Shown here: positions 1 to 64,000 of the stretch, piece by piece
Numbering within the stretch: position 1 is the first letter of the stretch
Layout: the number at the start of each line of letters is the position of its first letter
Source of the DNA: Escherichia phage CMSTMSU
Direction: 5' to 3' (one strand)
Length of the DNA stretch: 64,000 nt
Sequence record: MH494197.1
Program-made: the position numbers and the translations under genes
Notes under the pieces: model-generated
What the model was told of the DNA's origin: nothing
The model's database searches: none
The model's input: only the letters and a program-made list of their open reading frames with translations

Positions 1-9
1 AACTGTACT

Positions 10-132
10 TTAATGGGTCCACTGTAATTGAGATTCTTCTAGGAACTTGATACATCTGAAATAATCTTTCAAGGAAAGAAATTTAACTACTGACATATCC
101 TGAACAATACTATGCTGAACTTCAACTTTCAT
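10..132 (-). CDS. small hypothetical protein (40 aa)
   Basis: ATG with AAGGAG Shine-Dalgarno about 6 nt upstream; downstream of rnlA on same strand; no recognisable motif. Confidence 0.3.
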   Translation of the reverse strand: MKVEVQHSIVQDMSVVKFLSLKDYFRCIKFLEESQLQWTH

Positions 133-141
133 ATGAACTCC

Positions 142-395
142 TTATAGTGGGTCGAATTTATTTTCACGTTTTGATGTATAGCGAGTTACATCATGTATTC
201 TCGGCTTAACACCTTTTGGTTTCCTTTTCTTCTTGTATTCAGTACTACTACACCCGAAAGTATTCTCGATTCGTTTCTTACTAATCTTCACACCTTTCTT
301 AGAGCGTTTGTGCTGTAATTCATCGATTTCTTCTTGTATTTTCCTGAATTCTGTCGGAGAAAGGGAACCGTCATTTTATACTTAGGTTTAGCCAT
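142..395 (-). CDS. lysine-rich basic small protein, frame apparently interrupted
   Basis: ATG (MAKPKYK...) with AGGAG SD, continues in another frame (...SKKGVKISKKRIENTF...KKKRKPKGVKPR...) to a stop near 142. Confidence 0.25.
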
Positions 396-414
396 CACTT
401 CTCCTTGTGCTAGG

Positions 415-1566
415 CTAGATAGTACTAAAATCCTTTAGTACAATTTTCATGTACTTAATAAGAGTCTCTTTGTAATCGACTTTCTTATTGTTGTACATTG
501 CAAAGGCCAAGCCCTGACGATTCAGTTCATTAGTTAAACACTCCTGAACCTTCTTAGCGAATTCCTTTCGCTCCAAGTGCTTGTGTTCCTTGACGAAGCT
601 TTCAACTTCATCTTGTAAAGCATTATAGCACGAAAAGACTAGTTGTTCCATTCTTAATATCTTTTGGGTAGCATATTCGTCAGTACTGAACAACTGTTTT
701 AAATCATCACTCGAACCATTTAATACAGCTTCATATAAATGGGAATCGATTATAATACTGTCTTTCGTTAAATGCAAAGAACAATACCAGTCGGTTTTGA
801 TTTTGCACATTGTACCATTATTTAGGATGCACACAAAACCTTCAATGTCAAGCATTTTCTTAACTTCTTCAACACTTTCTTTGAATGTAGCACGAACAGG
901 GAAAGTGTAATGAATATCTTTACCTGTCATGTTAGTACTGTACTGTGCAAGGCATGGGAACTTATTACGTAATGCAGAACCACATAATAGTTCACCACTC
1001 TTGCGATGGCGAACGTTTAGTACAAATATTTGTTCAACCCGGTATGGTAATACAATACGGTACTCTGGACTTGTATACTCCAGATTAACAGTATAGCCCA
1101 AACGGTCTGCTTCGTCAATGTATTGATACAAATTTTGGTTCTCATTGAGAAGACGAGTACTGTTAATCGCATGGTCTGAATACAATGCAGTATGTGATTT
1201 ACAACGAATTACACCATCATTATCACGGTAAGTACTGATTACTGAACCATCCAACTTAGGCATCACTACTGCAATGTCATCGAATGTGGTATCAGCAGGG
1301 AACATTGTAGTAGGATTTTCGTAAGCATTGAAGAACTTTTTCATAGTACGAGCAGCACAACGAATCATATCACCGTCTTCATCAATTTCCCACATAGAAC
1401 CACGGGTTTCTAATGCATTGGGTTGCATGAAATCGGTATATGATGCTAGACGATAACTGAATACACGATATGTTCCACCAGCAGGACTTTTATGATCCAC
1501 ATAAAAGAAAGCCTCACGAGTATTACATAAGTGCATTAAATCTTCATATATTTGTAAAAGGGTCAT
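415..1566 (-). CDS. rnlA: RNA ligase 1 (T4 Rnl1 family)
   Basis: 383 aa; N-terminal FFYVDHKSPAGGTYRVFSY and nucleotidyltransferase motif I PKLDGS align by eye with T4 Rnl1 (FFYSDDVSASGRTYRIFSY; KEDGSL with active-site Lys). Confidence 0.85.
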   Translation of the reverse strand: MTLLQIYEDLMHLCNTREAFFYVDHKSPAGGTYRVFSYRLASYTDFMQPNALETRGSMWEIDEDGDMIRCAARTMKKFFNAYENPTTMFPADTTFDDIAVVMPKLDGSVISTYRDNDGVIRCKSHTALYSDHAINSTRLLNENQNLYQYIDEADRLGYTVNLEYTSPEYRIVLPYRVEQIFVLNVRHRKSGELLCGSALRNKFPCLAQYSTNMTGKDIHYTFPVRATFKESVEEVKKMLDIEGFVCILNNGTMCKIKTDWYCSLHLTKDSIIIDSHLYEAVLNGSSDDLKQLFSTDEYATQKILRMEQLVFSCYNALQDEVESFVKEHKHLERKEFAKKVQECLTNELNRQGLAFAMYNNKKVDYKETLIKYMKIVLKDFSTI

Positions 1567-1871
1567 TTTATTACCTCTATATCTACATCTGTGCCATAGT
1601 AGGAAACGTAACCATTATCTGAATTACATTGAATTGATAACTCTGATTCATAGTATGTTACTTTGATCACTGTTAGAACTTTTTCATCAATTTTTCCCGT
1701 TAAATAATCCATTTCACGAACACGAACTTTGGTTCCTTTTGGGAGTTCTTGTGCAATTTTATTAACAAGTTCAAAAGCAGCTTCTTCAAGTGTGTGCAAC
1801 AATTGCAATCTATCTTGGATATTCATGTTATTTCCACCAAGTTGTATCACGACCACCAGACAAAGATTCAT
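1563..1871 (-). CDS. hypothetical protein
   Basis: track ORF; overlaps next ORF by 44 nt, may be the C-terminal part of a frame-shifted gene. Confidence 0.35.
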   Translation of the reverse strand: MNLCLVVVIQLGGNNMNIQDRLQLLHTLEEAAFELVNKIAQELPKGTKVRVREMDYLTGKIDEKVLTVIKVTYYESELSIQCNSDNGYVSYYGTDVDIEVIK

Positions 1872-2274
1872 TGTACTGATGCCTGAAATTAGTATTTGGA
1901 TTATTTGTCATTGTACTAATAAAATCAAATTTAACATTCTCTTGAATGTAATTAATAACATTATCTTTAAATTTAATAGTACTGAAATCTAAATCCAAAT
2001 GTTCATACAATACCGGATGACAAAACTCATGTGTACGCAACGATGGCATGGTATCCTTAATGTATTGCACAGTGTTAATCATTGCATTGTATTCAGGCAT
2101 AGCACGCATCATCATTAGCTGAAAGTGTTCTTCCTCTGACATTGACTCATCCAAATCAATAACGACTTCATCATTTTTAGAGTCATATACTTTAATGGAA
2201 CTCTTGGTTGGATCAAGCATAGCCCACTCTGGATACAGGCATGTTTTCCAAAAAGGATTATTGCACTGAAACAT
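1828..2274 (-). CDS. hypothetical protein with family-A-like motif (SEEEHFQLMMM) and an HEFCH pentapeptide
   Basis: track ORF 148 aa; motif read directly; HExxH alone is insufficient to call a metallopeptidase. Confidence 0.4.
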   Translation of the reverse strand: MFQCNNPFWKTCLYPEWAMLDPTKSSIKVYDSKNDEVVIDLDESMSEEEHFQLMMMRAMPEYNAMINTVQYIKDTMPSLRTHEFCHPVLYEHLDLDFSTIKFKDNVINYIQENVKFDFISTMTNNPNTNFRHQYNESLSGGRDTTWWK

Positions 2275-2518
2275 ACTAATTAGATTTTGATTTTTATCAA
2301 AATAGCAAACCCAAGATCCGAACTTGGCTGTACTTCACATACACAAATATCATAAGGAGTCTTCAGTACTGAATGAACCAACTACATTTGATATATGTGA
2401 ATATGGAGTTTCTCTTGATTTTAATTCAAAGGCTCTCTCCATACGATTAACCTGTGGTTGTAATGTAATTACACCCCTCAGTACATATAAAATTCTATCT
2501 AAATCTTTAATCAAAATT

Positions 2519-2854
2519 CTATCCTCTTAGTTTAATAGTACTGGCTGGGTAATCTACCATAGTACTATCTGGTAATCCTATACAGTAATAAGGAAAATAT
2601 CCCATCATATTAATACCAATTAACATTCCTGTTTTATATGAAGTATTAATTTCATAGTGGTCGTCTATATCAACCGCCAGTCCATATAAGGATATGTTAC
2701 AATCCTTGATGTATCGTTCAAAGATTTTATACATTGATGGGTATACAGTTCCATTGGATTCTCTCACTACATCAGCCAACAACTTTATAGTACTGTTAAT
2801 CAAATCTATACTAATCATCTTTGTACTGAAAAGACCAGCAAACGCTGGCCTCAA
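2519..2854 (-). CDS. hypothetical protein
   Basis: track ORF 111 aa, minus strand, tightly packed. Confidence 0.4.
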   Translation of the reverse strand: MRPAFAGLFSTKMISIDLINSTIKLLADVVRESNGTVYPSMYKIFERYIKDCNISLYGLAVDIDDHYEINTSYKTGMLIGINMMGYFPYYCIGLPDSTMVDYPASTIKLRG

Positions 2855-2857
2855 AAT

Positions 2858-3139
2858 TTAAATTATTTCATATAGACAATATACACCATCAACGCCATCA
2901 CAAGGAAAATCAACATAGAAATTCACACTAACAGTATCATAATCAATCTCAGTGATGCGTCCGGTTTTACCTACACTCTTCACGAATAGGTCAGAGCCAA
3001 GATATACAAACTCAAACTCATCTGCATACTCTTTTATAATATCAGCAAAATCACAACCATATCTGGGATCAGTATTAATAATCTCAAGATATAATGTAAT
3101 GTATTGTTCGTATGACCATGTGTGTAGGTAAAAATCCAT
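2858..3139 (-). CDS. hypothetical protein
   Basis: track ORF 93 aa. Confidence 0.4.
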   Translation of the reverse strand: MDFYLHTWSYEQYITLYLEIINTDPRYGCDFADIIKEYADEFEFVYLGSDLFVKSVGKTGRITEIDYDTVSVNFYVDFPCDGVDGVYCLYEII

Positions 3140-3148
3140 AACAGTTCC

Positions 3149-3886
3149 TTAGAAATATACCATACCCATCAATTCTGAATCTTCAGGGCGAGTATAGCCT
3201 TGTTTCTTAACTTTAAAGTAGAAGGATTCATTGTCTTCTAAATTATAACGTTTCTTCAAGCAACGGGTATATGTCTGGCAATTAGGATGAACCCATTCAT
3301 ATATATGAACACCATCTTCATTATAACCATTTATACTACAACGGTTGCCTTCATGTTTCTTGTAGTTCTTGCTTTTCTCGGTAAATTCTTTTACAGCAGT
3401 AGTACTTGGTGATTTATATTCAAAAGGAACTTCAGTCATACGGAAATAATAATATTGATCGTCTTCATCATATCCCAAGAGCACTGTGTTAGTTTCACGT
3501 ACATTGTAATGATTCTTACTTTTCAATTCATTTTCATATATATCTTGAAGTACTTCTTCAAATACTGTAGTACTGTCAGCATTTGGGTTGGATACACCTG
3601 ATACTCTTCGTTCAATAATAAAATCAGTATATTTGCGGTCTTCTGCAATGTCTTCATTCATATAAAGACTAACGAACTTATCCTTGTACGTCTTTACACT
3701 GTATTGTTTACTTTGAACTTCGCTATATACATCTGCTAACATATTCTCCTGACCGCACTGCACACCACTTACAGAATAAGCACATGCATGTTCAGCCATT
3801 ACTGATGTTAACATTTGAAAATTTGCCATGTTTAATTCATTCGCCATCTCTGTAGCGAAACGGATACGGTCAAGCACTTTACACAC
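3149..3886 (-). CDS. hypothetical protein (245 aa)
   Basis: long uninterrupted minus-strand ORF; probable start at MANELNMANFQ...; no motif recognised. Confidence 0.5.
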   Translation of the reverse strand: MCKVLDRIRFATEMANELNMANFQMLTSVMAEHACAYSVSGVQCGQENMLADVYSEVQSKQYSVKTYKDKFVSLYMNEDIAEDRKYTDFIIERRVSGVSNPNADSTTVFEEVLQDIYENELKSKNHYNVRETNTVLLGYDEDDQYYYFRMTEVPFEYKSPSTTAVKEFTEKSKNYKKHEGNRCSINGYNEDGVHIYEWVHPNCQTYTRCLKKRYNLEDNESFYFKVKKQGYTRPEDSELMGMVYF

Positions 3887-3935
3887 TCCTTGTGTTAGTT
3901 ATTGTTCCTCATCCAATATTATATCACTACTTGAG

Positions 3936-4238
3936 CTATTGTCCCGCTTTGTAACAATAAAGATTCTCAAATTTAAAGTTTTCTATATCACATTCCGAAC
4001 GAACTCGATTCTTGTTCCAGAACAAAATGCGAATCCTTTCATAGTCACGATAAACATTAATAATACTTTTGTGTTTAGATTTGTAGTACTGCTGTATAAC
4101 CTGAAGAGTTATATCCCTCAACTTGGACTTAATTGGGTAAGACATATCATTACTAGTTGTTATGGTATAAACCATCTTCATCGTTTCAGCAACAAGTACT
4201 TCATTCGATTTATTTGCCATTAAAATCCTTACAAACAC
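3936..4238 (-). CDS. hypothetical protein
   Basis: track ORF 100 aa. Confidence 0.4.
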   Translation of the reverse strand: MFVRILMANKSNEVLVAETMKMVYTITTSNDMSYPIKSKLRDITLQVIQQYYKSKHKSIINVYRDYERIRILFWNKNRVRSECDIENFKFENLYCYKAGQ

Positions 4239-4663
4239 TATGTAAAGTAAATCCTAAACCTACACCTACGAATGGGAATAGTAAATTAATGTACCAGACA
4301 TTCATTGTCGAAAGGAAACAAATCCCACTTACTGTCAGTACTGCTAGTGAGAAAAGACTCCAGATAAAAATAATGCTCTCATAAAAATGTTACCTCGTTA
4401 GATGAGTAGTTACGATATATTTGTGAATTATGTTCCACACCATGAATTGTTATATGCCCGTTGTAGAAAAAAGTAATATCTACAACTTTGAGTTCTTTAC
4501 GTTTTTAGTACTGAAATATCTACCCACTAACGCAGCATATATATAATCCCTGTACTCTTGAGTAATGAATTTATACATATTATGATTTGCACTACACTTT
4601 TCATCATAAGTATTAGTATATTCTTTCATCAATAACGCATATGTTTTTGTATCAATATAATAT

Positions 4664-5050
4664 TCATCTATAGTTTAATATTGAAATGGGTAGACTATAT
4701 ATATGTACGTAAAGTTTATCAACTCTTTCCATATTCACTTTTAAAGTACTTCCAAGACGACTGATGCTATCTATACGATAAAGCACGTCATTCAGCATCA
4801 TTACGGTATCGGTGTAATCTTCACTAAGAGATTCAATGTAGATATCTTCAAGTTTCACATCCATGCGTGGGATATCTAAATCCCTCAATAAACGCAGTGT
4901 TTGCACGATCAGTTCAGCTTTAGTCATGGATACGCTCACAATTAAGGCAATAAATGCACTCAATGTCAGGTCGCCATGATTTATCGAAATCTTTGTGCTG
5001 TTCTTCAGTGTATTCCGAATCATCATTGATGGGAAAGAAATCACCAGCAC
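4664..5050 (-). CDS. hypothetical protein
   Basis: track ORF 128 aa; overlaps 4920..5120 in another frame, possible frameshift. Confidence 0.35.
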   Translation of the reverse strand: MLVISFPSMMIRNTLKNSTKISINHGDLTLSAFIALIVSVSMTKAELIVQTLRLLRDLDIPRMDVKLEDIYIESLSEDYTDTVMMLNDVLYRIDSISRLGSTLKVNMERVDKLYVHIYSLPISILNYR

Positions 5051-5120
5051 CAGTGGCCCAGTCTGAATCTAAACGGAAACGAGCTAATTGAGTACTGTTG
5101 CAATATGGACATTTATTCAA
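4920..5120 (-). CDS. small zinc-ribbon-like protein
   Basis: CPYC ... CIYCLNC cysteine pairs in a 66 aa ORF. Confidence 0.35.
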   Translation of the reverse strand: MNKCPYCNSTQLARFRLDSDWATGAGDFFPINDDSEYTEEQHKDFDKSWRPDIECIYCLNCERIHD

Positions 5121-5358
5121 AATTTATTCCTTCTAACTGATATACGTTTAATGAAAATGACCCACTATTATTATCGCATCTGAAACACAGTGTTAAAGAA
5201 CCATTAAAACTAACAACATCAGTACATATACATTTTTCACCATTGGATATGATAGATTTTCCTATATATAAATCTCTTACTATAGTACGGTAATGTTGCC
5301 ATAAAAATAATACACACTTTCATAGTACTCATCTTTTACATATGACAAGTATAAGAAT

Positions 5359-5568
5359 TTATAAAATACTTGTATTTCCTTTAAGTTGTTTTTCATTCTC
5401 CAACTCCAGTAAATTTACACCAATCCAATCAACATCACTATCAGTACTTAATTCCAATCGTAGCTTACCGCTATGACTAACAATATCGCGGAATTTGTAT
5501 ATTTTATTATCACGAACTATACACAAATCATGGTAATATTCATGTAATTCATCCAAAACTTTATCCAT
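5359..5568 (-). CDS. hypothetical protein
   Basis: track ORF 69 aa. Confidence 0.3.
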   Translation of the reverse strand: MDKVLDELHEYYHDLCIVRDNKIYKFRDIVSHSGKLRLELSTDSDVDWIGVNLLELENEKQLKGNTSIL

Positions 5569-5982
5569 ACCGAACGATAGATTTCACCGTAGAGATATTC
5601 TCCAGCATCAACCGTAGCGTATTGGATATACAAAAATTTGTATGTGAATTGTATATCATTAAGATTCATATGTCAATCCTTATAGGTCTGTCAACTTCAA
5701 AACTTTGATCTCCATAAATTCCTATCAGTTTTTCAAGAAATTCAACATGGATAATACCTTGATAAGATTTGACACCTGAGTATTCGAATATATCATCGCC
5801 ATCAGTGTAAGTACTGTAATTCTTTTTATATATTCAGCAATAGAATCTAAGTAATCATAGTAATTATTAATAAATGGTGATTCTTTTGATTCGACATGTT
5901 CACCAATCTTCCCACTAAAAGATACATGTCATACAAACCATATATATTTTATACGTGAATTGAACATCATTCAAATTTAATT

Positions 5983-6243
5983 TCAAGGGAATATCTCCAG
6001 AGGAACACTCGTAAATCCAAAATCAGTGTAGAACTGTACCTCTACTTTACCATCGAGCTTAATGATTATATCTGAAAATTCTGCATGATCGTTGTTGATC
6101 ATTACAGTACTGAATTTTTCTTTAATCCTCTCACGCACAATATTAATCATTTCAATACATGTATCTTCTAAAAATATACTATTATTTTTATTTGCTAGGT
6201 CACGAATGCACTTGAATGTTAATTGGAAATCTTTATAATTCAT
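5983..6243 (-). CDS. hypothetical protein
   Basis: track ORF 86 aa. Confidence 0.35.
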   Translation of the reverse strand: MNYKDFQLTFKCIRDLANKNNSIFLEDTCIEMINIVRERIKEKFSTVMINNDHAEFSDIIIKLDGKVEVQFYTDFGFTSVPLEIFP

Positions 6244-6321
6244 ATATTCACCAAATCAACAGAGAATAAGTCGTTATCAAATTTATATGAAAGTACTAAT
6301 CTACCACCAAAACTATCGACT

Positions 6322-6507
6322 CTAAGTATCTTTCGTTTTTCCATTAATGAAAATTTCAGTATCAACAAAATACTCACGTAATTCTTCTAGGTAATTTGAC
6401 CATAATTTATGAGTAAACGCATTTTTATTAATTGTATTAGTACTTCTATTATTGTGGTGTAATTTAAATAATTCCATATAAGTGAATTGTATATGTTTGT
6501 AATTCAT
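6322..6507 (-). CDS. hypothetical protein
   Basis: track ORF 61 aa. Confidence 0.3.
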   Translation of the reverse strand: MNYKHIQFTYMELFKLHHNNRSTNTINKNAFTHKLWSNYLEELREYFVDTEIFINGKTKDT

Positions 6508-6807
6508 ATTTCTTACAAAAAGCCCGAACTTATGTCGGGCTATATGTATTATTCATCGTCATCATCGTCGTCGAGATCAGGTAAATGTCACTATCACCAT
6601 CATCGAAGTACTCAACCACTACACGGAATGTTCAGTGCTGTGAACATCGCATCATATTTTTCATCAGATGGGATAAGAACAAACTCATCAATGCTTTGAA
6701 TTTCAGGCATACGATCTTCAGGAATACCCATTTGCAACAAGGATTGGATGATTTTTCTTTGTATTCTTGGAACTTCTCTTCTGATTCAAAATCCATAATA
6801 AGTTGTG

Positions 6808-7341
6808 CTACATAACCATCTTCGTTACCAAATGCGATTGACATTTGTGCATCAGTACCGACATATGACCATGTACGCTTGCCAGTATTTTTCTCAATGA
6901 AGTTCTGAATTTCAAGAACGATTTCATGACGAGAACTATTGGCAATGTTGTTAAGGTTAGCAACACCAGCAATAATTTCTGAACTGTCATTGATTCTTCG
7001 AATGTGCCATAGTCACCTAATACATATTGAACACCATCACAATGTAATGCATATGCATAATCCAAATCAGCAAGTGAATCACACTTACCACGGATTGGGC
7101 GTAGGGAAAGCCCTAGGCGAAGATAACGAAAGTATGTATTAGTATTTGTATTTGTCAACGTAATGCTCCTTAACAATATAAAAGTAGTTGCTGTTGTTGT
7201 CAAAAAGATGACTAATCCTTTGTAGACATTTACACCAATCTTGATTTGGCATATTTTATTCGATTTACAAGCCTCAGTCAATAACATTTTGTGCTCTTTA
7301 CTGAAAGTGTGGAAGAGTGGTTTTACATGCCACATCTCCAC
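6808..7341 (-). CDS. hypothetical protein, frame probably disrupted
   Basis: track ORF 177 aa with low-complexity stretch; overlapping ORF 6632..6844 in another frame. Confidence 0.3.
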   Translation of the reverse strand: MEMWHVKPLFHTFSKEHKMLLTEACKSNKICQIKIGVNVYKGLVIFLTTTATTFILLRSITLTNTNTNTYFRYLRLGLSLRPIRGKCDSLADLDYAYALHCDGVQYVLGDYGTFEESMTVQKLLLVLLTLTTLPIVLVMKSFLKFRTSLRKILASVHGHMSVLMHKCQSHLVTKMVM

Positions 7342-7401
7342 ACCATCTAGTACTGGAAATGTTCACTGAATTTGATCATTGATTCTTGCAAAAATAACCT
7401 G

Positions 7402-7707
7402 TTAGATTCGAATCATCAGACATGTAAGTTCGCCGAAGTCAATTACTTCGTCATGTGTTAACTTATCACTACGCTCTAGAACATTGATGATGAATGGTGT
7501 TTGACTATATAATTCAGCCAGAAACGCAACTTCATCAGATGTATAAGAATATCCCATAGGAACAACTTGTGCAGTCCAGTTTCCTAAAGTTTTGTTTGCA
7601 ATGATTGCAACCACCGTATTACCTTTGAATTCAACATGGATTGAACGGAAACCCGAATCCTCATTCTGATCCCAAAGTACTGGGTTAGTTTTAAACAGTA
7701 CTGACAT
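7402..7707 (-). CDS. hypothetical protein
   Basis: track ORF 101 aa. Confidence 0.4.
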   Translation of the reverse strand: MSVLFKTNPVLWDQNEDSGFRSIHVEFKGNTVVAIIANKTLGNWTAQVVPMGYSYTSDEVAFLAELYSQTPFIINVLERSDKLTHDEVIDFGELTCLMIRI

Positions 7708-7843
7708 AGTTATTTCCTCATGTATTTTATTACATCTTCAAATAGTTTAGTTTTCAGTGCATCATCATTACGTAGAAAAGTACTGAAGCTATTAAAATCT
7801 TCATTCTTGGCAAACTCACGCATCTGTGTGGAACTGTAGCGAC

Positions 7844-8238
7844 TTACATTTCGGTCAATTCCAGCTTGAACTGCCTTGATTGAACAAAAATTATATAACT
7901 TCCCATTGTACGTGTCAAGCGTTTTTGGAATGGTTCAAGTCTGTCTGAACCACATATGAAAAGAACATCTAAGTACTTTCCATCCAGTTCTCTCATTATA
8001 TCAAACAGATTATCTTCTGTATAGATATTTTCTTGTACAGATGGGTAAAATCCTTCTGTATAGTACATTTTCAGTTCAGGAGGTAATGGGTTTTGATGGC
8101 ATCAGTACTGGTACTAAGGAATATTTTCAAATCAGCATTGTACTGTTCTTGTAGTGCTTGAGCTTTTTCAAACACTAAACCATGACCTCGATGTACAGGG
8201 TTAATTCTTCCGAATGTCACTACGCATGTTTCTTTCAT
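7844..8238 (-). CDS. cytidylyltransferase-like nucleotidyltransferase (possible NMN adenylyltransferase), split into two frames
   Basis: N-terminal piece 8071..8238 reads MKETCVVTFGRINPVHRGHGLVFEKA (G-x-F-x-P-x-H-x-G-H signature), then a stop and continuation in ORF 7844..8068. Confidence 0.5.
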
Positions 8239-8311
8239 ATGTTCTTCATCACCTGACCAATAGATTTAAGATGGTTGATTTTAGCTGGAGTCAAATACTT
8301 ATCCAGTACTA

Positions 8312-8760
8312 TTAAACAACTAGGGAATGGAGCACTGTCAGTCTTTTATCTGGTTCTTCAGGGATACCGAACTTTAAGCGACCTTTTATAAAACAAATAC
8401 AATCACAAACTTTCGCAGCATAATCCTGAAAGGCTATAGTATCAGTTCTTGATGGTACGAGAATCAGTACTGTAGCACCTTTGTTATATGCATCAACTGC
8501 CTTAGATAACCACGTTTTCAAATCACTGTACGGTGGGTTGAGCCACACGATATTGTTTCCCAGTCCTGTTCAAGTGAATTGTCTTCTGGTGTAAAGAACT
8601 TATCACACAATGCAGTTTCTTTGACACACGCTGCATCTAGTGTAAATTCCCAGAGTTCATCCAAATCTTCAAAGAAATCCTTTGGAGTAGTCCAGTTATC
8701 TTTTCCAGTACTGAAATGTACTGATTGTTTTTCTTCGAAGCATCCTTCTTCGACATACAT
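8312..8760 (-). CDS. Dam-like DNA N6-adenine methyltransferase (PF05869-like), frame-shifted
   Basis: WTTP, FTLDAAC, NPPYS, PSRTDT and KGRLKF motifs across overlapping ORFs 8518..8760 and 8312..8548; shift lies just before NPPY. Confidence 0.7.
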
Positions 8761-8772
8761 AATTTCCTTTGA

Positions 8773-9174
8773 TTATAGACAGTTAAGTACTATGTCATCA
8801 AAAGTACTACTGTCAATGTTGTATTCATATAAAAATTTAAAATGTGATCCATAACGCATCATCAGATTAAACTCTTCTTCAGTATTAAATTTGTAATCAT
8901 GAAGAGTTTCAAGGGTACATGTTAAACCTAAAAACTCAATAATTTCTGATGTTACATCATTTCCTGAATTGAAGTATTTAACCCAAACACATTTTCCTTG
9001 TGGGTTGAATTTTCTATATTCTCCTTCTAGTTCTCCATTGACGATATGTGCTTTCGCACTGATTAGATTATTACTATAACGCTCTTCGTAGTAGTTCCCA
9101 TAACGAGCTTTAAGAATTGTAGGCTTCTTGGTTGGGAATAACTTAATGGAAGTTAATTCAAAACCGCACTGCAA
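8773..9174 (-). CDS. hypothetical protein, possibly MORN/YwqK-like repeats
   Basis: 133 aa; NGELEGEYRKFNPQGKCVWVKYFNSGN resembles G-x-x-G-x-W-x-x-Y repeat pattern; weak. Confidence 0.35.
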   Translation of the reverse strand: MQCGFELTSIKLFPTKKPTILKARYGNYYEERYSNNLISAKAHIVNGELEGEYRKFNPQGKCVWVKYFNSGNDVTSEIIEFLGLTCTLETLHDYKFNTEEEFNLMMRYGSHFKFLYEYNIDSSTFDDIVLNCL

Positions 9175-10038
9175 CTCTTTGATGTACGAAATACATCCTT
9201 TTCTTTAATCACAACAAAACCAGTAAAATTCTCGGTCTTGTTTCTGATTTTCTGAATCAACAAATTCTAGTGTTTTATAAGTGACGCTTTTAGATTTTTA
9301 ATAAATGACATCATTATTCCTATGGAAACATCAATGACTGTACATGGCGTTGACTTCATCAACACCAGTCGAATTATACACGCTTCGCATGTCTAATTCA
9401 ACGAAAGTACTATGATTTGTTTTAATTAATATTGACGGGTTTGCTTGAGCATATTTCATCCCCAGAAAGAACAAAAAGTTTGACGCTGGTGGCCTTCACA
9501 TAGTTCATATCACGAATTCTCTTACGAGGCGAAAGCGGGTTGCTCTGTTTCTCTCTATCGCGGTTCTTGTAGCAACGGTCGTCGGTCTTAAACATCCCGA
9601 CACATAATACAAATACCATATGACCAGTACTTGTATTTGATTTCACGAATTTTGGACGCAACTATTTTGTATAAATTACGACCGCAAATTTCTCATGAAA
9701 TCTCCTTAGATAATTGGTAAGGTGCGATCCTTATATGTCTATCGAGGAACTCTCTTTATCCTATTGGAGTTCTTTATACAGCCGCATTGCCGTGAGTGGT
9801 TCAAACTATGCCATCATCTAACGGGTTTCATTTGCTGTTCGTACTGAAAGGACTACTCATCTACCCTCTACTTTTCGAGTGGATTAGGCTTTAATCATTT
9901 CCATATGGAACCTTTCAGGATTAAAAAAGGCGACAACATATTCTGCTGTCACCTTACATTATATCATAAACTTATGGTATGTCTCAGTTGTATTCTGTTT
10001 TTCAGTGAAATTAGTTAAGATATCTGCACTTAAGCTTC

Positions 10039-10830
10039 TCATAACCTCAATCTTACTTGGCATGAACCTGTGCTTGTTTTTACATACAACTCATCATCTT
10101 CAATGAAAGATGTGAACATGAATACCATATCTTCACGTGGAATTGAGAGAATATTACAGTTTTCATTTTCAGCAACAGGGGAATCATTGTAGTACTTAGA
10201 GAATGCAGTACTTTGACGACCGATTATGATAGAATTTCGGATTAGAAAATTACTACAGTACTGAAAATCTTTGTAGTACTTGTCAAGGATATATGGCATT
10301 ATCGCTTCTTTCACTTCTTCATATCCATTTGAACTATCAATTGCAGTACAATAATCTTCTCGGTCTTTATTCCCTCGATGATTATCAAACTCGTACTCAA
10401 AGAATAAATTTTCATTTAATGAATTATTTGAACCAACTGATCCACTATAGTATGATTTTCTATCATTCATTCGATCATCGGGGCATGATGCATACATAGA
10501 AATGTCATGTGTTGACGTACCGATATAAATTTTCTTAGTAATGTGATTGTACGCGATGTAATCATAATCTTGTACTCCAGTGAGCATTAACTGGAACATC
10601 AATTCATCAGGAACATCAATTAACGGGTACTCAAACTTCGAATATCTACTACGACAGAAATTCTTTTCAAATGCTCGATATGCGATGAAATCTTTTAGGT
10701 TTGTAATAGATTCATGCTCATGTGTATTACTTGTGCGTACATTGACATTAGTAGACGAGCAATACCCTTCAGATTCTTCTGCGTAGTCATAATAACCCTT
10801 ACTGTAGTCAACGATTAGATAAAGTTTCAT
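10039..10830 (-). CDS. hypothetical protein (263 aa)
   Basis: long clean minus-strand ORF; GGAGAT SD upstream; no motif recognised. Confidence 0.5.
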   Translation of the reverse strand: MKLYLIVDYSKGYYDYAEESEGYCSSTNVNVRTSNTHEHESITNLKDFIAYRAFEKNFCRSRYSKFEYPLIDVPDELMFQLMLTGVQDYDYIAYNHITKKIYIGTSTHDISMYASCPDDRMNDRKSYYSGSVGSNNSLNENLFFEYEFDNHRGNKDREDYCTAIDSSNGYEEVKEAIMPYILDKYYKDFQYCSNFLIRNSIIIGRQSTAFSKYYNDSPVAENENCNILSIPREDMVFMFTSFIEDDELYVKTSTGSCQVRLRL

Positions 10831-10840
10831 ATATCTCCAG

Positions 10841-10872
10841 ACAAAAAGGACGAGATATTATATCCCGTCCTT
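10841..10872 (-). terminator. rho-independent terminator (minus strand)
   Basis: stem AGGACG/CGTCCT with 13 nt loop followed by U-run in the minus-strand transcript, between two genes. Confidence 0.45.
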
Positions 10873-10879
10873 TGGTTTA

Positions 10880-11184
10880 TTAGTGGCTTGCCCAGCAGTA
10901 AACAGGACGTAGATTTTCCATTGGGTTTACTTCAGGCTTCAGTACTGTAACACGAACTTCATACGGAGTACCATCTGCATGATGGAACGTTTCGTAATGA
11001 ATACTCTCAATGAAGGTTTCATATTCTTCTTGAGAACGTGAACGAACTGATGGGGAATATTTCTTTTGGTATCTGATTTTAGTGTAACACTTACTAGTTC
11101 TGATTCTTCACCATTTTCAAGTTTATTGAAATCGAACTCTGGTACACCTTCAAACATATCAAATTTCATTCCGTTGTCTTCCAT
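10880..11184 (-). CDS. hypothetical protein, apparent frameshift at a CCCC run
   Basis: track ORF 10939..11184 continues in another frame to a stop near 10880 if one C is added at aatattCCCCatcag. Confidence 0.4.
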
Positions 11185-11233
11185 TTTAAATTCCTTTTAT
11201 ATAATGTTAGTTAGATAGTTTTAATAAATCAGA

Positions 11234-11572
11234 TTAGATTACGTCATACGGTAGAGTACCGTGACGGAATTTATCAAGTTGTGCAAGAACTTCTTTACGT
11301 TCGACAATCTCTGGCACATCTTCTTGCAGTTGGTCACATACTTCAACGATGAAATCCCAATCGCTCTCACAACTCACACGTACTGCTTCAATTGTTTTCC
11401 AATCAGCACTAATTTCACCTTCAGGATTTACATACGAAGGCCATACCTTTCCATAGTCTTGTACTGATTTGTCGTTAAGAACACGAATAGCATTGAAAAT
11501 CTGTCCAGTACTGAAGTGTTTAGTATTCTTCATGTCTTCTAAGCAACATAGCTTAGGTTCACCCGACTTCAA
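11234..11572 (-). CDS. hypothetical protein
   Basis: track ORF 112 aa. Confidence 0.45.
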   Translation of the reverse strand: MKSGEPKLCCLEDMKNTKHFSTGQIFNAIRVLNDKSVQDYGKVWPSYVNPEGEISADWKTIEAVRVSCESDWDFIVEVCDQLQEDVPEIVERKEVLAQLDKFRHGTLPYDVI

Positions 11573-11687
11573 TCAGAAGTACACCACCAATAGCTTTTAG
11601 AACAGAACTTGTATTCATCTATATCTCCATTTATCAAAAAGATGTGAACATTATATCACAAGGAATTGTCATGTCCACAATATTTTA

Positions 11688-11978
11688 TCAAATAGTCAAA
11701 CTTTCGTGCCAGTTATTGAAATCGTTAATAGCCAGCATAAACATATTCTCATCATTAAATTCTAGAATATGTTCATTGTATAAGTAGCTAATGTACTTAT
11801 TACTACAGTGTTTGCTATTCATAATTAGCATTTCAACTGCACGTTCATACGAACATGGGCTGAGATACAATTTTGTTCCATCAGGATGCTCAATCTCCAC
11901 TGCACGTGGAATAAAACGTTCACCAGTATAAGGGATATACGGCTCTGTTTTGAAAATAAGTTTGAATTTAGTATCCAT
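11688..11978 (-). CDS. hypothetical protein
   Basis: track ORF 96 aa. Confidence 0.45.
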   Translation of the reverse strand: MDTKFKLIFKTEPYIPYTGERFIPRAVEIEHPDGTKLYLSPCSYERAVEMLIMNSKHCSNKYISYLYNEHILEFNDENMFMLAINDFNNWHESLTI

Positions 11979-12048
11979 ACCAAATCCTCCATAATTACAT
12001 TGTTTCTTTTATGTTGCGTAACATAGTATTAACTATGTTCATCTTCCC

Positions 12049-12756
12049 CTAACTTGAAGTAATATTCCAATTTATTAATAATATTACTTTTAATATCTCA
12101 AATATTTGATATTCATTTGTTTCGAAACTAAGTTCGAATTGGAAAGTATATAAATTGTTGAATAGATGTACCAACGATGCATCAGGTGATTCCATTGTAA
12201 ATGTGTAGTTGGCACGATAACCAGTACTAATCACCACTTCCGATGATTCACCTTTCATGGATATGTCAATATTATACATCATTGGGCGACCAGTTGCAAT
12301 ATCTTTCATTCGGAAGAATGCAGTACTGCGATACACAACACCATCTTCGGTAACCTTTTCTTGTATAGTGATATTTGAAACTTCACTCTCTTTGAATTTG
12401 GATTCGAATGAATGAATACGATTTGATTTTTCATCATCCGTATACATAGTGCATGTATATTTTCCAAAATCATCTCTAGATGTATATGATTTATCGCTGG
12501 CGGTTTTATAAAACGAAACCCCATTGATGTGTTCTTCTTTGTACATCATTGTGTCATTGGATTTGTAGTATGAACAATTAGGTGTTGAAAGAGATTCAAA
12601 ATTGTTCACATCATGACAGTAAGAAATAGAAGAATCGCTATACAGTACTACATCACGAATTGCAACTTCTTTTGAAGTACCTTTTGACAGAAATTTGAAA
12701 GTCATTGCATGGGAAGATTCTATATCCATCGTATGTATCTGATGTACTGATACCAA
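12049..12756 (-). CDS. hypothetical protein (235 aa)
   Basis: long minus-strand ORF. Confidence 0.5.
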   Translation of the reverse strand: MVSVHQIHTMDIESSHAMTFKFLSKGTSKEVAIRDVVLYSDSSISYCHDVNNFESLSTPNCSYYKSNDTMMYKEEHINGVSFYKTASDKSYTSRDDFGKYTCTMYTDDEKSNRIHSFESKFKESEVSNITIQEKVTEDGVVYRSTAFFRMKDIATGRPMMYNIDISMKGESSEVVISTGYRANYTFTMESPDASLVHLFNNLYTFQFELSFETNEYQIFEILKVILLINWNITSS

Positions 12757-12991
12757 ATGGTGTTGGGGAATTCAGAAATTCGTTGATATGTTCAAGTACT
12801 GAATACTTTTGAAATTACGAAAATCTGTTGTATCCATAGTAATACAATCTCCTAAATTTCGGACAAAATTAGTCGAGAATAAATCTCGACTTGTGTTTTA
12901 CTTTACCATTCTTCATTGCTTTTTACGGTCCACATGTGTTTGAGGTTTATTAAACTCATTCATATGCTTTTGTACAAAGTTGTTTACATTT

Positions 12992-13372
12992 TTAGCCATA
13001 CTTACTCCAAATCGGATCTTTAACTGTTAGGCTTTCAATATCACTTGCGTAAAGAACTACATTAGTTTGTGTCTCTGATACTTTAAAATCATGATAACTA
13101 TCTTTCACTTTAAAATTATCCAAAATAAACCCTTTACTACAACACATCATGATTTTATCATCTTTGATAGTGTATGTATTCTTTTTCTTACGTACTTCAG
13201 ATTGTGGGGTAATATTATCATTGTTACGAATAACACAATCAATGTACTCGTCATTTGTACTCATAGGCATACCCATGATAAACGAATTGCTAGTACTGAT
13301 TGTTAGTATGAAAACATTAGTATTTGGATTGTGAAAGAAGTCGTGCATAGTTTTACTGCATAAAACAAGCAC
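12992..13372 (-). CDS. hypothetical protein
   Basis: track ORF 126 aa. Confidence 0.4.
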   Translation of the reverse strand: MLVLCSKTMHDFFHNPNTNVFILTISTSNSFIMGMPMSTNDEYIDCVIRNNDNITPQSEVRKKKNTYTIKDDKIMMCCSKGFILDNFKVKDSYHDFKVSETQTNVVLYASDIESLTVKDPIWSKYG

Positions 13373-13556
13373 TGAATTATGTCCTTTACATTGAACATTA
13401 TATCATGAACTTTGAATGCGTCCAACTCTAAAATGTCATCTATCTTTCCATTCTCAACAGTTTTAATCTCCATGATCTATCCTTGATCTTCAAAGGCACT
13501 CCATGTGCACATATATTAGGTCACAGCTTTGTATTTCTCCATTGCTTCGGTGATAT

Positions 13557-14015
13557 TCAATACTGCTTGCGGTACGTCATTTTGTTGTATGCAGTGGTTA
13601 GTTTTTCCATGTTATTGAGAAGACTTAGAAACAATGGAAGTACTTCTGCATTGTCACTGAAGTTACAATCATTGACAGTACTCAATTGGAATAACTCACC
13701 AGCATCAACATTGAGTGTGTTGTATTCTTTAACAATGTTTTCTTCAGTATTGAAGATGTAGAATACAGTCCCCATGTGGTGTAAGTATACACCAGTATCA
13801 TTCTGAATATGACATGGGGTGATTACAATTGCTGTGTTATCAATATTATTTACTATTGTCAAACGCAGACTATGTAACCCAAAGATTACAGTACAATCCT
13901 TTGTACTGTGTTGGATCTGGTCACTAGTAAAGGAAGACCCACTATGATTTTTAGATCCATTTAGTATTTCTTTGATAATTTTAAATGAATACTTCATAGA
14001 ATTAGTTAAAAGCAT
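13557..14015 (-). CDS. hypothetical protein, weak family A motif
   Basis: 152 aa; DAGELFQLSTVND. Confidence 0.45.
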   Translation of the reverse strand: MLLTNSMKYSFKIIKEILNGSKNHSGSSFTSDQIQHSTKDCTVIFGLHSLRLTIVNNIDNTAIVITPCHIQNDTGVYLHHMGTVFYIFNTEENIVKEYNTLNVDAGELFQLSTVNDCNFSDNAEVLPLFLSLLNNMEKLTTAYNKMTYRKQY

Positions 14016-14359
14016 GAACTTTACCTTTAAGTAAATTAATTAATGTTCGCATAGATTCAGTACTGACAGTACCAAAATCAACACCTAAGCACTCGTATTG
14101 AAAGAACTCAATAGAATCAATTGAGTCCAAAGGAATCTCAACAACCTGATTCCCTATACCAGACATAGTAACATTGCTTTTATTAATCGTCAAGAAGTTT
14201 TTGAATAAGTATTAAATTTTAGTGAAATCGCATCGGGTGCTTTGTAACAATGCAGTACTGGGAGCCATACACATATAGTACTTTACTTTCACTAAGATCC
14301 GTTTTAAAAAATGAATCCCATTGAAGTATTTCTCATTGGCTCCCATCGCCGCGATTAGT

Positions 14360-14686
14360 TCATCTGTTGTTGTTAACCTTGTTTCGTTCTTCGTTAAACT
14401 GTTGAAAAGCATAGAATACTACCTTAACCATTTGTAGTGTTTCAGACATTACTTCTGATGAAAATTCAACATCATTGAATTTCAGCATAGTGTTCTGTGT
14501 AAAGAAAGTTGCTTCTAAGTCTTCCAGATTGAAGGGTTCATCAAACAAATTAGTACTGAACATGTCAGTCTTCTTCTTGTATGTGAACAAGAATTTGGAA
14601 TTATAACGAAGAACTATTTCATCTTTATTAACCAAAATACGTGCAATGTTCTGACGTGTCAATGTGGTAATGTTTAAATTGAACAC
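14360..14686 (-). CDS. hypothetical protein, degenerate family A motif
   Basis: 108 aa; EDLEATFFTQNTML. Confidence 0.4.
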   Translation of the reverse strand: MFNLNITTLTRQNIARILVNKDEIVLRYNSKFLFTYKKKTDMFSTNLFDEPFNLEDLEATFFTQNTMLKFNDVEFSSEVMSETLQMVKVVFYAFQQFNEERNKVNNNR

Positions 14687-14911
14687 GTTCTTGCGTGTTT
14701 CAGTGATATCAACAAAATACCCATCTCCTGATGGATATTACATCGTACATCCAACCCTTTCTGTACTGTATTGAACAGTGCATCTTGAATAAAATAATTT
14801 GCTGTATCGATGTTTCCTAAAATGTCTAACATAACTTCTCCTTGATTGCTGTCATATTTAGAAGAAATTCTTCAAGCAATTCCTCTGTAACATACTCAAC
14901 ATACCAGAATA

Positions 14912-15343
14912 TCACAATATCTTTGAAAGTCGAGTATTCTTAAAAATATCTACTAACTCTTTGTAGTACTCAAGATCATATACATCTTTTATAATTAGTG
15001 AGTACTGAAATAGTGATTCTTCAGTTAACTTAAATTCTGGATATAGTAAGTCATTAAATTCTAATGATTCTGATTGTACTTTTATTTTAGTGAAGTCATT
15101 TGTTAATCCACCATTATATCCATATAATGCAGCGTAATTCACGAACTTGGCTTTTGGATTAAAATCAAGAACAGTTTCACCTTTATATGACAATCGGTGG
15201 AACGCCGTGAACTTTGTAATTTGCCACGGTTGCTTAATGCCTAAGTCATTTATGTCTTTATTATTGTACATAAGAACTGTGAATATTTCAGCAATCTTCA
15301 ATAATAATTTAGTACGTGCTAGTACTGTCATAGGTTCAATCAT
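14912..15343 (-). CDS. family A paralog
   Basis: core TEESLFQYSLII near C-terminus. Confidence 0.5.
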   Translation of the reverse strand: MIEPMTVLARTKLLLKIAEIFTVLMYNNKDINDLGIKQPWQITKFTAFHRLSYKGETVLDFNPKAKFVNYAALYGYNGGLTNDFTKIKVQSESLEFNDLLYPEFKLTEESLFQYSLIIKDVYDLEYYKELVDIFKNTRLSKIL

Positions 15344-15813
15344 TATACACCTTCATATTCATCAAGGAAATCTTCGATGATCATTTCTGCATCATCCATA
15401 TGCATAGCATCTACTTCAACAATGCGAACCTTAGATGCATCCCAAATCATATAGCTAGGAACTGTATCTGGTTCGTAATCGTTCTTGTACTGAACTGCAT
15501 CATAGCCGTTAATTTCGCAGTACTCAATCACTCCACGCCATTCGTCGTCACTGCCCATATCCGTCCACAGAAGCACGTTATCAACATCAACTTCTAAGGT
15601 ATGTAAGTATACTGTATCAGCGTCAACAACGTTCAGTGGGCTTCTCAGCTTGCGTAATGCAGCTTCTAAAGCACTGTGTTTACCTCCCATATGAAGGCCA
15701 CCATACGGGATATAAAAGTTATCAATTTTACAGTACTCGCATGATACAGTTTCATTATTCATTCCTATTTCAGTACTTTGACCGGGCTTTAACCGCTGTT
15801 TCAAGTTGTGCAA
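15343..15813 (-). CDS. hypothetical protein (156 aa)
   Basis: track ORF; acidic C-terminus; no motif recognised. Confidence 0.45.
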   Translation of the reverse strand: MHNLKQRLKPGQSTEIGMNNETVSCEYCKIDNFYIPYGGLHMGGKHSALEAALRKLRSPLNVVDADTVYLHTLEVDVDNVLLWTDMGSDDEWRGVIEYCEINGYDAVQYKNDYEPDTVPSYMIWDASKVRIVEVDAMHMDDAEMIIEDFLDEYEGV

Positions 15814-16219
15814 AGTCGTTGATTGTAAGATAATGAATACCCAATGTACTCATTTCTGAATCTATTTTACTATACAAATCGAACATGTCAAGTAGATATT
15901 GATATGTATATGACTCCGATGACACACATGATTCTTGAAATAGACGTTCTTCCATATCATTTACTACTTCATCATTTACGTCTCGAATCACACCATCTTT
16001 GTATGTGTAGTAAATCTCATCCCATTCATCTGATAAGCGGAATAGTAAAGGCTTACCATTAAACATCTCAAGGTCATATGCATTGACTTCACTCAATAAC
16101 ATATCATCAGGATCAGGTGTGAAATCGAATTGAGCGAGTGAAGAACCATCATAATCCTTAAGGAATACACCAATAGCATTCAATTTAACTTCGCCATAAT
16201 TGCCATTCTTGAACTTCAC
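15770..16219 (-). CDS. family A paralog
   Basis: core MEERLFQESCVS. Confidence 0.5.
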   Translation of the reverse strand: MKFKNGNYGEVKLNAIGVFLKDYDGSSLAQFDFTPDPDDMLLSEVNAYDLEMFNGKPLLFRLSDEWDEIYYTYKDGVIRDVNDEVVNDMEERLFQESCVSSESYTYQYLLDMFDLYSKIDSEMSTLGIHYLTINDFAQLETAVKARSKY

Positions 16220-16336
16220 ACGAATATTAATATCAATGCTTTGAACCGTATCATCATCTTGGAACTGATAATCAATTTTATACTTTTCCCAAAGTTTTTA
16301 ATATCTTTGAAGTACTTAATTTTACTTTCTATTTCT

Positions 16337-16564
16337 TTAAAGTTCATCTGGAACCACCATCTCTTGTATGTTCTTGCATTTTATCATTGCACAATTAGTA
16401 TGTAAAATGATAGAGTACTTATGTAATGATTTAATTTTATAACACTCATTAAGTACTGAAATGATGCCCCATAACTCTTCTACATCAATAGTGATAGGTT
16501 CACTAGTACTAAGTTGCATTAGTGCTGCTTCCACATCATCTTTGTTATTGATTTTGAACTGCAT
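16337..16564 (-). CDS. hypothetical protein
   Basis: track ORF 75 aa. Confidence 0.35.
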   Translation of the reverse strand: MQFKINNKDDVEAALMQLSTSEPITIDVEELWGIISVLNECYKIKSLHKYSIILHTNCAMIKCKNIQEMVVPDEL

Positions 16565-16572
16565 ACCACGTT

Positions 16573-16833
16573 TCAGTATTTTGGTTTTGGATTATACTCT
16601 GCCATTACATCACCTTCAGGGTAACCCTCGTGTAATAATAATGTAGTCTCATAATCTCCACAATTGAAATTAATTTCATCATAGTCAGGAACACAAATCA
16701 TTCCTTCACCATATTGATTATCTACTGATTCGATTGTTAAAATACGCTGATGTTCATTACTCAGGATAATAGAATCGTGCCAGTACTGCGTAGTGAATTT
16801 ACTACGTTTCTTTTGACAGCACATACTTGACAT
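16573..16833 (-). CDS. hypothetical protein
   Basis: track ORF 86 aa. Confidence 0.35.
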   Translation of the reverse strand: MSSMCCQKKRSKFTTQYWHDSIILSNEHQRILTIESVDNQYGEGMICVPDYDEINFNCGDYETTLLLHEGYPEGDVMAEYNPKPKY

Positions 16834-16930
16834 GGGACCATACTTTTATATAGGGACTTCTTGAATGCTATCGCACGAGCCACCTTAATAACTTCTCGAA
16901 TTAGGTCAATAGCTTCTTGATAACTTTTTC

Positions 16931-17137
16931 TCATTTGTCGTACCCATATAAAATATGATCTAGTGTGCATTGTACTTCTTCATGGAAGAACAATGGGTAA
17001 ATTTGTATTAATTTTTCTTTAAGTTCAAGTGAATGGCATAATTCTAATGCTTTGATACAATCTTCATATTGAACTAAGCTATGTATTGTACTTAACTGGA
17101 AATGTTGTTCTTCAGAGTAAGCTAAATCATATACCAA
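16931..17137 (-). CDS. family A paralog
   Basis: core SEEQHFQLSTIH. Confidence 0.45.
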   Translation of the reverse strand: MVYDLAYSEEQHFQLSTIHSLVQYEDCIKALELCHSLELKEKLIQIYPLFFHEEVQCTLDHILYGYDK

Positions 17138-17224
17138 ATTATCATCTAAAAGGTTTGATTTCTTTGAAGGATCAAGTACTGTGTTGCTATGACCTACCCA
17201 GAAAAAGCATTGGTGTTCATATTA

Positions 17225-17479
17225 TTACAACCCCAACCTGCCCCATTTTTGGTGAATAGCAAAGACACAACTATCATAGAGATTAATACCAAGACGCTCT
17301 TCGTTGACATAAATCGTAACACCATCGATTGTCATGGTTATTTGGAAACGCATTGAACCTTCACTTCGTGATCGTGCACAGAAGCCAAGATAACGGTTGA
17401 TAATTGTATTGATTTTATCTGCCCATCCTTCCACATCTTTGGATGCACATAATTTAAAAAGATCATGACTTTGATTCAT
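17225..17479 (-). CDS. hypothetical protein
   Basis: track ORF 84 aa. Confidence 0.35.
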   Translation of the reverse strand: MNQSHDLFKLCASKDVEGWADKINTIINRYLGFCARSRSEGSMRFQITMTIDGVTIYVNEERLGINLYDSCVFAIHQKWGRLGL

Positions 17480-18053
17480 GTAGTTCTCCGTTAATCAAGC
17501 ATAAGTGGCATCATCGCCCATATCTTTTCATAATCATATCTTCAGTAAAACAAACGTTTTAGGTGCAGTATATGATATTGACAACCCAAATGGAAGTACG
17601 ATTGCATCATCAATTATATTATGAATATCAAACCATGTTTTACACAATCATATGGTGGAAGTTCATGTATTGTACTTAACTGAAAGTATTGTTCTTCACC
17701 AAATGTACTGCAATCAATATCACAAATTTTAGTGAATTGATGATTCCATTTAGATATAATACTGTTTTATTATTGAACATATTAGTTCTATGCATGAAAC
17801 CATTTCTGCTAATATGATTTGATATTGCGTTTTCTTCAATATCATTGCTTATTTTAAAATTCATGTCAAAGTTGTAGTGCGAACTCGACGATTCTTTGAA
17901 TTTTAAATGAAAATAACGATTGTTATTAATTTCCATTTCAATACAAAACACATCTGAATCAAAACGATTAAACTTGTAATCGTTGTCTTCAGGTAGAGTT
18001 TGTAATTTTTCATAACACCAAGCATAGGGTGCACTAAGCTTCTAATAAAATCA

Positions 18054-18446
18054 TTAGTTATTTTCATAGTATTCCTTTAGAACTTTAAATGATTCAACAA
18101 TACTATCTTGTGTGTAATTAGAACTATATACAATTGCATTTGATTTGATTGACCACAGATATGACATAAAGGTTATAACACTACTACATGAACTTAATGT
18201 ATTGTTTTGGAATTCATTTTCTTCAATGTTATCAGTACTGGTATTGATGAATTGGATAGTATCTTGTTTCTGATTAGACATTGAAACTAAAGTACAATCA
18301 GTATAAGGAGTGTACAAAAACGTCTCATTACTAATTGAACTATCATTAGTATATGATGGTTTGGTAATATAAATCAAACGCATGATATCACGCTCAATAC
18401 CCGATTTACGACTTTCCACTAAAGAAATCATATCTATATTTTTCAT
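18054..18446 (-). CDS. hypothetical protein
   Basis: track ORF 130 aa. Confidence 0.4.
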   Translation of the reverse strand: MKNIDMISLVESRKSGIERDIMRLIYITKPSYTNDSSISNETFLYTPYTDCTLVSMSNQKQDTIQFINTSTDNIEENEFQNNTLSSCSSVITFMSYLWSIKSNAIVYSSNYTQDSIVESFKVLKEYYENN

Positions 18447-18555
18447 ATGATCAACATTGACATGGAACTTTTGTTTAGAATTACATCTTTTGGGGAATTT
18501 TTATATGAAGATAAGATCTCATACATCTCAACTAATTCTCGTGCATTTAATAAAC

Positions 18556-18981
18556 TCATGTTTTGTCTCTTAATGAAAGAATATCCTTAGTATAAACTGA
18601 TACAGAAATGTGATTATATTTCATCATTAATTTATACACATAAGAAGCTAGTACTAAATCGTAAATTAATTTAGTATCATACAGTACTCCGTATTGTAAA
18701 GCAAGTGAATCAATATCATCTTTACTTTCAATATCCAGAAATGTGCCGAAATATGTAGTACCGTGGAGATGAAAATTGGAATTAATGCAATCAATGCATT
18801 CATTGTCCAACAGAGTAGATGATGATGCCCTCGGTGAATCCCAAATAGTCACTGCGTGTATGCCCTCAACGAACAAATCTATCCATATTTTGTGTCGTTG
18901 TCTTTTTGTTTTATAATTTTCTGGATTTGAAAGTGTAGTTTCAATTATATCCCATATGTATAAGCATTCATCTCTTGTCAT
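18556..18981 (-). CDS. hypothetical protein
   Basis: track ORF 141 aa. Confidence 0.45.
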   Translation of the reverse strand: MTRDECLYIWDIIETTLSNPENYKTKRQRHKIWIDLFVEGIHAVTIWDSPRASSSTLLDNECIDCINSNFHLHGTTYFGTFLDIESKDDIDSLALQYGVLYDTKLIYDLVLASYVYKLMMKYNHISVSVYTKDILSLRDKT

Positions 18982-19099
18982 TATAGCACCTTATCCATTG
19001 CTGCATTTAATGCTTTTAAACGATCAACATTCAAAGTATTGAAGATGTACGTTCCTAAAATGTGGAAATCGAACTGGTTCTTTTTGTATGTGTGATAAA

Positions 19100-19555
19100 T
19101 TAAACTACAAAAACAACAGTACTAAGAACCTCTTCCGGTATAACGGTGCTCATCTGAAACAGTTCTTCATCAACTGTACTTGATTCTGGATTGATAGCTT
19201 TTAACTCATACTCTTTATCACCGAATAGTACTTTAATATTATATAAAACACCAACAGTACTAATATGAAATGGATGGTGTGAAAAACTTCCATCATCATT
19301 AATTTGGATATCGGATCTAATCTCGCACTCTTCATTACTTTTACTATTATTTTTACAATACAAATATTCCGCACCAGAAATAGTAAGAATACCGTGATCG
19401 TAATATTCTTTGGACAAACATTTAGATGAAAATGACACATCACGAATGAGGTAATGTTTGTTAATTTCTTTGGCACTACCAACAATGTGTAGCATCTTTG
19501 TGCTGATATCATATAGCTGTTGGTGTCGGGCTGTCATATAACTATAAGCGTTCAT
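19100..19555 (-). CDS. family A paralog
   Basis: core VDEELFQMSTVI. Confidence 0.45.
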   Translation of the reverse strand: MNAYSYMTARHQQLYDISTKMLHIVGSAKEINKHYLIRDVSFSSKCLSKEYYDHGILTISGAEYLYCKNNSKSNEECEIRSDIQINDDGSFSHHPFHISTVGVLYNIKVLFGDKEYELKAINPESSTVDEELFQMSTVIPEEVLSTVVFVV

Positions 19556-19919
19556 ATGTATCCTTGATGTTTTGATTGCCGTGTAGCTCTTTTAATGTAT
19601 CGGATTCACAGTTAATGAACTTACTATACATTACCAATTCACCAGTGTCAATAGCTTTTGCAGTTTCATAGCAAAGCATCATGTACTCAAACTCCTTGAA
19701 GTTGTCAAGTACTGATCTCTGGAAAATGTATGCTTCACGAATGTCTTCACTTTGATCTAGTTCTGGTGGAATTTCCAAATATGTATCATTCTCTACGTCA
19801 TCAAAATTAGATTCAACAATTCGATTAATATCTTCGTGTAAAGCATTGACAAATATCATGTTTGGAGTAATGGAACCGATTTGCTCACTATGCCTTGATG
19901 TGCGGATATACATTGCCAT
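19542..19919 (-). CDS. family A paralog
   Basis: core IREAYIFQRSVLD. Confidence 0.5.
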   Translation of the reverse strand: MAMYIRTSRHSEQIGSITPNMIFVNALHEDINRIVESNFDDVENDTYLEIPPELDQSEDIREAYIFQRSVLDNFKEFEYMMLCYETAKAIDTGELVMYSKFINCESDTLKELHGNQNIKDTYERL

Positions 19920-20122
19920 AGTATCCCATGAACCTTTTTCGTCGTTCCATAATCGTAAACTTTATAAGACTCCAGTACTACTGAACCAAAACGATATGGT
20001 GATTTGCATTCAACTTTAAGACGATAATTTCCAATAGGCTCATGTTCAGTAATGTTGTGCTTTTCAGATAGTTCTGCAATGTCATGCATCAATTTCATAA
20101 TTTGAATGTGTTCAGCTTGCAT
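19856..20122 (-). CDS. hypothetical protein
   Basis: track ORF 88 aa. Confidence 0.35.
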   Translation of the reverse strand: MQAEHIQIMKLMHDIAELSEKHNITEHEPIGNYRLKVECKSPYRFGSVVLESYKVYDYGTTKKVHGILWQCISAHQGIVSKSVPLLQT

Positions 20123-20270
20123 TATAAGTCCTCTAATTTAACAGGTACATGTTCATTGATGAACGTCTTAAGAGCCAGTACTAGATCTTCTAATTCTTCT
20201 GTACTGAATTTTAATATAGTTTTAAAGATTATCAATTCATTTCTTTCTATAATCTTTGGAATTTCATATG

Positions 20271-20684
20271 CTAACATAAGATTGCGAACAGTACCAGCGT
20301 TGTGTATGAGGTTCGCATTGAATAAAAGTACATCGTACTCGTCTTTTTAATTTTATAATTGTACTCTTCAATTACTTCATGTGTGTATGTATTCTTATAG
20401 GCAATTTTATTTTTATGAAATTTATAACCAACAGTAACACTATCATCATAAAATGTAGAACGATAATCTTGTTTTCTATCGCCGGACGAAATGATGTGTA
20501 ATGCTGTGTATTTGTCCTCAACATCTAACTCAATGTTTGCATAACTGTTAACGGTTTCATTCTTTAGGACGTTAATGTTATATTTCTCATTAACTTTAAT
20601 GTACTGGCGTGAACCATTATCATCAATGAACTTAAAACAATGCTTTACCAACAATGTGATTTCTTTAATTAATTCAGTACTCAT
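20271..20684 (-). CDS. hypothetical protein
   Basis: track ORF 137 aa; promoter-like TTTACA-17-TATAAT and AGGAG SD upstream. Confidence 0.45.
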   Translation of the reverse strand: MSTELIKEITLLVKHCFKFIDDNGSRQYIKVNEKYNINVLKNETVNSYANIELDVEDKYTALHIISSGDRKQDYRSTFYDDSVTVGYKFHKNKIAYKNTYTHEVIEEYNYKIKKTSTMYFYSMRTSYTTLVLFAILC

Positions 20685-20711
20685 ATCTTCTCCTGTACTC
20701 TGTTAAAAGCG

Positions 20712-20740
20712 ATTATAACACACCTGAATGCTCATGTAAA
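20712..20740 (-). promoter_or_regulatory. sigma70-like promoter
   Basis: TTTACA - 17 nt - TATAAT read on minus strand, about 28 nt upstream of the ATG at 20684. Confidence 0.4.
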
Positions 20741-20750
20741 GCACTAAACA

Positions 20751-20778
20751 CAAAAAGACCCATAAGGGTCTTTATTTT
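20751..20778 (-). terminator. rho-independent terminator (possibly bidirectional)
   Basis: stem AGACCC/GGGTCT, 4 nt loop, flanked by A-run and T-run. Confidence 0.55.
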
Positions 20779-21049
20779 GGTAAAACGCTGTCAATGTACG
20801 CTAGAGCCTCATCTCGGAGGTACGTTCCATCTATTGTTATGTAATAGTTCTTAGGATATCACTCCCAATCTTCTCGTAAATTTTCATACATGATATCACA
20901 TCTTCATCACAAATGGTACTCAATTGAAACTGTACTTCATCAGTTAAAGGTACGATATCATGTTTAGATGGGGTTGGTATTTTCATTCAAAACAATATCA
21001 AACAAATTAGGAGTATTCTTTGACGAAATGTAACGATGTTTACTACGAA

Positions 21050-21649
21050 TTACCATTCTCGACAGAGAAATACTGGAACTCCATCTTGGTCCACATCTTC
21101 GTATGTTAACGCAATTAACATTTCATAATAATCTTGGAATTTCATTGATGCATAATATGTTTTGTCCTCACCGTACATTCCAAATGATTTGAATTCAATG
21201 TCACCTACATTGTGTGTATCGCTATCACTATTCACGAATTTTAACAGACTGTTGATTAGTCTGATTAGAATATCATCTTTATTCATTATCAGATAACTCC
21301 CTGTGCATGTTGTATAAATCTCTAAAGTCCTGATAGAAATCTTTTCTTCAAGAATATCTTTTAAACTAGGAATCTCATCCATAATCTCATCGATATCAGT
21401 TTCAATAGTAAAACCTGATTTATAATTTTGTAAGAGATAACTAAAAGCAACAAGATAAAGAATTTCATTTGGTTTATGGATTAACATGTGTTGGAACATA
21501 ACTGATTCTAAATCAGATTCAGTACTAAGGTCAGCATAACATGTATCGTTGGTGTCAATTCGTACTTTACTTGAATTTGGATTCCATGTAAAGCAATGTG
21601 TTCCAACTGTTCCCAAACATCCTACTCTTGTACTATCATTTGTTCCCAA
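21050..21649 (-). CDS. hypothetical protein, degenerate family A motif
   Basis: 199 aa; ESVMFQHMLIH. Confidence 0.45.
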   Translation of the reverse strand: MGTNDSTRVGCLGTVGTHCFTWNPNSSKVRIDTNDTCYADLSTESDLESVMFQHMLIHKPNEILYLVAFSYLLQNYKSGFTIETDIDEIMDEIPSLKDILEEKISIRTLEIYTTCTGSYLIMNKDDILIRLINSLLKFVNSDSDTHNVGDIEFKSFGMYGEDKTYYASMKFQDYYEMLIALTYEDVDQDGVPVFLCREW

Positions 21650-22418
21650 AAGATATCAAAATACGTTTCATCTGTATAATCGTATTTTTGTACTTTACCT
21701 TTTTAAGGCATAAATCATTATCCTTTCGAAAAGTTTTAGATGATAGTGTATCAATGATGCACATTAATGTTTTTGCAAATGCAATACAATGACGTAATTC
21801 AAGTCTATGGAAATTATAATTAGTAAAATTCATAAAATTCATAATTGTACCTTCAATATTTTATCAGCAATTGATATAACCTTGTCATTGAATACATTAC
21901 CAATCTCAATTCTTATATACATCGCAGGTGGAATCTTTCCCTGAAGTGCATAATATGTTTGTATACCTAAGTACTCATTATTTGATAATGAAAATTTGAT
22001 TCTCTCCATATCTATGTCTGATTTTGGTAAATCTAGTAGTTCATGGTGGTAGTCAACATTTTCAGTGTATATTGATTTAAGTAATTTGAATGATCACTAC
22101 TAATGTAGATGCTATCATCACGAATAATTACTTTATAATCAGAAGGTTCAAACTTATCTTTAGGAGAAAAGAAGACATCATCTATCTTCTTCTCGTATAC
22201 CGAATAACAATTTACCATCGTACTTTACATCAAGCATATTACCTAGAATAGTAATTACACAATGTTCATCAATGTCATGACGTAATGAACGAGTCTTGTA
22301 TTTTGGGTTAATGAAAATTTTCATTAATTTTATACAAATGTCGGCAATGCATTTTACATTATCATTTTCTATGTACATCAAAACCCTCTTTAATTCTTTT
22401 ACATTTTAATGAATACTT

Positions 22419-22853
22419 TCATTGCAGAGATCTCAAAAGATAATGATTTAAAATTGCAGTACTTTTAAAGTACGACATAATGAATAGCATTTTGAGTTCT
22501 TTTTCTGTGTAAATTAAACTATTTTGAAAGTAACTTTCTTCTGATAAATCATCAAGAAAAGGATATACAACTCCATTTGGAGTCAAGAACATGACACGTT
22601 CACTCCAAGATCTAAATGAAATGTAATCAGTCTTACCACATTCATATAAGGAGTTTATCATTCCATCAATCATTAAGGAGAACTCAATACTGTATCCTAA
22701 TCTTTGACACTTGTATCTCTTATCTTCTTTCTTTGTAATTACGAAGTGACGACCCAATGAGTCTTTGTTATCGAAAATGAAATCAACTGTCTCTAAACAC
22801 TCCTTAGCGAACTTCATAGTTTCTCTGTACTTTCGGTTCATTAGTCTCTCCAA
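22419..22853 (-). CDS. family A paralog
   Basis: core SEESYFQNSLIY. Confidence 0.5.
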   Translation of the reverse strand: MERLMNRKYRETMKFAKECLETVDFIFDNKDSLGRHFVITKKEDKRYKCQRLGYSIEFSLMIDGMINSLYECGKTDYISFRSWSERVMFLTPNGVVYPFLDDLSEESYFQNSLIYTEKELKMLFIMSYFKSTAILNHYLLRSLQ

Positions 22854-23587
22854 ACTTTACGGAAGTGTTTCTCGTAGAACTCATCATCACTTAACATATA
22901 ATCAGGTGTTTCTACTTCTATGGGTTTGTAGAATGTTTCTGGAATGTGTGTAATTTTATTTGGTTGTACTTTATGTTCGCGTAAAACCTTCTGTATAGCT
23001 CCTAGGCGTTGTAAATCAATACAGGTGGGCAGAACTAAGCTGTACTGAAATAGCTCATCAGGGTCATTATAGATACATCCTTGGCTTGTTTGATTTTATT
23101 GTTGGCATCAATGAATATATCAAATCCAAGTACTGCATTATAGCTTACATATGTTGTTTTGTTTTTGTCAATAGCTGCACTTAAACTATATCCATATATT
23201 CCATGTTGGTCAACAATGCATCGTTGCATAATTTTAATCATTTCGAACATAATTTACCTCGTATGTGTTATAATTCCACGTTTTAACACTATCCATTTGT
23301 ATATCCTGAACTTCATGGAAATATTTAAGTACCTTCTGGTATTCCATTAGTTCGTACACATCTTCAGTATTGACAGTGCTCTCCTGAAACAATTCCTCTT
23401 CTGATAAAGTACTATAATCAGGATTTTTATTTCAGAATATATCTCATTCATATATGAATCATTTTGGTAAATCTGTAGATAAAACTGATTATATTCAGGG
23501 ATATAGGTTACGAAATGGTTCTTGATGAATTCATATCTTGAAGCAAAGCAATCATTGCCATCCGTCATGTACTGAATTGTTGTTGTA

Positions 23588-24070
23588 TTATGCATTCAAA
23601 TAATCCACGCATTTATGGTATACATCTAAATCTAAAAAGAATCGTTGTTTGTATTTGTAATGATGAAGTAGTGCACCATAAAGTAATATAGCATTAAGTA
23701 CTTTTGCATCATGAATACAAGACCCTTGGAAGTACATTTCTTCAGTCATGAAAACTAACTCATTGTAAGGGATAAGCACTGAATCTCTAAATGTATCAAT
23801 GTTAATCTTCAAATCGGACCCTTGGCAATATGAAATATATTCACCTCTGTAATGAAAGTCATTATCGTCAAAGTACTCAGCATATACTTGATTGTTCCTA
23901 TTATTTTTAAAGGCAAGTCTTCCTTTGGTTGAACTGAATTGGTCATATTGGAACATTCCACCAAAAGGCATTCCACCGAAAGGTTGGGGACTTCTGAACT
24001 CCTTTGCAATGCGATGAATGTTAGATGCAAATTCTAAAACACCATCGTAATCATATTCTGTTGTAATCAT
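23588..24070 (-). CDS. family A paralog
   Basis: core TEEMYFQGSCIHD. Confidence 0.5.
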   Translation of the reverse strand: MITTEYDYDGVLEFASNIHRIAKEFRSPQPFGGMPFGGMFQYDQFSSTKGRLAFKNNRNNQVYAEYFDDNDFHYRGEYISYCQGSDLKINIDTFRDSVLIPYNELVFMTEEMYFQGSCIHDAKVLNAILLYGALLHHYKYKQRFFLDLDVYHKCVDYLNA

Positions 24071-24601
24071 AGACCATTTTTCTCCATGTACTCAATGATT
24101 TCATCTACGAAGTTTAAATCCATATAGAATCTATCATTTGCGTCATTGAGTTCATCTTTAAGTACTGTAAAAATTGTAGAACTAAACACGATTCTCTCAT
24201 TGTACAAAGTACTGTACTGGAAGAATTCTTCTTCTGATCTAACATTAAATGTGTCATATTCATCATCAACATCAGATCAGGATGATAGTACTTAAAACTA
24301 TCAGATGTATGGAAACAATATGAGATAAAATCCTGATGGTGCATCGTCAAGTACACGAATACCACAGAAATTCTCATCTGTAGTATGCAACAAATTGCTA
24401 TTCATTGACAAATAATTTTTGTACGCATAAAGTGTGCATCTTGGGAGAATTATATTCTCTTTAACTGTTACAAGGAACTTATGAAGTTTAATGATATTTT
24501 GTGCGATTTTTTGTGCATTGCTAAATGATAGGTCTTTGACATTGTGATATAACCCTTTACAATTAATATAAAGAGATTATATCACAAAGATTTGGAGGGT
24601 G

Positions 24602-24856
24602 TCAAGAGTTCTCACGAAGTTCTACCATTTCTTTCCATACTAAATGGTAATCTTCTAAGTCCAGATAGAAGTCTTCATTTAAGTGCTCATATAAGTACTT
24701 GTACATGAATAGTACACCTAAATTATATTCAGTATTAAGTAATGATTGTTGGAAGTAGTTTTCTTCATTTAGTTCTATATCCATGAACTCAAATCTACCT
24801 AGACCTTTTAATGTACGTATCTCAACATGTGAAGTATCTGTTTTACTGAAGCACAT
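24602..24856 (-). CDS. family A paralog
   Basis: core EENYFQQSLLN. Confidence 0.5.
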   Translation of the reverse strand: MCFSKTDTSHVEIRTLKGLGRFEFMDIELNEENYFQQSLLNTEYNLGVLFMYKYLYEHLNEDFYLDLEDYHLVWKEMVELRENS

Positions 24857-25134
24857 GAATCCACCTCTAAATTCGGATCATATTCACATTCATACTGTCC
24901 ACTGTTATTATAGAAATCTCTATTACCATCCTTATCTTTTGGCTTAACAACTGATACGTGAAGGTCGTCATCTTTGTACATTGTACGTTCTGGCGTTTTC
25001 ACACATTTTAACTTATTTTCTTTAATGTACTTGATAATATCAATTATATCTTGTGCAGTACTGATTGCTGCCTCAAACGTATCCAACTTAAGATGATTGT
25101 ATAGAGTTCCCTCGTTCTTTATTTTATCTAACAT
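24808..25134 (-). CDS. hypothetical protein
   Basis: track ORF 108 aa. Confidence 0.4.
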   Translation of the reverse strand: MLDKIKNEGTLYNHLKLDTFEAAISTAQDIIDIIKYIKENKLKCVKTPERTMYKDDDLHVSVVKPKDKDGNRDFYNNSGQYECEYDPNLEVDSCASVKQILHMLRYVH

Positions 25135-25140
25135 AAAACC

Positions 25141-25479
25141 TCATAGTTCATACATCTTTGATTTGAATTGCATTGGTCCACCAACTTCACATGGATAATT
25201 TTCCATAATACGATTCAAAAGTATCTGGTACTGTTGTAGTACTTCAATTTCCAAATGTATACTACTATCCAGTACTAATGACTCCTGAAACAATTCACCT
25301 CTATCTAAACCTGAAAAATCATTTATAGTTAGCATTGGCTTATCATTTGTACGCAATGTAAATGATTCCTCATTTCGGATTAATGTACAGAATTCATTAT
25401 GTTTTCTGTTGTAATCCATTTTAACCAATAATAACTTGGTGTGAGTTGCGTACATTATTTTTACTAATTCAGTCTTCAT
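25141..25479 (-). CDS. family A paralog
   Basis: core GELFQESLVLD. Confidence 0.5.
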   Translation of the reverse strand: MKTELVKIMYATHTKLLLVKMDYNRKHNEFCTLIRNEESFTLRTNDKPMLTINDFSGLDRGELFQESLVLDSSIHLEIEVLQQYQILLNRIMENYPCEVGGPMQFKSKMYEL

Positions 25480-25750
25480 AACGGAATAAAATTCTCCTGT
25501 ACTGCTCCGGCTTAGTACTCAATCTCTTCACTGGATAATTGTCGAAGATCCTTTTCATTTCTTTCTGGATTAAACAAAGAAAATCAAAATCACAATAGTA
25601 TTTTTTATCCCATACTAAACTTTCTTGAAACAACTCATCTTCTTGCATTAGCGTAGTATCAATTGTATCTTCACGTGTATTTGAGTACGCTTCATGACAT
25701 TGAAAACCATCCTCGGATAATCCTAATGTATATGCCGCCATTTCAAACAT
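25469..25750 (-). CDS. family A paralog
   Basis: core EDELFQESLVWD. Confidence 0.5.
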   Translation of the reverse strand: MFEMAAYTLGLSEDGFQCHEAYSNTREDTIDTTLMQEDELFQESLVWDKKYYCDFDFLCLIQKEMKRIFDNYPVKRLSTKPEQYRRILFRYED

Positions 25751-25832
25751 ATCATCATTTGTCTTTAACGAAAGTAAACAACAAACGTATTTTTCGTTGT
25801 GTAGTAAGTAATGCTAATGGTATTCATTGGAT

Positions 25833-26435
25833 TTAAACCTCAGTATAAAGCTTACAATAGCTTTCATCGAAATCAAAAATACTTCTCAAGAACTGACAAA
25901 GGTCAGTAAAAATATTTACATTTGCTATATACACATTATCAAATTCTGTTCTTTCGAAGAATGTATGCATAGAATTTGTAATATATCTCATTGCAGATTC
26001 ACGCTGCATTGTTATATCATTTGTGAACATCGCATCTTCATCAGTACTGACTAATTCAATATCAAATGATTGCATATATGGGATACTCTTCCCTAGTGCA
26101 AAGCTATCACCGTATGATGCTTCAACTGCACCTTTAGAATACACCAATTGATATAAGTCCGAAATAGGGTTATAAAAAGTACGACATATTGATGAACATA
26201 ATTTATTATCTATCCAAAAGAAAACCCTATTTGTATTACCGTCAAATGCTATACGCAATCCATCACCATCTAACGATATATCACCATCGAGATTAAAAGA
26301 GAACTGAACTAATGCTTTTTCTAAGTCCATTCTTTTGTGATAAATGATTTCTTGCATATAGATAATATCATTTACTAATTTCTTAAAATACAAATGAACC
26401 TCAGTACTACAACATTTATTTGCATTTAATAACAT
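25833..26435 (-). CDS. hypothetical protein (200 aa)
   Basis: track ORF; no clear motif. Confidence 0.45.
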   Translation of the reverse strand: MLLNANKCCSTEVHLYFKKLVNDIIYMQEIIYHKRMDLEKALVQFSFNLDGDISLDGDGLRIAFDGNTNRVFFWIDNKLCSSICRTFYNPISDLYQLVYSKGAVEASYGDSFALGKSIPYMQSFDIELVSTDEDAMFTNDITMQRESAMRYITNSMHTFFERTEFDNVYIANVNIFTDLCQFLRSIFDFDESYCKLYTEV

Positions 26436-26484
26436 AGTAGATCCTTATACATTGCATGTATTCTTACAATGTCTCTGTAATAAC

Positions 26485-26727
26485 TCATATCTTCACGATT
26501 ATCATTAAAACAGTAACACTGAATACAGCAGTACTAATTGAACTATCAACAATGTACTCTTTTAATTTATTATAAAGATATATGCACTTAGTAGATGTAT
26601 CATCCCACATAAGACTATTTTGAAAGATGTTTTCTTCTGTGTTAGGATATAAGTACTGCTCAATCTTGTACCCCAATGAACTATCACAGTTTTTATATAC
26701 AGAAATAGATGGACATTCATATTGCAC
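26485..26727 (-). CDS. family A paralog
   Basis: core EENIFQNSLMWD. Confidence 0.45.
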   Translation of the reverse strand: MQYECPSISVYKNCDSSLGYKIEQYLYPNTEENIFQNSLMWDDTSTKCIYLYNKLKEYIVDSSISTAVFSVTVLMIIVKI

Positions 26728-26966
26728 ATAATACTAATAACATTATCATTGTATGTAGAAATTAAACTGGTACTGGATGCTACACTTTCATCGTAATTCA
26801 GTACTGAAATTCTTGCATTATCTGTGCAGTACAGATGTTTCATTCCACCTCTCATAGCTAGAGTAAGAAATTTATCAGTGAACCATATTCCTTTTGTTTT
26901 CAGTATAGTTTCATGCATAAGATAAGTTTCAATGAAGATTTTACACGCTCAAATGCCAAGTCAAGT

Positions 26967-27158
26967 TCATTGTACATAACGAATATCCTTCTGTAAGGAA
27001 TCAATATATTCTTTAACAACTTGTTCCTGATACTGTGTGCCCAAATACATCAGTACTTTTAACTCTTTGAATTCAGTACTATATGAGTCGGTTTGCATCA
27101 TTTTAGAAGAATATATATTGAATAGTTTAGCAATATCATCTTGGTCTATTATTTTCAT
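26967..27158 (-). CDS. family B paralog (outlier inside family A array)
   Basis: MKIIDQDDI N-terminus and YLGTQYQEQVVKEYI C-terminal core. Confidence 0.45.
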   Translation of the reverse strand: MKIIDQDDIAKLFNIYSSKMMQTDSYSTEFKELKVLMYLGTQYQEQVVKEYIDSLQKDIRYVQ

Positions 27159-27203
27159 TAACCCTCTTCTGAATAAGTTCCTGTAAGTGCTGAATATAAC
27201 CCT

Positions 27204-27653
27204 TCATTGCAACATCCTGTTTGTTAGAGCCAACGAAGAACAAGAGCTTAAAGTCATGGTAATCCATTTTGGTTTAGTAGTGAACCATATGTCCCACACT
27301 GCACTCACAGTTCTCATGTATTCAATTCGATTAAATGTTTTGAATACTTCATCGAAATCAACCTTTAATAAATTGATATTTAAATTACTGTTAAATGCCA
27401 TCTGCAATTCCATATAGAACTGAATAATAGCATAGTCAGGATCAGTACAAGATAGTTGAAAGCACTGTTCTTCAAATGAATTGTAATTGTACTTAGGAAT
27501 ATTAATAGTACGATATAACTCTGGATAACCCCATATCATAGTGTACACGTCAATTTCAGTACACTTTTTCTTAAAAGTCATCTGTCGAATAGTTTCAGAT
27601 CTGGATTCAAGGTATACAACATTCTTATGAACTGCTGAACCAATTGAAATCAA
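27204..27653 (-). CDS. family A paralog
   Basis: core FEEQCFQLSCTD. Confidence 0.45.
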   Translation of the reverse strand: MISIGSAVHKNVVYLESRSETIRQMTFKKKCTEIDVYTMIWGYPELYRTINIPKYNYNSFEEQCFQLSCTDPDYAIIQFYMELQMAFNSNLNINLLKVDFDEVFKTFNRIEYMRTVSAVWDIWFTTKPKWITMTLSSCSSLALTNRMLQ

Positions 27654-27914
27654 TGATGTATCAATGACGTGTTTTCCACGTATCTCACACTTCTGGAATG
27701 CACCATTCCCTGTAAAAGTTTATGGAAATCGTACTTCTCACTAATAACTGTACTAGGATCGATTAAACCAGTACTGCATTTTTCAGTACTGGTACGATAG
27801 TGCGAATCTTTTTGATAAATCTTGTAATGCATCATAATCATTAATGTTAATTTTTCTCAAAGGATGCCTCTTCTATAGTAACGAAATCAACTAACCTATC
27901 AAGTTTTTCAGTGT

Positions 27915-28298
27915 CTAGATAAAATATATCCAGTACTGACTTCTGATATAGTACACTAAATGTACATAGATTGTCAAGTGTTCCTTCATTATAAACAGTA
28001 CTTCGAAGTACCCTTCTTCTGTACTCAGAGATAAAATATCAGAAATTTTAAAAGATTCTTCATTCTCATGACGCTCTATCGTAACTTCATCATATTTTCT
28101 GTTCAATGAAATATAATCGTATGCTAATTCAATAGTACTACAGTTGTTGTTGCTAGTGTCAAATAAAGAATCAATTGTAATCTTCGTGCCATTAGAAACT
28201 TCTCTTCGTTCATCATCTACGTATTCAGGATTTTCTTTGAAGAACTTAACAACTTTTAGAATATCATTTGCTTTCTTGATTGCACTTTCGTAACTCAT
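27915..28298 (-). CDS. hypothetical protein
   Basis: track ORF 127 aa; degenerate STEEGYFEV. Confidence 0.4.
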   Translation of the reverse strand: MSYESAIKKANDILKVVKFFKENPEYVDDERREVSNGTKITIDSLFDTSNNNCSTIELAYDYISLNRKYDEVTIERHENEESFKISDILSLSTEEGYFEVLFIMKEHLTIYVHLVYYIRSQYWIYFI

Positions 28299-28382
28299 TT
28301 TTTCTGGACTCCATATATATCACCTGATTTAGTTCATATACATAATCTAAATCAATGAATATAGAATTATTAAAGTTCTCTT

Positions 28383-28565
28383 TCAGAAATGCATTAAAAC
28401 TACTAAAGCTCTTAATGCACTATTTGGGTATATAGTACTGTACTGGAAGTAAGCATCTTCTGAATTTAAGAATAGTACTTCTTCTTCGGTGAATTCAAAA
28501 TATTTTCCACTTTCATCGATTGAATAGAAAGTTCCAGAATCCCATACGAAGTACTTGAATTCCAA
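28383..28565 (-). CDS. family A paralog
   Basis: core SEDAYFQYSTIY. Confidence 0.4.
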   Translation of the reverse strand: MEFKYFVWDSGTFYSIDESGKYFEFTEEEVLFLNSEDAYFQYSTIYPNSALRALVVLMHF

Positions 28566-28734
28566 ATCATAATCATGGGACTCGTACTTATATTCATTAC
28601 CTAATCCTAGAATATCTGTACCAACACTTATAGTACTAATATATGCCCTTTATAGTCTAAGTACTTTACATTATTTTGAAAGAACTTTACTATATTAACT
28701 AATTCCTCAGCGTGCTTAAGATCACTTTCGTACA

Positions 28735-29109
28735 TTATATTTCAATCTCTATATATTTTTGGGTAATTAAGTAATCCCAGTAGTACTTCACATGTTTTTG
28801 TATCTCAAGTAAAGCATAAAAATTAATTCTCTTGTCCCATACAAGTGATTCCTGAAAAATAAATGATTCATGGTCATCTCTGTAATCACATTCAAGGAAG
28901 TCAGGAATATAATCACAATCGTGAAGATATTCAATCATTAAAGATTCATTACATCTTCTAACGGCAAGGTGCTGGAAATTATCATGATCGAAGAAATACA
29001 TTAAACTAATTGTACCGGAATGTACTGAATACTGTATAAGAATTTCATCGTTTGCCCTTATGTTCGGTACGTACATATTCATAATCCAAATAAAATCTTG
29101 TGCTATCAA
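28735..29109 (-). CDS. family A paralog
   Basis: core ESFIFQESLVWD. Confidence 0.45.
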   Translation of the reverse strand: MIAQDFIWIMNMYVPNIRANDEILIQYSVHSGTISLMYFFDHDNFQHLAVRRCNESLMIEYLHDCDYIPDFLECDYRDDHESFIFQESLVWDKRINFYALLEIQKHVKYYWDYLITQKYIEIEI

Positions 29110-29227
29110 TACTTTTAAAGTACCACATAATAACTAAAGTATCTAGTACTTCATCATCATACAAAGTACTATTCTGAAAGTAATACTCTTCACTATCCCA
29201 CGGACCTTTCAGTACTTCAAAGTTCAA
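29045..29227 (-). CDS. family A paralog
   Basis: core SEEYYFQNSTLYDD; near-identical to neighbour 29230..29745. Confidence 0.45.
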   Translation of the reverse strand: MNFEVLKGPWDSEEYYFQNSTLYDDEVLDTLVIMWYFKSIDSTRFYLDYEYVRTEHKGKR

Positions 29228-29229
29228 TT

Positions 29230-29745
29230 TTAACGGTCTACTGCGATTATAAAACGGATTTCACCTCCATATGCATAACTAATAAATTCTGCATCTGGAT
29301 TGTATTGTGAAAAATCTGCTGGACTTTTGGAATTCAAACCAAGAATAACTGTAGTTGTAGCAAAATCACTATCCTTGTAGTAGTTACCATTCTCGGCTTT
29401 GTATACTTCTTCGAACTTCCCAGCCTTAATATCTTCAATATATGCCTGTAGTTCTTTTGCTTTATCAAGAGCACTTCGTAATGACATTATCTTCCCTACA
29501 GTATTCTCTACGTATTCATAATCGAAATAGAAACTACTAGAGCCAATACTTTTAAAGTACCACATAATTACAATAACATCTAATTCTTCTTCATTGTACA
29601 CAGTACTGTTCTGGAAGTAATATTCTTCACTATCCCACGGACCTTCCAGTACTGAATACGGAATGATTGTGTCATCATCATCGTAATCAGGGCTGTAAAT
29701 TATAATATCTTCATCTCTACAATAACTAATGTACTGATTGTACAT
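29230..29745 (-). CDS. family A paralog
   Basis: core SEEYYFQNSTVYNE followed by VIMWYFKSI. Confidence 0.5.
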   Translation of the reverse strand: MYNQYISYCRDEDIIIYSPDYDDDDTIIPYSVLEGPWDSEEYYFQNSTVYNEEELDVIVIMWYFKSIGSSSFYFDYEYVENTVGKIMSLRSALDKAKELQAYIEDIKAGKFEEVYKAENGNYYKDSDFATTTVILGLNSKSPADFSQYNPDAEFISYAYGGEIRFIIAVDR

Positions 29746-29905
29746 ATGATATTCACAGTCATCAGTATCACCCGTATCAGTGTGTAGTACTAACGTTTCT
29801 GCACATATCTCTGACTCATCATAATCGTCGCGGTCTTTTACAAAAATTCAGTATCAGATGTTTTATACACACGGCACTGAACCTTCTTGTACCATAATCA
29901 TGTAA

Positions 29906-30103
29906 TCATGAATCTTCTTTGCTTCTTTCAATGCACTTTCTAATGACATTACTAATCCCTGTACTTAAATATTCACATGCTCCCCAGTCAAGGAAGAAGG
30001 GTTCAAAATTCAATTCCTTAAAGTACCACAAAACAACCAAGGAATCAAGCATTTCTTGGTTAAAAATAAGACTCTGTTGGAAGTAATACTCTTCAGTACC
30101 CAC
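29906..30103 (-). CDS. family A paralog, N-terminally disrupted
   Basis: core TEEYYFQQSLIFN; upstream DGPW in another frame indicates a 1-nt deletion relative to neighbours. Confidence 0.4.
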   Translation of the reverse strand: MGTEEYYFQQSLIFNQEMLDSLVVLWYFKELNFEPFFLDWGACEYLSTGISNVIRKCIERSKEDS

Positions 30104-30363
30104 GGCCCATCAAGTACCCGAAGTCAACAGGTGTATTTGATGTGTCAAAAGTAATCTTAGTACGGAATATATACAAAGAAACTAGTATATTGACTACATG
30201 AAGAGTACTGTATAGTATTGTCTTTATCATGGCCCATAAGTAAAATATCATCAGAGTATGTCTTTATACCTGATAGATAATACTCATTACCAAATGCACT
30301 TACTTTATCACCATAGAAACCACTTTTATGTTATCGTGGAAGTGATGTATTTTGTGTGCCAGT

Positions 30364-30738
30364 TTAAGTGCACTTGCTAAACTCATATATCCTCTTTAAT
30401 AACTCGTAGTAGATCCAAGTCCAGATAGAAGCTAGGACAATCGGTATTATTAAAGTACCACAGAATGACAAGCTTGTCAAGCACATATTCCTCGTAGATA
30501 GTATTCTGCTGGAAGTAGAACTCTTCACTTCCCAGTCATTATCCAGTACTGAATACGGAAGATGTTTCTCTGCTGCACCAGTTATAATGTCAGTATATTG
30601 TATTAAAATATCAGCATCACGACAGAAGTACATGTAATTATCTTCCAGATTAACATCACACCCAGTGAGTGTTGTTTCAGAAGAATCTAAGTTTTCTTCG
30701 TACATGTGAATGTACTCACTACTGTCATCGTATATCAT
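30364..30738 (-). CDS. family A paralog, frame-shifted
   Basis: motif SEEFYFQQNTIY...LVILWYF readable only in an alternative frame from about 30540. Confidence 0.4.
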   Translation of the reverse strand: MIYDDSSEYIHMYEENLDSSETTLTGCDVNLEDNYMYFCRDADILIQYTDIITGAAEKHLPYSVLDNDWEVKSSTSSRILSTRNMCLTSLSFCGTLIIPIVLASIWTWIYYELLKRIYEFSKCT

Positions 30739-31124
30739 TCGACAATAAGCTTTACCTTCCTTGAATAGATACCCATTGAGACGATTGAGTACTATTTCCT
30801 TTTACATAAATCAATTAACTTAGCAATTTCTAATGCTCTTGTAAAACTCATATCAACTCCTGTGTTGTGTCTTGATATAATCTCGGTACACCATGTGAAT
30901 ATTAGCTATATACAATTCACTAATATCATATGTACCGAAGTTCATGTCATTCCTAATGCTGTTGTTATGTCTAATATCAATTACGAATCGTCGAAGTATT
31001 GTATTCATGAATGATTCCATTTGTTCTTTTTATTCATAGCTTAAAACGATACCTATCTTTGAATCAGACTCTATACAGATTCTTCTATATTCTTTCATCT
31101 TCTGTTGGAGTTCAATTACTTCCT

Positions 31125-31448
31125 CTAGTGTACACAAGTACTTTTGTCAAATATTAATGACTCTTGAAATATTTCAGCCTCACCATGTACTGTTGTATAG
31201 TCTTTCATATTTTCTACAACTGTTCCTTTGGACTGATAATCAATGAAGCTAAAGTAAGCACCATTAAATTTAATGTACTGATCCATTTTGTGTTCATAAT
31301 CACCTTTGTTAAGATTGCAATACACTTCTAGCGAAGTACTAATCTTAGGTATAAACATAGAAAAATCATATTCCATATTACTCACCTGTATTGAAATAAT
31401 AATTACTTGTTGTTGGTGTAGATGTATCAAAGGTGTTTTCTTTAACAT
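31125..31448 (-). CDS. family A paralog
   Basis: core AEIFQESLIFD. Confidence 0.45.
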   Translation of the reverse strand: MLKKTPLIHLHQQQVIIISIQVSNMEYDFSMFIPKISTSLEVYCNLNKGDYEHKMDQYIKFNGAYFSFIDYQSKGTVVENMKDYTTVHGEAEIFQESLIFDKSTCVH

Positions 31449-31743
31449 ATCTCTTCATTTCATTTTGTATAAAAATCATATCTTCTATTGTACATGAGTA
31501 CTTATTCTTGTCAAACACCAAAGAAGCTTGAAATAGTTCAGCATTATCTAGTACTGTATAATCTGTAATACTTTCAGAGTTATAGTCGAAGTCATCATGT
31601 AATACATCAATGAAATTAAAACACAAATCGGAGTACTGAATATATAAACTCAACTCATGTTCCGAATCACCCTTGATAAGATTACAGCATAAATCCCATC
31701 CTGTTCTGGACCTGCAAACGTACATTGAATAATCATATGTCAT
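31378..31743 (-). CDS. family A paralog
   Basis: core AELFQASLVFD. Confidence 0.45.
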   Translation of the reverse strand: MTYDYSMYVCRSRTGWDLCCNLIKGDSEHELSLYIQYSDLCFNFIDVLHDDFDYNSESITDYTVLDNAELFQASLVFDKNKYSCTIEDMIFIQNEMKRYVKENTFDTSTPTTSNYYFNTGE

Positions 31744-32099
31744 TATGTAATTCCTATATTGAATTTGTATTCTTGATTAATACTTACATTGGATGTATTC
31801 AAAGCAGCATACTCTTTCATTTCATTTTGTATAGCAATTACTTCTTCTAGTGTACACAAGTACTTCTTATCAAATACTAATGCAGCTTGGAATAGTTCAG
31901 CGGCATCCATTACTGTATAATCCGGCATATCTTGATGTGGATACTGTAATGAATCGTAATCAATAAATGTAAATTTACCCTGAGTGTAATGAATATACTC
32001 ATTTGCACTGTGCATTAAATCACCTTTGTTTAAATTACAAAAGTACTGAAAACTGTTCTTAAAAGAATGTACTGATATTACAAAATCAAATTCCATCAC
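31743..32099 (-). CDS. family A paralog
   Basis: core AELFQAALVFD. Confidence 0.45.
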   Translation of the reverse strand: MMEFDFVISVHSFKNSFQYFCNLNKGDLMHSANEYIHYTQGKFTFIDYDSLQYPHQDMPDYTVMDAAELFQAALVFDKKYLCTLEEVIAIQNEMKEYAALNTSNVSINQEYKFNIGIT

Positions 32100-32869
32100 T
32101 CTTCCCTAGATTGAAATGATTACTAAAATTAGTTTCACCAGTTTTACACCATTTATCTATACATTCCCTGTGAATGCATTTAATTCTACGCTGGATTTCA
32201 ACAATCTCTTCTAATGTACAGATGTACTTTTGTCAAATACTAATGACTCCTGAAATAGTGCAGCATCATCCATTAAGGTATAGTCCAGCATATCGGTTGC
32301 TTTACAACTAAATCCAGTACCAAGATCCATTAAATAAAATTGTGAATTCCAGAACTTTATAACCTTGCCCTTGTGTAGTTTAAATCACCTTTGTACAAAT
32401 TACAACACGTAATCAACTCACCCGTGTACATCCATGTCCCTATACAAAATTCTTTATATTTTATTTCCATCTTAATCTCTACTGTAATTAATAAGGTAAA
32501 CTCCAATATAAGGAGCACGTTGGGGCGGGGTATTTTTGTTTCAGGAAACATGAACTGTACTCTGAAAACACATTTTAAAACTTTATATTAAACATATACC
32601 TTAACATGTTTTTCAGCGAAAATTTTTTGACCCCAGCGGCCTGTGAAAATGAAACGTCTCTATTTATTCAGCCTAGAAAGCTTGATTTCTTCAATCCTTT
32701 TCATCGCACAAAGCCTTCGACTCGTCCTCTCGTACATATTCAATACTCGCTGTAATGCATTATCTGTATTATCTGAACTGCAATCTGAACCAAATATGTA
32801 TCCTTCAAAATCGAATCCATCATGAATTCAAAACCTTTCACACTAAAGCAATATACCACTTCCGGCTCT

Positions 32870-33070
32870 TCAAACGTAATCATAATTCCAATCTGTCCCA
32901 TCTAACCTTCTAAGATATCTTGCGTAAATTATTTCGAAATATCTGTGCAACGAAATTACGGATTGCTCATAATCATCATTCCTGTACATTGTGCATGTAA
33001 GAAAATCATTTAAACCGTAATCTAAACTGCACTTGAACTTCTCCTTTGCAACATCTCTAAAATTATCCAT
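32870..33070 (-). CDS. hypothetical protein
   Basis: track ORF 66 aa; ATG overlaps stop of upstream small ORF (ATGGATAA). Confidence 0.4.
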   Translation of the reverse strand: MDNFRDVAKEKFKCSLDYGLNDFLTCTMYRNDDYEQSVISLHRYFEIIYARYLRRLDGTDWNYDYV

Positions 33071-33228
33071 AATATGTCCTCTGCACAGCGTAGGTGTACT
33101 GTGAACTCAGCACCGTTAATAGGTAATCTATATTGTAAGCACGATTTCCTCGTTGACTAGCACGACTAGAATAAAGAATATTATCCACATATGTATTGAA
33201 CTGTTCTTCAAATAACTCTTTCATCAGC

Positions 33229-33262
33229 ACCCTTTAACAACCTTTAACAACCTTTAACAACT
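33229..33262. repeat. tandem repeat, 3 copies of CCTTTAACAA
   Basis: read directly; overlaps the 3' end of ORF 33244..33600. Confidence 0.6.
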
Positions 33263-33600
33263 TTTGAAATGTAATCTTCTAATACACCAATGTTCTTTGT
33301 ATTCGTTCGAACTAAAAGATAACTTAAATTCTCGAACTCCTGAACATAATGCTTAACAGCGTACATGCATCGTAATTCAAAATCTGTATGAACCGTTTTG
33401 TACTGAAATAACATCTCTTCTGATGCATCTAAAAGCTCTGTAGCTTGTTCTGTACTGAACTTAAAGGGATTCTGTACTCCTGAACTAAAACACTTTTGTA
33501 CGTTCGTCTGGACACCCTGTGATAGATATAATCCTGTACTACCATCTTGTGTTGATATCGAATTGAAACCATTACTTGCAACCATTAAATCTGAACTCAA
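33244..33600 (-). CDS. family A paralog
   Basis: core SEEMLFQYKTVH. Confidence 0.45.
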   Translation of the reverse strand: MSSDLMVASNGFNSISTQDGSTGLYLSQGVQTNVQKCFSSGVQNPFKFSTEQATELLDASEEMLFQYKTVHTDFELRCMYAVKHYVQEFENLSYLLVRTNTKNIGVLEDYISKVVKGC

Positions 33601-33806
33601 TACAAATAATAATTTATCTTCCTTATGAATTAATAAATCTGACTTCAGGATTTTATTCCTGTACTGGTTATATCACCTATACTAAGATTGTCACTGAACT
33701 TCTCAGCGTTGTTCGCAATGCTCTGGACAAGATTTTTAATCTCTTAATGGCACTTCTGTCTTTTTCTAATGTATCTAATAAACTCATTGAACTCATTGTA
33801 CTTTCC

Positions 33807-34151
33807 TTACATATTTGTACCGAACAAAACGGAACTTTGAATACCATTAATCGACACTTCATGTACATATATATTTTGTCTGAATACCTGAAGCAATTGA
33901 ACTAAACTTTGTTGCATAATAATATGCATCGCTACATTATCAAAGGCCGTTTCGTATTGGAATCGTGCAGCTTCATCTTCTATTAAATTCGGAACTTGGA
34001 CTGGATTCTCAAAATTTGTCCTTGTACTGAACTGTACATCATTGTCCTGTACCTTAATACCATATGAATTATCATTGTTATCAACTACATCAAATTCAAT
34101 TAAACTACCATCTTTACTGACGTTCACTATATACACTGAAAATCTACTCAT
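33807..34151 (-). CDS. family A paralog
   Basis: core EAARFQYETAFD. Confidence 0.45.
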   Translation of the reverse strand: MSRFSVYIVNVSKDGSLIEFDVVDNNDNSYGIKVQDNDVQFSTRTNFENPVQVPNLIEDEAARFQYETAFDNVAMHIIMQQSLVQLLQVFRQNIYVHEVSINGIQSSVLFGTNM

Positions 34152-34194
34152 AATCCTATTTCCTTTAAATCTTCCAAAAATGTTTCATAATCAC

Positions 34195-34464
34195 TTAAGG
34201 AAAAAAGATATCCGTATCGATGTTCGCATCTAATACATTATACAAATTCTGCATCTGTAACACATCAGGAGCATCAATCAATGATTGCTGGAAATAGGCA
34301 GCTTCATCTTCTAAAATATCCCTGAATGTTCTCTCTCGTACTCTGTGGTGTACTGAATTGAATATTGATTTCTCATCCTTAAGCATTGGTAGGTATCGAA
34401 TGTACATGTGTTCTCTTAGCTCAGGACTGATGGAACCCTGAACTGTAACACGTATTCGAAGCAC
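34195..34464 (-). CDS. family A paralog
   Basis: core EAAYFQQSLID. Confidence 0.45.
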   Translation of the reverse strand: MLRIRVTVQGSISPELREHMYIRYLPMLKDEKSIFNSVHHRVRERTFRDILEDEAAYFQQSLIDAPDVLQMQNLYNVLDANIDTDIFFP

Positions 34465-34703
34465 ATAGCAACATCCTGAAGGTAATTGGCACTGTAATTA
34501 TTGCTGTAAACAATCTTATGACTTCTGAACTCATCATCATTTCTGAACCAATTGTCACCTACTTTGGTGTACTTATGACTAAGCAATCCACCCTCTAACG
34601 CTTTGATGATCTTCAAAATGTTGTGTGCAAATGCATATGATGTATTGTACTTGGCCTGATACATGTGTGCCTCATCTGCCTCATTTGGCGTTAAAATATT
34701 CAC
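34416..34703 (-). CDS. hypothetical protein, degenerate family A motif
   Basis: EAHMYQAKYN. Confidence 0.35.
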   Translation of the reverse strand: MNILTPNEADEAHMYQAKYNTSYAFAHNILKIIKALEGGLLSHKYTKVGDNWFRNDDEFRSHKIVYSNNYSANYLQDVAMCFEYVLQFRVPSVLS

Positions 34704-34876
34704 TGAAATGATTATAACACAAAAGCACCACTATGTTAAGCACTCTGTTGTCAAAATCATCTTGTGATGCAGGATGCAAGGACGCATTGATGTTAAAATT
34801 CACTATATCATTGTGGAATTGGTATGTGAACAAATCAAACTTCGTATGCCTTTGTTTGATATCATAGGCGGTCATA

Positions 34877-35080
34877 TTATATATTCAACCCTTTAACAAT
34901 GGAAATAAATTCTTTGTATACATTTTCAGGTAAAGCTTTACTACCATAAAGAATACTAAATTCAGGTAACATATCCGAAATCTCTTTCGCTAAATTTATT
35001 TCATCCCTGAACATTTGCACAGGCATGATATCCTGTACCAATGATAACTGAAAGAAAAATGATTCAATATCTTCATGCAC
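34877..35080 (-). CDS. family A paralog
   Basis: core ESFFFQLSLVQD. Confidence 0.45.
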   Translation of the reverse strand: MHEDIESFFFQLSLVQDIMPVQMFRDEINLAKEISDMLPEFSILYGSKALPENVYKEFISIVKGLNI

Positions 35081-35236
35081 CTCTGAATTTAAATAAATCT
35101 CTTCTGGAAACTGGGCTGTACTGTAATAATAAAATACATCAATTCTTTTTCATTATTTTGTACAAGAGGTAAATTTCTTTCGTCTCTCTTATTAATATTT
35201 GTTTTCCATGACTCAATGTTATTCGGAATCCAAAAC

Positions 35237-35482
35237 TCATAAGGTGTCTTCTCCTGAAATATTATCCAGCTTCAATCCATAATATTCACCTTCTCCGTAC
35301 TTTTGCTTCAAAACAATACCTGTACTACTAATGTTTACAATGTACGTATCAACAATCCCTTCTGTGCTAAAAGGAATATTTAACTCTGAACCTTCAGGGT
35401 ACTTAGCATTGAATGCATCTAATGCTTTACTTAGCACTGGGATTGCACTGGTACTGTACTTCATTAATTGGTCTATGATCAT
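35237..35482 (-). CDS. hypothetical protein
   Basis: track ORF 81 aa. Confidence 0.4.
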   Translation of the reverse strand: MIIDQLMKYSTSAIPVLSKALDAFNAKYPEGSELNIPFSTEGIVDTYIVNISSTGIVLKQKYGEGEYYGLKLDNISGEDTL

Positions 35483-35853
35483 TTTAATTCTGTAATCACT
35501 GCATTTACTGCACTTGATGCAAATAAACTGATATTTGAACGATACATATCGTACACTGTACTTTCTTTCTTGTGCACAATGAAATCATAAAGATCAACGA
35601 ATGCAGGAATAATAATCTTGAATGATTTATTTGGGTACGTCCCAAAATCAACTGTACTCAATTTTGCAACGAGCATAACAACAAAGATTTCTTCTGGACT
35701 ATGCAATGTACTGTACTGAAAATATTCCTCAGCACTCATGGCACTTATTGCATTTATATCTTGTGTTTGTAATGTAATATTAAGATATTCAAAAATAGAA
35801 TAAAACTCTGATTTTGTTTGTATTTTGTATTTGTCAATTGGGGTATCTCTCAT
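35479..35853 (-). CDS. family A paralog
   Basis: core SAEEYFQYSTLH. Confidence 0.45.
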   Translation of the reverse strand: MRDTPIDKYKIQTKSEFYSIFEYLNITLQTQDINAISAMSAEEYFQYSTLHSPEEIFVVMLVAKLSTVDFGTYPNKSFKIIIPAFVDLYDFIVHKKESTVYDMYRSNISLFASSAVNAVITELK

Positions 35854-36104
35854 GAACCATAAACGATCTTGTCCATAAAAGGAATGATTGAATTTGGGGA
35901 AGCCAGAAATACTTCTTCACTATCAATATCCTTTAACTCAATTTGCATACCGGATGAATTGGCAATAATTAATTCATTAAAAATATAATGAACCTTGTGT
36001 ACAATCTCTTGTACTGAATTGAAATCATCTGGTATTTTAAAATTTTCCATAGGTATCTCCTTAAAATGATTACACATTGTACCATGCATTTGTACTCGTG
36101 TCAA
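35850..36104 (-). CDS. hypothetical protein
   Basis: track ORF 84 aa; degenerate SEEVFLASPNS. Confidence 0.35.
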   Translation of the reverse strand: MTRVQMHGTMCNHFKEIPMENFKIPDDFNSVQEIVHKVHYIFNELIIANSSGMQIELKDIDSEEVFLASPNSIIPFMDKIVYGS

Positions 36105-36120
36105 ACAAAAAGCCCATATC

Positions 36121-36618
36121 TTACGATACAGGCATGTTTATTTGAATTTCATTGTACAAATCATCAATATATAGACATGAAAACGATAAACTTTCTTTAA
36201 CTATATTGTTGTGATAAAGCATTTTAAATGCAATATAGAAAAATAAATCAATATCATCATGTACTAAATTCTGCTGGAACCACCACTCTTCTGTTAAATC
36301 TTGTGCATTAAAATCATCAGGAACTACAATTGACGACATATCAGCATCTTCTTTGTACTCAAACCACATGTCGTCATTTGGATAACGTTCATGCTTCTCT
36401 GGGTAACAATTGCTGGGATTAAATGCTAAAATATAAAATGCCGTCGCAGAATGTTCTTTATTATAAAATGAATTATTCCACACCTGATACCTTTCACCAA
36501 CATCAAACTCTTTTGATACTGATGTTATTGCACATAATGTACGATATATTGTTTCTATTTTGTGAACAAATTTAAAGGCTGCATCTAAACTGAACTCTAA
36601 ATCAGACATGCGGTGCAT
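36121..36618 (-). CDS. family A paralog
   Basis: core TEEWWFQQNLVHD. Confidence 0.45.
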   Translation of the reverse strand: MHRMSDLEFSLDAAFKFVHKIETIYRTLCAITSVSKEFDVGERYQVWNNSFYNKEHSATAFYILAFNPSNCYPEKHERYPNDDMWFEYKEDADMSSIVVPDDFNAQDLTEEWWFQQNLVHDDIDLFFYIAFKMLYHNNIVKESLSFSCLYIDDLYNEIQINMPVS

Positions 36619-36938
36619 AAAATTACCTCAACTAAAATAAGAACGGTATTGAATTCGAGGCAACCTTTGATACCTTGATTGTACATGTACTTTGCTACTA
36701 CATATTTCTGTACTAAATTATAATTATTAAATTCCTCAAAATTGTAATTTAGAATGAAATTTGTACTCAAAAATAACTTATGCATCTCTAATGCACTCTG
36801 ATAATATTTGTACAACTCACTGATATCAATACTTTGTAAATCACTTTGTTCATATGTATGATAAGGAATGGCGTCAATATCAATATTATTAAACCATTCT
36901 CTTAACTTATTAATATCAAATGTATTATTCAGCTTCAT
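36597..36938 (-). CDS. hypothetical protein
   Basis: track ORF 113 aa. Confidence 0.4.
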   Translation of the reverse strand: MKLNNTFDINKLREWFNNIDIDAIPYHTYEQSDLQSIDISELYKYYQSALEMHKLFLSTNFILNYNFEEFNNYNLVQKYVVAKYMYNQGIKGCLEFNTVLILVEVILCTACLI

Positions 36939-37042
36939 AACTCAATACCTCCATTAAGCACTCATAAACACCATCAATCGCATAAGCACAAAACTGAAAT
37001 TAATTTTGTTATTCTTGTGTAATGGACTATCGTGTACTGTAC

Positions 37043-37500
37043 TCAACATAACACTATAAAACAAAGAACGTTCATGTGTAAATAATGATTCCTGAAAAAT
37101 GCTTCCTCTGATTTAATTTTATTATATTCAATCGATTGATCATTAGAATAAAATGAATCTTGATTTGAATTGTACCATGTGTAATCCAAATCATTCTTTG
37201 ATATAACTGGTGTTGGATTAAACTGTAAAAGACTAATAACACTACGGGCATTTGGGGTATCAGGTGTATTGAATCGTTTATCAAAATGACTCGTGCACGC
37301 AATATGTGAATCAAAATCAGATGGTTTAAACCCCATGAATGCGTTAATGATTCTTGTATATGGTTTTTATTATGTGCTGCTTTCTGTACATTATATAAGG
37401 CTGCAACAATACAAGCTAACTTTTGTCCCATAAGGATTGCATTAGCGTAGGTGTACTGAATTTCATTGTACTCATTGCTTTCATTGTACTTCGAGATCAT
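37043..37500 (-). CDS. hypothetical protein, frame-shifted; degenerate family A motif
   Basis: two overlapping minus-strand ORFs 37043..37336 and 37072..37500; SEEAFF... Confidence 0.3.
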
Positions 37501-37690
37501 GGAACAGCCTCACTTTGCCTAACTCGTCATTGGATATTAATTCGTTAACAGCTTTTTGTATATTCTTTAATAATAGCACATCAAATCCTTTTGTGTCAAG
37601 CACACATTGCATTTGGAAGAATTCTTCTTCTGATAATGTATTAAAATCCACAAAATTGTCTAATATTACGTCATTATCCAAATGTGCCAT
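37481..37690 (-). CDS. family A paralog
   Basis: core SEEEFFQMQCVLD; near-identical to 37818..38129. Confidence 0.45.
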   Translation of the reverse strand: MAHLDNDVILDNFVDFNTLSEEEFFQMQCVLDTKGFDVLLLKNIQKAVNELISNDELGKVRLFHDLEVQ

Positions 37691-37817
37691 GTGCCATGTA
37701 TTTCTTTCGAGCGTTTAATAAAATTCCATCCATCTGGATAATCGGGTTCTAATTCTACATATATCCCCGATACTGTATAAAGCATTTTATATATCATAAC
37801 TATTGTACTCATTGTTT

Positions 37818-38129
37818 TCACTGTACGTCGATGTCATAATACGCTCCTACCTCATAATCTTTCTTGCTTTGGAATTCATTAACGACTTTCTGTATATTTC
37901 TTAATGTTACCATGTCATGTCCGTACATGTCAACCACCAATTGCATTTGGAAAAATTCTTCTTCAGATAATGTATTAAAATCTATAAAATAATCCGTAAC
38001 AACCTGTGCGTCTAAATTTGCCATGTACCATTGATTGGTATCGACCTCTTTAACCAAATTCCATGCATCTGGATCGGATTCTAATTCTACATATATTAAT
38101 GTTAATGTATAAAGCATTTTATACTTCAT
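37818..38129 (-). CDS. family A paralog
   Basis: core SEEEFFQMQLVVD. Confidence 0.45.
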   Translation of the reverse strand: MKYKMLYTLTLIYVELESDPDAWNLVKEVDTNQWYMANLDAQVVTDYFIDFNTLSEEEFFQMQLVVDMYGHDMVTLRNIQKVVNEFQSKKDYEVGAYYDIDVQ

Positions 38130-38463
38130 AACTATATCCTTGCATTAATAAATCATAAACGTTTGAAAGGTGCGGAATTTTGATATAAAATTTAAAACCC
38201 TTAATTAAAGGATTCGCGTACAATGAACTGAATAACTTTAGATAATGTATTTGACGAGGACTGTATAATAACGATTTCTGAAATAATTCAGCACTACAAT
38301 CTGAACTAATATCAATTAAATCAATTCGTGCTTCTACTTCATCATCTTGTTTCAAAACATAAAAGAAATAATCGTTTGTGTTGACCCACAAATACCCTTC
38401 ACTATTTTCGTATATAACAGGAGATGCTTGTTCTGGATTGCCTTGGCAAATGCTGCAAAACAA
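38119..38463 (-). CDS. family A paralog
   Basis: core SAELFQKSLLYS; C-terminus LLMQGYSYEV shared with 38700..39014. Confidence 0.45.
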   Translation of the reverse strand: MFCSICQGNPEQASPVIYENSEGYLWVNTNDYFFYVLKQDDEVEARIDLIDISSDCSAELFQKSLLYSPRQIHYLKLFSSLYANPLIKGFKFYIKIPHLSNVYDLLMQGYSYEV

Positions 38464-38699
38464 ACTTTTGCATTACTTTCATCTTTAAACATAAACGATA
38501 ATTTATCATATCTATCTTCTATGCGTAAATCACCTATAAAATGTACTTATGCATAGAATGATTATTCTTGAGCATAAGCATTACTGTACTAATCTTGTGT
38601 GCTAATAATTCTATCTCATTCATATATTATTACCTATTGATTGATACATCGTCATTGTCTTCTAATTCAACATAAATCATATCTTTTGTATAAAGCATT

Positions 38700-39014
38700 T
38701 TATACTTCATAACTATATCCTTGCATTAAAAGATCATAAGCAATATCAACTAATTCTAAACGAATGAAAAATTTTAAATTATCTTTCAATGGATTCAAAT
38801 GCATTGTACTAAACAACATAAGATACTTCATTTGATTTGTATTGTATATTAGGGATGTCTGGAATACTTCTGCTTCATTGTAAGGATCAATGAATTTTAT
38901 ACCTTCTTCACTGTAATCCGTTTTGGAATTCTGATATATAAAATAATCATCACCAGCATTGTACCACAAATAACCTTCAAAACTGGAATCAAATTCTGAA
39001 TTTTCATTTCGCAT
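38700..39014 (-). CDS. family A paralog
   Basis: core AEVFQTSLIYN. Confidence 0.45.
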   Translation of the reverse strand: MRNENSEFDSSFEGYLWYNAGDDYFIYQNSKTDYSEEGIKFIDPYNEAEVFQTSLIYNTNQMKYLMLFSTMHLNPLKDNLKFFIRLELVDIAYDLLMQGYSYEV

Positions 39015-39259
39015 TAAAGGTGATACTGAAATTGGATTTGAACCAACTGTTGCACAAACCTCAATGAAAGCATCTTCATTTCCTTAACTTCTTCTTTGAT
39101 TTTATCATTGTACTGACCTGCAAAACCAGCTTTCACTTCCAAATATAAACTACTCCCAACTTTATTAATTCTTAAAAGGGAACTCTGTACTGTATTCGCA
39201 TTGTTCAGCACTAACGATATTGTGCAAATCTTATGTACCAATAACTCAATATCATTCAT
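39014..39259 (-). CDS. hypothetical protein
   Basis: track ORF 81 aa. Confidence 0.35.
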   Translation of the reverse strand: MNDIELLVHKICTISLVLNNANTVQSSLLRINKVGSSLYLEVKAGFAGQYNDKIKEEVKEMKMLSLRFVQQLVQIQFQYHL

Positions 39260-39964
39260 ATTGGTATTCCTTAATTTGGTGGATTTGGATGTAATAACTG
39301 ATCTATATAATTTAAATGTTCTATTGTAACTAATGAAAGATAATAATTGTAATTATCTATACCACCCTTTAAATGTATATTGTAATACATCTTGATACTT
39401 ACTAATAAAGAATCATTTAAATCATTTATTGCTTTTGTATTAACGGTTTTCATTAATGTTCTTCTCTTAAAAACGCTTAATGGCACAATCTAAATAAAAA
39501 TCATAATACATCATATCTCTATTCTTAACCCATACACAATAATCTGCATTAATATTTCTTAATAATATATTCATATTATAATCTTCACACCCTAATCGTG
39601 CCATTTAATAGGATACTCCGTTCCATTTATTGTATAAGATATAATCCATCCGTAATGAATAGGATGATTTTTGTCTGAATCAGGAATAAAATATAAAGAT
39701 GTACTGGGTTATAACTGAATAAATCGTTGTTACCAATTGTAAAATGTGATAACTCAATCTTCCTTGTACCTGTACTTGGACGAAGAACATTCTTAACACC
39801 GAAGACTGTACCTTGATATTTCTCGGAAAATTCAAACAATGCATCTGCAATTAAATCACGAAACTCCGCATGTATGGTTTCAAAAAATCTATATTACACG
39901 ATGTTTTAATATCCTTGAACTCCTTATATAAAGAGCTTCTTGTATTCAAAAGAAATATTACTTT

Positions 39965-40165
39965 TTAAGATCCTGAACTATTTCTGGATTCATATTCATT
40001 TATCTCATTCTGTAACTTAAGCATCAAAATTTGCATATTAATTTTTTGTACAAGGTGATTGAGAAATTTCTGTACTGTATCTTCTTGTTCTTTTGACCCA
40101 AGATAAAATAACATATTAAATTCCGATAACCTCAGAGCAAAATCTTCCTCTCCCCTCGTAAACAA
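39965..40165 (-). CDS. family B paralog
   Basis: core YLGSKEQEDTVQKFL. Confidence 0.4.
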   Translation of the reverse strand: MFTRGEEDFALRLSEFNMLFYLGSKEQEDTVQKFLNHLVQKINMQILMLKLQNEINEYESRNSSGS

Positions 40166-40199
40166 AAATCCCTGTACTTTGAAGCGTACAAATATTGGT

Positions 40200-40412
40200 T
40201 TACCTTTTTATACCTTTGGGTCTGCATTGTATCTCCTTTTTCAAACACCTTATTAGATTATCAACGTATTGGTCCTGTACTATTGTCCCTAGATAAAATA
40301 ATACATCGAACTCTGATAATTTTATATTGAAAGGATCTACATATACATCTTTAATAAACTCTTTGTACTTCAAAATATATGCATTAGGTAAATTCTTATA
40401 TATCGATTTCAA
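40200..40412 (-). CDS. family B paralog
   Basis: core YLGTIVQDQYVDNLI. Confidence 0.4.
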   Translation of the reverse strand: MKSIYKNLPNAYILKYKEFIKDVYVDPFNIKLSEFDVLFYLGTIVQDQYVDNLIRCLKKEIQCRPKGIKR

Positions 40413-40626
40413 TGATCCTCCCTGACATACCTTGTATTAGCTTATCATACATATCTAGCATTACTTTTTGAATACTAATTAATACTGGCATCGTGCAAAT
40501 ATCAATGTCGTATATTAAGCTGTACTGGAATAATTCCTCTTCCTGCATTTGTACTAAATTAGGTAAAAGATAATTGTCTGCCTCTTCATCCGGTACTTGA
40601 ATGCATAACGCCATCCTTTTGTACAA
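40396..40626 (-). CDS. family A paralog
   Basis: core EEELFQYSLIYD. Confidence 0.45.
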   Translation of the reverse strand: MYKRMALCIQVPDEEADNYLLPNLVQMQEEELFQYSLIYDIDICTMPVLISIQKVMLDMYDKLIQGMSGRIIEIDI

Positions 40627-40712
40627 AAGAATGTCAATATCACCTAACTCTTCTGCATAACCAAAAATACATATACTGATGTTTTTGCTATATTAAATTT
40701 CATATTCTTCTC

Positions 40713-41063
40713 TTATATGTGGAATTCACATACGTGTTGAACAAAATTCTTTGGAAGATGACAATGTGTAATCATCTGCTTTTGTACTTCCTTCATATCT
40801 TCGAATGTAAATCCTAAAGAATCATCATGTACTAACAAGTACTGAAACTCTTCTTCTTCAGAGATAGAACATAAATTCGGTACTGAAATTGTGTTTGTTT
40901 TTCTTGCACCTAATTTCCAATGAAAAGAATTATTGCATTTTCTGTACTCAAATATCTTCAACCCAGAACCTGTATTAAAATCAGCTACTACAATGTAACA
41001 TGAATTCTTACGTACAATACAATTGAACTTACGCATTATCTCCACCTCTCTCCGTCTGTACAA
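40713..41063 (-). CDS. family A paralog
   Basis: core SEEEEFQYLLVHD. Confidence 0.45.
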   Translation of the reverse strand: MYRRREVEIMRKFNCIVRKNSCYIVVADFNTGSGLKIFEYRKCNNSFHWKLGARKTNTISVPNLCSISEEEEFQYLLVHDDSLGFTFEDMKEVQKQMITHCHLPKNFVQHVCEFHI

Positions 41064-41340
41064 GAGTACTGGTACGTTGTAGTTAGGGTAGGGACCATGT
41101 TTGTAATGGGCATATTATTAACAATAACGGTAACAGGCATAAGAATCGTCTCTTCTCTACTCTGTCCTGTCCTTGTGCAATTCATCTTTTGCATTTCATC
41201 GGACTCCATGAAATACAATACAAATGGTGCAATCCCAAGAACAATACACAAGACGATAAGGAAATTTAAAAATTCAACATAATTTTCTACCCTATGATTA
41301 ACGTACAGGTACTATATCAGTAATGAAAAGTACTGTCAAG

Positions 41341-41715
41341 CTAGTATTGCACTGTTCTAATGAAAGTACCTTTACTCATGGATTTAAGCTTATGAACCTC
41401 TTCCTGCATACCCTTAATTAACCCTAAAGGTATAGGTAAATCATGTACTAAGCTGTACTGAAAGTATTCTTCTTCAGATAAAGTACTAACATCTGGAATG
41501 CCAATTTTAGTTAGATAATCTTGATGTGTTGACCAATAAATTATATCTTCAGTACTATTGTACTCCCCATATACTGAACAATATTGATGAATATCTTTCC
41601 TGTACCCTTGAGCAATAAAGAACTTATCTACTGCATTACCAGCATTAATAGAATTCACTTCGATTGTCACAGTACTTGAGCTTGTTTTTCCTTTACTATG
41701 CATATTAATCCCCAA
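41341..41715 (-). CDS. family A paralog
   Basis: core SEEEYFQYSLVHD. Confidence 0.45.
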   Translation of the reverse strand: MGINMHSKGKTSSSTVTIEVNSINAGNAVDKFFIAQGYRKDIHQYCSVYGEYNSTEDIIYWSTHQDYLTKIGIPDVSTLSEEEYFQYSLVHDLPIPLGLIKGMQEEVHKLKSMSKGTFIRTVQY

Positions 41716-41887
41716 ATTAGATATCGAACACTATCAGCTTGATAGTTAGTTCCTACTGTGTGTTTTAATATTAACTCATCTTTCAGTACTGAACATTCTG
41801 CATTAGATATAGGAAGAGAATTAATTCTTTGAATTTCTGGTCGCAAAATACCGCGAAGCTTGCGGTAATCTTCGTATGATAATATTT

Positions 41888-42238
41888 TCATTGTTTAGTA
41901 CTCAATAATGTGTTCTTCATAATCACCATTAGGCTCTGTTTAGCTTCTTTCATTAGTACTATCATTTTATGTACTAATGGCATAGGAAATTCTAAATCCC
42001 ATACTAATGATTCTTGAAAGTATTCCTCTGGTGATAAAGTACTTAAATCTTTAATATCAACGTGCTTGTATATTTTATTTTCGTAATTAACAAATGATAT
42101 ATATAAATCATTAATATAAGAATCATACGTAATTGTGAATGGCTTACCCTTGTAGTCCATTACATCTCTACATAGACTACTTTTGATATATATATGTTCA
42201 TAGGATTTATATACCTTGAGTTGTATATTAGTTTTCAT
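41888..42238 (-). CDS. family A paralog
   Basis: core SPEEYFQESLVWD. Confidence 0.45.
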   Translation of the reverse strand: MKTNIQLKVYKSYEHIYIKSSLCRDVMDYKGKPFTITYDSYINDLYISFVNYENKIYKHVDIKDLSTLSPEEYFQESLVWDLEFPMPLVHKMIVLMKEAKQSLMVIMKNTLLSTKQ

Positions 42239-42503
42239 ATTTCTCTTTATTAGATTGTGTGGTTTTATAGTGAATGAAATCTATTAATGTAATCAAGTAC
42301 AACGTCAAATAGTACTCTTGTTGATCTGTACCTAATGATACAAAGAACTTGTGCTCATAGATTAAAACCTGTTTCTCTTCAAATGGACATTTAATCCTCT
42401 GTATAGGCTTAAGTAAATGATAGTACTTATTAAATCTATGATACATTTCTAGTTCTGTCAGTACTTTCATATTAAACACGTACTCCATTAGCTGTAGCAT
42501 CAC
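42228..42503 (-). CDS. family B paralog
   Basis: core SLGTDQQEYYLTLYL. Confidence 0.4.
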   Translation of the reverse strand: MMLQLMEYVFNMKVLTELEMYHRFNKYYHLLKPIQRIKCPFEEKQVLIYEHKFFVSLGTDQQEYYLTLYLITLIDFIHYKTTQSNKEKYEN

Positions 42504-42693
42504 GTAAAGCTGTCAAATACTTCTGTACTGCTTGCTCTTGCTTATTTGTACCTAAAAGTATATACATCCATAATTCACTGTAATGTACATCTTCTGTATA
42601 AGGGTTGTTGTAACTTTTTGATAATATAGCATCAAATTCAGATGCATGAACCCTTGTGAACTTAAGAATATCTTGTTGTGTTATGATTCTCAT
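42472..42693 (-). CDS. family B paralog
   Basis: MRIITQQDI start; core LLGTNKQEQAVQKYL. Confidence 0.45.
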   Translation of the reverse strand: MRIITQQDILKFTRVHASEFDAILSKSYNNPYTEDVHYSELWMYILLGTNKQEQAVQKYLTALRDATANGVRV

Positions 42694-42899
42694 ATTTTTC
42701 CTGTACTATCTGTATAAGAATACCTATGTGTGAATTAACAGTTCTCTCTTGATGCTGTGTTCCTAAGAGTGTCAGTACTATCATATCTGAACGCAAAAGA
42801 TTTTTTCAAGTTCACTTATATCAGTTCTTGAATCAAGTGCCATATATTTGTGATTATTCTTCCTGAATAGTGCCAAGTACTCTTGATTTGATATTTCCT

Positions 42900-43430
42900 T
42901 CATAGTTTATCCCTGATGCCATTTAAAAGTGCTCTAATATGTTCCTGTACGAATTTGTACTGACTGTCTGTTCCTAGAGTGAGTAGCAATCTTAAATCTG
43001 AACTTTTGATGTGATATTCTAAATCATTATTTGATTCTTGCATCAGTTTCTTAAAGGATGAGAAGTTTGCAGCCATTAGTTCAATGTATTCTGCTGTTCC
43101 TAGTGGTTTGTGTATTGGCTGTTTGTGCATTTTAATTTTATTACCCTTTGAGTGTATTAATGTAATTATACACATTGGCTTTTGATAGTTAGTTCCCAGT
43201 GTAGCTTGAACATAGATTTCATTTAACTTAATAATTTTATCAGTATCTGGTAGTTTTGATGTGTTAATGGCAAATAACTTCAAAACAGTCCATTTAAGAT
43301 TGTTAGGTATTCTTCGTCGGTAATGATTCGCATTTGCATTGGATAAACCTTTTAGTTCTTTGATGTAATCATTAATATTGCATTCTTGATAGTTAGTCCC
43401 TAGGGTAGCTTGAACATAGATTTCACTCAT
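42900..43430 (-). CDS. family B protein with three tandem modules
   Basis: 176 aa containing QATLGTNYQ twice plus TLGTDSQYKFVQEHI. Confidence 0.45.
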   Translation of the reverse strand: MSEIYVQATLGTNYQECNINDYIKELKGLSNANANHYRRRIPNNLKWTVLKLFAINTSKLPDTDKIIKLNEIYVQATLGTNYQKPMCIITLIHSKGNKIKMHKQPIHKPLGTAEYIELMAANFSSFKKLMQESNNDLEYHIKSSDLRLLLTLGTDSQYKFVQEHIRALLNGIRDKL

Positions 43431-43533
43431 TAGAATATTTTTTCTTCATCAGGTAAATCTGTGGTCTTTGCTATATACAATTTTAGAATTAAACTACTTA
43501 ATAGTTCGTGGTATTCACTTGGTGAAAGGATTT

Positions 43534-43749
43534 TCATTTGCATGTTCTCAGTACAGATTCTTTAAGTTCATCGATGTAGTCCTCAACGAATTGCTCTTGG
43601 AAGTTAGTTCCAACATATAAAAGAACTCTTAAATCTGCTCTAAGTAACTCTTTTTCATCCTCATCTATATCAGACAATGTTATGTTTAAGAATTTACTTG
43701 TATTAAAGATTAACAATTCTGTTTGTTCACTGTGGTTTAAAATTTTCAT
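43534..43749 (-). CDS. family B paralog
   Basis: MKILNHSEQ start; core YVGTNFQEQFVEDYI. Confidence 0.45.
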   Translation of the reverse strand: MKILNHSEQTELLIFNTSKFLNITLSDIDEDEKELLRADLRVLLYVGTNFQEQFVEDYIDELKESVLRTCK

Positions 43750-43957
43750 AATCTCTTTTTGCTTTCCTCGACAGTAGGTACAAATACGATTCTTCGTATT
43801 GTGCTTGGAAGTTTGTGTTTAAGAGTCGAAACAACTTCTGTTCTTCTAGAACGAGTTGCTTATCTTCATAACAACGGTAGCGTATCAACTTTTTGTATTC
43901 GATGTTGATTACATCCATTACTATAAGCCCATGTTCATCATCTGTCAAGTGCTTCAT
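43727..43957 (-). CDS. family B paralog
   Basis: core LLNTNFQAQYEESYL. Confidence 0.4.
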   Translation of the reverse strand: MKHLTDDEHGLIVMDVINIEYKKLIRYRCYEDKQLVLEEQKLFRLLNTNFQAQYEESYLYLLSRKAKRDYENFKPQ

Positions 43958-44162
43958 GCTTTTTTCTTTTCCTGATGTGTTTAGTTAAAAGGTATATTAG
44001 TTTTCTGATGTATTCTTCCTGATAGTTTGTTCCTAGGAGTGCAAGAAGTTTTGCTTCAACTAAAGCTAATTGACGTTCTTCGAATGTGTGTTCCAGTATG
44101 TACTTTGGGTTTGATTTTTAGATATTGCACTATTAGTTTTCATTACAATCTTATGATATTCA

Positions 44163-44420
44163 TTAACTGTTAGGATTTTTAAATTCTTGAGCATGTACCT
44201 TTTCCTTTATAGAGAATTTAAGATATCGAAGCATACTTTCAATGTAATACTCTTGTCTGTCAGTTCCAAGAAAGTACAGGAGTTGAATGTATAAAACTTC
44301 TGCACTCCTTTCGGCATGTGACTTGTTTGTGTCGTTTGGAAGTTGATTTGTAAGTTTTCTGGATTTAATTAATCGTTCTTTTAACTCATCGTCTGTTAAG
44401 TATATCATTTCATTTTGCAT
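44163..44420 (-). CDS. family B paralog
   Basis: core FLGTDRQEYYIESML; N-terminus near-identical to 44457..44645. Confidence 0.45.
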   Translation of the reverse strand: MQNEMIYLTDDELKERLIKSRKLTNQLPNDTNKSHAERSAEVLYIQLLYFLGTDRQEYYIESMLRYLKFSIKEKVHAQEFKNPNS

Positions 44421-44456
44421 TTACTTTTTCCATAATAGTAATTTTGAGATATTTAA

Positions 44457-44645
44457 TTATACGTTCAATGTGATACTTTGCCTATCAGTTCCAAGAAGGT
44501 ATGGTAATGACTGGAATAAAACTTCTGCACTCCTTTCTGCTGGGGTTTGGTTTGGGTCATTTGGAAGTTTATTTGTAAGTCTTTTGGATTTATCTAGTCT
44601 TTCTGTTAACTCATCATGTGTTAAGTATATCATTTCATTTTGCAT
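44457..44645 (-). CDS. family B paralog, C-terminally truncated
   Basis: MQNEMIYLTHDEL... ends right after LLGTDRQ. Confidence 0.4.
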   Translation of the reverse strand: MQNEMIYLTHDELTERLDKSKRLTNKLPNDPNQTPAERSAEVLFQSLPYLLGTDRQSITLNV

Positions 44646-44881
44646 TTAATGTTCCTTACGTAAATTGTCTGGATTAAAAGTGAAATCCATTTTTCTACAT
44701 ATTGGTTTTGATACTGTGTGCCTAAAAGACTCTGCATTTTAAACTCTTCTTCGAGTGCATATCTCGTTTCTATAGTAAAGCTTAAATGACCATATTCTTT
44801 ATCGTATCTTCTCAGTGCTTCCCCAATTCTATCAAATCTTTCTGCTATTCTGATGTTATTAATTTTATTCATCGCATTCAT
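44630..44881 (-). CDS. family B paralog
   Basis: core LLGTQYQNQYVEKWI. Confidence 0.45.
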   Translation of the reverse strand: MNAMNKINNIRIAERFDRIGEALRRYDKEYGHLSFTIETRYALEEEFKMQSLLGTQYQNQYVEKWISLLIQTIYVRNIKCKMK

Positions 44882-44966
44882 CGATCAGTACACCTTAGTG
44901 GACGGGTCATTTGATAAAAGTACAGCTTACCTTTGATTTCCAATAGTAACTCAGCAATTAATCGAT

Positions 44967-45155
44967 TTACTTCTGGCTCTTGATAGTTTGTCCTAACAAT
45001 GCACCCATCTTTAACTCACGCATCATAATCATTTTCTTACTGTGTTGAATTTCTGGGTTGTGATAGATTGTATTACGTTTGTGTGTAATTTTTGTCATAC
45101 GCTCGGTATATTCATCTTTACTTAAATTGATCATTTGCATGTTCATCAACCTCAC
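44967..45155 (-). CDS. family B paralog, degenerate
   Basis: MRLMNMQMINLSKDEY start shared with 45563..45811; core degraded to LLGQTIKSQ. Confidence 0.35.
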   Translation of the reverse strand: MRLMNMQMINLSKDEYTERMTKITHKRNTIYHNPEIQHSKKMIMMRELKMGALLGQTIKSQK

Positions 45156-45562
45156 ATTTATTTTCGATACAAATCATTAGTTCTCTAAGATAGTTTTTAT
45201 CTTACCTTCCTGATGGTTCGTCCCGAAAGTTGCATAACTCTGCTTCTATCATTTTGATTCTTCTGGTGTCAGGTTTCAATCTTTTGTTATTGAAGATTTG
45301 AATCCTTATATCCCTTGATGCATTTAAACGTTTTGATATTCATGGAAAGATAAATTAATCATTTACTTTGTATCTCTCTCTTGAGGGCATCAATTAACAA
45401 CAGTACAGCATTCTCTTGATAGTTTGTTCCTAAGACTGAAAGCATCTTAATCTCATTTACTACGATCAACTTCTTTGAGCGTTCAATAATGTTACTATTA
45501 TAAACGGCGTTACGTGCTGGATAAGTTTTGCAAGACGATCATAATATTCATCTTTACTTAAA

Positions 45563-45811
45563 TTAATCATTTGCATTTCTCGTACATTTACTTAGTTTAC
45601 TCCCAATGTATTTCTTAAGTGTAATTATATATTCCTCTACATAATACTCCTGATAGTTAGTTCCTAAGAATGCACATAGCTTTGTCTCACGCTTCATAAT
45701 CATCTTATTTTCGTGTTTGTTTACTTCACCGAAATGGATTTCATTAAGTTTAGGTAAGATTTTTGCTTGGCGTTCTTTATATTCAGATTTACTTAAATTA
45801 ATCATTTGCAT
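45563..45811 (-). CDS. family B paralog
   Basis: core FLGTNYQEYYVEEYI. Confidence 0.45.
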   Translation of the reverse strand: MQMINLSKSEYKERQAKILPKLNEIHFGEVNKHENKMIMKRETKLCAFLGTNYQEYYVEEYIITLKKYIGSKLSKCTRNAND

Positions 45812-46014
45812 TTACTTTGGATCTCCTTGACTAATGCATCAACCCACATGTCTATATACATTTGTTGATAGTTTGTCCCTATGAGTGCCCTGCATAGAGT
45901 TCAGCTATCATTGCATGTTTTAGGTTGGCAGGATGCTCTTATCAGATTGAATCTTTACTCTTCTGTTGGCACATGTTTTCAGGAGTCTGATGTATTCAAA
46001 GCCTTGTAATTTTC

Positions 46015-46230
46015 TCATTCTTTAGATATCACCTTGTTACGTAAGGCACTTAACAATACGTCAGTGTAGATGTTTTGATAGTTTGTTCCTACGAAAGCAC
46101 CCAACTTCATTTCAGCTATTATAACACATTTGTCCTCTTGTGCAATAGACTTGTCTAAAGAAATACTAACAACTTTCCTTCTTATAGCTTGTAATCTCCA
46201 ATGATACTGATACTCATTTAGGGTTATCAT
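46015..46230 (-). CDS. family B paralog
   Basis: core FVGTNYQNIYTDVLL. Confidence 0.45.
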   Translation of the reverse strand: MITLNEYQYHWRLQAIRRKVVSISLDKSIAQEDKCVIIAEMKLGAFVGTNYQNIYTDVLLSALRNKVISKE

Positions 46231-46465
46231 TCTCTCGCCTCCATATCTCGGTTCTAATGTGTTGACATTGTGCTTCGATGAACATATCTATTGATTTGGC
46301 AATTGCGTTTTTATCTGTGCCAGTCATCAGTACAAGCATCTCGGCCTCACAGTGAAGTAAACGCATGATATCATAGGGTAATATTCCAGATACCGTGTCA
46401 TAGTGTTTCTGTGCCAGTGTCTGTAATAGTTTACAATACATTTTGTGATTTAGTCTGTGTCGCAT
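46214..46465 (-). CDS. family B-like paralog, degenerate
   Basis: LMTGTDKNAIAKSIDMFI in place of core. Confidence 0.35.
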   Translation of the reverse strand: MRHRLNHKMYCKLLQTLAQKHYDTVSGILPYDIMRLLHCEAEMLVLMTGTDKNAIAKSIDMFIEAQCQHIRTEIWRRENDNPK

Positions 46466-47587
46466 TGTTTATTCCATTCTTTTTGGCCCTCTGGGTTTTA
46501 TATTGGATTTGGTTTCTTAATGCTGATAAGTATCGTTGAATGAACAGATCTTGATAGTTTGTTCCAATGAATTTCATAAGATAAAGTTCACCGTTGATAA
46601 CATCCACTTCAGGTGCACCATATAAGGCATTGTTTTTCTAAGGGCATGGATTAAAGAGAATAGGGCAGTTTGATACTCAACTCCTGATAAAGTCTTCATG
46701 TTTTGTGAGCCAATAATCATCTAGTTTATCCTGTATAACATTCATTAATTGTTCGACATATTCTGTGCAAAACTTATCTTGATATTGAGTCCCATAAAGT
46801 ACAGCAACCATAGCTCATTAACTTTAGCTCGCATTTGGTTCCATGTAAGGCTGGGGTCATCGTAGACTATCCTTGCTATAGGGTTAGTTTACGGACTATA
46901 GTTTCATATTCATCTAGTGTTAAGTGTTTCATTTACATTTGTCCCTTATTAGATCAGTGAGGGCAACTATGTGTGCAACAACATACTCTTCCTGAAAGTT
47001 CGTCCCAGTACAGCCATCATGCGTATATCGGTGGTGTTTATCCTGTGTTCCCTTACACATAAACCTTCTGTGTGAGGAAGTGTAAAATATTTGTTTATTG
47101 CAGCAATGATAATTTTATTCTTCTCGGAATTACTTAAATGTTTCATAGTTTGCTCTTAATGTATTTCTGGAGTGCAATTATATACTCATTCAAGAAGTGC
47201 TCTGATAATCTGTGCCGAGGAATGCACCCAATAGTATATCATTTTCCAATACTAATGCTAAGTTCAAATCATCAGTCTCTTCATATACTATGAGAATTTC
47301 AAGTTGTCTGGCAGCGACGCGTTCGGTATATTGATTTGAGTTTGCAATGATATTCATAGTTTACTCTTTATGTAATTCTTGAGTGCAATTAAGTATTCCC
47401 CTACATAATACTCCTGAAAGTCTGTATCCAAAAATGCACCCATAAGTAAATCTTTTTCTAATACCCTTGATAAGTTAAGGTCTGCATTTGAAAGGTATAT
47501 AAGTAAGATTTCACCCTGTGCGGAATTGAAACGTTTCTTATATTCTTCTGGTGTTAAAAAATCATAGTTTACTCTTAATATCTTCTA

Positions 47588-47770
47588 TTAAAAATGAATC
47601 CAATCGTCAACATACTCTTCCTGATGGTTTGTGTTCAGTACAGCCAACATGCGGATCTCTGCTCTTGCAACTTGGATTTCAGTTTTAGAAAGGTCTTTGC
47701 TGATATCAAACATTAAGTCCATGTATTTCAAGATAAGACCGAATGATTGGGTTCGTGTTATAGTTTTCAT
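47588..47770 (-). CDS. family B paralog
   Basis: core VLNTNHQEEYVDDWI. Confidence 0.4.
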   Translation of the reverse strand: MKTITRTQSFGLILKYMDLMFDISKDLSKTEIQVARAEIRMLAVLNTNHQEEYVDDWIHF

Positions 47771-47967
47771 TGTTTCCTCGTGGACAATATTTCATTTTTC
47801 AATGCATCCATATATTGAATCACCCATCTTCCCTGATAGCTTGTTCCCAATGTAATCAAAAGGTATAACTCAATTCGTTCTAAGTTTGTGTCTGTGTTAT
47901 AAATCTTTACCATGTTTTTACGTAACAGTTCTTGATAATCTTCTTTATTTAAAATACGCATTTTCAT
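47767..47967 (-). CDS. family B paralog
   Basis: MKMRILNKEDYQ start; core TLGTSYQGRWVIQYM. Confidence 0.45.
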   Translation of the reverse strand: MKMRILNKEDYQELLRKNMVKIYNTDTNLERIELYLLITLGTSYQGRWVIQYMDALKNEILSTRKQ

Positions 47968-48161
47968 AGTCTACCTTTTATGTCCCTTCGTAATTCTTGT
48001 AAGTATAGTTCGATATACTTTTCTTGATAGTTAGTTCCTATGAAAAGTTTCATAACCAATTCACGCTTATATGCAATACCACGGATATGTGACATATGTA
48101 GGATATATGCCATGTTGGATATGAGTGTGTGGTTGTGCTCTTCTTCAGTTAAAATACGCAT
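47964..48161 (-). CDS. family B paralog
   Basis: MRILTEEEH start; core FIGTNYQEKYIELYL. Confidence 0.45.
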   Translation of the reverse strand: MRILTEEEHNHTLISNMAYILHMSHIRGIAYKRELVMKLFIGTNYQEKYIELYLQELRRDIKGRL

Positions 48162-48877
48162 AGGGACTCCATTAAAAATAATATCAATCCCATAATATAC
48201 GATTCATATAAAAGTCAATAACATTTTATTCGTAATACCCTTTATCGAAGTCGCTAAGGTTACCCGCCCTTTAGCCCCTACGCATTTTGCCATAGTCCAA
48301 TCCTTTTATTCATAAAAGTCAAGGGATTACCTATGCATTTTTTAACGCTGAAGTTTAAAAATGCCTTGACTTTTTATGATTCAGTACTAAATCCTTTTAC
48401 GCATTAATCCTTCGTTACGCTTACGATTATCTGTGTATCCCCATAGTCCTGCCATACTTCCACGCCAGCCGTCGCCCGGTTAGTCGTGCTGTCATCTGCT
48501 TAATGGTCTTAGGCTTTAGTGGAACCTGTTGCAGTACTGTACGCATAGTATCATCGACGTTATCGTGTACGCCTGCAATAGTGCCTAGGACGCTGTATAC
48601 GTGTATAGAACATATGTATGCCCTCCTGATATAGTTAAGGCCGCTACAAGGCGGCCTATGATGTTTGGTGATGTGTAACGCTTACAGTCCTAAGATAGTG
48701 CGTGCTTCGTTACGTTCCGTGCACAGCTGCATGATGTGAGCAAGTAAGTCCTTGCTAATGTATCCGGTGTTCATAGCTTCACGAATAGATACATCATAAG
48801 CACCGAACCCGTGCGAACGATACGCACATCATTCAGGTTAGTATTATAGATACCGCCGAGATCAACGGCTTCGAATA

Positions 48878-49081
48878 CTACATCAACAGAATATTCATTG
48901 TTGCCATCGTGGAAGTTTTCCAGTGCAATAGTATTGGATACCGCCCAACGTTTGCAGTTTCAATGATGCGGCACTGTTCCGGTTGGATAGTGCCATTACT
49001 TACAGCGTACTCCAGTGCATCTTTACCAAAAGTCCGAGCCAGTACTAAAACGTCAGCGAAGGAAGTGATTGAGAAGGTCAT
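48878..49081 (-). CDS. hypothetical small protein (67 aa), probably continues beyond a frameshift
   Basis: ATG MTFSITSF... with AAGGAG SD directly downstream of a promoter/stem-loop cassette; the track merges it with the upstream gene because no stop intervenes. Confidence 0.4.
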   Translation of the reverse strand: MTFSITSFADVLVLARTFGKDALEYAVSNGTIQPEQCRIIETANVGRYPILLHWKTSTMATMNILLM

Positions 49082-49099
49082 GATAAAACTCCTTAATTT

Positions 49100-49161
49100 A
49101 GGAGGGAGAACCATTTCCTCTCTATGTAAAACATTATACATGAATCTAAGTACTATGCAAG
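49100..49161 (-). promoter_or_regulatory. PeSL-like cassette (promoter plus 5' stem-loop)
   Basis: minus strand TTGCAT - 16 nt - TATAAT, then short hairpin, then SD/ATG. Confidence 0.5.
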
Positions 49162-49164
49162 TAC

Positions 49165-49498
49165 TTTTACATTTTAATACCGGATTCAGGTAGCGGTGAG
49201 ATCCATATTCTGGATCGGTTTCGGTCCAGTACTGTAAATCGATAGTACCTTTCGCGTTAATCTTGTCTACCAGCTTATTCATCTTAGCGTATACTACGTC
49301 AGCATCGATGCGTTTAAAGCCAGTAGCTTTAGTGAAGTAGTAGTGATTTGCTTCACTATCATTAAGGATATACCGAGCACCGTTTGCCGTTTGTGCGATA
49401 ATGATTGAGTATTCTACGTTACGGTCGAGGCCGTCGATGAATACAGAGGAAACATTAGTACGGATGAAAGCTTTAACGATAGCGATTGAAGTAGTCAT
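49165..49498 (-). CDS. hypothetical protein, 3' end unresolved
   Basis: MTTSIAIVKAFIRTN...; reading frame runs through the downstream cassette without a stop. Confidence 0.35.
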
Positions 49499-49587
49499 TT
49501 TGAATCTCCTAACTTTGTGGGCCGTCGCACCATTGCCGCCCTACGAGATACATTATTGCAGTACTGATATACTTTGTCAATACTTTT

Positions 49588-49725
49588 TATTAATAGTTTT
49601 AGTTCCACCAGCAGATAGTTACTCACCGTTATTAACTATATATTTTGGATACACCTATGCACCCTGTGGGCTAGTTTTTGTCTATGCGTATATATAGCAG
49701 GACTGACCGAGTCAATCCCTTTTTA
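49588..49725. repeat. ~130 bp repeated intergenic element, copy 1
   Basis: shares ATGCACCCTGTGGGCTAG ... TATATAGCA(A)GGACTGACCGAGTCAATCCCTTTTT with copies at 52.3, 55.6 and 60.1 kb. Confidence 0.6.
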
Positions 49726-49956
49726 TTCTTTTTGTTAGATGATTCTCCAATCATCAACGATCATGGTAAGATACCGAACCAGTGATTCGAGTGATTCGTG
49801 TTCTCGATAGTCTGCCGCTCCACCAGCGGTACAAGTACAGCCGATTAAGCCGTTTTGTAGTTCCGGATCTTTACGTCGATCTGGTTGGCTTTAGCTTCTT
49901 TCAGTACTTCAACCGGGCGAGAGCGATAGACATAATGTTTTACTCCAAACTATTGG

Positions 49957-50016
49957 CGGGAGAACTATTCCCCGCTCTATGTAAAACATTATACATTACT
50001 GGTTAGTACTGTCAAA
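49957..50016 (-). promoter_or_regulatory. PeSL-like cassette
   Basis: TTGACA - 16 nt - TATAAT on minus strand, hairpin GCGGG...CCCGC just downstream. Confidence 0.55.
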
Positions 50017-50022
50017 TAGTTT

Positions 50023-50280
50023 TTATGAAATATCTTCGATGTAGTCGGCCCATTTCATTTTTTCAGTACTGTCAATGGCTACCGGATTATTTGGATCAAA
50101 CCATTCACCATTACCGCAGTACATACCCACGGCTACGGTTTTATAGCCATCCCGGGCCGCACACCACGACATTGCACGATAGATATGGCCTTTAACTGGT
50201 TGCAGTACTGGTAACGTTTTATGGTCTTCTACGTAGGCCATAGCTTGTGGATTTACCCGATATTGTGTGAACTGTTCCAT
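50023..50280 (-). CDS. hypothetical protein (85 aa)
   Basis: track ORF; promoter-like sequence upstream. Confidence 0.45.
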   Translation of the reverse strand: MEQFTQYRVNPQAMAYVEDHKTLPVLQPVKGHIYRAMSWCAARDGYKTVAVGMYCGNGEWFDPNNPVAIDSTEKMKWADYIEDIS

Positions 50281-50593
50281 TATGTTTCCCCTTGTAGTTA
50301 GTAAAGTTATTACATCAGTACTATCAAGCTATGTCAATAGTACTGAAATAAAACTTTTAGATTAGATTATTGAGGCCGTCAATGGTAGACTCACTTTCTT
50401 CTTTCTCCCATTGTCGGTAGTACTTCCATGCTTCATGATAGGTGGCGATCAGTTCATCTTTTGATCCGGTTACATGCCAGTACTGAATCACGGTGAGCGG
50501 TGTTATAGATAGAATCGAATGATTTCTTCTCTTCTGCCGTTAGCTACTTCCCGCATCAGTTCATCAAAGTTAGCCATTTTATTACTCCTTTTA

Positions 50594-50650
50594 GTGGGGA
50601 GGATATCTCCCTATGCAAAACATTATACTTTGTTTTAGTTATTATGCAAG
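50594..50650 (-). promoter_or_regulatory. PeSL-like cassette
   Basis: TTGCAT - 15 nt - TATAAT; hairpin GGGAG GATAT CTCCC. Confidence 0.5.
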
Positions 50651-50902
50651 TACTTTTTCATATAAACATTAAATTCTACACCGCCGTAACCTTCCACGAT
50701 GATATGTTTTGCGTTATCACGTTTGCACATAGTGAAACCATCGTTTACGTGTTTTGCATTTTCGGGCGACATCACCGATAGCGGCACATACGGCACTAAT
50801 AACAGTATTCCGCAAAGTACTGGTATCATTGGCGGTCATAGTAGTTTGCAGTACTACGTTGTCGTATACGTGTGCATTGATAGTGATTTCGATAGTGTTC
50901 AT
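50635..50902 (-). CDS. hypothetical small protein, frame-shifted
   Basis: ORFs 50717..50902 and 50635..50829 overlap in two frames and look like one gene. Confidence 0.35.
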
Positions 50903-50916
50903 GGTGTATCTCGACT

Positions 50917-50978
50917 GGCGGGAGAACTATTCCCCGCTCTATGTAAAACATTATACGTTAATCTAACTACAATGCAAG
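50917..50978 (-). promoter_or_regulatory. PeSL-like cassette
   Basis: TTGCAT - 16 nt - TATAAT; hairpin GCGGGAGAACTATTCCCCGC. Confidence 0.55.
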
Positions 50979-51233
50979 TACTTTTAAATTTTATTTCCGA
51001 TATAGTCCGGTCTATTCTTTTCGGTCATACGCTTTGCTAATGTTTGCATATGGCTTATTGCTTGTAGTGTATCCTCTTCCGGGATGAATCGAGATAATCA
51101 GGATCATTCTTCACCTTGCAATGATTATGATAGCGTAGTACTGCCAGTACTTTTTAACTTCTTCTACTGTCATAATAAGTACCCACTTCGTTAGCTTTCA
51201 GGTTAGTATCAATCATCAGTGGATTTTTGTAGT

Positions 51234-51440
51234 TCACAAAACGAGTAGTTTTCTCGATAGCGAATCCCATATAATCCAGCTTACTAACAGTACATTCATT
51301 CTTAAAACTTCTTTCGCTGCATCGATGGCTGATTGCATGGATAACCGACCATCTAAATTAATGTTTCCAAATGATCCACCAGCAGAAGTAGGATTACCGT
51401 TCATATCTTTAATGATCATAGTAGCGGAGTAGCTGGACAT
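51234..51440 (-). CDS. hypothetical small protein
   Basis: track ORF 68 aa; AAGGA SD; cassette immediately upstream. Confidence 0.45.
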   Translation of the reverse strand: MSSYSATMIIKDMNGNPTSAGGSFGNINLDGRLSMQSAIDAAKEVLRMNVLLVSWIIWDSLSRKLLVL

Positions 51441-51463
51441 AATTTTGTTTCCTTTTATTGGTG

Positions 51464-51520
51464 TGGGAGAACTATTCTCCCTTGATGTAAACTATTATAC
51501 AGTACTGATATACTTTGTCA
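51464..51520 (-). promoter_or_regulatory. PeSL-like cassette
   Basis: TTGACA - 16 nt - TATAAT; perfect hairpin GGGAGA ACTAT TCTCCC. Confidence 0.6.
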
Positions 51521-51559
51521 AATACTTTTATTCGCCCATATAGATTAGATTATCATCGC

Positions 51560-51930
51560 CTACATAGGATCGCAAACGTTGATTTCTTCGCAGTACTTCG
51601 TGAATACATCGCCATAGTGACCTAAACCACGATCCCAAAACCAGTTCCGTGACCTTCGCGGGTAAGGAACAGATCATGACCAGCTTGCTCATAACCGTAA
51701 TCAATAAACATACCGCGAACTACTTCCAGATCATTACCGTGTTTCTCAATGAAGCGAGAACATGCAATCACTGCCGCTTGATGGGCTTGCTCTGATAATT
51801 CATAATCTTCCGTAATCGCCGTTCTCATTGTGTACAGTACTGAATTGCATAGCTTCAATGTAAGCTACAACCATTGCAGCATGATTTTTATCGTTAGTGA
51901 TGTTCCGAGCGAGATTAGTAGTAGTAGACA
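51560..51930 (-). CDS. hypothetical protein, frame-shifted
   Basis: ATG MSTTTNLARN...; continues in two other frames through ...REGHGTGFWDRGLGHYGDVF... Confidence 0.35.
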
Positions 51931-51951
51931 TGATTTTATTCCTTTTAGTAT

Positions 51952-52009
51952 CGGGGAGAACTATTCTCCCTTGATGTAAACTATTATACAGTACTAATAT
52001 ACTTTGTCA
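51952..52009 (-). promoter_or_regulatory. PeSL-like cassette
   Basis: TTGACA - 16 nt - TATAAT; hairpin GGGGAGAACTATTCTCCC. Confidence 0.6.
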
Positions 52010-52254
52010 ATACTTAATTACGTTTAAAATGATATGTGCCTTTATCATCCTGTACGCCCCATACTGATTTACCATCAACACCAGTGAAGCCGGATTGTAA
52101 TTCAATATGGAAACCATTATTATCAACTACAAAAACTTTTTATTTTCATCCCGATAACATTGATATTCTGAATCAACATTAAAGGCCGCATCATTCAGAA
52201 GATTAGAAGCGTAAATGCAAGTCATTGTAGTCATGATTTTATTCCTTATTGCCG

Positions 52255-52308
52255 TGGAACCGTTCCTCTCGATATAAAACATTATACTTGATTCTAAGTA
52301 TAATGCAA
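52255..52308 (-). promoter_or_regulatory. PeSL-like cassette
   Basis: TTGCAT - 16 nt - TATAAT; hairpin GGAAC C GTTCC, stem sequence differs from other copies but pairing is kept. Confidence 0.55.
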
Positions 52309-52311
52309 GTA

Positions 52312-52446
52312 CTTTTTAAAATAGTTTTCAGTACTGAATACTTATATAATAGATACACTTCCGCACCCTATGGGTCAGTGAGTTATCTCTCAATGGATAT
52401 ATATAGCAAAGGACTGACCGAGTCAATCCCTTTTTAATCTTTTTAT
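52312..52446. repeat. ~130 bp repeated intergenic element, copy 2
   Basis: CGCACCCTATGGGTCAGTGAG...GGACTGACCGAGTCAATCCCTTTTTAATC. Confidence 0.6.
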
Positions 52447-52507
52447 CGTGTTACCTTACTTGCTGCCACATCACGCTTTTTATAGTACTGATTCCAGATA
52501 TTGCTGG

Positions 52508-52825
52508 TTAAACCGTAATCAAGTACTTTAATAAGTCCATTACGATCCCGCCGATATTCTGTTTTCTGATATCTCTTATCGTTAGTGTTGATAATGTATC
52601 ATCGACGTGTTGTAGTGCATCAGCAAAGCGGTGCTGGCGTTCAATGGCATTACGTTTAATATTGTACTTTAATTCATTGCACGCGTTTACGTGCTTTACA
52701 CTGCCTTTACTTGCAGTACTCAACCGATCCATAACGATAAACATATTATCAGGATCGCATAAATGCATATGCACCTTTGCAAAGTACTGTTTCAACTGAG
52801 GGCGGTCATAGTCTAAAAATTCCAT
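52508..52825 (-). CDS. hypothetical protein (105 aa)
   Basis: track ORF. Confidence 0.45.
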   Translation of the reverse strand: MEFLDYDRPQLKQYFAKVHMHLCDPDNMFIVMDRLSTASKGSVKHVNACNELKYNIKRNAIERQHRFADALQHVDDTLSTLTIRDIRKQNIGGIVMDLLKYLITV

Positions 52826-52891
52826 ACCTTACATTCAGTTTCATTTTGTTCGACACCCGCATCACAATTCGCGACCTTAATCACTAACCGA

Positions 52892-53080
52892 TCATTTAAA
52901 GCGAAAACTATACGGGAAGATCCGCCCGATGATCTCCAGTCCAGCTAACCGACAAGCTGAAAGGATCTCTTTGTTGGTTTCCATTTCTGACAGTGTACGG
53001 ATGAATTTAGTATAATTACGCATTGCATGTTCTCCTTGAGTTAATGAAACTATATTACAGTACTTTACTATCAATGGCAA
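52892..53080 (-). CDS. hypothetical small protein
   Basis: track ORF 62 aa. Confidence 0.35.
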   Translation of the reverse strand: MPLIVKYCNIVSLTQGEHAMRNYTKFIRTLSEMETNKEILSACRLAGLEIIGRIFPYSFRFK

Positions 53081-53296
53081 CTACTTTTTAACATTAACGG
53101 CGTGAATCACTTCCTTAGTGTTTTTAGTACTGAATACTTTCGCCGCTCCTTGTTCGACCGTGATACGATAGCGACCATTAACATCAACCATATTAATAAA
53201 GTCCGGCGTGCTGAATGGTGTTGTTTTGCATTTGAGTACTGTTAACAGTTCCACCAGCGATGTAGTTTCTTTGATACGTTTTTCTAAAGTAATCAT
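53081..53296 (-). CDS. hypothetical small protein
   Basis: track ORF 71 aa; promoter-like repeat upstream, also found before the next gene. Confidence 0.4.
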   Translation of the reverse strand: MITLEKRIKETTSLVELLTVLKCKTTPFSTPDFINMVDVNGRYRITVEQGAAKVFSTKNTKEVIHAVNVKK

Positions 53297-53434
53297 TTTG
53301 TTTCTCCCCGTGTTGGTATGTACATATAGTACTAAAACATTTGAGTACTGTCAATTAGATAATATTATATTTCTTAAAATAAAATGCGTCTTGTGTTGGT
53401 TGATACTCGATACCGTTACCGTTATTGACTTCAA

Positions 53435-53629
53435 CTAATAAACCTTTGTCAATAAGTTTTTAATAGTACGATACCCTTGTTGAAAATTGGTAAAATGTGA
53501 ATCATTACGAAAGGTATAACCGTGCTTAACTGCTTCATCAATAGTTTTCTTTTCGATTTTAGATAATTTCATTTTGTTTCTCCCGTGTTGGTATATGTAC
53601 ATAGTACTAAAACATTTGAGTACTGTCAA
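53435..53629 (-). CDS. hypothetical small protein
   Basis: track ORF; likely start at internal MKLSKIEKK with GGGAGA SD. Confidence 0.4.
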   Translation of the reverse strand: MTVLKCFSTMYIYQHGRNKMKLSKIEKKTIDEAVKHGYTFRNDSHFTNFQQGYRTIKNLLTKVY

Positions 53630-53890
53630 CGTGATATTAGTTTTATTTTCTTATTGTATTGTTGATGCTCATAAAGGTTTATCTTTCCTGTGTTCTCGAT
53701 TACTATCCTGTTGTTAGTGTCCACATCGATTACACGCAGTTTCCGTTGCTTAACTTCCGGGTAATAGGTTACCATTAATAAACTCATTAGCAAGCTGTAC
53801 GGCCTTTGTGATGATTCTCTTCGGTGCTTTATAGTGTACCCGTAAGATGTTATCTTTATATAGTTGAACCTTAATCATTTTGTTTGTCCT

Positions 53891-53916
53891 ATAAAAAGGC
53901 GGGAACTGATCCCGCC
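53891..53916 (-). terminator. rho-independent terminator (minus strand)
   Basis: stem GGCGGGA/TCCCGCC, loop ACTGA, followed by U-run in minus transcript. Confidence 0.6.
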
Positions 53917-54423
53917 GTGTTGTTAGTACTGCAAGTTATTAGATAACCGGCGGCGTTTACTGTATACTGTTACACGATTACCCTTACGGTCGTGTCGGAT
54001 CTCTTTCTGGTTGCGAATCAGTTCACTTGGACGCTTAAGGTTTGCCGTGATCCGCGTGAGTCCATGCATTGGCATTTACCTGTACTTTGATATCAGAACC
54101 AGCGATAAACTCATCTTGTGCGTCAGTATTGCCGCCAGCATATCCGCTCGTTTTAGTTCTGCTGCTGTTAGTACTGGCTCAGGTGAATTCACAATATCAG
54201 AGATCTTTGAACTGTACGGCCCAGCGTTGGCCTTTCGGTGCATCTTTGCCCATGTCTTTAAATGCTGCTCCTTCCTCGCGTGCAACAATACGGGCAGCTT
54301 CACGGGTAGCGTAGAATTTAGTAATCATGGTATACATCCTATTAGTTAAGTTAGTACTACAAGTTAGAGTCTATTATAAAGTACTATCTGGGCAATGTCA
54401 AATAGTACTTTAAATGGATTCTA

Positions 54424-54745
54424 TTACATGTCTTTCTTACGTTTTACATCGTGGTAGCGAACTGTTATTTCTTTGTTGATCTCTTCCTCGATGCGGTGAA
54501 TAACTTTTTCTTTCGGGTTGAAACCTATAACGGTTTCTTTAATGATCTCAAGCCCGTGTATTCGCCTTGTGTACCGTAACCGTATGTAAAGGTTTCGTGT
54601 CCCGTGTCTTCCAGCGGTCGCCAATTAACGCAGACACGTAGCAAGAGTGGTAAGTATTGCCGTGTGAATCAGTCCACCGATTAACGTTAATGTCAAAGGA
54701 GGTTACAATTTTCAATTCTACTTTCTGGGCAAGGATCATAGCCAT
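54424..54745 (-). CDS. hypothetical protein, frame-shifted
   Basis: MAMILAQKVELKIV...NVNRWTDSHGNTYHSCYVS; two overlapping track ORFs. Confidence 0.4.
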
Positions 54746-54764
54746 TTTATTTCTCTCTTTTAGT

Positions 54765-54825
54765 TAGGAGGAACCATTCCCTCACTTGATGTAAACTATT
54801 ATACAGTACTAAGATACTTTGTCAA
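54765..54825 (-). promoter_or_regulatory. PeSL-like cassette
   Basis: TTGACA - 16 nt - TATAAT; hairpin in 5' leader. Confidence 0.55.
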
Positions 54826-54843
54826 TACTTATTTTTGGAAAGT

Positions 54844-55008
54844 TTACGCATTAATTCTACGCTTTCTTGTGAACGTTTTGCTACCGGCAAGCTGCATGGG
54901 TAGTAAACATTTTGTATAGTCTGACGCTTTGCCACCGAACCGAGCGGCACGTTCACGGGCACTTGGAACTAATACTATTTCTTTCTTGCAGATAGTGCAC
55001 TTAGCCAT
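54844..55008 (-). CDS. small Cys-containing protein (54 aa)
   Basis: MAKCTICKKEIVLVPSARERAARFGGKASDY...; own cassette upstream. Confidence 0.4.
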   Translation of the reverse strand: MAKCTICKKEIVLVPSARERAARFGGKASDYTKCLLPMQLAGSKTFTRKRRINA

Positions 55009-55027
55009 TTTATTTCTCTCTCTTTGT

Positions 55028-55089
55028 TAGAGGGGAACCGTTTCCTCACTCGATGTAAACTATTATACAGTACTAAGATACTTTGTCAA
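55028..55089 (-). promoter_or_regulatory. PeSL-like cassette
   Basis: TTGACA - 16 nt - TATAAT; hairpin GGAA ACGG TTCC. Confidence 0.55.
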
Positions 55090-55093
55090 TACT

Positions 55094-55366
55094 TAATTAT
55101 TGTAAATGTCGTGAATAGTGATAAAGTTTTTACGACCGTAAACCTGCAAATCAATATCAATGTAGTGCTTATCTAGTACATCCTCGACGCTTAACGCGGT
55201 GTCGTGGATATCTTCGTAGAATTGAGTATCTACAATCTTGCTTAAGTCATCCGGCGTTAACTCATCGTTAAGCAGTTGAACCGCCGGATATCTGCTTCAC
55301 GTTTCCAGTCTTCCAGTTAGTAGTCAGTACTTGTTCGATTTCGTTAGCTGTCAGTAGAATCCGCAT
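55094..55366 (-). CDS. hypothetical protein, frame-shifted
   Basis: MRILLTANEIEQVL... then ...LLNDELTPDDLSKIVDTQFYEDIHD... in another frame. Confidence 0.35.
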
Positions 55367-55547
55367 TTTTATGTTTCCTTATCAGTGGTTGATGTAAGTA
55401 TTATACTCGTTTACTTTCTATTGTCAAACTATTTTATCAGGGAGTTTTTCGTATGTCTTACTCGACTACTTAACGGGGTTACTTGTTTCGTTCCCCGTCC
55501 TGATGTAAAACATTATACTTGATTCTAAGTACAATGCAAGTACTTTT

Positions 55548-55670
55548 TAAAAATAGTTTTCAGTACTAGCCACCAGCAAACAATAGATACATTTATGCAC
55601 CCTGTGGGCTGATTTGTTTCTATGCGTATATAATAGCAAAGGACTGAATCCCTTATTCAATTATTTTTAA
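55548..55670. repeat. ~130 bp repeated intergenic element, copy 3
   Basis: ATGCACCCTGTGGGCTGA...TATAATAGCAAAGGACTGAATCCC. Confidence 0.55.
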
Positions 55671-55816
55671 ACTTCTTTCGGGTTGCGATAGGTGATAGCG
55701 TTCGGGTACATTTGTTTAATGTTATTCCATGCCCGGTTGACATTGTAACCACTTGATCGAATCAGTTGGTTACTACCGACACCTTGAAACACTACTTCGA
55801 ATAAGAATTCTTTCAT
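55668..55816 (-). CDS. small hypothetical protein (49 aa)
   Basis: MKEFLFEVVFQGVGSNQLIRSSGYNVNRAW... Confidence 0.3.
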
Positions 55817-56286
55817 GCTTTCACCTCGCGATCTGCTTTACCTTTACGCCGACATTACTAATTGTTCGCGTTGCCATAAGTCGAGTGATACAAAAGTTTT
55901 GCGGTATCACTTTTAGGATACTCGCCATTAGTACCTAACCGATAAAACAGATCTTTCAGTACTGATAATTCTACTTGGATCATTATACTTTCTCTTTGTT
56001 GGGAGGGAACTATTCTTCCGATATAAAACATTATACACTTTATTCAGTACAAGTACTTTTAATCTTTCAGCCAATGATCCTGAATGAATTTTTCACCGGA
56101 ACCTTGCTGCATTGATTGTAACAGACGTTCACGATGAGCGGCGGCGAATTGCTCAGTACTATGCGTTACACCGGTTGATATCTGGATTCACCATTGGGGC
56201 TGATGTATTGTACATCCCACGGTTTTTCGTTAGTATCAGACCATTTACGAACGATTAGTTGACCTTGCATTTTTCTTTCTCTTAGT

Positions 56287-56346
56287 GGGGAGAATCATTT
56301 CTCCCCTTCATGTAACTTATTATACAGTACTAGATTATCTTGTCAA
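56287..56346 (-). promoter_or_regulatory. PeSL-like cassette
   Basis: TTGACA - 16 nt - TATAAT; perfect 8 bp hairpin GGGGAGAA TCAT TTCTCCCC. Confidence 0.6.
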
Positions 56347-56351
56347 TAGTT

Positions 56352-56636
56352 TTATTCACCTTGTTTGAATTTAGTTTTCTCCATTGATTCCATGATTGCA
56401 ACCAATACGCCGTGGATCTCGCTTAACGCGGAATCACTAAAAGCATTAATGAATAGTCGATCATTCTCGCGAATATTTTTAATGTACTTTTCAGCAGTAG
56501 TTGCGAATTCATTCAACGGTAGATCAAATGCTTTATCCCATGATGGATGGCGTAATTGTAACAGTACTGGATTATCACGATCACGGGAAAACGTACCAGT
56601 GATGAAACATACGCCCGAATACTTTCGAACTGGCAA
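56352..56636 (-). CDS. hypothetical protein (94 aa)
   Basis: track ORF. Confidence 0.45.
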   Translation of the reverse strand: MPVRKYSGVCFITGTFSRDRDNPVLLQLRHPSWDKAFDLPLNEFATTAEKYIKNIRENDRLFINAFSDSALSEIHGVLVAIMESMEKTKFKQGE

Positions 56637-56959
56637 CGGACTTCCTTTGTGATAGTAGTATGAATGTACATTTATTGTTATCCTCTATTAAATTAATATT
56701 ACAGTTTATGAATCAATTCTTTATCTAAGCGATAGCGTACATTATTAATAGTAACGGCATTGTTTTAATGCTACGCTGTACAGGTCCACCAGCAATAACA
56801 AATGTTGCTTTATTACCCCGAACAATGATAGCACTTCCGTGATTACCGAAATCATCTTGTACTAAAATACTTGATAAGTTTTCCATTTTATTTCTCTTAG
56901 TAGGGAAGATGTTTCCTTGATGTAAGTACTATAACAGTACTGAAAACTAATTGCAAGTA

Positions 56960-57313
56960 CTATGATAAAATCATGATAGGATATTCACTATCGATCAGTA
57001 CCTCGAATCCGAACCCTTCGTACCATTCTTTAAGATTAAAGGCGTTATCTTCTCCGTATCGCATTCTAAGATGATACAATCTGAATCATCAGCGGCATCG
57101 ATAAAGGCATTCATTAATTCGTTACCTTCACCATTGCCCCGACTATCAGGATCAACATAAAGAGAATCAATGAAAGCAACACGGTCATAATCAAGATCCG
57201 GTGCAATGATTCCACGTTTAACAAACCAGTACTGCAATTGTGCTACTTTGCTGTACCTGATAACCAGTGATCTCGCCATTGTCAGTAGTACGCGTGATAT
57301 GTTGTATTCCCAT
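56960..57313 (-). CDS. GNAT-family N-acetyltransferase-like small protein, frame-shifted twice
   Basis: acetyl-CoA-binding motif ...VDPDSRGNGEGNELMNAFIDAA... and C-terminal ...EWYEGFGFEVL... readable across three frames. Confidence 0.5.
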
Positions 57314-57962
57314 GATTTCTATCCTCAGTTAAGATATAAAACATTATACACTATCTTTCAGTACTGTCAATTACTTTTATCTCATAGATCTATGCCAACA
57401 ATTACGCGGATCTCTTTAAAAGTACTATCATGATCCTCCGGCAAGTAATACAATACATGCACCTATAACGGCCCGGCGTCGATTCTCAGGGATTTTACCG
57501 CCGCAGTCGAGGCAATGTACAGTGATTCTCTTTGTGCGTTAATTTGCTTTCTAGCGTGGTTAACGGCGGCCTGAATCACTGCGTTAATCTCGTCTTGTTC
57601 GGCCCCGTCTTTCGCGAATCCTACAGCCATTATTTTAACCTCATTATAAAAATACTATAGTACTGTAATGCTACAATAATACTACTAGTGCTAATCTTAT
57701 TCAAACCACATGATACTACATATCCACCAGCATTACCACGGATAGTAACGCCTTTGTACTGTCTATATAAATTCAACTGCGTATATTGCCTTTGATCAAG
57801 AATTGATCAGAATTATACGCCTTATGCTAAATTGATCCAGTACTTTTGATCATTTATTGATCGATGTTATATAGTTACATTTGTGCACCCTATGGGTTAG
57901 TGACGTTCTCGTCTTGATGTAAGTATTATGCCAGTACTGGAGGATATTGTCAATAGATTATT

Positions 57963-58160
57963 TTAATTTTTTCTATCATTAATTAATGCTTTCAGTACTA
58001 TACTAATAACTTGCAATGATTCATCAATGACAATGAAATTATTCTCTTTCATTAGATGATAGTTACCATTGATTGTATATTCTAACGAGTACTGTTTACG
58101 TTTAATTTTTGATAATGTTTCTATTTGTTTTTGTACTGATTTCATGCTAATCATTGTCAA
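57963..58160 (-). CDS. hypothetical small protein
   Basis: track ORF 65 aa. Confidence 0.35.
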   Translation of the reverse strand: MTMISMKSVQKQIETLSKIKRKQYSLEYTINGNYHLMKENNFIVIDESLQVISIVLKALINDRKN

Positions 58161-58983
58161 ACGTCCTGTAACGCATTCTAACGAGATAAACGGTTGAGTA
58201 CTGGCATTGTATAGGGTAATGATTAAAGCCCACCAGCGTTAACCAGTGGGCTATAATCTTACATCTTGCGGATAATCTTAACAGTATCTTTCACCGATTT
58301 ACCGTTTTGCTGACATTGCTCGATCATCGCGTATTGTTCTGCGGTCAGATCCTCGCCAGTTTTTGCCAGTACTGCGTCGATGAATGAATCCAGTGCGATC
58401 ATTTTGTTTCTCTCTTAGGTTAAGTTAACTACTGTTTATAAAACTTATTATACAGTACTATCAAACTATGTCAATAGTACTGGTAATATATTTTAGCGGT
58501 AGTCGTCGTATGCTTTATTCACGGCGAATATAACTTTCAAAGGCTTCGTCTACCGTTTCATACTCCCGAACATAATCACCATATGAAACTACATACATAC
58601 CTTTTGATCTTCAAACGTCATGATGATAGAATCCAGACCAACGATTTCAGTTTTTGCGATGATAGCCATTTTTAATTCCTTAGTAGTGTAGTTGATAAAA
58701 GTTATTATGTCAGTACTATCAAACTATGTCAATAGTACTGTGATAATATTTTAGTTAATGATAGTCAGTGTAAAATTGTAATCCCCTGCCCGTATAGTAC
58801 TTTATCGCCGAACGTTCCAACACGTTTCATATTGCAATAGATACCCATAACACTTTTACATCTTTGATATTCCGAACGCCAGTAATATCCTTGTTTAAAT
58901 GATCGTGATCAGAAAATAAAACTTGTTTTGCATTTTTCAGTACAGTGCAGATATTAGCCATTTTGTTTTCTCTTCTGTTAGTG

Positions 58984-59041
58984 GGGAGAAGTTTTTCTCC
59001 CTTGATGTAAACTATTATACAGTACTATAATCTATTGTCAA
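58984..59041 (-). promoter_or_regulatory. PeSL-like cassette
   Basis: TTGACA - 16 nt - TATAAT; hairpin GGGAGA AGTTTT TCTCCC. Confidence 0.6.
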
Positions 59042-59414
59042 ACTATTTTTTATATTATTCGAAATCTTCTGGACCGGACTGATAATCATCTTCACCGTAT
59101 GCACTTTCTAACCGCTCGCCAGTGCAATCATCAGTTAGTGAGTCATCCTCATAGTTCACGTCTACGCCAGTGATGTAAAACTGGCTATCGTCTGGATCAT
59201 TGAAATTAATTTTCTGGATGTTTACAATAACTGTATTGATGCCGTGACACCGCCATCAGCCGTTACAAAGTACTGATATTTTTCACAACCGCCTGAATTG
59301 AAACCGTAATTAATTTCGGCCCGACCATCACTTAAACGCAGTGTCTGAGCGATGATTTCATTTTCAAAGTTAGATTGAGCAATTGCAATAGTCATGATTT
59401 GTTTCTTATTATCA

Positions 59415-59471
59415 GGGAAACCGTTTCCCTTTCGATGTAAAACATTATACGCTTATCAGGAAGTAATGCAA
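59415..59471 (-). promoter_or_regulatory. PeSL-like cassette
   Basis: TTGCAT - 16 nt - TATAAT; hairpin GGGAAA CCG TTTCCC. Confidence 0.55.
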
Positions 59472-59957
59472 GTACTATTTCACGTTAATTTCAAAGTACT
59501 GCTCTTTGATGTTTTCCTGTTGGTAAATCTCGTTTAATGCTTTAAGATCTAAAACCTGTTTACCTGCTGCCTGAATATACTTTTAAGAGTCGCTAACAGC
59601 TTCTCAGGCGTGTTTGTAGTCTTACGTGTTGGGATCTTATCGTGCCCCATAGCGTAGTACTGCTTACGTGCTATAGTACTGATAACACTGCGGTACGGTT
59701 CCATGATCAGCTTGTCTGTATTCGTCGCTATCCCCAAACTTCATACCGTGGATCGCAAAGGTCATCATCATGCGGTCGTTATCGCGGATATTGTGGGGCA
59801 GTCGGCAAGCTCGCGAGTCAGTGACATAGTGATCCCCACGTCGCCACCCAGCGGTAAAGGTCGGGCGATAAAGAAACCGTTAGGGAATACTTTCAGGAAG
59901 TTTTCTTGAACTGCTGCGACGAATTCGATGCTATTCATAATTCATTTCCTTAATTAG

Positions 59958-60015
59958 TGGGGAAGTTGTTTCCTCTTGATGTAAAACATTATACGCCTAT
60001 TGAGATAGTTTGCAA
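59958..60015 (-). promoter_or_regulatory. PeSL-like cassette
   Basis: TTGCAA - 16 nt - TATAAT; hairpin GGAA GTTGT TTCC. Confidence 0.5.
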
Positions 60016-60032
60016 GTACTTTCTACAAATAC

Positions 60033-60160
60033 TTTTAAAATAGTTTTCAGTACTCAATACTCATATAATAGATACACTTATGCACCCTGTGGGCTAGTGA
60101 GCTATCTCTCAATGAATATATAATAGCAAAATGGCTGACCGAGTCAACCACTTTTTCATT
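60033..60160. repeat. ~130 bp repeated intergenic element, copy 4
   Basis: ATGCACCCTGTGGGCTAGTGAGCTATCTCTCAATGAATATATAATAGCAAAATGGCTGACCGAGTCAACC. Confidence 0.6.
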
Positions 60161-60271
60161 TATTTTAGCTTTTAGAATCGCCGCCTTTCGCGTCATGCCT
60201 TGCTTGATGTATTCTGTACTTTCGCTTTACGTGCATTCGCTTTATTTGCTTTCGTAAACGCCGAACAACTT

Positions 60272-60580
60272 TTATAGTTTAAACCTGTTGGATTCATTTA
60301 AATCACCATAAAGAATAGATAGGTTACTAACAACGCCGCGATCAATGCACCGACCGAACTGTAATAAGCTAATGATCTCATTTTTAGCCTGAAAATAATG
60401 TTTAATTTGAGCGGCGGTCAGTGCACAATTACGCAGGAAGTTTTCTGTATAACTTTTGCGAGTACTGAAAGAGAATTGACCTTTGCTGCTGCCGATAGTA
60501 ACATCAAACCGAGCGTTGTATTGTTTCATTTTGTTTCTCCTGTTATTGGGGAGAATCATTTCTCCCTTCATGTAAAACAT
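60272..60580 (-). CDS. hypothetical protein
   Basis: track ORF 102 aa; probable start at internal MKQYNARFDV. Confidence 0.4.
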   Translation of the reverse strand: MFYMKGEMILPNNRRNKMKQYNARFDVTIGSSKGQFSFSTRKSYTENFLRNCALTAAQIKHYFQAKNEIISLLQFGRCIDRGVVSNLSILYGDLNESNRFKL

Positions 60581-60605
60581 TATACAGTACTAAAACTAAT
60601 TGCAA
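60548..60605 (-). promoter_or_regulatory. PeSL-like cassette
   Basis: TTGCAA - 15 nt - TATAAT; hairpin GGGGAGAATCATTTCTCCC, identical to copy at 60771. Confidence 0.55.
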
Positions 60606-60770
60606 GTACTATTTTTAGATTTACGCAAACTTTCTACCATCTCAGGAGTAAGGTCTGCGGGTAGGAAACTACTTCATCAACGAAACGTAAAGGAATACCC
60701 CAGCGAAAGGTGAACGTGCTTTCTTAGTATTACTCTTTTTGATGCTTTCATTTCATATTCTTAATTAGTG

Positions 60771-60827
60771 GGGAGAATCATTTCTCCCTTCATGTAAAAC
60801 ATTATACGCGTTTAAAACTAATTGCAA
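60771..60827 (-). promoter_or_regulatory. PeSL-like cassette
   Basis: TTGCAA - 15 nt - TATAAT; hairpin GGGGAGAATCATTTCTCCC. Confidence 0.55.
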
Positions 60828-61691
60828 GTACTATTTGAAAGTAAATGCTCATACGCTACATTAACTACGTTTTCAATAACCGACTGTACAGAAAGATCCC
60901 CACTTCCGGCTATAGTAGAAATCGCTTACAGTAGTGTCATCGTATGCAAATACTTTACCGTGACTGCATCAATCACATACATATTAACCTTTAAGATGTC
61001 GATCTTATCCTGTACAGTAAGCATATTAATTAACCTTTTAAGTACTGACTTAAGTAATCTTGTTGATCTTCGGTGATTGCAGCCATCTTCCCTAGTACTG
61101 GATTAATGATATAATCCCTGTAACGTCCTGTAACGCATTCTCAGGCGGTTTAACGGCTGGGGTAGCCATAGCCATTGCCGACTTGTTCGACGCTGTAACG
61201 CTCATAAAGGCGGCATTCTTCCGGTGTTAACATAGCATCAATGCGTTTCATTGGTTTAATGATGCTTTCGATCTCATTCAGTACTTGATTAACGTTCATG
61301 GTATAATCCCAATATAAGCGGCCTAAATCGACCGCTAACGATGTTTTGATTAATAGGTGTATGGTTGACGTTCAAACAATGATTGCACGTTGTACGCCCC
61401 GCTTATGGGCTTTGCTGGTAAATCAATTTTATATTGTTCACGCTTAAAGATAATAAAACGGCAATTGTTTTAACATCAAAATTGATTGAACGTTCCGAGT
61501 TTACCATCGTGCACAAATACAAGATAACCGCTCGCTACTTGTTTTGTAGTACTGGTTGCAACCATAGACCGCCGAACATGTGTACCTGCGTCGATTAAAG
61601 TACTGATATTTTTCATTTTACTATCCTCTTAAGTTGATTTAATTTCTTTCCCTATGCAGACACTGTACCAAAGTATCTGCATAAAGTAAAG

Positions 61692-62013
61692 CTAATTAAA
61701 GATCTTTTTACGTTTTACATCCTGTACAGTACAATGCAACGGGATAGACAAATCATTGCACAAACGATAGAGGGAGGTTTCATCAGTATTAAGCCCGTCT
61801 ACTGATTCCTTTAAGAGAGATAACGCCGTTTGTTGGTATGCATCTTCATAGCCATAAGTAAATGATTCAACCGCCAGATCATTCAAGCCGTTATCCAGTT
61901 CGACGCTTACATGACAAGAATGATGTATTGCCATATGAATCAGACCAACGTTTACCGTCAACATTGATTGCACGGATTGCAGCCGAAACGGTGTTAATGA
62001 TAGTTTTAGCCAT
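61692..62013 (-). CDS. hypothetical protein, frame-shifted; paralog of 54424..54745
   Basis: MAKTIINTVSAAIRAINVDGKRWSDSYGN then ...HHSCHVSVELDNG...; shares RW-x-DS-x-GN-x-YHSC-x-VS with 54424..54745. Confidence 0.4.
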
Positions 62014-62263
62014 TTTAGTATTCCTTAAATTAATATGTGTCGTCTTGATAAAATCTATTATGCCAGTACTATCAAACTATGTCAATAGTACTGTGATAAT
62101 ATTTTTACTTACTTTTTGCTTTCTTTATTGCTTCCACCGGTCGGCCCATTCTTTACCCCATACTTGTAAATTATAATGGTACTGGCAAAGTGCAACGCCC
62201 CGCTTTAAACCAGTAATAGATTTTTACCACATTGACAAGTTTTCATTTTAGTTTCCTTGTAGT

Positions 62264-62321
62264 GGGAGAACCATTTTCCCCTTGATGTAATGTATTATAC
62301 TTTATTCGATTTACTTTGCAA
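62264..62321 (-). promoter_or_regulatory. PeSL-like cassette
   Basis: TTGCAA - 16 nt - TATAAT; hairpin GGGAGAACCATTTTCCC. Confidence 0.5.
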
Positions 62322-62338
62322 GTACTTTTTAATTTAAT

Positions 62339-62551
62339 TCATCCGTAAAGGATACGCTCAACGCCCAAATCAGTTAAACTAATCGACGGCACTTGATAGG
62401 TTTCAATGTATGCTACACTTGCCCACTGACCGAACTCATTAACGGCCGTATTCATTGCATTTTGCAATTCCACACCTTCCTTGTTGGTAATGACTGCAAC
62501 TACTTGTTCGTTGCCAGTAGTACCAGATACGCGAGTAATGATAATAGCCAT
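62339..62551 (-). CDS. hypothetical small protein
   Basis: track ORF 70 aa. Confidence 0.4.
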   Translation of the reverse strand: MAIIITRVSGTTGNEQVVAVITNKEGVELQNAMNTAVNEFGQWASVAYIETYQVPSISLTDLGVERILYG

Positions 62552-62986
62552 TTTTTAATTCCTATTCAGTAGTTGATGTATGTATTATGCCAGTACTTAA
62601 AACTATTGTCAAACTATTTTTAAAGTTTATCAATGATTGATGCCGTTTCATTGATAGTCTTGCCGTGTTTTGCACACGCGATAACTGCTTTAAATTCCTT
62701 TGATGACCAATCTTTCTTACTGCATACTGACATTACTTGTAAAGTAAAACAATCCAGTTCATAAGTATTCATCTTTATATCCTCAGTTAGTTAAGGTGTC
62801 TGCCTTGATGTAATTAATTATACGCTAATCTCTTAATCGTGCAAGTACTTTTATTACTTTTTGCAAAATACTTTAAACGCTCTCAATCGCATTACAACGA
62901 CCTTAACGCCACCAGCTAGGCAATGCATCAGATAATCAGTTTAAAGCGTTAGAATCGTTTCTAGGCGGTGCTGGTGGCGTAAACGA

Positions 62987-63015
62987 TAAAAAAAGCCCAC
63001 CGTTTAAGGTGGGCT
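62987..63015 (-). terminator. rho-independent terminator (minus strand)
   Basis: 8 bp GC-rich stem AGCCCACC/GGTGGGCT, loop GTTTAA, followed by 7 U in minus transcript; 13 nt downstream of stop at 63028. Confidence 0.7.
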
Positions 63016-63027
63016 AGTGATTCAGTT

Positions 63028-63406
63028 TTATGCTTCAACTTTGCGATGAGCTTCGATCCATTCCTCGCGAGTCATACCACTGGAGTTAATCGCGTCCAGT
63101 ACTACCGCAATGCAGTTACCACGCACCGGAATCAGATATTCTTCCCGTTGTACTACCGCTACGCGTTCCTGAATCCATTTTTGGCTTTTACTTCTGGCTT
63201 GTCTTCCCATACTTAACCGCCGTGGCTTTTGTGCCATCTCTGTAACTACTTCCAGATCCAACTACTGCCGCCTGAATACTTTCGATTGTTGCTTGTAGTT
63301 CTGCTTCACGGGCCGCCTTTGCCGCTTCAATTTCTGCCGCTTTATTTGCTTGTAGTTCTTTCGCAGTACTGTAAGCGATGTTAAAATTATTGCGTACCGC
63401 TTTCAT
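63028..63406 (-). CDS. hypothetical protein, frame-shifted
   Basis: overlapping ORFs 63188..63406 (Ala/Glu-rich, coiled-coil-like) and 63028..63261. Confidence 0.35.
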
Positions 63407-63690
63407 GGTATCGTTATCCAGTTCAGCCGGATCTCAGCCGCGACGTTAGTTTCATTTGCACCAGTGCTTTGATGAATGATTTTACATTAGCCATTTTATA
63501 AATCCTCAATTAAAGTTTAGTTTACGTTTATTAGTGTATCAAAGTTTTCTGACGTGTCCAGTTTTTCGTTCGACTTACTGGCGGTCTACTTAGTGCTCCC
63601 CGTCTTGATGTAATACATTCTACGCCTTTTTGCGGTAATGTCAACTACTTTCTTAAAACTATTTTCAAAGTATCTCAGTACTACGATACT

Positions 63691-63717
63691 ACAAAACAAA
63701 AAGCCCACCCGTGGGCT
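63691..63717 (-). terminator. rho-independent terminator (minus strand)
   Basis: stem AGCCCAC/GTGGGCT with U-rich tail in minus transcript. Confidence 0.55.
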
Positions 63718-64000
63718 GTATTAATCAGTAAGTAAAATATTAAACACTTTACCATTTAACGTTATTGGTGCACTGCTACCGTGCTCAAGATCCGTTAGTA
63801 TACCTGCAATCGCTTTATCATTGGCGACCTTTCCAGTGTCCAACAGTACGACAGTACTGATAAGATTAACGCTCGTTTCAATATCATAATGCACGGCGTT
63901 AAGGAGTTGTGTATACTGCTTTCGTTAAGTAAAACTATTCGTGCTGTCATGATGTACCCGTAGTATCTATCAACGGCAATTAATAACGCCGGAATGCGTT

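Follow-up and report, generated by a model that had tools for sequence, protein, structure and literature searches.

Two diverged phrog_6246 genes of an Asteriusvirus jumbo coliphage, each behind its own predicted promoter cassette in the terminal repeat

The window is the whole stretch of 64,000 nucleotides analysed. Identity to the Asteriusvirus relatives WPEC3, WPEC5 and fEgEco12 is 94 to 97%, and the source, judged from the sequence, is an Asteriusvirus jumbo coliphage (121Q/PBECO4 group). Part of a direct terminal repeat occupies 48257..64000 (no strand assigned); position 1 of the WPEC5 record aligns at 48257. The cassette-rich early region is contained in this part. The terminal repeat of fEgEco12 is 20,993 bp long (PMC13070987). 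Such RpoD-promoter regions are ascribed to early host takeover in a paper on a Rak2-like phage (PMC5259590). Scans for Rfam families and tRNAs give no matches in the window. Two genes of the protein family phrog_6246, here A and B, both lie inside the repeat of about 21 kb; records that include both repeats hold four places for the family. Gene A is located at 54424..54745, minus strand, and encodes 107 aa after repair of two 1-nt deletions, which spread it over three frames. Gene B is located at 61696..62013, minus strand, and encodes 106 to 107 aa after repair of three deletions: 3-nt at a CCTGG site, 2-nt within the GNTYHS motif (ACTTATC to ACATC), and 1-nt in an A6 run shortly before the stop. 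Both loci are present at the coordinates of the earlier note, and lie on the minus strand, except that its end of B, 61692, is the stop of a shifted frame; the corrected stop is 61696..61698. Orthologs of A are WPEC3 CDS019, 121Q gp303, G17_00017 and phAPEC6 gp505c. Orthologs of B are WPEC3 CDS046, 121Q gp282 and G17_00038.

The motif shared by the two genes reads NVNRWTDSHGNTYHSCYVS in A and DGKRWSDSYGNT in B, followed in B by HHSCHVS in another frame. These strings had been quoted correctly. The likeness had been placed near the N-terminus; it is genuine, but the whole protein aligns. After frame repair the pairwise alignment of the window proteins is significant (38% identity over 94 aa, E 2e-26). 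The intact WPEC3 orthologs are 40% identical over 107 aa, gap-free (E 3e-30), and by tblastn each finds the opposite window locus (E 8e-14 and 1e-12). On these alignments A and B are confirmed as homologs over their full length, far beyond chance. In the six-frame translation of the 64 kb a family HMM finds the A and B loci and no others; a third copy, sought in the window by tblastn and the six-frame HMM search, is absent.

The reading frames of A and B are broken as given. Relative to other Asteriusvirus genomes, the window shows 107 deletions and 17 insertions in 24 kb, and 121 and 3 in 10.7 kb. Shortened CCWGG (Dcm) sites number 26 of 39; about 80% or more of homopolymers of at least 6 nt are affected. 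In the compared region 26 of 37 orthologs (70%) are broken. The frameshifts are judged artefactual because the deletion bias extends throughout the window and neighbouring orthologs, too, are broken in 70% of cases; by this error profile they are basecalling or assembly errors and not pseudogenes. Real frameshifts, with A and B either decaying pseudogenes or subject to programmed ribosomal frameshifting, are highly improbable, although neither gene can be read in a single frame of the window sequence and the 2-nt deletion in B falls outside homopolymer and Dcm contexts. Against them stand, besides the window-wide bias, the position of deletions at homopolymers and Dcm sites, the different, non-homologous positions of the shifts in A and B, the uninterrupted 324-nt gene in all relatives compared, and strong purifying selection on A (15 synonymous and 4 non-synonymous differences between WPEC3 and 121Q, dN/dS 0.06). 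Programmed frameshifting and real pseudogenes were thus rejected on the window-wide error profile. Comparison with the relatives indicates intact, real genes under purifying selection. The frame correction that had been thought necessary thus reflects sequencing error, not biology, and any frameshift, pseudogene or frame-correction remark on this window should be discounted, since its deletion errors are systematic.

Both proteins belong to a large family. In the database search the phrog_6246 profile aligns along its full length with the WPEC3 orthologs of A and B (E 4.6e-37 and 1.3e-40; profile positions 3-113 of 113), which bears out the kinship noted before; the window fragments match the family HMM built in this analysis at E 6e-22 to 2e-5. 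The family comprises at least 1251 clusters at 50% identity (representatives counted at E<=1e-3), with members about 100 to 115 aa long. Signature: R-W-x(4)-G-N-T-Y-H, then Y-G-Y-G-x-x-Y-x-Q-T-A, then C-terminal D-V-x-R-K-K-D-L. The signature residues W24, G29-N-T-Y-H33, Y55-G-Y57, D100-V and R103-K-K-D-L are all present in frame-repaired A and B. Members include 121Q gp282 and gp303, Phi92_gp231, and phAPEC6 gp505c and gp525c. Like A and B, members carry the RW..GNTYH, YGYG and DVxRKKDL motifs and occur in early regions of small genes. A and B are ordinary members, not different from the others; the window copies look odd from indel errors only. A T7-like Klebsiella phage has a family homolog upstream of its own RNA polymerase gene, and homologs lie in similar arrays of small genes in phi92 and a metagenomic myovirus. 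The family is thus found in early regions, transcribed by host RNA polymerase, of several phage types. Phage UB has a single family match, 40% identical to B, a database match at the level of identity between B and its paralog A.

Every database homolog is named 'hypothetical protein', none with an annotated function. Scans of A, B and other members, fused ones included, against Pfam, NCBIfam and PADLOC give nothing meaningful. The extra parts fused to longer members match neither Pfam nor PHROG entries. LPD3 occurs in a gene next to one fused member, and the remaining contexts are uninformative. No conserved partner gene is seen in the few neighbourhoods examined. A plasmid collection yields zero matches. 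A search of BFVD finds only uncharacterised phage proteins, of phages Salva and Av-05. Sequence searches of the PDB with 7- and 98-sequence profiles find no relative; the top matches are to a designed repeat protein and, without significance, to phosphomevalonate kinase. Searching the literature for the motif strings, the PHROG identifier and Phi92_gp231 gives nothing relevant, and neither these genes nor their promoters are mentioned in the phAPEC6 paper.

Each gene has, as had been claimed, its own cassette, with a consensus sigma-70 promoter directly upstream. The promoter of A (class I cassette) is located at 54798..54825, minus strand, and reads TTGACA-16-TATAAT (12/12 consensus). The promoter of B (class II cassette) is located at 62057..62085, minus strand, and reads TTGACA-17-CATAAT with an extended -10 TG (11/12). 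The 5' UTR of the A cassette contains a G/C hairpin after the -10 (54765..54785, minus strand), which in the WPEC3 copy is GAGGGGAA-UGG-UUCCCCUC (-15.5 kcal/mol, z -2.2) and in the window is degraded through deletions in G and C runs. The B cassette has no hairpin; its promoter is enclosed, around the -35, by the inverted repeat CAGTACTAT...ATAGTACTG. A stem-loop of 15 bp, with no U tract, lies a few bases past the B stop (61650..61686, minus strand; WPEC3 copy -23.9 kcal/mol, z -6.6). Sigma-70 consensus sites on the minus strand between 49 and 63 kb number 23. A and B are predicted to be transcribed by host sigma-70 RNA polymerase from their own cassettes. These resemble the promoter-early stem-loop (PeSL) cassettes of T4-type phages (Arbiol et al. 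2010, PMC2839356; Comeau et al. 2014, PMC4122927) in the consensus sigma-70 promoter, the A/T-rich upstream stretch, the stem-loop, often polyG/polyC, placed after the -10 or over the -35, the repetition before small ORFan genes in a hyperplastic region, and the breaking at cassettes of between-phage insertions, deletions and replacements. They differ from PeSL in that the genome is that of an Asteriusvirus (Rak2-like) jumbo phage and not of Tevenvirinae, the region is a terminal repeat, the cassettes are known from sequence, and the paralog pair has no common cassette. For PeSL cassettes, PMC2839356 examined promoter and terminator activity with reporters, and mini-circle formation by PCR across circle junctions. 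As the genome is not Tevenvirinae, they are an analogue or extension of the PeSL concept, not the described set.

For each of the A and B cassettes, an adjacent unrelated gene has a cassette of 95 to 99% identity. Cassettes therefore spread or homogenise independently of A and B, since they match unrelated neighbours while the proteins are only 40% identical and synonymous sites between the genes are saturated. Upstream ends of homology blocks lie within 30 nt of a cassette edge in 8 of 15 cases, with 8.4% expected (p about 1e-5), in a count of the window against 121Q, G17 and WPEC3, three comparisons that are not independent. In phAPEC6 the B slot is occupied by a divergent family member, about 38% identical to B, between flanks that are 93 to 94% identical; the 5' junction of this replacement is at the cassette. 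Identities so unlike those of the flanks indicate that whole alleles are swapped in. The sequence comparisons support the view that cassettes delimit exchangeable modules. The earlier note had proposed shuffling of gene-plus-promoter modules: its cassette-bounded exchange is favoured by the block ends and the phAPEC6 replacement, and its use of the pair as a copied module is not supported, given the different cassette classes. That the pair arose from one gene-plus-promoter module, and evidences that process, is accordingly unlikely: a cassette directly precedes each gene and between-phage blocks end at cassettes, but the cassettes of A and B are of different classes and are nearly identical to those of unrelated neighbours, with genes that have diverged to synonymous saturation. 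Cassette-bounded exchange of the PeSL kind, known in T4-type phages, is also seen in the Asteriusvirus terminal repeat, a finding of modest value.

The duplication, or separate acquisition, that gave rise to A and B is ancient. Separate acquisition of A and B from other phages into cassette-bounded slots, in place of duplication within the genome, is possible but the less favoured origin. Consistent with it are the phAPEC6 replacement, the spread of the family among unrelated phages, and the identity of B to a Cronobacter phage CR3 homolog (39.5%), about the same as to A (40%). Neighbour joining places three metagenomic sequences of unspecified origin (P0010, P0012, P0071) in the clade that unites A with B. 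The same clade is small, however (7 of 124 leaves), the best non-self matches of A are B-like sequences, both proteins are 107 aa long and align gap-free, and A and B stand in the same order in 121Q, G17, WPEC3 and WPEC5. Because the broken frames are errors and no promoter cassette is common to the two genes, the pair is an ordinary case of paralogs among the accessory early genes of a jumbo phage.

The structure model is confident (pLDDT 97.2, pTM 0.88) and has a weak RNase H-like topology only, with poor structural scores and no acidic catalytic triad. A catalytic role for the family, as a minimal RNase H-like nuclease or an ASKHA-like nucleotide-binding half-domain, is unlikely. Unlike proteins of the RNase H-like or ASKHA fold, members are single domains of about 100 aa with no conserved catalytic acidic residue: those of DED/DDE type (strand 1, strand 4 or helix 1, C-terminal element) are absent from the family, D26 is D in 52% and Q in 35% of members, and no other acidic residue is conserved before D100. 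DNA mimicry was rejected, the family pI not being consistently acidic; no common charge-based mechanism is indicated, as the pI spans 5.7 to 9.7. In the model a single conserved aromatic/basic site may be formed by W24, N30, T31, Y32, H33, Y55, Y57, Y61, D100, R103, K104 and D106, their clustering being derived from the predicted topology. The most plausible task of this putative site would be binding, with a nucleotide-like ligand, a nucleic acid or a protein as the partner, rather than catalysis of RNase H type.

An accessory host-takeover or anti-defence protein is the likeliest function. The proteins of A and B would be non-essential, immediate-early and accessory, and would act on the host in one of these two ways; two copies may then broaden the target range. 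Members appear dispensable or exchangeable in single genomes, one family match being present in UB and a 38%-identical member in the B slot of phAPEC6. In phage T5 the pre-early (first-step-transfer) region, itself within a long direct terminal repeat, is made up of small genes for host takeover that have strong sigma-70 promoters. T5 pre-early genes and A and B are likewise present twice per genome because they lie in a terminal repeat. The two regions are likened by layout, not by sequence relationship, and Asteriusvirus is not known to bring in its DNA in two steps.

As a whole, the locus is with good probability explained by an anciently diverged pair of phrog_6246 members, early genes of the terminal repeat, each behind its own PeSL-like cassette, with frames broken by sequence errors and with a presumed host-acting role. 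Since phrog_6246 is large, is modelled with confidence and has neither a known function nor a known structural relative, it is a reasonable candidate for early-effector screens. A bolder and rather improbable reading is that the family acts as a very widespread immediate-early effector, so far unrecognised, in jumbo, phi92-like, T7-like and other phages. On this reading a host signalling nucleotide, or the end of a nucleic acid, might be bound or modified at its invariant Tyr/His/Trp/Asn/Arg/Lys site, which would be a new mechanism of anti-defence or host shutoff. If so, the two Asteriusvirus copies and the allele swap in phAPEC6 would reflect an arms race.

Genes A (54424..54745; ATG at 54745) and B (61696..62013; ATG at 62013) lie on the minus strand, and in the window neither has a continuous reading frame. 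Three frames carry the segments of gene A (MAMIL...GDRWK, FTYGYGTQGEYTGL and EIIKETV...DVKRKKDM, in that order). Gene B is divided between two, with a third shift immediately 5' of the stop. The earlier note described a paralog pair with a common N-terminal motif, and its quoted motifs are found at both loci. Homology is borne out by pairwise alignment after frame correction (38% identity over 94 aa, E 2e-26). Tblastn across the two loci gives E 8e-14 and 1e-12, and the intact orthologs give a gap-free alignment with 40% identity (E 3e-30). The likeness extends beyond the N-terminal part to the C-terminus (FTYGY...DVKRKK). A and B are the only loci matched by the family HMM in six frames of the 64 kb. 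The similarity is confirmed as real.

By megablast, the window belongs to an Asteriusvirus jumbo coliphage of the 121Q/PBECO4/G17 group. Its closest records are WPEC3 (94.5% over an 8-kb stretch), and WPEC5 and fEgEco12 (97% over 24 kb). Both orthologs in WPEC3 are unbroken 324-nt ORFs of 107 aa each; they are likewise unbroken in 121Q (A, gp303; B, gp282), G17 and WPEC5. Gene A of WPEC3 and 121Q differs by 15 synonymous and 4 non-synonymous changes (dN/dS 0.06), which shows strong purifying selection in relatives; differences in gene B are too few for an estimate (3 vs 3).

Compared with WPEC3, gene A of the window has two 1-nt deletions (GGG to GG; TTA to TT). Gene B has deletions of 3 nt in TCCCTGG, 2 nt in ACTTATC and 1 nt in A6. 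The same bias is seen window-wide: 107 short deletions and 17 insertions against WPEC5 over 24 kb, and 121 deletions and 3 insertions against WPEC3 over 10.7 kb. Deletions affect 26 of 39 CCWGG (Dcm) sites; among homopolymers, they affect 24 to 40% of the 5-nt runs and about 80% or more of those of at least 6 nt. Among the 37 WPEC3 genes with an ortholog at 52.8–63.9 kb, 26 (~70%) are broken there. The pattern appears to be the mark of uncorrected long-read basecalling, and the frameshifts of A and B, not peculiar to this pair, are almost certainly sequence artefacts. This makes true pseudogenes or programmed frameshifting very unlikely. Every frameshift or pseudogene call in 1–64000 is suspect.

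A and B both encode full-length matches to phrog_6246, a family of unknown function. Scans against Pfam, NCBIfam and PADLOC gave no match. A profile of 7 sequences, run in an exhaustive HMMER search, recovered 1251 representatives (50% identity) at E<=1e-3 and 172 at E<=1e-10. Most members stand alone and measure 90 to 135 aa; in a few, the domain is part of a longer protein, the rest of which matches nothing. In cultured phages, about 209 records match by tblastn, annotated as hypothetical throughout: Asteriusvirus, phi92-like and Phapecoctavirus phages (Phi92_gp231), CR3- and phiTE-like phages, some Pseudomonas and Stenotrophomonas phages, and T7-like Klebsiella phages. A plasmid search gave no match. 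Conserved positions are R23, W24, G29, N30, T31, Y32, H33, Y55, G56, Y57, Y61, T64, A65, D100, V101, R103, K104, D106 and L107; the final conserved motif is the exact C-terminal end in 72% of members. The AlphaFold2 model (98 sequences; pLDDT 97.2, pTM 0.88) consists of a three-stranded meander (16–25, 31–41, 44–55), helices 60–72 and 83–89, and a strand at 94–101. On a JGI metagenome contig (417–2985), a 592-aa protein holds the domain near its C-terminus, and a protein with LPD3 (large polyvalent-protein-associated domain) is encoded two genes upstream. This single case hints at a link to phage polyvalent proteins.

Repeated promoter cassettes of at least three classes, resembling the promoter-early stem-loops (PeSLs) of T4-type phages, occur at 49100–63700 (for example 54748–54835, 55012–55099, 62002–62105 and 58649–58752). 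They were compared on clean copies from WPEC3. The gene A cassette is of class I: TTGACA-16-TATAAT, followed by a 5' UTR hairpin, GAGGGGAA-UGG-UUCCCCUC. The gene B cassette is of class II, CAGTACTATTGACATAGTTTGATAGTACTGGCATAAT, without a 5' hairpin. A separate element of ~100 nt is present on the minus strand in five copies (49630–49745, 52335–52455, 55570–55690, 57855–57975, 60055–60175), with a TTGACT -35 under the inverted repeat GGATTGACTCGGTCAGTCC, then TATTAT and the conserved block GCCCACAGGGTGCATAAGTGTATC; it matched no Rfam family. A few bases past the gene B stop lies a 15-bp stem-loop without a U tract (61650–61686, minus strand; -23.9 kcal/mol, z -6.6 in the WPEC3 copy), with attenuation, RNA stability or processing as possible roles.

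The earlier note took the pair, together with the cassette repeats, as support for shuffling of gene-plus-promoter modules, a reading that holds only in part. In WPEC3 each of the two cassettes is 95 to 99% identical to that of the next, unrelated gene upstream, so the pair is no record of a copied gene-plus-promoter unit. Synonymous sites between A and B are saturated. Module exchange itself is real, but the paralogy is no evidence for it. Homology blocks between Asteriusvirus genomes end at upstream edges of cassettes: for the window against 121Q, G17 and WPEC3, which are non-independent comparisons, 8 of 15 upstream block ends lie within 30 nt of an edge (8.4% expected). The B slot of phAPEC6 is occupied by a third, divergent family member (gp525c, 114 aa, RRWFQASYGNTYFS..., 5788–6132), with F in place of H33. 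Homology to WPEC3 ends at the cassette 5' of gp525c and restarts within the gene's own conserved 3' end; phAPEC6 also lacks the gene that WPEC3 has between a pair of identical class II cassettes. The change is an allele replacement with a cassette as its boundary. In T4-type PeSLs a sigma-70 promoter is joined by a polyG/polyC stem-loop of variable position; they precede ORFans and mediate modular shuffling (PMC2839356; PMC4122927). The Asteriusvirus cassettes behave like them, on the evidence of the block ends and the phAPEC6 replacement.

Separate acquisition of A and B is conceivable, and the phAPEC6 allele swap is taken as proof that such events occur. Against it, A and B fall within one 7-leaf clade of a 124-member neighbour-joining tree; the clade also holds B-like sequences and three metagenomic ones. 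This placement points more to an old duplication within some related lineage.

The window crosses the junction of unique sequence and terminal repeat. The first base of the WPEC5 record aligns at 48257, where GC rises from about 0.35 to 0.41 and cassettes start; 23 of 27 consensus minus-strand promoters lie beyond 49 kb. These features argue that the cassette-rich 48257–64000 corresponds to a direct terminal repeat of ~21 kb. Direct terminal repeats of 20,993 bp are experimentally supported in fEgEco12, the closest relative (PMC13070987), and records containing both repeats have four places for the family. Together with the 48257 alignment, this places both genes inside the repeat, A about 6 kb and B about 13.5 kb from its inner edge. 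Window 1–42000 has lower GC (0.29 to 0.35). Its WPEC5 counterpart is very unlike the cassette region: ~67 overlapping small hypothetical genes per 24 kb, tightly packed, on one strand throughout and without individual promoters.

A perfect or near-perfect sigma-70 promoter precedes both A and B. Elsewhere, the member of a T7-like Klebsiella phage lies upstream of the gene for the phage RNA polymerase, and those of phi92 and of a metagenomic myovirus lie in small-gene arrays with ~80-nt spacers. A DksA/TraR-like gene is present in the myovirus array and in the window. Short-ORF regions with RpoD promoters in the related phage CBB were ascribed to early host takeover (PMC5259590). Promoters, repeat position, placement in other phages and the CBB precedent suggest that members of the family are immediate-early, dispensable accessory proteins acting on the host. 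The best guess at a mechanism is ligand or partner binding at a predicted single conserved aromatic/basic site.

A and B are real but ordinary: an old pair of paralogs from an early-gene family that is catalogued but uncharacterised. Large, confidently modelled and without known function or structural relative, phrog_6246 is a reasonable candidate for a functional screen.

Follow-up and report, generated by a model that had tools for sequence, protein, structure and literature searches.

The GNAT toxins of the AtaT, TacT, ItaT, and KacT types are full-length GNATs, and their genes lie beside the gene for a DUF1778/RHH antitoxin. Other GNATs are encoded by phages. AcrVA5 (PDB 6IUF), an anti-CRISPR GNAT of 92 amino acids, inactivates Cas12a by acetylation (bioRxiv 10.1101/2021.11.16.468554). 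Another precedent is Rac of the phiKMV phages, and jumbo-phage GNATs have been predicted to work similarly (PMC7552054, PMC7824862). In T4-type phages, small genes undergo modular shuffling through PeSL (promoter-early stem-loop) cassettes: each cassette has a strong sigma-70-like promoter, in many cases together with a stem-loop, the cassettes lie on either side of small genes that are not essential, and the junctions of gain and loss fall inside the cassettes (PMC2839356). In the Rak2-like phage CBB, RpoD-like promoters with UP-like elements precede short ORFs and continue into the terminal repeat, and this promoter region has been read as an early host-takeover region (PMC5259590).

Here, we compare a GNAT gene of Escherichia phage CMSTMSU with these systems. 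The window that we analyzed is a 64,000-nt stretch of sequence record MH494197.1, and the gene spans exactly positions 56960-57313, on the minus strand. The gene is already annotated in Asteriusvirus, with its function uncharacterized; described orthologues include gp295 of phage 121Q (YP_009101882.1) and g031 of phage fEgEco12 (XBS49113.1). We conclude with considerable confidence that this 118-aa GNAT gene is intact, conserved, and accessory in 121Q-like jumbo coliphages, and that its frameshifts in the CMSTMSU record are an artifact of an unpolished nanopore assembly.

Reading frames of the acetyltransferase gene

As recorded, the coding sequence (56960..57313, minus strand) is 354 nt long, from an ATG at 57313..57311 to a TAG that ends at 56960. 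It is covered by three overlapping minus-strand ORF fragments in three frames (57313..57218, 57279..56995, and 57079..56960). Jointly, these fragments hold the peptides ...VDPDSRGNGEGNELMNAFIDAA... and ...EWYEGFGFEVL..., which an earlier note on this DNA had quoted in proposing a GNAT protein of roughly 115 aa translated across three frames. Each of fEgEco12, JNE01, and 121Q has the gene as one intact ORF of 357 nt that encodes 118 aa. Relative to every relative examined, the window has two deletions within the gene, both in runs of G. At 57251..57252, GGG has become G (ACAGGGCAAA in relatives versus ACAGCAAA in the window), and at 57055..57056, GGG has become GG (GATACGGGAGAA in relatives versus GATACGGAGAA in the window). 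In a four-way DNA alignment of the window, fEgEco12, JNE01, and 121Q, the second break appears as a change from GATACGGGAG to GATACGGAG, and the window has an extra deletion (GGGG to GG) directly downstream of the gene. To repair the gene, we put GG between 57252 and 57251 and G between 57056 and 57055, which gives the 357-nt ORF. The repaired protein has 118 aa and matches acetyltransferase models in Pfam (see below), so the proposal of a small GNAT spread across three frames is borne out.

The repaired protein is identical to that of fEgEco12 and is encoded without any change by 18 Asteriusvirus records, which share 92-96% DNA identity with the window at this locus. After the repair, the gene differs from that of fEgEco12 at 10 nucleotides and from that of JNE01 at 6, and every one of these changes is synonymous; compared with 121Q, 28 codon differences are synonymous and 6 are non-synonymous. 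Since the protein is 100% identical in these 18 records despite the divergence of the DNA, and since the differences are mostly synonymous, the gene is under strong purifying selection in this lineage. More broadly, a megablast search with the surrounding 1.1 kb matched 41 phage records at 89-96% identity, nearly all of them 121Q/PBECO4-like Asteriusvirus, and many of these records label the spot as "acetyltransferase" or "GNAT family N-acetyltransferase." The CMSTMSU gene is the same gene as 121Q gp295 and fEgEco12 g031: the repaired protein is 95-100% identical to theirs, the neighbors, the promoter, and the position in the terminal repeat are alike, and the sole difference is the three bases that are absent from the CMSTMSU record.

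Homopolymer errors that are biased to deletion are a known signature of unpolished nanopore assemblies. When the whole 64-kb window was compared with the fEgEco12 region that is syntenic to it (94.7-98.6% identity), deletions of 1-2 nt in the window outnumbered insertions by 348 to 5. The loss of bases rises with the length of the run: 0.16% of 1-mers are affected, as are 6% of 4-mers, 32% of 5-mers, and 80-86% of 6- and 7-mers. The same polarity of deletions to insertions is seen against JNE01 (36:0), 121Q (32:2), and PBECO4 (29:6); among the relatives themselves, gaps are few and about symmetrical. The window has just 13 ORFs of at least 150 aa, versus 42 in the syntenic relative. Genes that flank the acetyltransferase gene carry similar breaks. 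In particular, the upstream neighbor (57377..57630, minus strand), which encodes a DksA/TraR-type C4 zinc finger protein (PF01258; 85 aa in relatives), has four 1-nt deletions in the window, and the downstream neighbor (56699..56886, minus strand), which encodes a hypothetical protein of 62 aa, has a 1-nt deletion. Apart from the cluster of intact orthologues, just one near-identical protein was found, CMSTMSU protein P0002 (80 aa, "UNVERIFIED_ORG"), and its C-terminal tail (...ECDTEKITPLILKNGTKGSDSRY) is the exact out-of-frame read-through of the middle fragment. A look-up by the exact sequence of this fragment gave no contig, so in the analysis it is the shared frameshifted peptide that ties the window to CMSTMSU. 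The phage was sequenced by MinION R9.4 (FLO-MIN106), with base-calling by Albacore 2.1.3 and assembly by Canu, and the publication describes no polishing step (PMC6256653). Attributing the breaks to sequencing rests on comparison with relatives and on this published method; the CMSTMSU reads are deposited in the SRA (SRP158495).

We also considered whether the breaks might be real. If the gene were a genuine pseudogene in this isolate, with two real deletions, then it would fit that both breaks lie in runs of just three bases, where the sequencing error rate is a modest 1-4% per run, and that the gene is dispensable within the genus (see below). However, the neighboring genes are all broken alike, the 348:5 bias towards deletion is window-wide and steep with homopolymer length, and beyond the three absent bases, the gene has only synonymous differences from fEgEco12 and JNE01. 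Furthermore, the assembly method is known to yield exactly this pattern of errors. The local deletion rate is about 1% per base (about 162 events in the last 16 kb), which predicts about 3-4 errors in 357 nt; two are seen. The three-frame layout by itself might instead suggest programmed ribosomal frameshifts, but all of the relatives with an intact sequence that we found have the protein in one frame, and genes across the window share this type of break. There was also no slippery heptamer at either of the two frame-break sites. Because the indels are window-wide and one-directional, and because the sequencing method is published, we rejected both explanations: a pseudogene is very unlikely, and we give programmed frameshifting almost no credence. 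Thus, the three-frame layout is a sequencing artifact of record MH494197.

The rate of deletion varies along the window. In short runs, it is 3-4 times higher at 48000-64000 than at 1-48000 (for 3-mers, 3.7% versus 1.0%), and the change at about 48000 matches the projected edge of a direct terminal repeat of about 21.5 kb. A poorer consensus at the end of the contig or a mis-collapsed repeat are possible reasons for the higher rate. Since the window is an unpolished draft with deletions at about 0.4-1%, apparent frameshifts, pseudogenes, and multi-frame proteins elsewhere in it are suspect and should be treated as artifacts until they are compared with relatives.

Promoter, putative early region, and gain or loss of the gene

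The gene is preceded by a consensus sigma-70 promoter, TTGACA-N16-TATAAT (57343..57370, minus strand), which matches at 12 of 12 hexamer positions. An A-rich stretch lies before it, and GTACTG lies directly after the -35 hexamer. A Shine-Dalgarno sequence, GAGGA (57322..57326, minus strand), is found 8 nt before the ATG. The earlier note had given the gene its own promoter, and as a sequence feature, this holds. The next gene has a weaker promoter of its own, TTGCAA-N17-TATAGT (56928..56956, minus strand), which begins 4 nt past the stop codon of the acetyltransferase gene.

Promoters of this kind are concentrated on one strand of the window. Sites that match the consensus at 11 or more of 12 positions number 32 on the minus strand versus 3 on the plus strand, where shuffled sequences predict about 4 on both strands combined, and 18 of the near-consensus minus-strand promoters lie within the last 16 kb. 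Most of the sites have a common layout: AAAAGTA, TTGACA, N9, AGTACTG, TATAAT, a stem-loop (TTTACATCAAGGG...CCC), a Shine-Dalgarno sequence, and ATG. Most of the neighboring promoters are followed by a GC stem-loop, but the leader of the GNAT promoter lacks one. The repeated promoter element precedes many small genes on the minus strand at 47000-64000 (for instance, at 59041, 58474, 56346, 55089, 54825, 52010, 51521, and 50015). Separately, displaced secondary BLAST matches of 70-90% identity occur at 29000-32300, 37400-38300, 44100-44650, and 51400-55700, and these point to arrays made up of small paralogous genes or of repeated leaders within the early region.

In phage vB_Ec-M-J, the orthologous gene is located at 12.7 kb, within the annotated 21.5-kb direct terminal repeat. 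Given the consensus promoter, the location in the terminal repeat, and the precedent of phage CBB, it is a reasonable inference that the GNAT gene would be expressed early.

The gene is absent from about half of the Asteriusvirus records, and is therefore dispensable. Among the megablast records, it is missing from those of PBECO4, slurp01, BF17, and several Salmonella phages. PBECO4 retains the junction (at about 1800-1900 of the retrieved locus): the -35 element of the GNAT promoter (TTGACAGTACT) runs straight into the spacer and -10 element (TATAGT) of the next promoter. About 420 nt are gone, as compared to positions 56928-57370 of the window, and the junction is at or beside a shared CAGTACT motif. 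Judging from the sequence, what remains is a functional-looking hybrid promoter. The GNAT gene is accessory and resides in a module of about 420 nt, bounded by promoters, that is either present or absent, with the promoter of the next gene as its right-hand boundary. The sequence for the DksA/TraR-type protein is kept in both PBECO4 (where it is unannotated) and BF17 (where it is labeled DksA), both of which lack the GNAT gene, so the two genes are not obligately linked.

A copy of the gene is also present in Shigella phage SF1-1, which has a genome of 146 kb and Phapecoctavirus-type relatives. This copy is 96% identical in protein. In all of the roughly 200 related records, at most 72% of the SF1-1 locus is covered, and the fullest matches are in two pieces, with about 420 nt absent. 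The insert (1390-1960 of the retrieved locus) begins at the -10 hexamer and carries the next AAAAAGTATTGACAGTACTG promoter along with a stem-loop leader, and both this promoter and this leader are of the Asteriusvirus type. That the module is in SF1-1 alone, and not in about 200 Phapecoctavirus-like relatives, implies a recent transfer between unrelated groups of coliphages. A more distant homologue, at 47% identity, is found in Klebsiella phage 05F01.

In sequence, the module resembles the PeSL cassettes in its 12/12 promoter, in the fusion of -35 and -10 elements in PBECO4, and in the insertion that starts from the -10 hexamer in SF1-1. It differs in that it belongs to another group of phages and in that the GNAT leader lacks a GC stem-loop.

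While comparing these loci, we noticed some doubtful labels. Four 146-kb records of "Campylobacter phage" (MG065639 and others), with Campylobacter jejuni as the host, are about 85% identical to the SF1-1-type coliphage locus, and phage ZYD, which is filed as Vequintavirus, matches Phapecoctavirus-type phages. These may be labeling or contamination issues in the public records.

Protein family and candidate targets

The repaired protein passes the gathering cutoffs of three Pfam models: Acetyltransf_1 (PF00583, 37.2 bits with a cutoff of 20.7), Acetyltransf_7 (PF13508, 33.5 bits with a cutoff of 27), and Acetyltransf_10 (PF13673, 26.3 bits with a cutoff of 23.6). PHROGs also assigns it to acetyltransferase families. 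The profile matches span residues 40-110 or so, which is the acetyl-CoA half of the fold. The models in NCBIfam that gave any match were those for RimI, ArsN, and AAC(6'), all far below threshold, so no specific function can be assigned from them, and PADLOC had no match to the protein.

The frame-corrected sequence keeps the acetyl-CoA-binding motif (R-x-x-G-x-G) on which the earlier note had staked its claim. This motif A loop, R59-G-N-G62-E-G64, is encoded at 57128..57145 (minus strand), and in a PDB sequence search, it aligned to RGHGIG of phosphinothricin acetyltransferase 1YR0. It fits the Q/R-x-x-G-x-G/A consensus of the pyrophosphate-binding loop that follows strand beta4 in GNATs. Across an alignment of 53 homologues, G64 never varies, and conservation of R59 and G62 is 90% or more. 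Y99 is also invariant, and R59, G62, L83, D86, F93, W98, F104, P113, and M115 are nearly so. Y99 is in the helix before the last strands and is the putative general acid. The N terminus has a conserved motif that is specific to the family, GS-x-GY-V...EQ..NW.

When 1.84 billion cluster representatives were searched exhaustively with HMMER, 290 relatives were found (E ≤ 1e-3), mostly stand-alone proteins (117-140 aa) with end-to-end alignments. These distant relatives came from the exhaustive search; when 5.8 billion proteins were searched by word index, nothing beyond the two clusters of the family itself came up. AlphaFold2, when run on the 53-member alignment, gave a confident model (pLDDT of 91.2 and pTM of 0.84), with the elements in the order beta-hairpin, helix, beta4, alpha3, beta5, alpha4, beta6, and beta7. 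As modeled, the fold is a minimal GNAT core with a much-reduced N-terminal arm. Overall, profile scores above threshold, the motif A loop, and the predicted alpha/beta fold place the protein in the GNAT superfamily. Fold searches of BFVD and the PDB returned only generic or unannotated GNATs, which indicate no substrate.

One distant member of the family has a different architecture. On metagenome contig k141_231909 (4479-5789 of the retrieved locus), the mini-GNAT is part of a 436-aa fusion with PARP-like and ParB_N domains. The fusion adjoins two ART-PolyVal proteins and a tRNA synthetase, and the contig is phage-like. This looks like a polyvalent-protein conflict locus.

What might the enzyme acetylate? 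The earlier note had pointed to GNAT toxins, and a toxin of the AtaT/TacT/ItaT type would acetylate aminoacyl-tRNA and arrest the host's translation. The CMSTMSU protein is small, stands alone as a GNAT, and is encoded by a mobile genome, it shares the GNAT fold and the acetyl-CoA motif with these toxins, and AtaT and ItaT are among its many GNAT matches in Foldseek. But its likeness to AtaT/TacT-type toxins is no greater than to any other GNAT. It differs from them in its N-terminal architecture and in size (118 aa versus about 160-175 aa for the toxin domain), and a PDB sequence search found no toxin-antitoxin toxins at E ≤ 10. No DUF1778 antitoxin is encoded among the neighbors, which are the DksA/TraR zinc finger protein, unannotated small proteins, and a DUF7247 protein. 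Also, one promoter precedes the GNAT gene and another precedes the next gene downstream, unlike the single operon of a toxin-antitoxin system. Because of the protein's size, the lack of an antitoxin neighbor (DUF1778 or RHH), the separate promoters, and the absence of specific similarity, we rejected membership in the AtaT/TacT/ItaT/KacT group; that the protein nevertheless acts in this way is extremely improbable. Of the earlier interpretation, the small GNAT with a promoter stands, and the comparison to AtaT/TacT-type toxins does not.

The substrate might instead be a small molecule, such as an antibiotic-like compound, a polyamine, or a metabolite, in which case this would be a detoxifying or metabolic accessory gene. 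The best characterized matches by sequence are acetyltransferases for phosphinothricin, aminoglycosides, streptothricin, and puromycin, and one phage record labels the gene as PaiA-like. However, these matches are far under the family-specific cutoffs (for instance, 20 bits versus 86-380) and are confined to the acetyl-CoA half of the fold, which is generic. The family has a conserved N-terminal motif of its own, and relatives are found in phage polyvalent-protein contexts, which also argue against this view. A small-molecule substrate is possible, but we consider it doubtful.

We tentatively favor the acetylation of a protein. The host's sigma-70 RNA polymerase would transcribe the GNAT gene directly after the DNA enters the cell, and the enzyme would transfer an acetyl group from acetyl-CoA to an amine of a host protein, or possibly of a phage protein, to the phage's advantage, as for Rac and AcrVA5. 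We suggest this because of the minimal, AcrVA5-like architecture, the PARP/ParB_N fusion beside ART-PolyVal proteins, and the precedent of Rac. In its predicted structure, the CMSTMSU protein resembles AcrVA5, a likeness that is not specific, as the uncharacterized small GNATs 1Y9W and 2G3A match equally well or better. The PDB sequence search, with a limit of E ≤ 10, gave no match to AcrVA5, and a sequence-family relationship between the two is thus not detectable. To our knowledge, the E. coli hosts do not carry Cas12a, and therefore the target must differ from that of AcrVA5. As for Rac, the comparison is by description: both are phage-encoded stand-alone GNATs that are, or would be, expressed while the host's polymerase still serves, and they differ in host, type of phage, and size.

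More speculatively, the minimal phage GNATs of this family (about 290 clusters, with the motif GS-x-GY...EQ..NW, and with some members in injected polyvalent proteins) might acetylate a specific host protein of defense or transcription right after infection. The gene might also spread between unrelated coliphages as a mobile early-gene module bounded by promoters, with recombination at a shared early-promoter sequence carrying it from Asteriusvirus into a Phapecoctavirus-like Shigella phage. We consider this combined scenario unlikely. The gain, loss, and transfer of the GNAT gene at promoter boundaries are an example of a known mode of phage mosaicism. If it is true that the GNAT modifies a host factor, then it would be one more case of a known class, alongside Rac and AcrVA5.

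Follow-up and report, generated by a model that had tools for sequence, protein, structure and literature searches.

Three hairpins with a common stem in the terminal-repeat early region of an Asteriusvirus-type jumbo phage are predicted Rho-independent terminators

Three hairpins built on the same AGCCCAC/GTGGGCT stem, designated here A, B and C, are predicted to be Rho-independent terminators of minus-strand early transcripts in which the shared stem would have no recognition role (probability about 0.85). They lie in a 64,000-nucleotide stretch of Escherichia phage CMSTMSU (MH494197.1), the whole of which was analysed and is referred to as the window. The window corresponds to an Asteriusvirus-type jumbo coliphage of the 121Q/PBECO4/G17 group, with 90-96% identity to Asteriusvirus phages over the hairpin region. 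Its final ~15 kb presents an array of small minus-strand ORFan genes within a direct terminal repeat of ~20-21 kb; in the hairpin region 100% of the genes are on the minus strand, perfect TTGACA-16/17-TATAAT promoters are numerous and repeated promoter cassettes abound. Scans of the entire window against Rfam (gathering thresholds) and for tRNA and tmRNA gave zero matches. The window sequence contains ~70 deletions of one or two bases across 6.5 kb, located at homopolymers and CCWGG sites. An IMG/VR search with the 160-aa protein encoded between hairpins A and B returned the 121Q contig alone, and hence the hairpin orthologues were collected from GenBank phage records, giving a comparison set of 14 phages.

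The hairpins are already known as putative terminators through the GenBank annotation of Escherichia phage vB_EcoM_G17 (MK327931.1), where the orthologues at all three sites are labelled 'putative transcriptional terminator, ARNOLD'. A literature search for Asteriusvirus transcript maps or terminator studies returned just in-silico predictions in related phages, for example CBB. A sequence-only reading of the window had noticed the same stem in three GC-rich hairpins, and the 7-nt arms are indeed identical at the three sites; its coordinates for B (62994-63015) and A (63702-63717) are exact, while the third hairpin, which it placed at 58211-58248, is correctly located at 58227-58252. That reading also regarded the two hairpins with U-runs as terminator-like, in agreement with the ARNOLD annotation of their G17 orthologues, but the U-runs occur on minus-strand RNA, the plus strand showing A-runs ahead of the hairpins, which fits a region where every gene is on the minus strand.

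Hairpin B (62994-63015, minus strand) has the form of a canonical terminator, AGCCCACC-UUAAAC-GGUGGGCU, with an 8-bp stem containing six GC pairs. It begins 12 nt past the stop codon (63028-63030) of the G17_00042 homologue and folds with -15.7 kcal/mol (z = -5.3). The U-tract at 62988-62993 (minus strand) amounts to seven U if the paired U at 62994 is included, while the 5' flank AACTGAATCACT (63016-63027, minus strand) is part of a 14-nt flank, AGTACTGAATCACT. The eighth pair of the stem, C-G in the window, is replaced by U-A in six relatives (121Q, BF17, E9.1, vB_Ec-M-J, EC22.5-2 and ph0011); in the commonest B loop type the eighth position is C/A and unpaired. Hairpin A (63702-63717, minus strand) begins 3 nt past the stop codon (63721-63723) of the upstream minus-strand ORF and forms a stem of 6-7 bp on minus-strand RNA. 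In the window this terminator stem-loop reads AGCCCAC-GG-GTGGGCT (AGCCCACGGGTGGGCT), compared with AGCCCACC(T/A)GGTGGGCT in ten relatives, and the window version is probably a base-calling error, a CCWGG miscall. As read it folds with only -8.8 kcal/mol (z = -1.0), a weakness that is probably a sequencing artefact. The U-tract of hairpin A, UUUUGUUUUG on minus-strand RNA (63692-63701), corresponds to UUUUU(U)GUUUUU in the relatives. A promoter follows both hairpins: the next -35 lies ~150 nt downstream of B, while 58 nt downstream of A a sigma70-type promoter, TTGACA-16-TAGAAT (63617-63644, minus strand), would start transcription anew. A consensus scan finds B and A to be terminator-like on the minus strand exclusively.

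Hairpin C (58227-58252, minus strand) is formed by AGCCCACUGGU-UAAC-GCUGGUGGGCU, an 11-bp stem that begins 6 nt past the stop of the ORF at 58259-58402. The 12-nt loop attributed to this hairpin by the sequence-only reading is that of the plus strand; minus-strand RNA gives the 4-nt loop UAAC, and because three G.U pairs arise solely on this strand its fold is better than the plus-strand fold, by 7.5 kcal/mol. The remark that it has no U-run proved closer to the mark, since the hairpin is followed by a poor U-tract, UUUAAUCAUU, in a tail that is U-rich and interrupted (UUAAUCAUUACC, 58215-58226, minus strand). This tail is able to pair with the upstream GUAAGAUUAU (58253-58262), giving a helix of ~20 bp, and the hairpin with its flanks folds with -25 kcal/mol (z = -6.7). 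Pairing of this type between tail and upstream sequence is unusual in efficient terminators. The hairpin itself is the same across seven phages with the exception of TH47, where G.U is replaced by A-U. The flank-extended 20-bp helix was considered as a conserved structure and rejected, the flanks showing no covariation: fEgEco12 has an uncompensated G to U change in the 5' flank, and T insertions vary among relatives in the 3' flank. The consensus scan, which applies a stricter U-tract criterion, omits C, while looser scans list it and ARNOLD annotates its G17 orthologue. No sigma70-type promoter was found between 58227 and the first gene downstream (phrog_36844, unknown function; 57963-58160, minus strand), so this gene appears to depend on read-through. 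Given the poor U-tract and the absence of a downstream promoter, we predict that hairpin C is probably a leaky terminator or attenuator, and at best a weak terminator. It differs from standard intrinsic terminators in the interrupted U-tract, the three G.U pairs and the flank pairing, and is otherwise alike.

The hairpins share with the intrinsic terminators of E. coli and its phages a GC-rich stem-loop, followed at A and B by a U-tract, just past a stop codon and on the transcribed strand; the distance from stop codon to hairpin start is 3-12 nt in the window and 7-22 nt in G17. A GC-rich stem of ~5-14 bp with a short loop is present at A (6-7 bp), B (8 bp) and C (11 bp), and an immediate 3' U-tract at A (UUUUGUUUUG) and B (six to seven U). 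From this anatomy we infer that termination takes place, how efficient it is, and that read-through occurs at C. In the proposed mechanism host RNA polymerase would make minus-strand early transcripts of the terminal-repeat array; as the GC-rich inverted repeat and U-tract are transcribed, the nascent RNA would fold into a hairpin within the exit channel, and the transcript would then be released from the weak rU:dA hybrid. Hairpin B would serve as a strong canonical terminator, as would A in the form found in the relatives, while the long G.U-containing stem of C would end transcription just partly, most likely as an attenuator.

The sequence-only reading had proposed a genome-wide motif search, with a frequency consistent with chance as the refuting outcome, and the answer is divided: the window has an excess of the heptamer, whereas away from the terminal-repeat cluster its frequency is that of chance. 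With both strands counted, AGCCCAC/GTGGGCT matches the window 11 times; shuffled sequences give 1.9 +/- 1.4, and none of 100 shuffles reaches 11. Six of the 11 are the arms of the three hairpins, those at 49666, 55604 and 60089 fall within copies of a different repeat of ~130 bp, and those at 2221 and 15636 are isolated. The complete 352-kb genome of the relative EC22.5-2 contains exactly three hairpins, all inside one 5.5-kb stretch, and permitting one mismatch per arm revealed no extra hairpin in either the window or this genome. The ~330 kb beyond the terminal-repeat region of ~20 kb contain the motif six times, with ~12 expected by chance per complete 352 kb. The likeness of GTGGGCT to a segment of the 130-bp element, also pointed out previously, extends to seven identical bases and nothing beyond: the element has AGCCCAC then AGGGTGC, giving a segment that looks like AGCCCAC(N)GGGUG, without the GTGGGCT partner, and the repeat is organised differently. 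RNAalifold gave no stable consensus structure of the element that included AGCCCAC. The possibility that this AGCCCAC is half of a decayed terminator is unsupported, the complementary arm and the U-tract being absent.

The use of this stem is far wider than the present phages. A scan of IMG/VR with the pattern AGCCCAC-N2-16-GTGGGCTTT yielded at least 120 loci and at least 152 instances; among the matches listed, 117 of 120 loci are on unrelated contigs with a GC content of 0.28-0.67, and in 103 of 152 instances, where 17 are expected, the following 5 nt contain three or more further T. The AGCCCAC/GTGGGCT stem thus closes putative terminators in over 100 unrelated viral contigs and is generic, AGCCC...GGGCU being a generic enterobacterial terminator base. 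In simulations with 128 terminator-like hairpins, 64% of the runs yielded some family of at least three members with a common 6-nt core, the expected count for the 6-nt core of this particular stem being 0.28. The three-member stem family as significant per se was rejected on the basis of this simulation, and the case for relatedness consequently rests on extended identity and clustering.

Comparison of the 14 phages shows the 7-bp arms to be constant at the three sites, with the exception of a single arm base of site B in TH47; compensatory changes in the stems are almost absent, covariation support consisting of one pair. The arms are spaced 2-3, 7-8 and 12 nt apart at the three sites. The loops seen are CTG/CAG, CTTAAACA, TGTGTATA, TATAAGGA, TTATACA, TGTATAA, TGCATAA and TTCTTATA, with the 4-nt UAAC as the apex of C; they range from 3 to 8 nt, and neither their sequence nor their size is conserved. 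In G17 the same 43-nt block, 100% identical, is found at A and B between unrelated flanking genes, and this identity, which includes the 14-nt flank and the loop, is also present in PBECO4, slurp01, Sharanji and JP4. The 14-nt flank moves together with hairpin B as this 43-nt cassette in the relatives; the cassette is confined to 24 Asteriusvirus records, and similarity among the surroundings of A, B and C is limited to it. Duplicated genes were rejected as the source of the duplicated terminators, as the ORFans upstream of the three hairpins are unrelated to one another. Between SD-1_S14 and SD-2_S15 the 100 nt around A are identical save for an 8-nt loop, and the SD-1 loop is the B loop; conversion of a loop patch between A and B is demonstrable at the level of sequence. 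At B, E9.1 and vB_Ec-M-J carry the loop TGTATAA, which reverse-complements exactly to the TTATACA of BF17 and 121Q, in flanks that are 94-95% identical. Such exchange would proceed via patch gene conversion and via inversion of the loop through the perfect arms. The swapped, inverted and patch-converted loops on constant arms point to a concerted evolution of terminators and speak against a binding site that depends on the loop or the spacing. On these alignments A and B are paralogous copies held identical through DNA-level exchange, and C is probably paralogous to them as well, although its likeness to A and B, which lies in the clustering and in the resemblance of TTAAC to TTAAAC in the loops, is weak evidence of common ancestry.

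The suggestion of a protein-binding or structural module common to the three sites, whether a boxB/nut or RegB-type RNA hairpin for a phage regulator or a palindromic operator in the DNA bound by a dimeric protein, could draw on the identical 7-nt arms kept at three sites in 14 phages and on the enrichment of the heptamer in the window. The 352-kb genome, however, holds three copies and no more, a half-site distance of 2-3, 7-8 or 12 nt is incompatible with an operator of fixed geometry, and close relatives replace or invert the loops yet keep the site, so that an RNA-binding protein would find no constant loop to recognise. With a generic stem that ends putative terminators in over 100 unrelated viral contigs, and with all three positions exactly as expected for terminators, this already disfavoured suggestion becomes highly improbable. 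The lambda nut boxB hairpin, GCCCU-GAAAA-AGGGC, is bound by the N protein and its function requires a conserved purine-rich pentaloop. The present hairpins resemble boxB as short GC-rich RNA hairpins with a GCCC start in an early phage transcript, but differ in having loops of 3 to 8 nt that are inverted or replaced and U-tracts that follow, and an N-like context was not seen.

If the hairpins are terminators, their common stem might nevertheless be a coincidence or convergence of three independent terminators sharing a generic GC-rich arm. The frequency of the stem in unrelated phages and of three-member families in the simulation would be consistent with this, as would the fact that beyond the stem C has no convincing likeness to A or B. 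For A and B convergence is refuted by the 43-nt identity in five phages; the demonstrable patch conversion, the location of three hairpins within 5.5 kb of 352 kb and the low expected count of the core also speak against it, and we consider it distinctly unlikely. For hairpin C alone, a role as an mRNA processing or stability element, either an RNase III-type site or a 3'/5' protective hairpin in a polycistronic early transcript, would account for the stable flank-extended helix, the interrupted U-tract, the downstream gene without its own promoter and the constancy of the hairpin among relatives. A helix length of ~20 bp is within the range cleaved by RNase III. The flank pairing on which such a helix depends is not kept, however, the G17 orthologue is scored as a terminator by ARNOLD, and the stem and UUU start are built like those of A and B, so that a processing element appears unlikely and a leaky terminator remains the preferred assignment for C.

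[quoted passage not shown] Typical features of PeSLs are numerous copies beside the ORFans of hyperplastic regions, junctions of indels or replacements that lie within the cassette when close relatives are compared, and mini-circles formed by excision of the genes that the cassettes flank. The hairpin region is similar in its small repeated regulatory cassettes, comprising a sigma70-like early promoter and a terminator stem-loop, in an ORFan-packed setting, the genes beside the AGCCCAC hairpins being ORFans. The geometry differs, the next -35 lying 58 nt past A and ~150 nt past B, and C having no promoter; moreover this hairpin type has just three copies and the phage is not T4-like. A parallel for the loop inversions is provided by chloroplast spacers such as trnH-psbA, where minute inversions occur between short perfect palindromic arms (Whitlock et al., 2010, PMC2903610). 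The B loop is likewise found in both orientations (TGTATAA and TTATACA) among close relatives with collinear flanks, although the genome type is different, and here the hairpin is a putative terminator whose loops are also exchanged between sites. The inversion would be produced by template switching or arm recombination.

Larger rearrangements also touch these elements. The indel of a 76-aa gene between fEgEco12 and G17 has one junction at hairpin A and the other away from the hairpins, the gene replacement at 59480-59932 has promoter cassettes at its bounds, and G17-type phages carry a promoter and the 160-aa ORFan between two identical 43-nt direct repeats. We tentatively suggest that the arms and the 14-nt flank may provide microhomology, the hairpins acting as small recombination modules of the jumbo-phage terminal-repeat early region through patch conversion between sites, loop flip-flop and the gain or loss of promoter-plus-ORFan units. 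Were this the case, they would be a functional counterpart, beyond the T4-like phages, of the modular shuffling mediated by PeSLs.

For annotation, the predicted terminators show where three early transcription units of the terminal repeat would end; this repeat probably enters the cell ahead of the other DNA. The candidate 'module' can be struck from the unexplained features. The position of hairpin C suggests that the gene after it, and possibly a DksA-like gene farther downstream, may be expressed by read-through alone. The constant arms, the inverted and converted loops and the 43-nt cassette between unrelated genes provide a small example of terminator evolution at the DNA level, and also illustrate how regulatory cassettes bound shufflable ORFan units in a jumbo phage.

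Three inverted repeats with AGCCCAC/GTGGGCT arms are confirmed near the end of the window, at 63702-63717 (hairpin A), 62994-63015 (B) and 58227-58252 (C); the sequence-only reading had placed A and B exactly, while its interval for C, 58211-58248, was offset. On the plus strand A-runs precede the hairpins, so that the U-tracts belong to the minus (coding) strand. As minus-strand RNA, hairpin B reads AGCCCACC-UUAAAC-GGUGGGCU followed by U6-7 and folds at -15.7 kcal/mol (z = -5.3). Hairpin A reads AGCCCA-CGGG-UGGGCU followed by UUUUGUUUUG and is weak in the window version (-8.8 kcal/mol), and in hairpin C, also on the minus strand, a UAAC loop is closed by an 11-bp stem that includes three G.U pairs and is followed by UUUAAUCAUU; together with its flanks this hairpin folds at -25 kcal/mol on the minus strand against -17.5 on the plus strand. 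The 7-nt arm, counted on both strands, has 11 matches in the window against 1.9 expected, a number reached by no shuffle: six are the hairpins, three (49666, 55604 and 60089) fall within copies of a different repeat of ~130 bp, and two are isolated. No further such hairpin was found in the window with one mismatch allowed per arm.

The window itself calls for some care in reading these structures. Compared with the related phage fEgEco12 over 57500-64000 (6.5 kb), it carries ~70 deletions of one or two bases and almost no insertions, and nearly all of the deletions lie in homopolymers or CC(A/T)GG (Dcm) sites. Judged from the sequence, this is the signature of an uncorrected or unpolished nanopore-type assembly; the same errors probably extend over the whole window, and they account for its many broken ORFs (for example 63028-63406, against the 483-nt G17_00042, and 59055-59395, against G17_00031). 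In ten relatives hairpin A includes CCWGG, reading AGCCCACC(T/A)GGTGGGCT, so that the shorter A of the window is probably miscalled and the true hairpin probably has a 7-bp stem and a 3-nt loop. The lengths of T-runs in the window may likewise be under-read.

The hairpins have the sequence-level features of intrinsic terminators. They start 3 nt (A), 12 nt (B) and 6 nt (C) after the stop codon of a minus-strand ORF, and in the record of phage G17 (MK327931.1) orthologous hairpins at all three positions are labelled 'putative transcriptional terminator ... ARNOLD'. A TTGACA-16-TAGAAT promoter lies 58 nt downstream of A and a member of a promoter-cassette family ~150 nt downstream of B; no promoter-like site was found between C and the gene directly downstream (57963-58160). 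A and B are thus predicted to act as canonical intrinsic terminators at the ends of early transcription units, and a new promoter lies downstream of each. Since C is of the same make but has a poor U-tract and a next gene without a promoter, the most economical reading is that it is a leaky terminator or attenuator, predicted to reduce expression of the downstream genes. The main rival to this reading, in which C would be an RNA processing or stability element, is favoured by a helix that the flanks extend to ~20 bp, although this flank pairing is not conserved. Two further repeats were noted. A 9-bp inverted repeat, GCCACCAGC ... GCTGGTGGC (62909-62917/62970-62978, 52-nt gap), is found downstream of terminator B, ahead of the next promoter, and is conserved in phage TH47, with strings resembling GCCACCAGC also at ~55570 and within hairpin C. 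By inspection, a 20-nt exact minus-strand repeat, AGAATGCGTTACAGGACGTT, has two copies, one immediately before gene 57963-58160 begins (58160-58180) and the other within the G17_00036 homologue (61125-61145).

The region 57500-64000 is 90-96% identical to the Asteriusvirus jumbo coliphages fEgEco12, G17, 121Q, PBECO4 and SP27 and to ~70 further records. Its counterpart in fEgEco12 (5.5-11.6 kb) falls within the direct terminal repeat, which is 20,993 bp long and experimentally supported (PMC13070987), and the equivalent stretch of the vB_Ec-M-J record carries the annotation 'Direct Terminal Repeats'. From the fEgEco12 coordinates (repeat 1-20,993) the inner edge of the repeat should lie at ~48,500 in the window, near the start of an array of small genes and promoters and the end of a stretch devoid of the palindrome AGTACT. 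The genes of the array are very small, lie on the minus strand and are almost all hypothetical. Most have an individual sigma70 promoter (TTGACA-16/17-TATAAT), perfect or nearly so; the promoters fall into families of repeated cassettes, with a 5'-UTR hairpin as a further component. One such minus-strand cassette of ~60-90 bp, with more than 13 copies within 49000-62900 (for example 60529-60616 and 58964-59051), runs in the order AGTACT plus -35 box, TATAAT, GTTTTACATCAAG and, immediately ahead of the Shine-Dalgarno sequence, a GGGGAGAA...TTCTCCCC hairpin; it has the appearance of a strong early promoter whose 5'-terminal leader hairpin could stabilise the mRNA. AGTACT itself occurs 240 times in the window, in genic and intergenic sequence alike, against 17.7 expected (~14-fold, one per ~267 bp), and is wholly absent from 32,047-40,838 and 42,881-48,383. 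It forms part of the promoter cassettes, of the 14-nt sequence flanking A and B and of the ~16-copy terminator family GCCAGTACT...AGTACTGGC of phage EC22.5-2; a full-text literature search found no paper treating AGTACT and jumbo phages together.

The shared stem had been proposed as a possible protein-binding or structural module, with its frequency in the full genome as the point of decision. In the complete 352-kb sequence of the relative EC22.5-2, as assembled here, the heptamer has 16 matches against ~12 expected. A single ~19-kb stretch contains ten of them, namely those of the three hairpins, those within three 130-bp element copies and a further one at 30851, and the other six are scattered, at or below chance; the whole genome holds exactly three AGCCCAC/GTGGGCT hairpins, all inside 5.5 kb. 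The motif is thus local rather than genome-wide. A scan of IMG/VR for the same stem plus UUU gave at least 120 loci, and 117 of the 120 listed are unrelated contigs with a GC content of 0.28-0.67. Among the matches listed, many hairpins have UUCG-type loops or are bidirectional, and at least three further T follow in the next five bases in 103 of 152 instances (17 expected), an excess which argues that these hairpins are real terminators. On this sequence evidence AGCCCAC/GTGGGCT is a generic terminator stem. Recurrent stem families are also general in EC22.5-2, where a census of terminator-like hairpins returned 128 matches that include GCCAGTACU...AGUACUGGC (~16 copies), GGrUUGACUCyGGUCAGyCC (9), AGCCCAC (3) and GGCGGG...CCCGCC (2), and in simulation a three-member family with a common 6-nt core is unremarkable by itself. 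Since spacing and loops vary, copies number only three and the stem is generic elsewhere, there is no support for a role in protein binding or as an operator.

The likeness of the hairpin arm to the 130-bp element extends over seven bases only, and a link between the two is not favoured. Each genome carries the element four times, always within the terminal-repeat part (minus strand, ~49600-49745, 52315-52455, 55540-55680 and 60030-60175), with two subtypes of 5' arm. Its parts are a terminator-like hairpin with an embedded -35-like TTGACT, a -10 box (TATTAT) and a highly conserved core, AGCCCA(C/T)NGGGTGC...TGTATCT, and it runs into the UP/-35 region of the next promoter; its AGCCCAC lacks a GTGGGCT partner, and the search for a consensus RNA structure gave no convincing one for the element and no stable one that takes in AGCCCAC. 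Among known systems, the promoter-early stem-loop (PeSL) cassettes of T4-type phages are similar as regulatory repeats bordering shufflable ORFan units (PMC2839356, PMC4122927), but A, B and C do not have the PeSL geometry of a stem-loop integrated with a promoter and are therefore not classed as PeSLs. Nearer to that geometry than the AGCCCAC hairpins is a terminator-like family, GGrTTGACTC(C)GGTCAGyCC then TTTGCTAT(T)ATAT (60132-60150, 52411-52429 and ~49700-49720), in which an embedded -35-like TTGACT precedes a -10-like box by 16-17 nt and which, by its sequence, is a composite terminator/promoter; nine copies are present in EC22.5-2, with one cluster at each end of its genome (including 340-347 kb).

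Across 14 phages the arms of A, B and C are invariant, save for one arm base of TH47 at B. The loops are not conserved, being CTG/CAG, CTTAAACA, TGTGTATA or TATAAGGA at A and CTTAAACA, CTTAAACG, TTATACA, TGTATAA, TGCATAA or TTCTTATA at B. At the eighth pair of B the window has C-G and six relatives have U-A, and the commonest loop type leaves these bases (C/A) unpaired. The sole change at C is G.U to A-U in TH47, and both patterns are consistent with a helix in minus-strand RNA. In G17 an identical 43-nt block, AGTACTGAATCACT-hairpin-TTTTTGT, stands at A and B between unrelated genes, and, judged by copy count, the same holds for PBECO4, slurp01, Sharanji and JP4. Around A, the sequences of two very closely related Salmonella phages agree throughout 100 nt apart from the 8-nt loop, which in one of them is the B loop, a difference that the sequences identify as patch conversion. 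The B loop is TGTATAA in E9.1 and vB_Ec-M-J and TTATACA in BF17 and 121Q, exact reverse complements of one another between flanks that are 94-95% identical; TGCATAA of EC22.5-2 has one mismatch to TGTATAA, and by inspection the ph0011 B loop is the reverse complement of the 121Q A loop with one mismatch. The shared block, the converted loop and the inverted B loops together show exchange at the DNA level, and the loop flip-flop matches the 'minute inversions' of palindrome-flanked hairpin loops in chloroplast spacers (PMC2903610).

Gene content also varies here. Both fEgEco12 and the window have a 76-aa gene that G17 lacks, an indel of which one end falls at hairpin A, and in TH47 an HNH-like ORF directly follows A. 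This extra ORF (MT446416.1), starting MEWKQLKENPLYEISEYGDVRRYG..., is an insertion ahead of the promoter that follows terminator A and looks by eye like an HNH/NUMOD4-type homing endonuclease. The sole part of 57500-64000 without an fEgEco12 alignment, 59480-59932, has both borders within promoter/5'-UTR cassettes (families D3 and D5), a pattern that fits replacement of a gene between repeated regulatory cassettes.

The shared stem would be explained by a generic AGCCC/GGGCU terminator base together with paralogy and concerted evolution. The perfect arms and their flank would provide microhomology for conversion and loop inversion, and these events would also maintain the perfect complementarity of the two arms. 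The observation is real but ordinary: the three terminators are predictions that the annotation of an orthologous genome already contains, and what is mildly new is confined to the way the terminator cassette evolves, in concert and with inversion of its loop.
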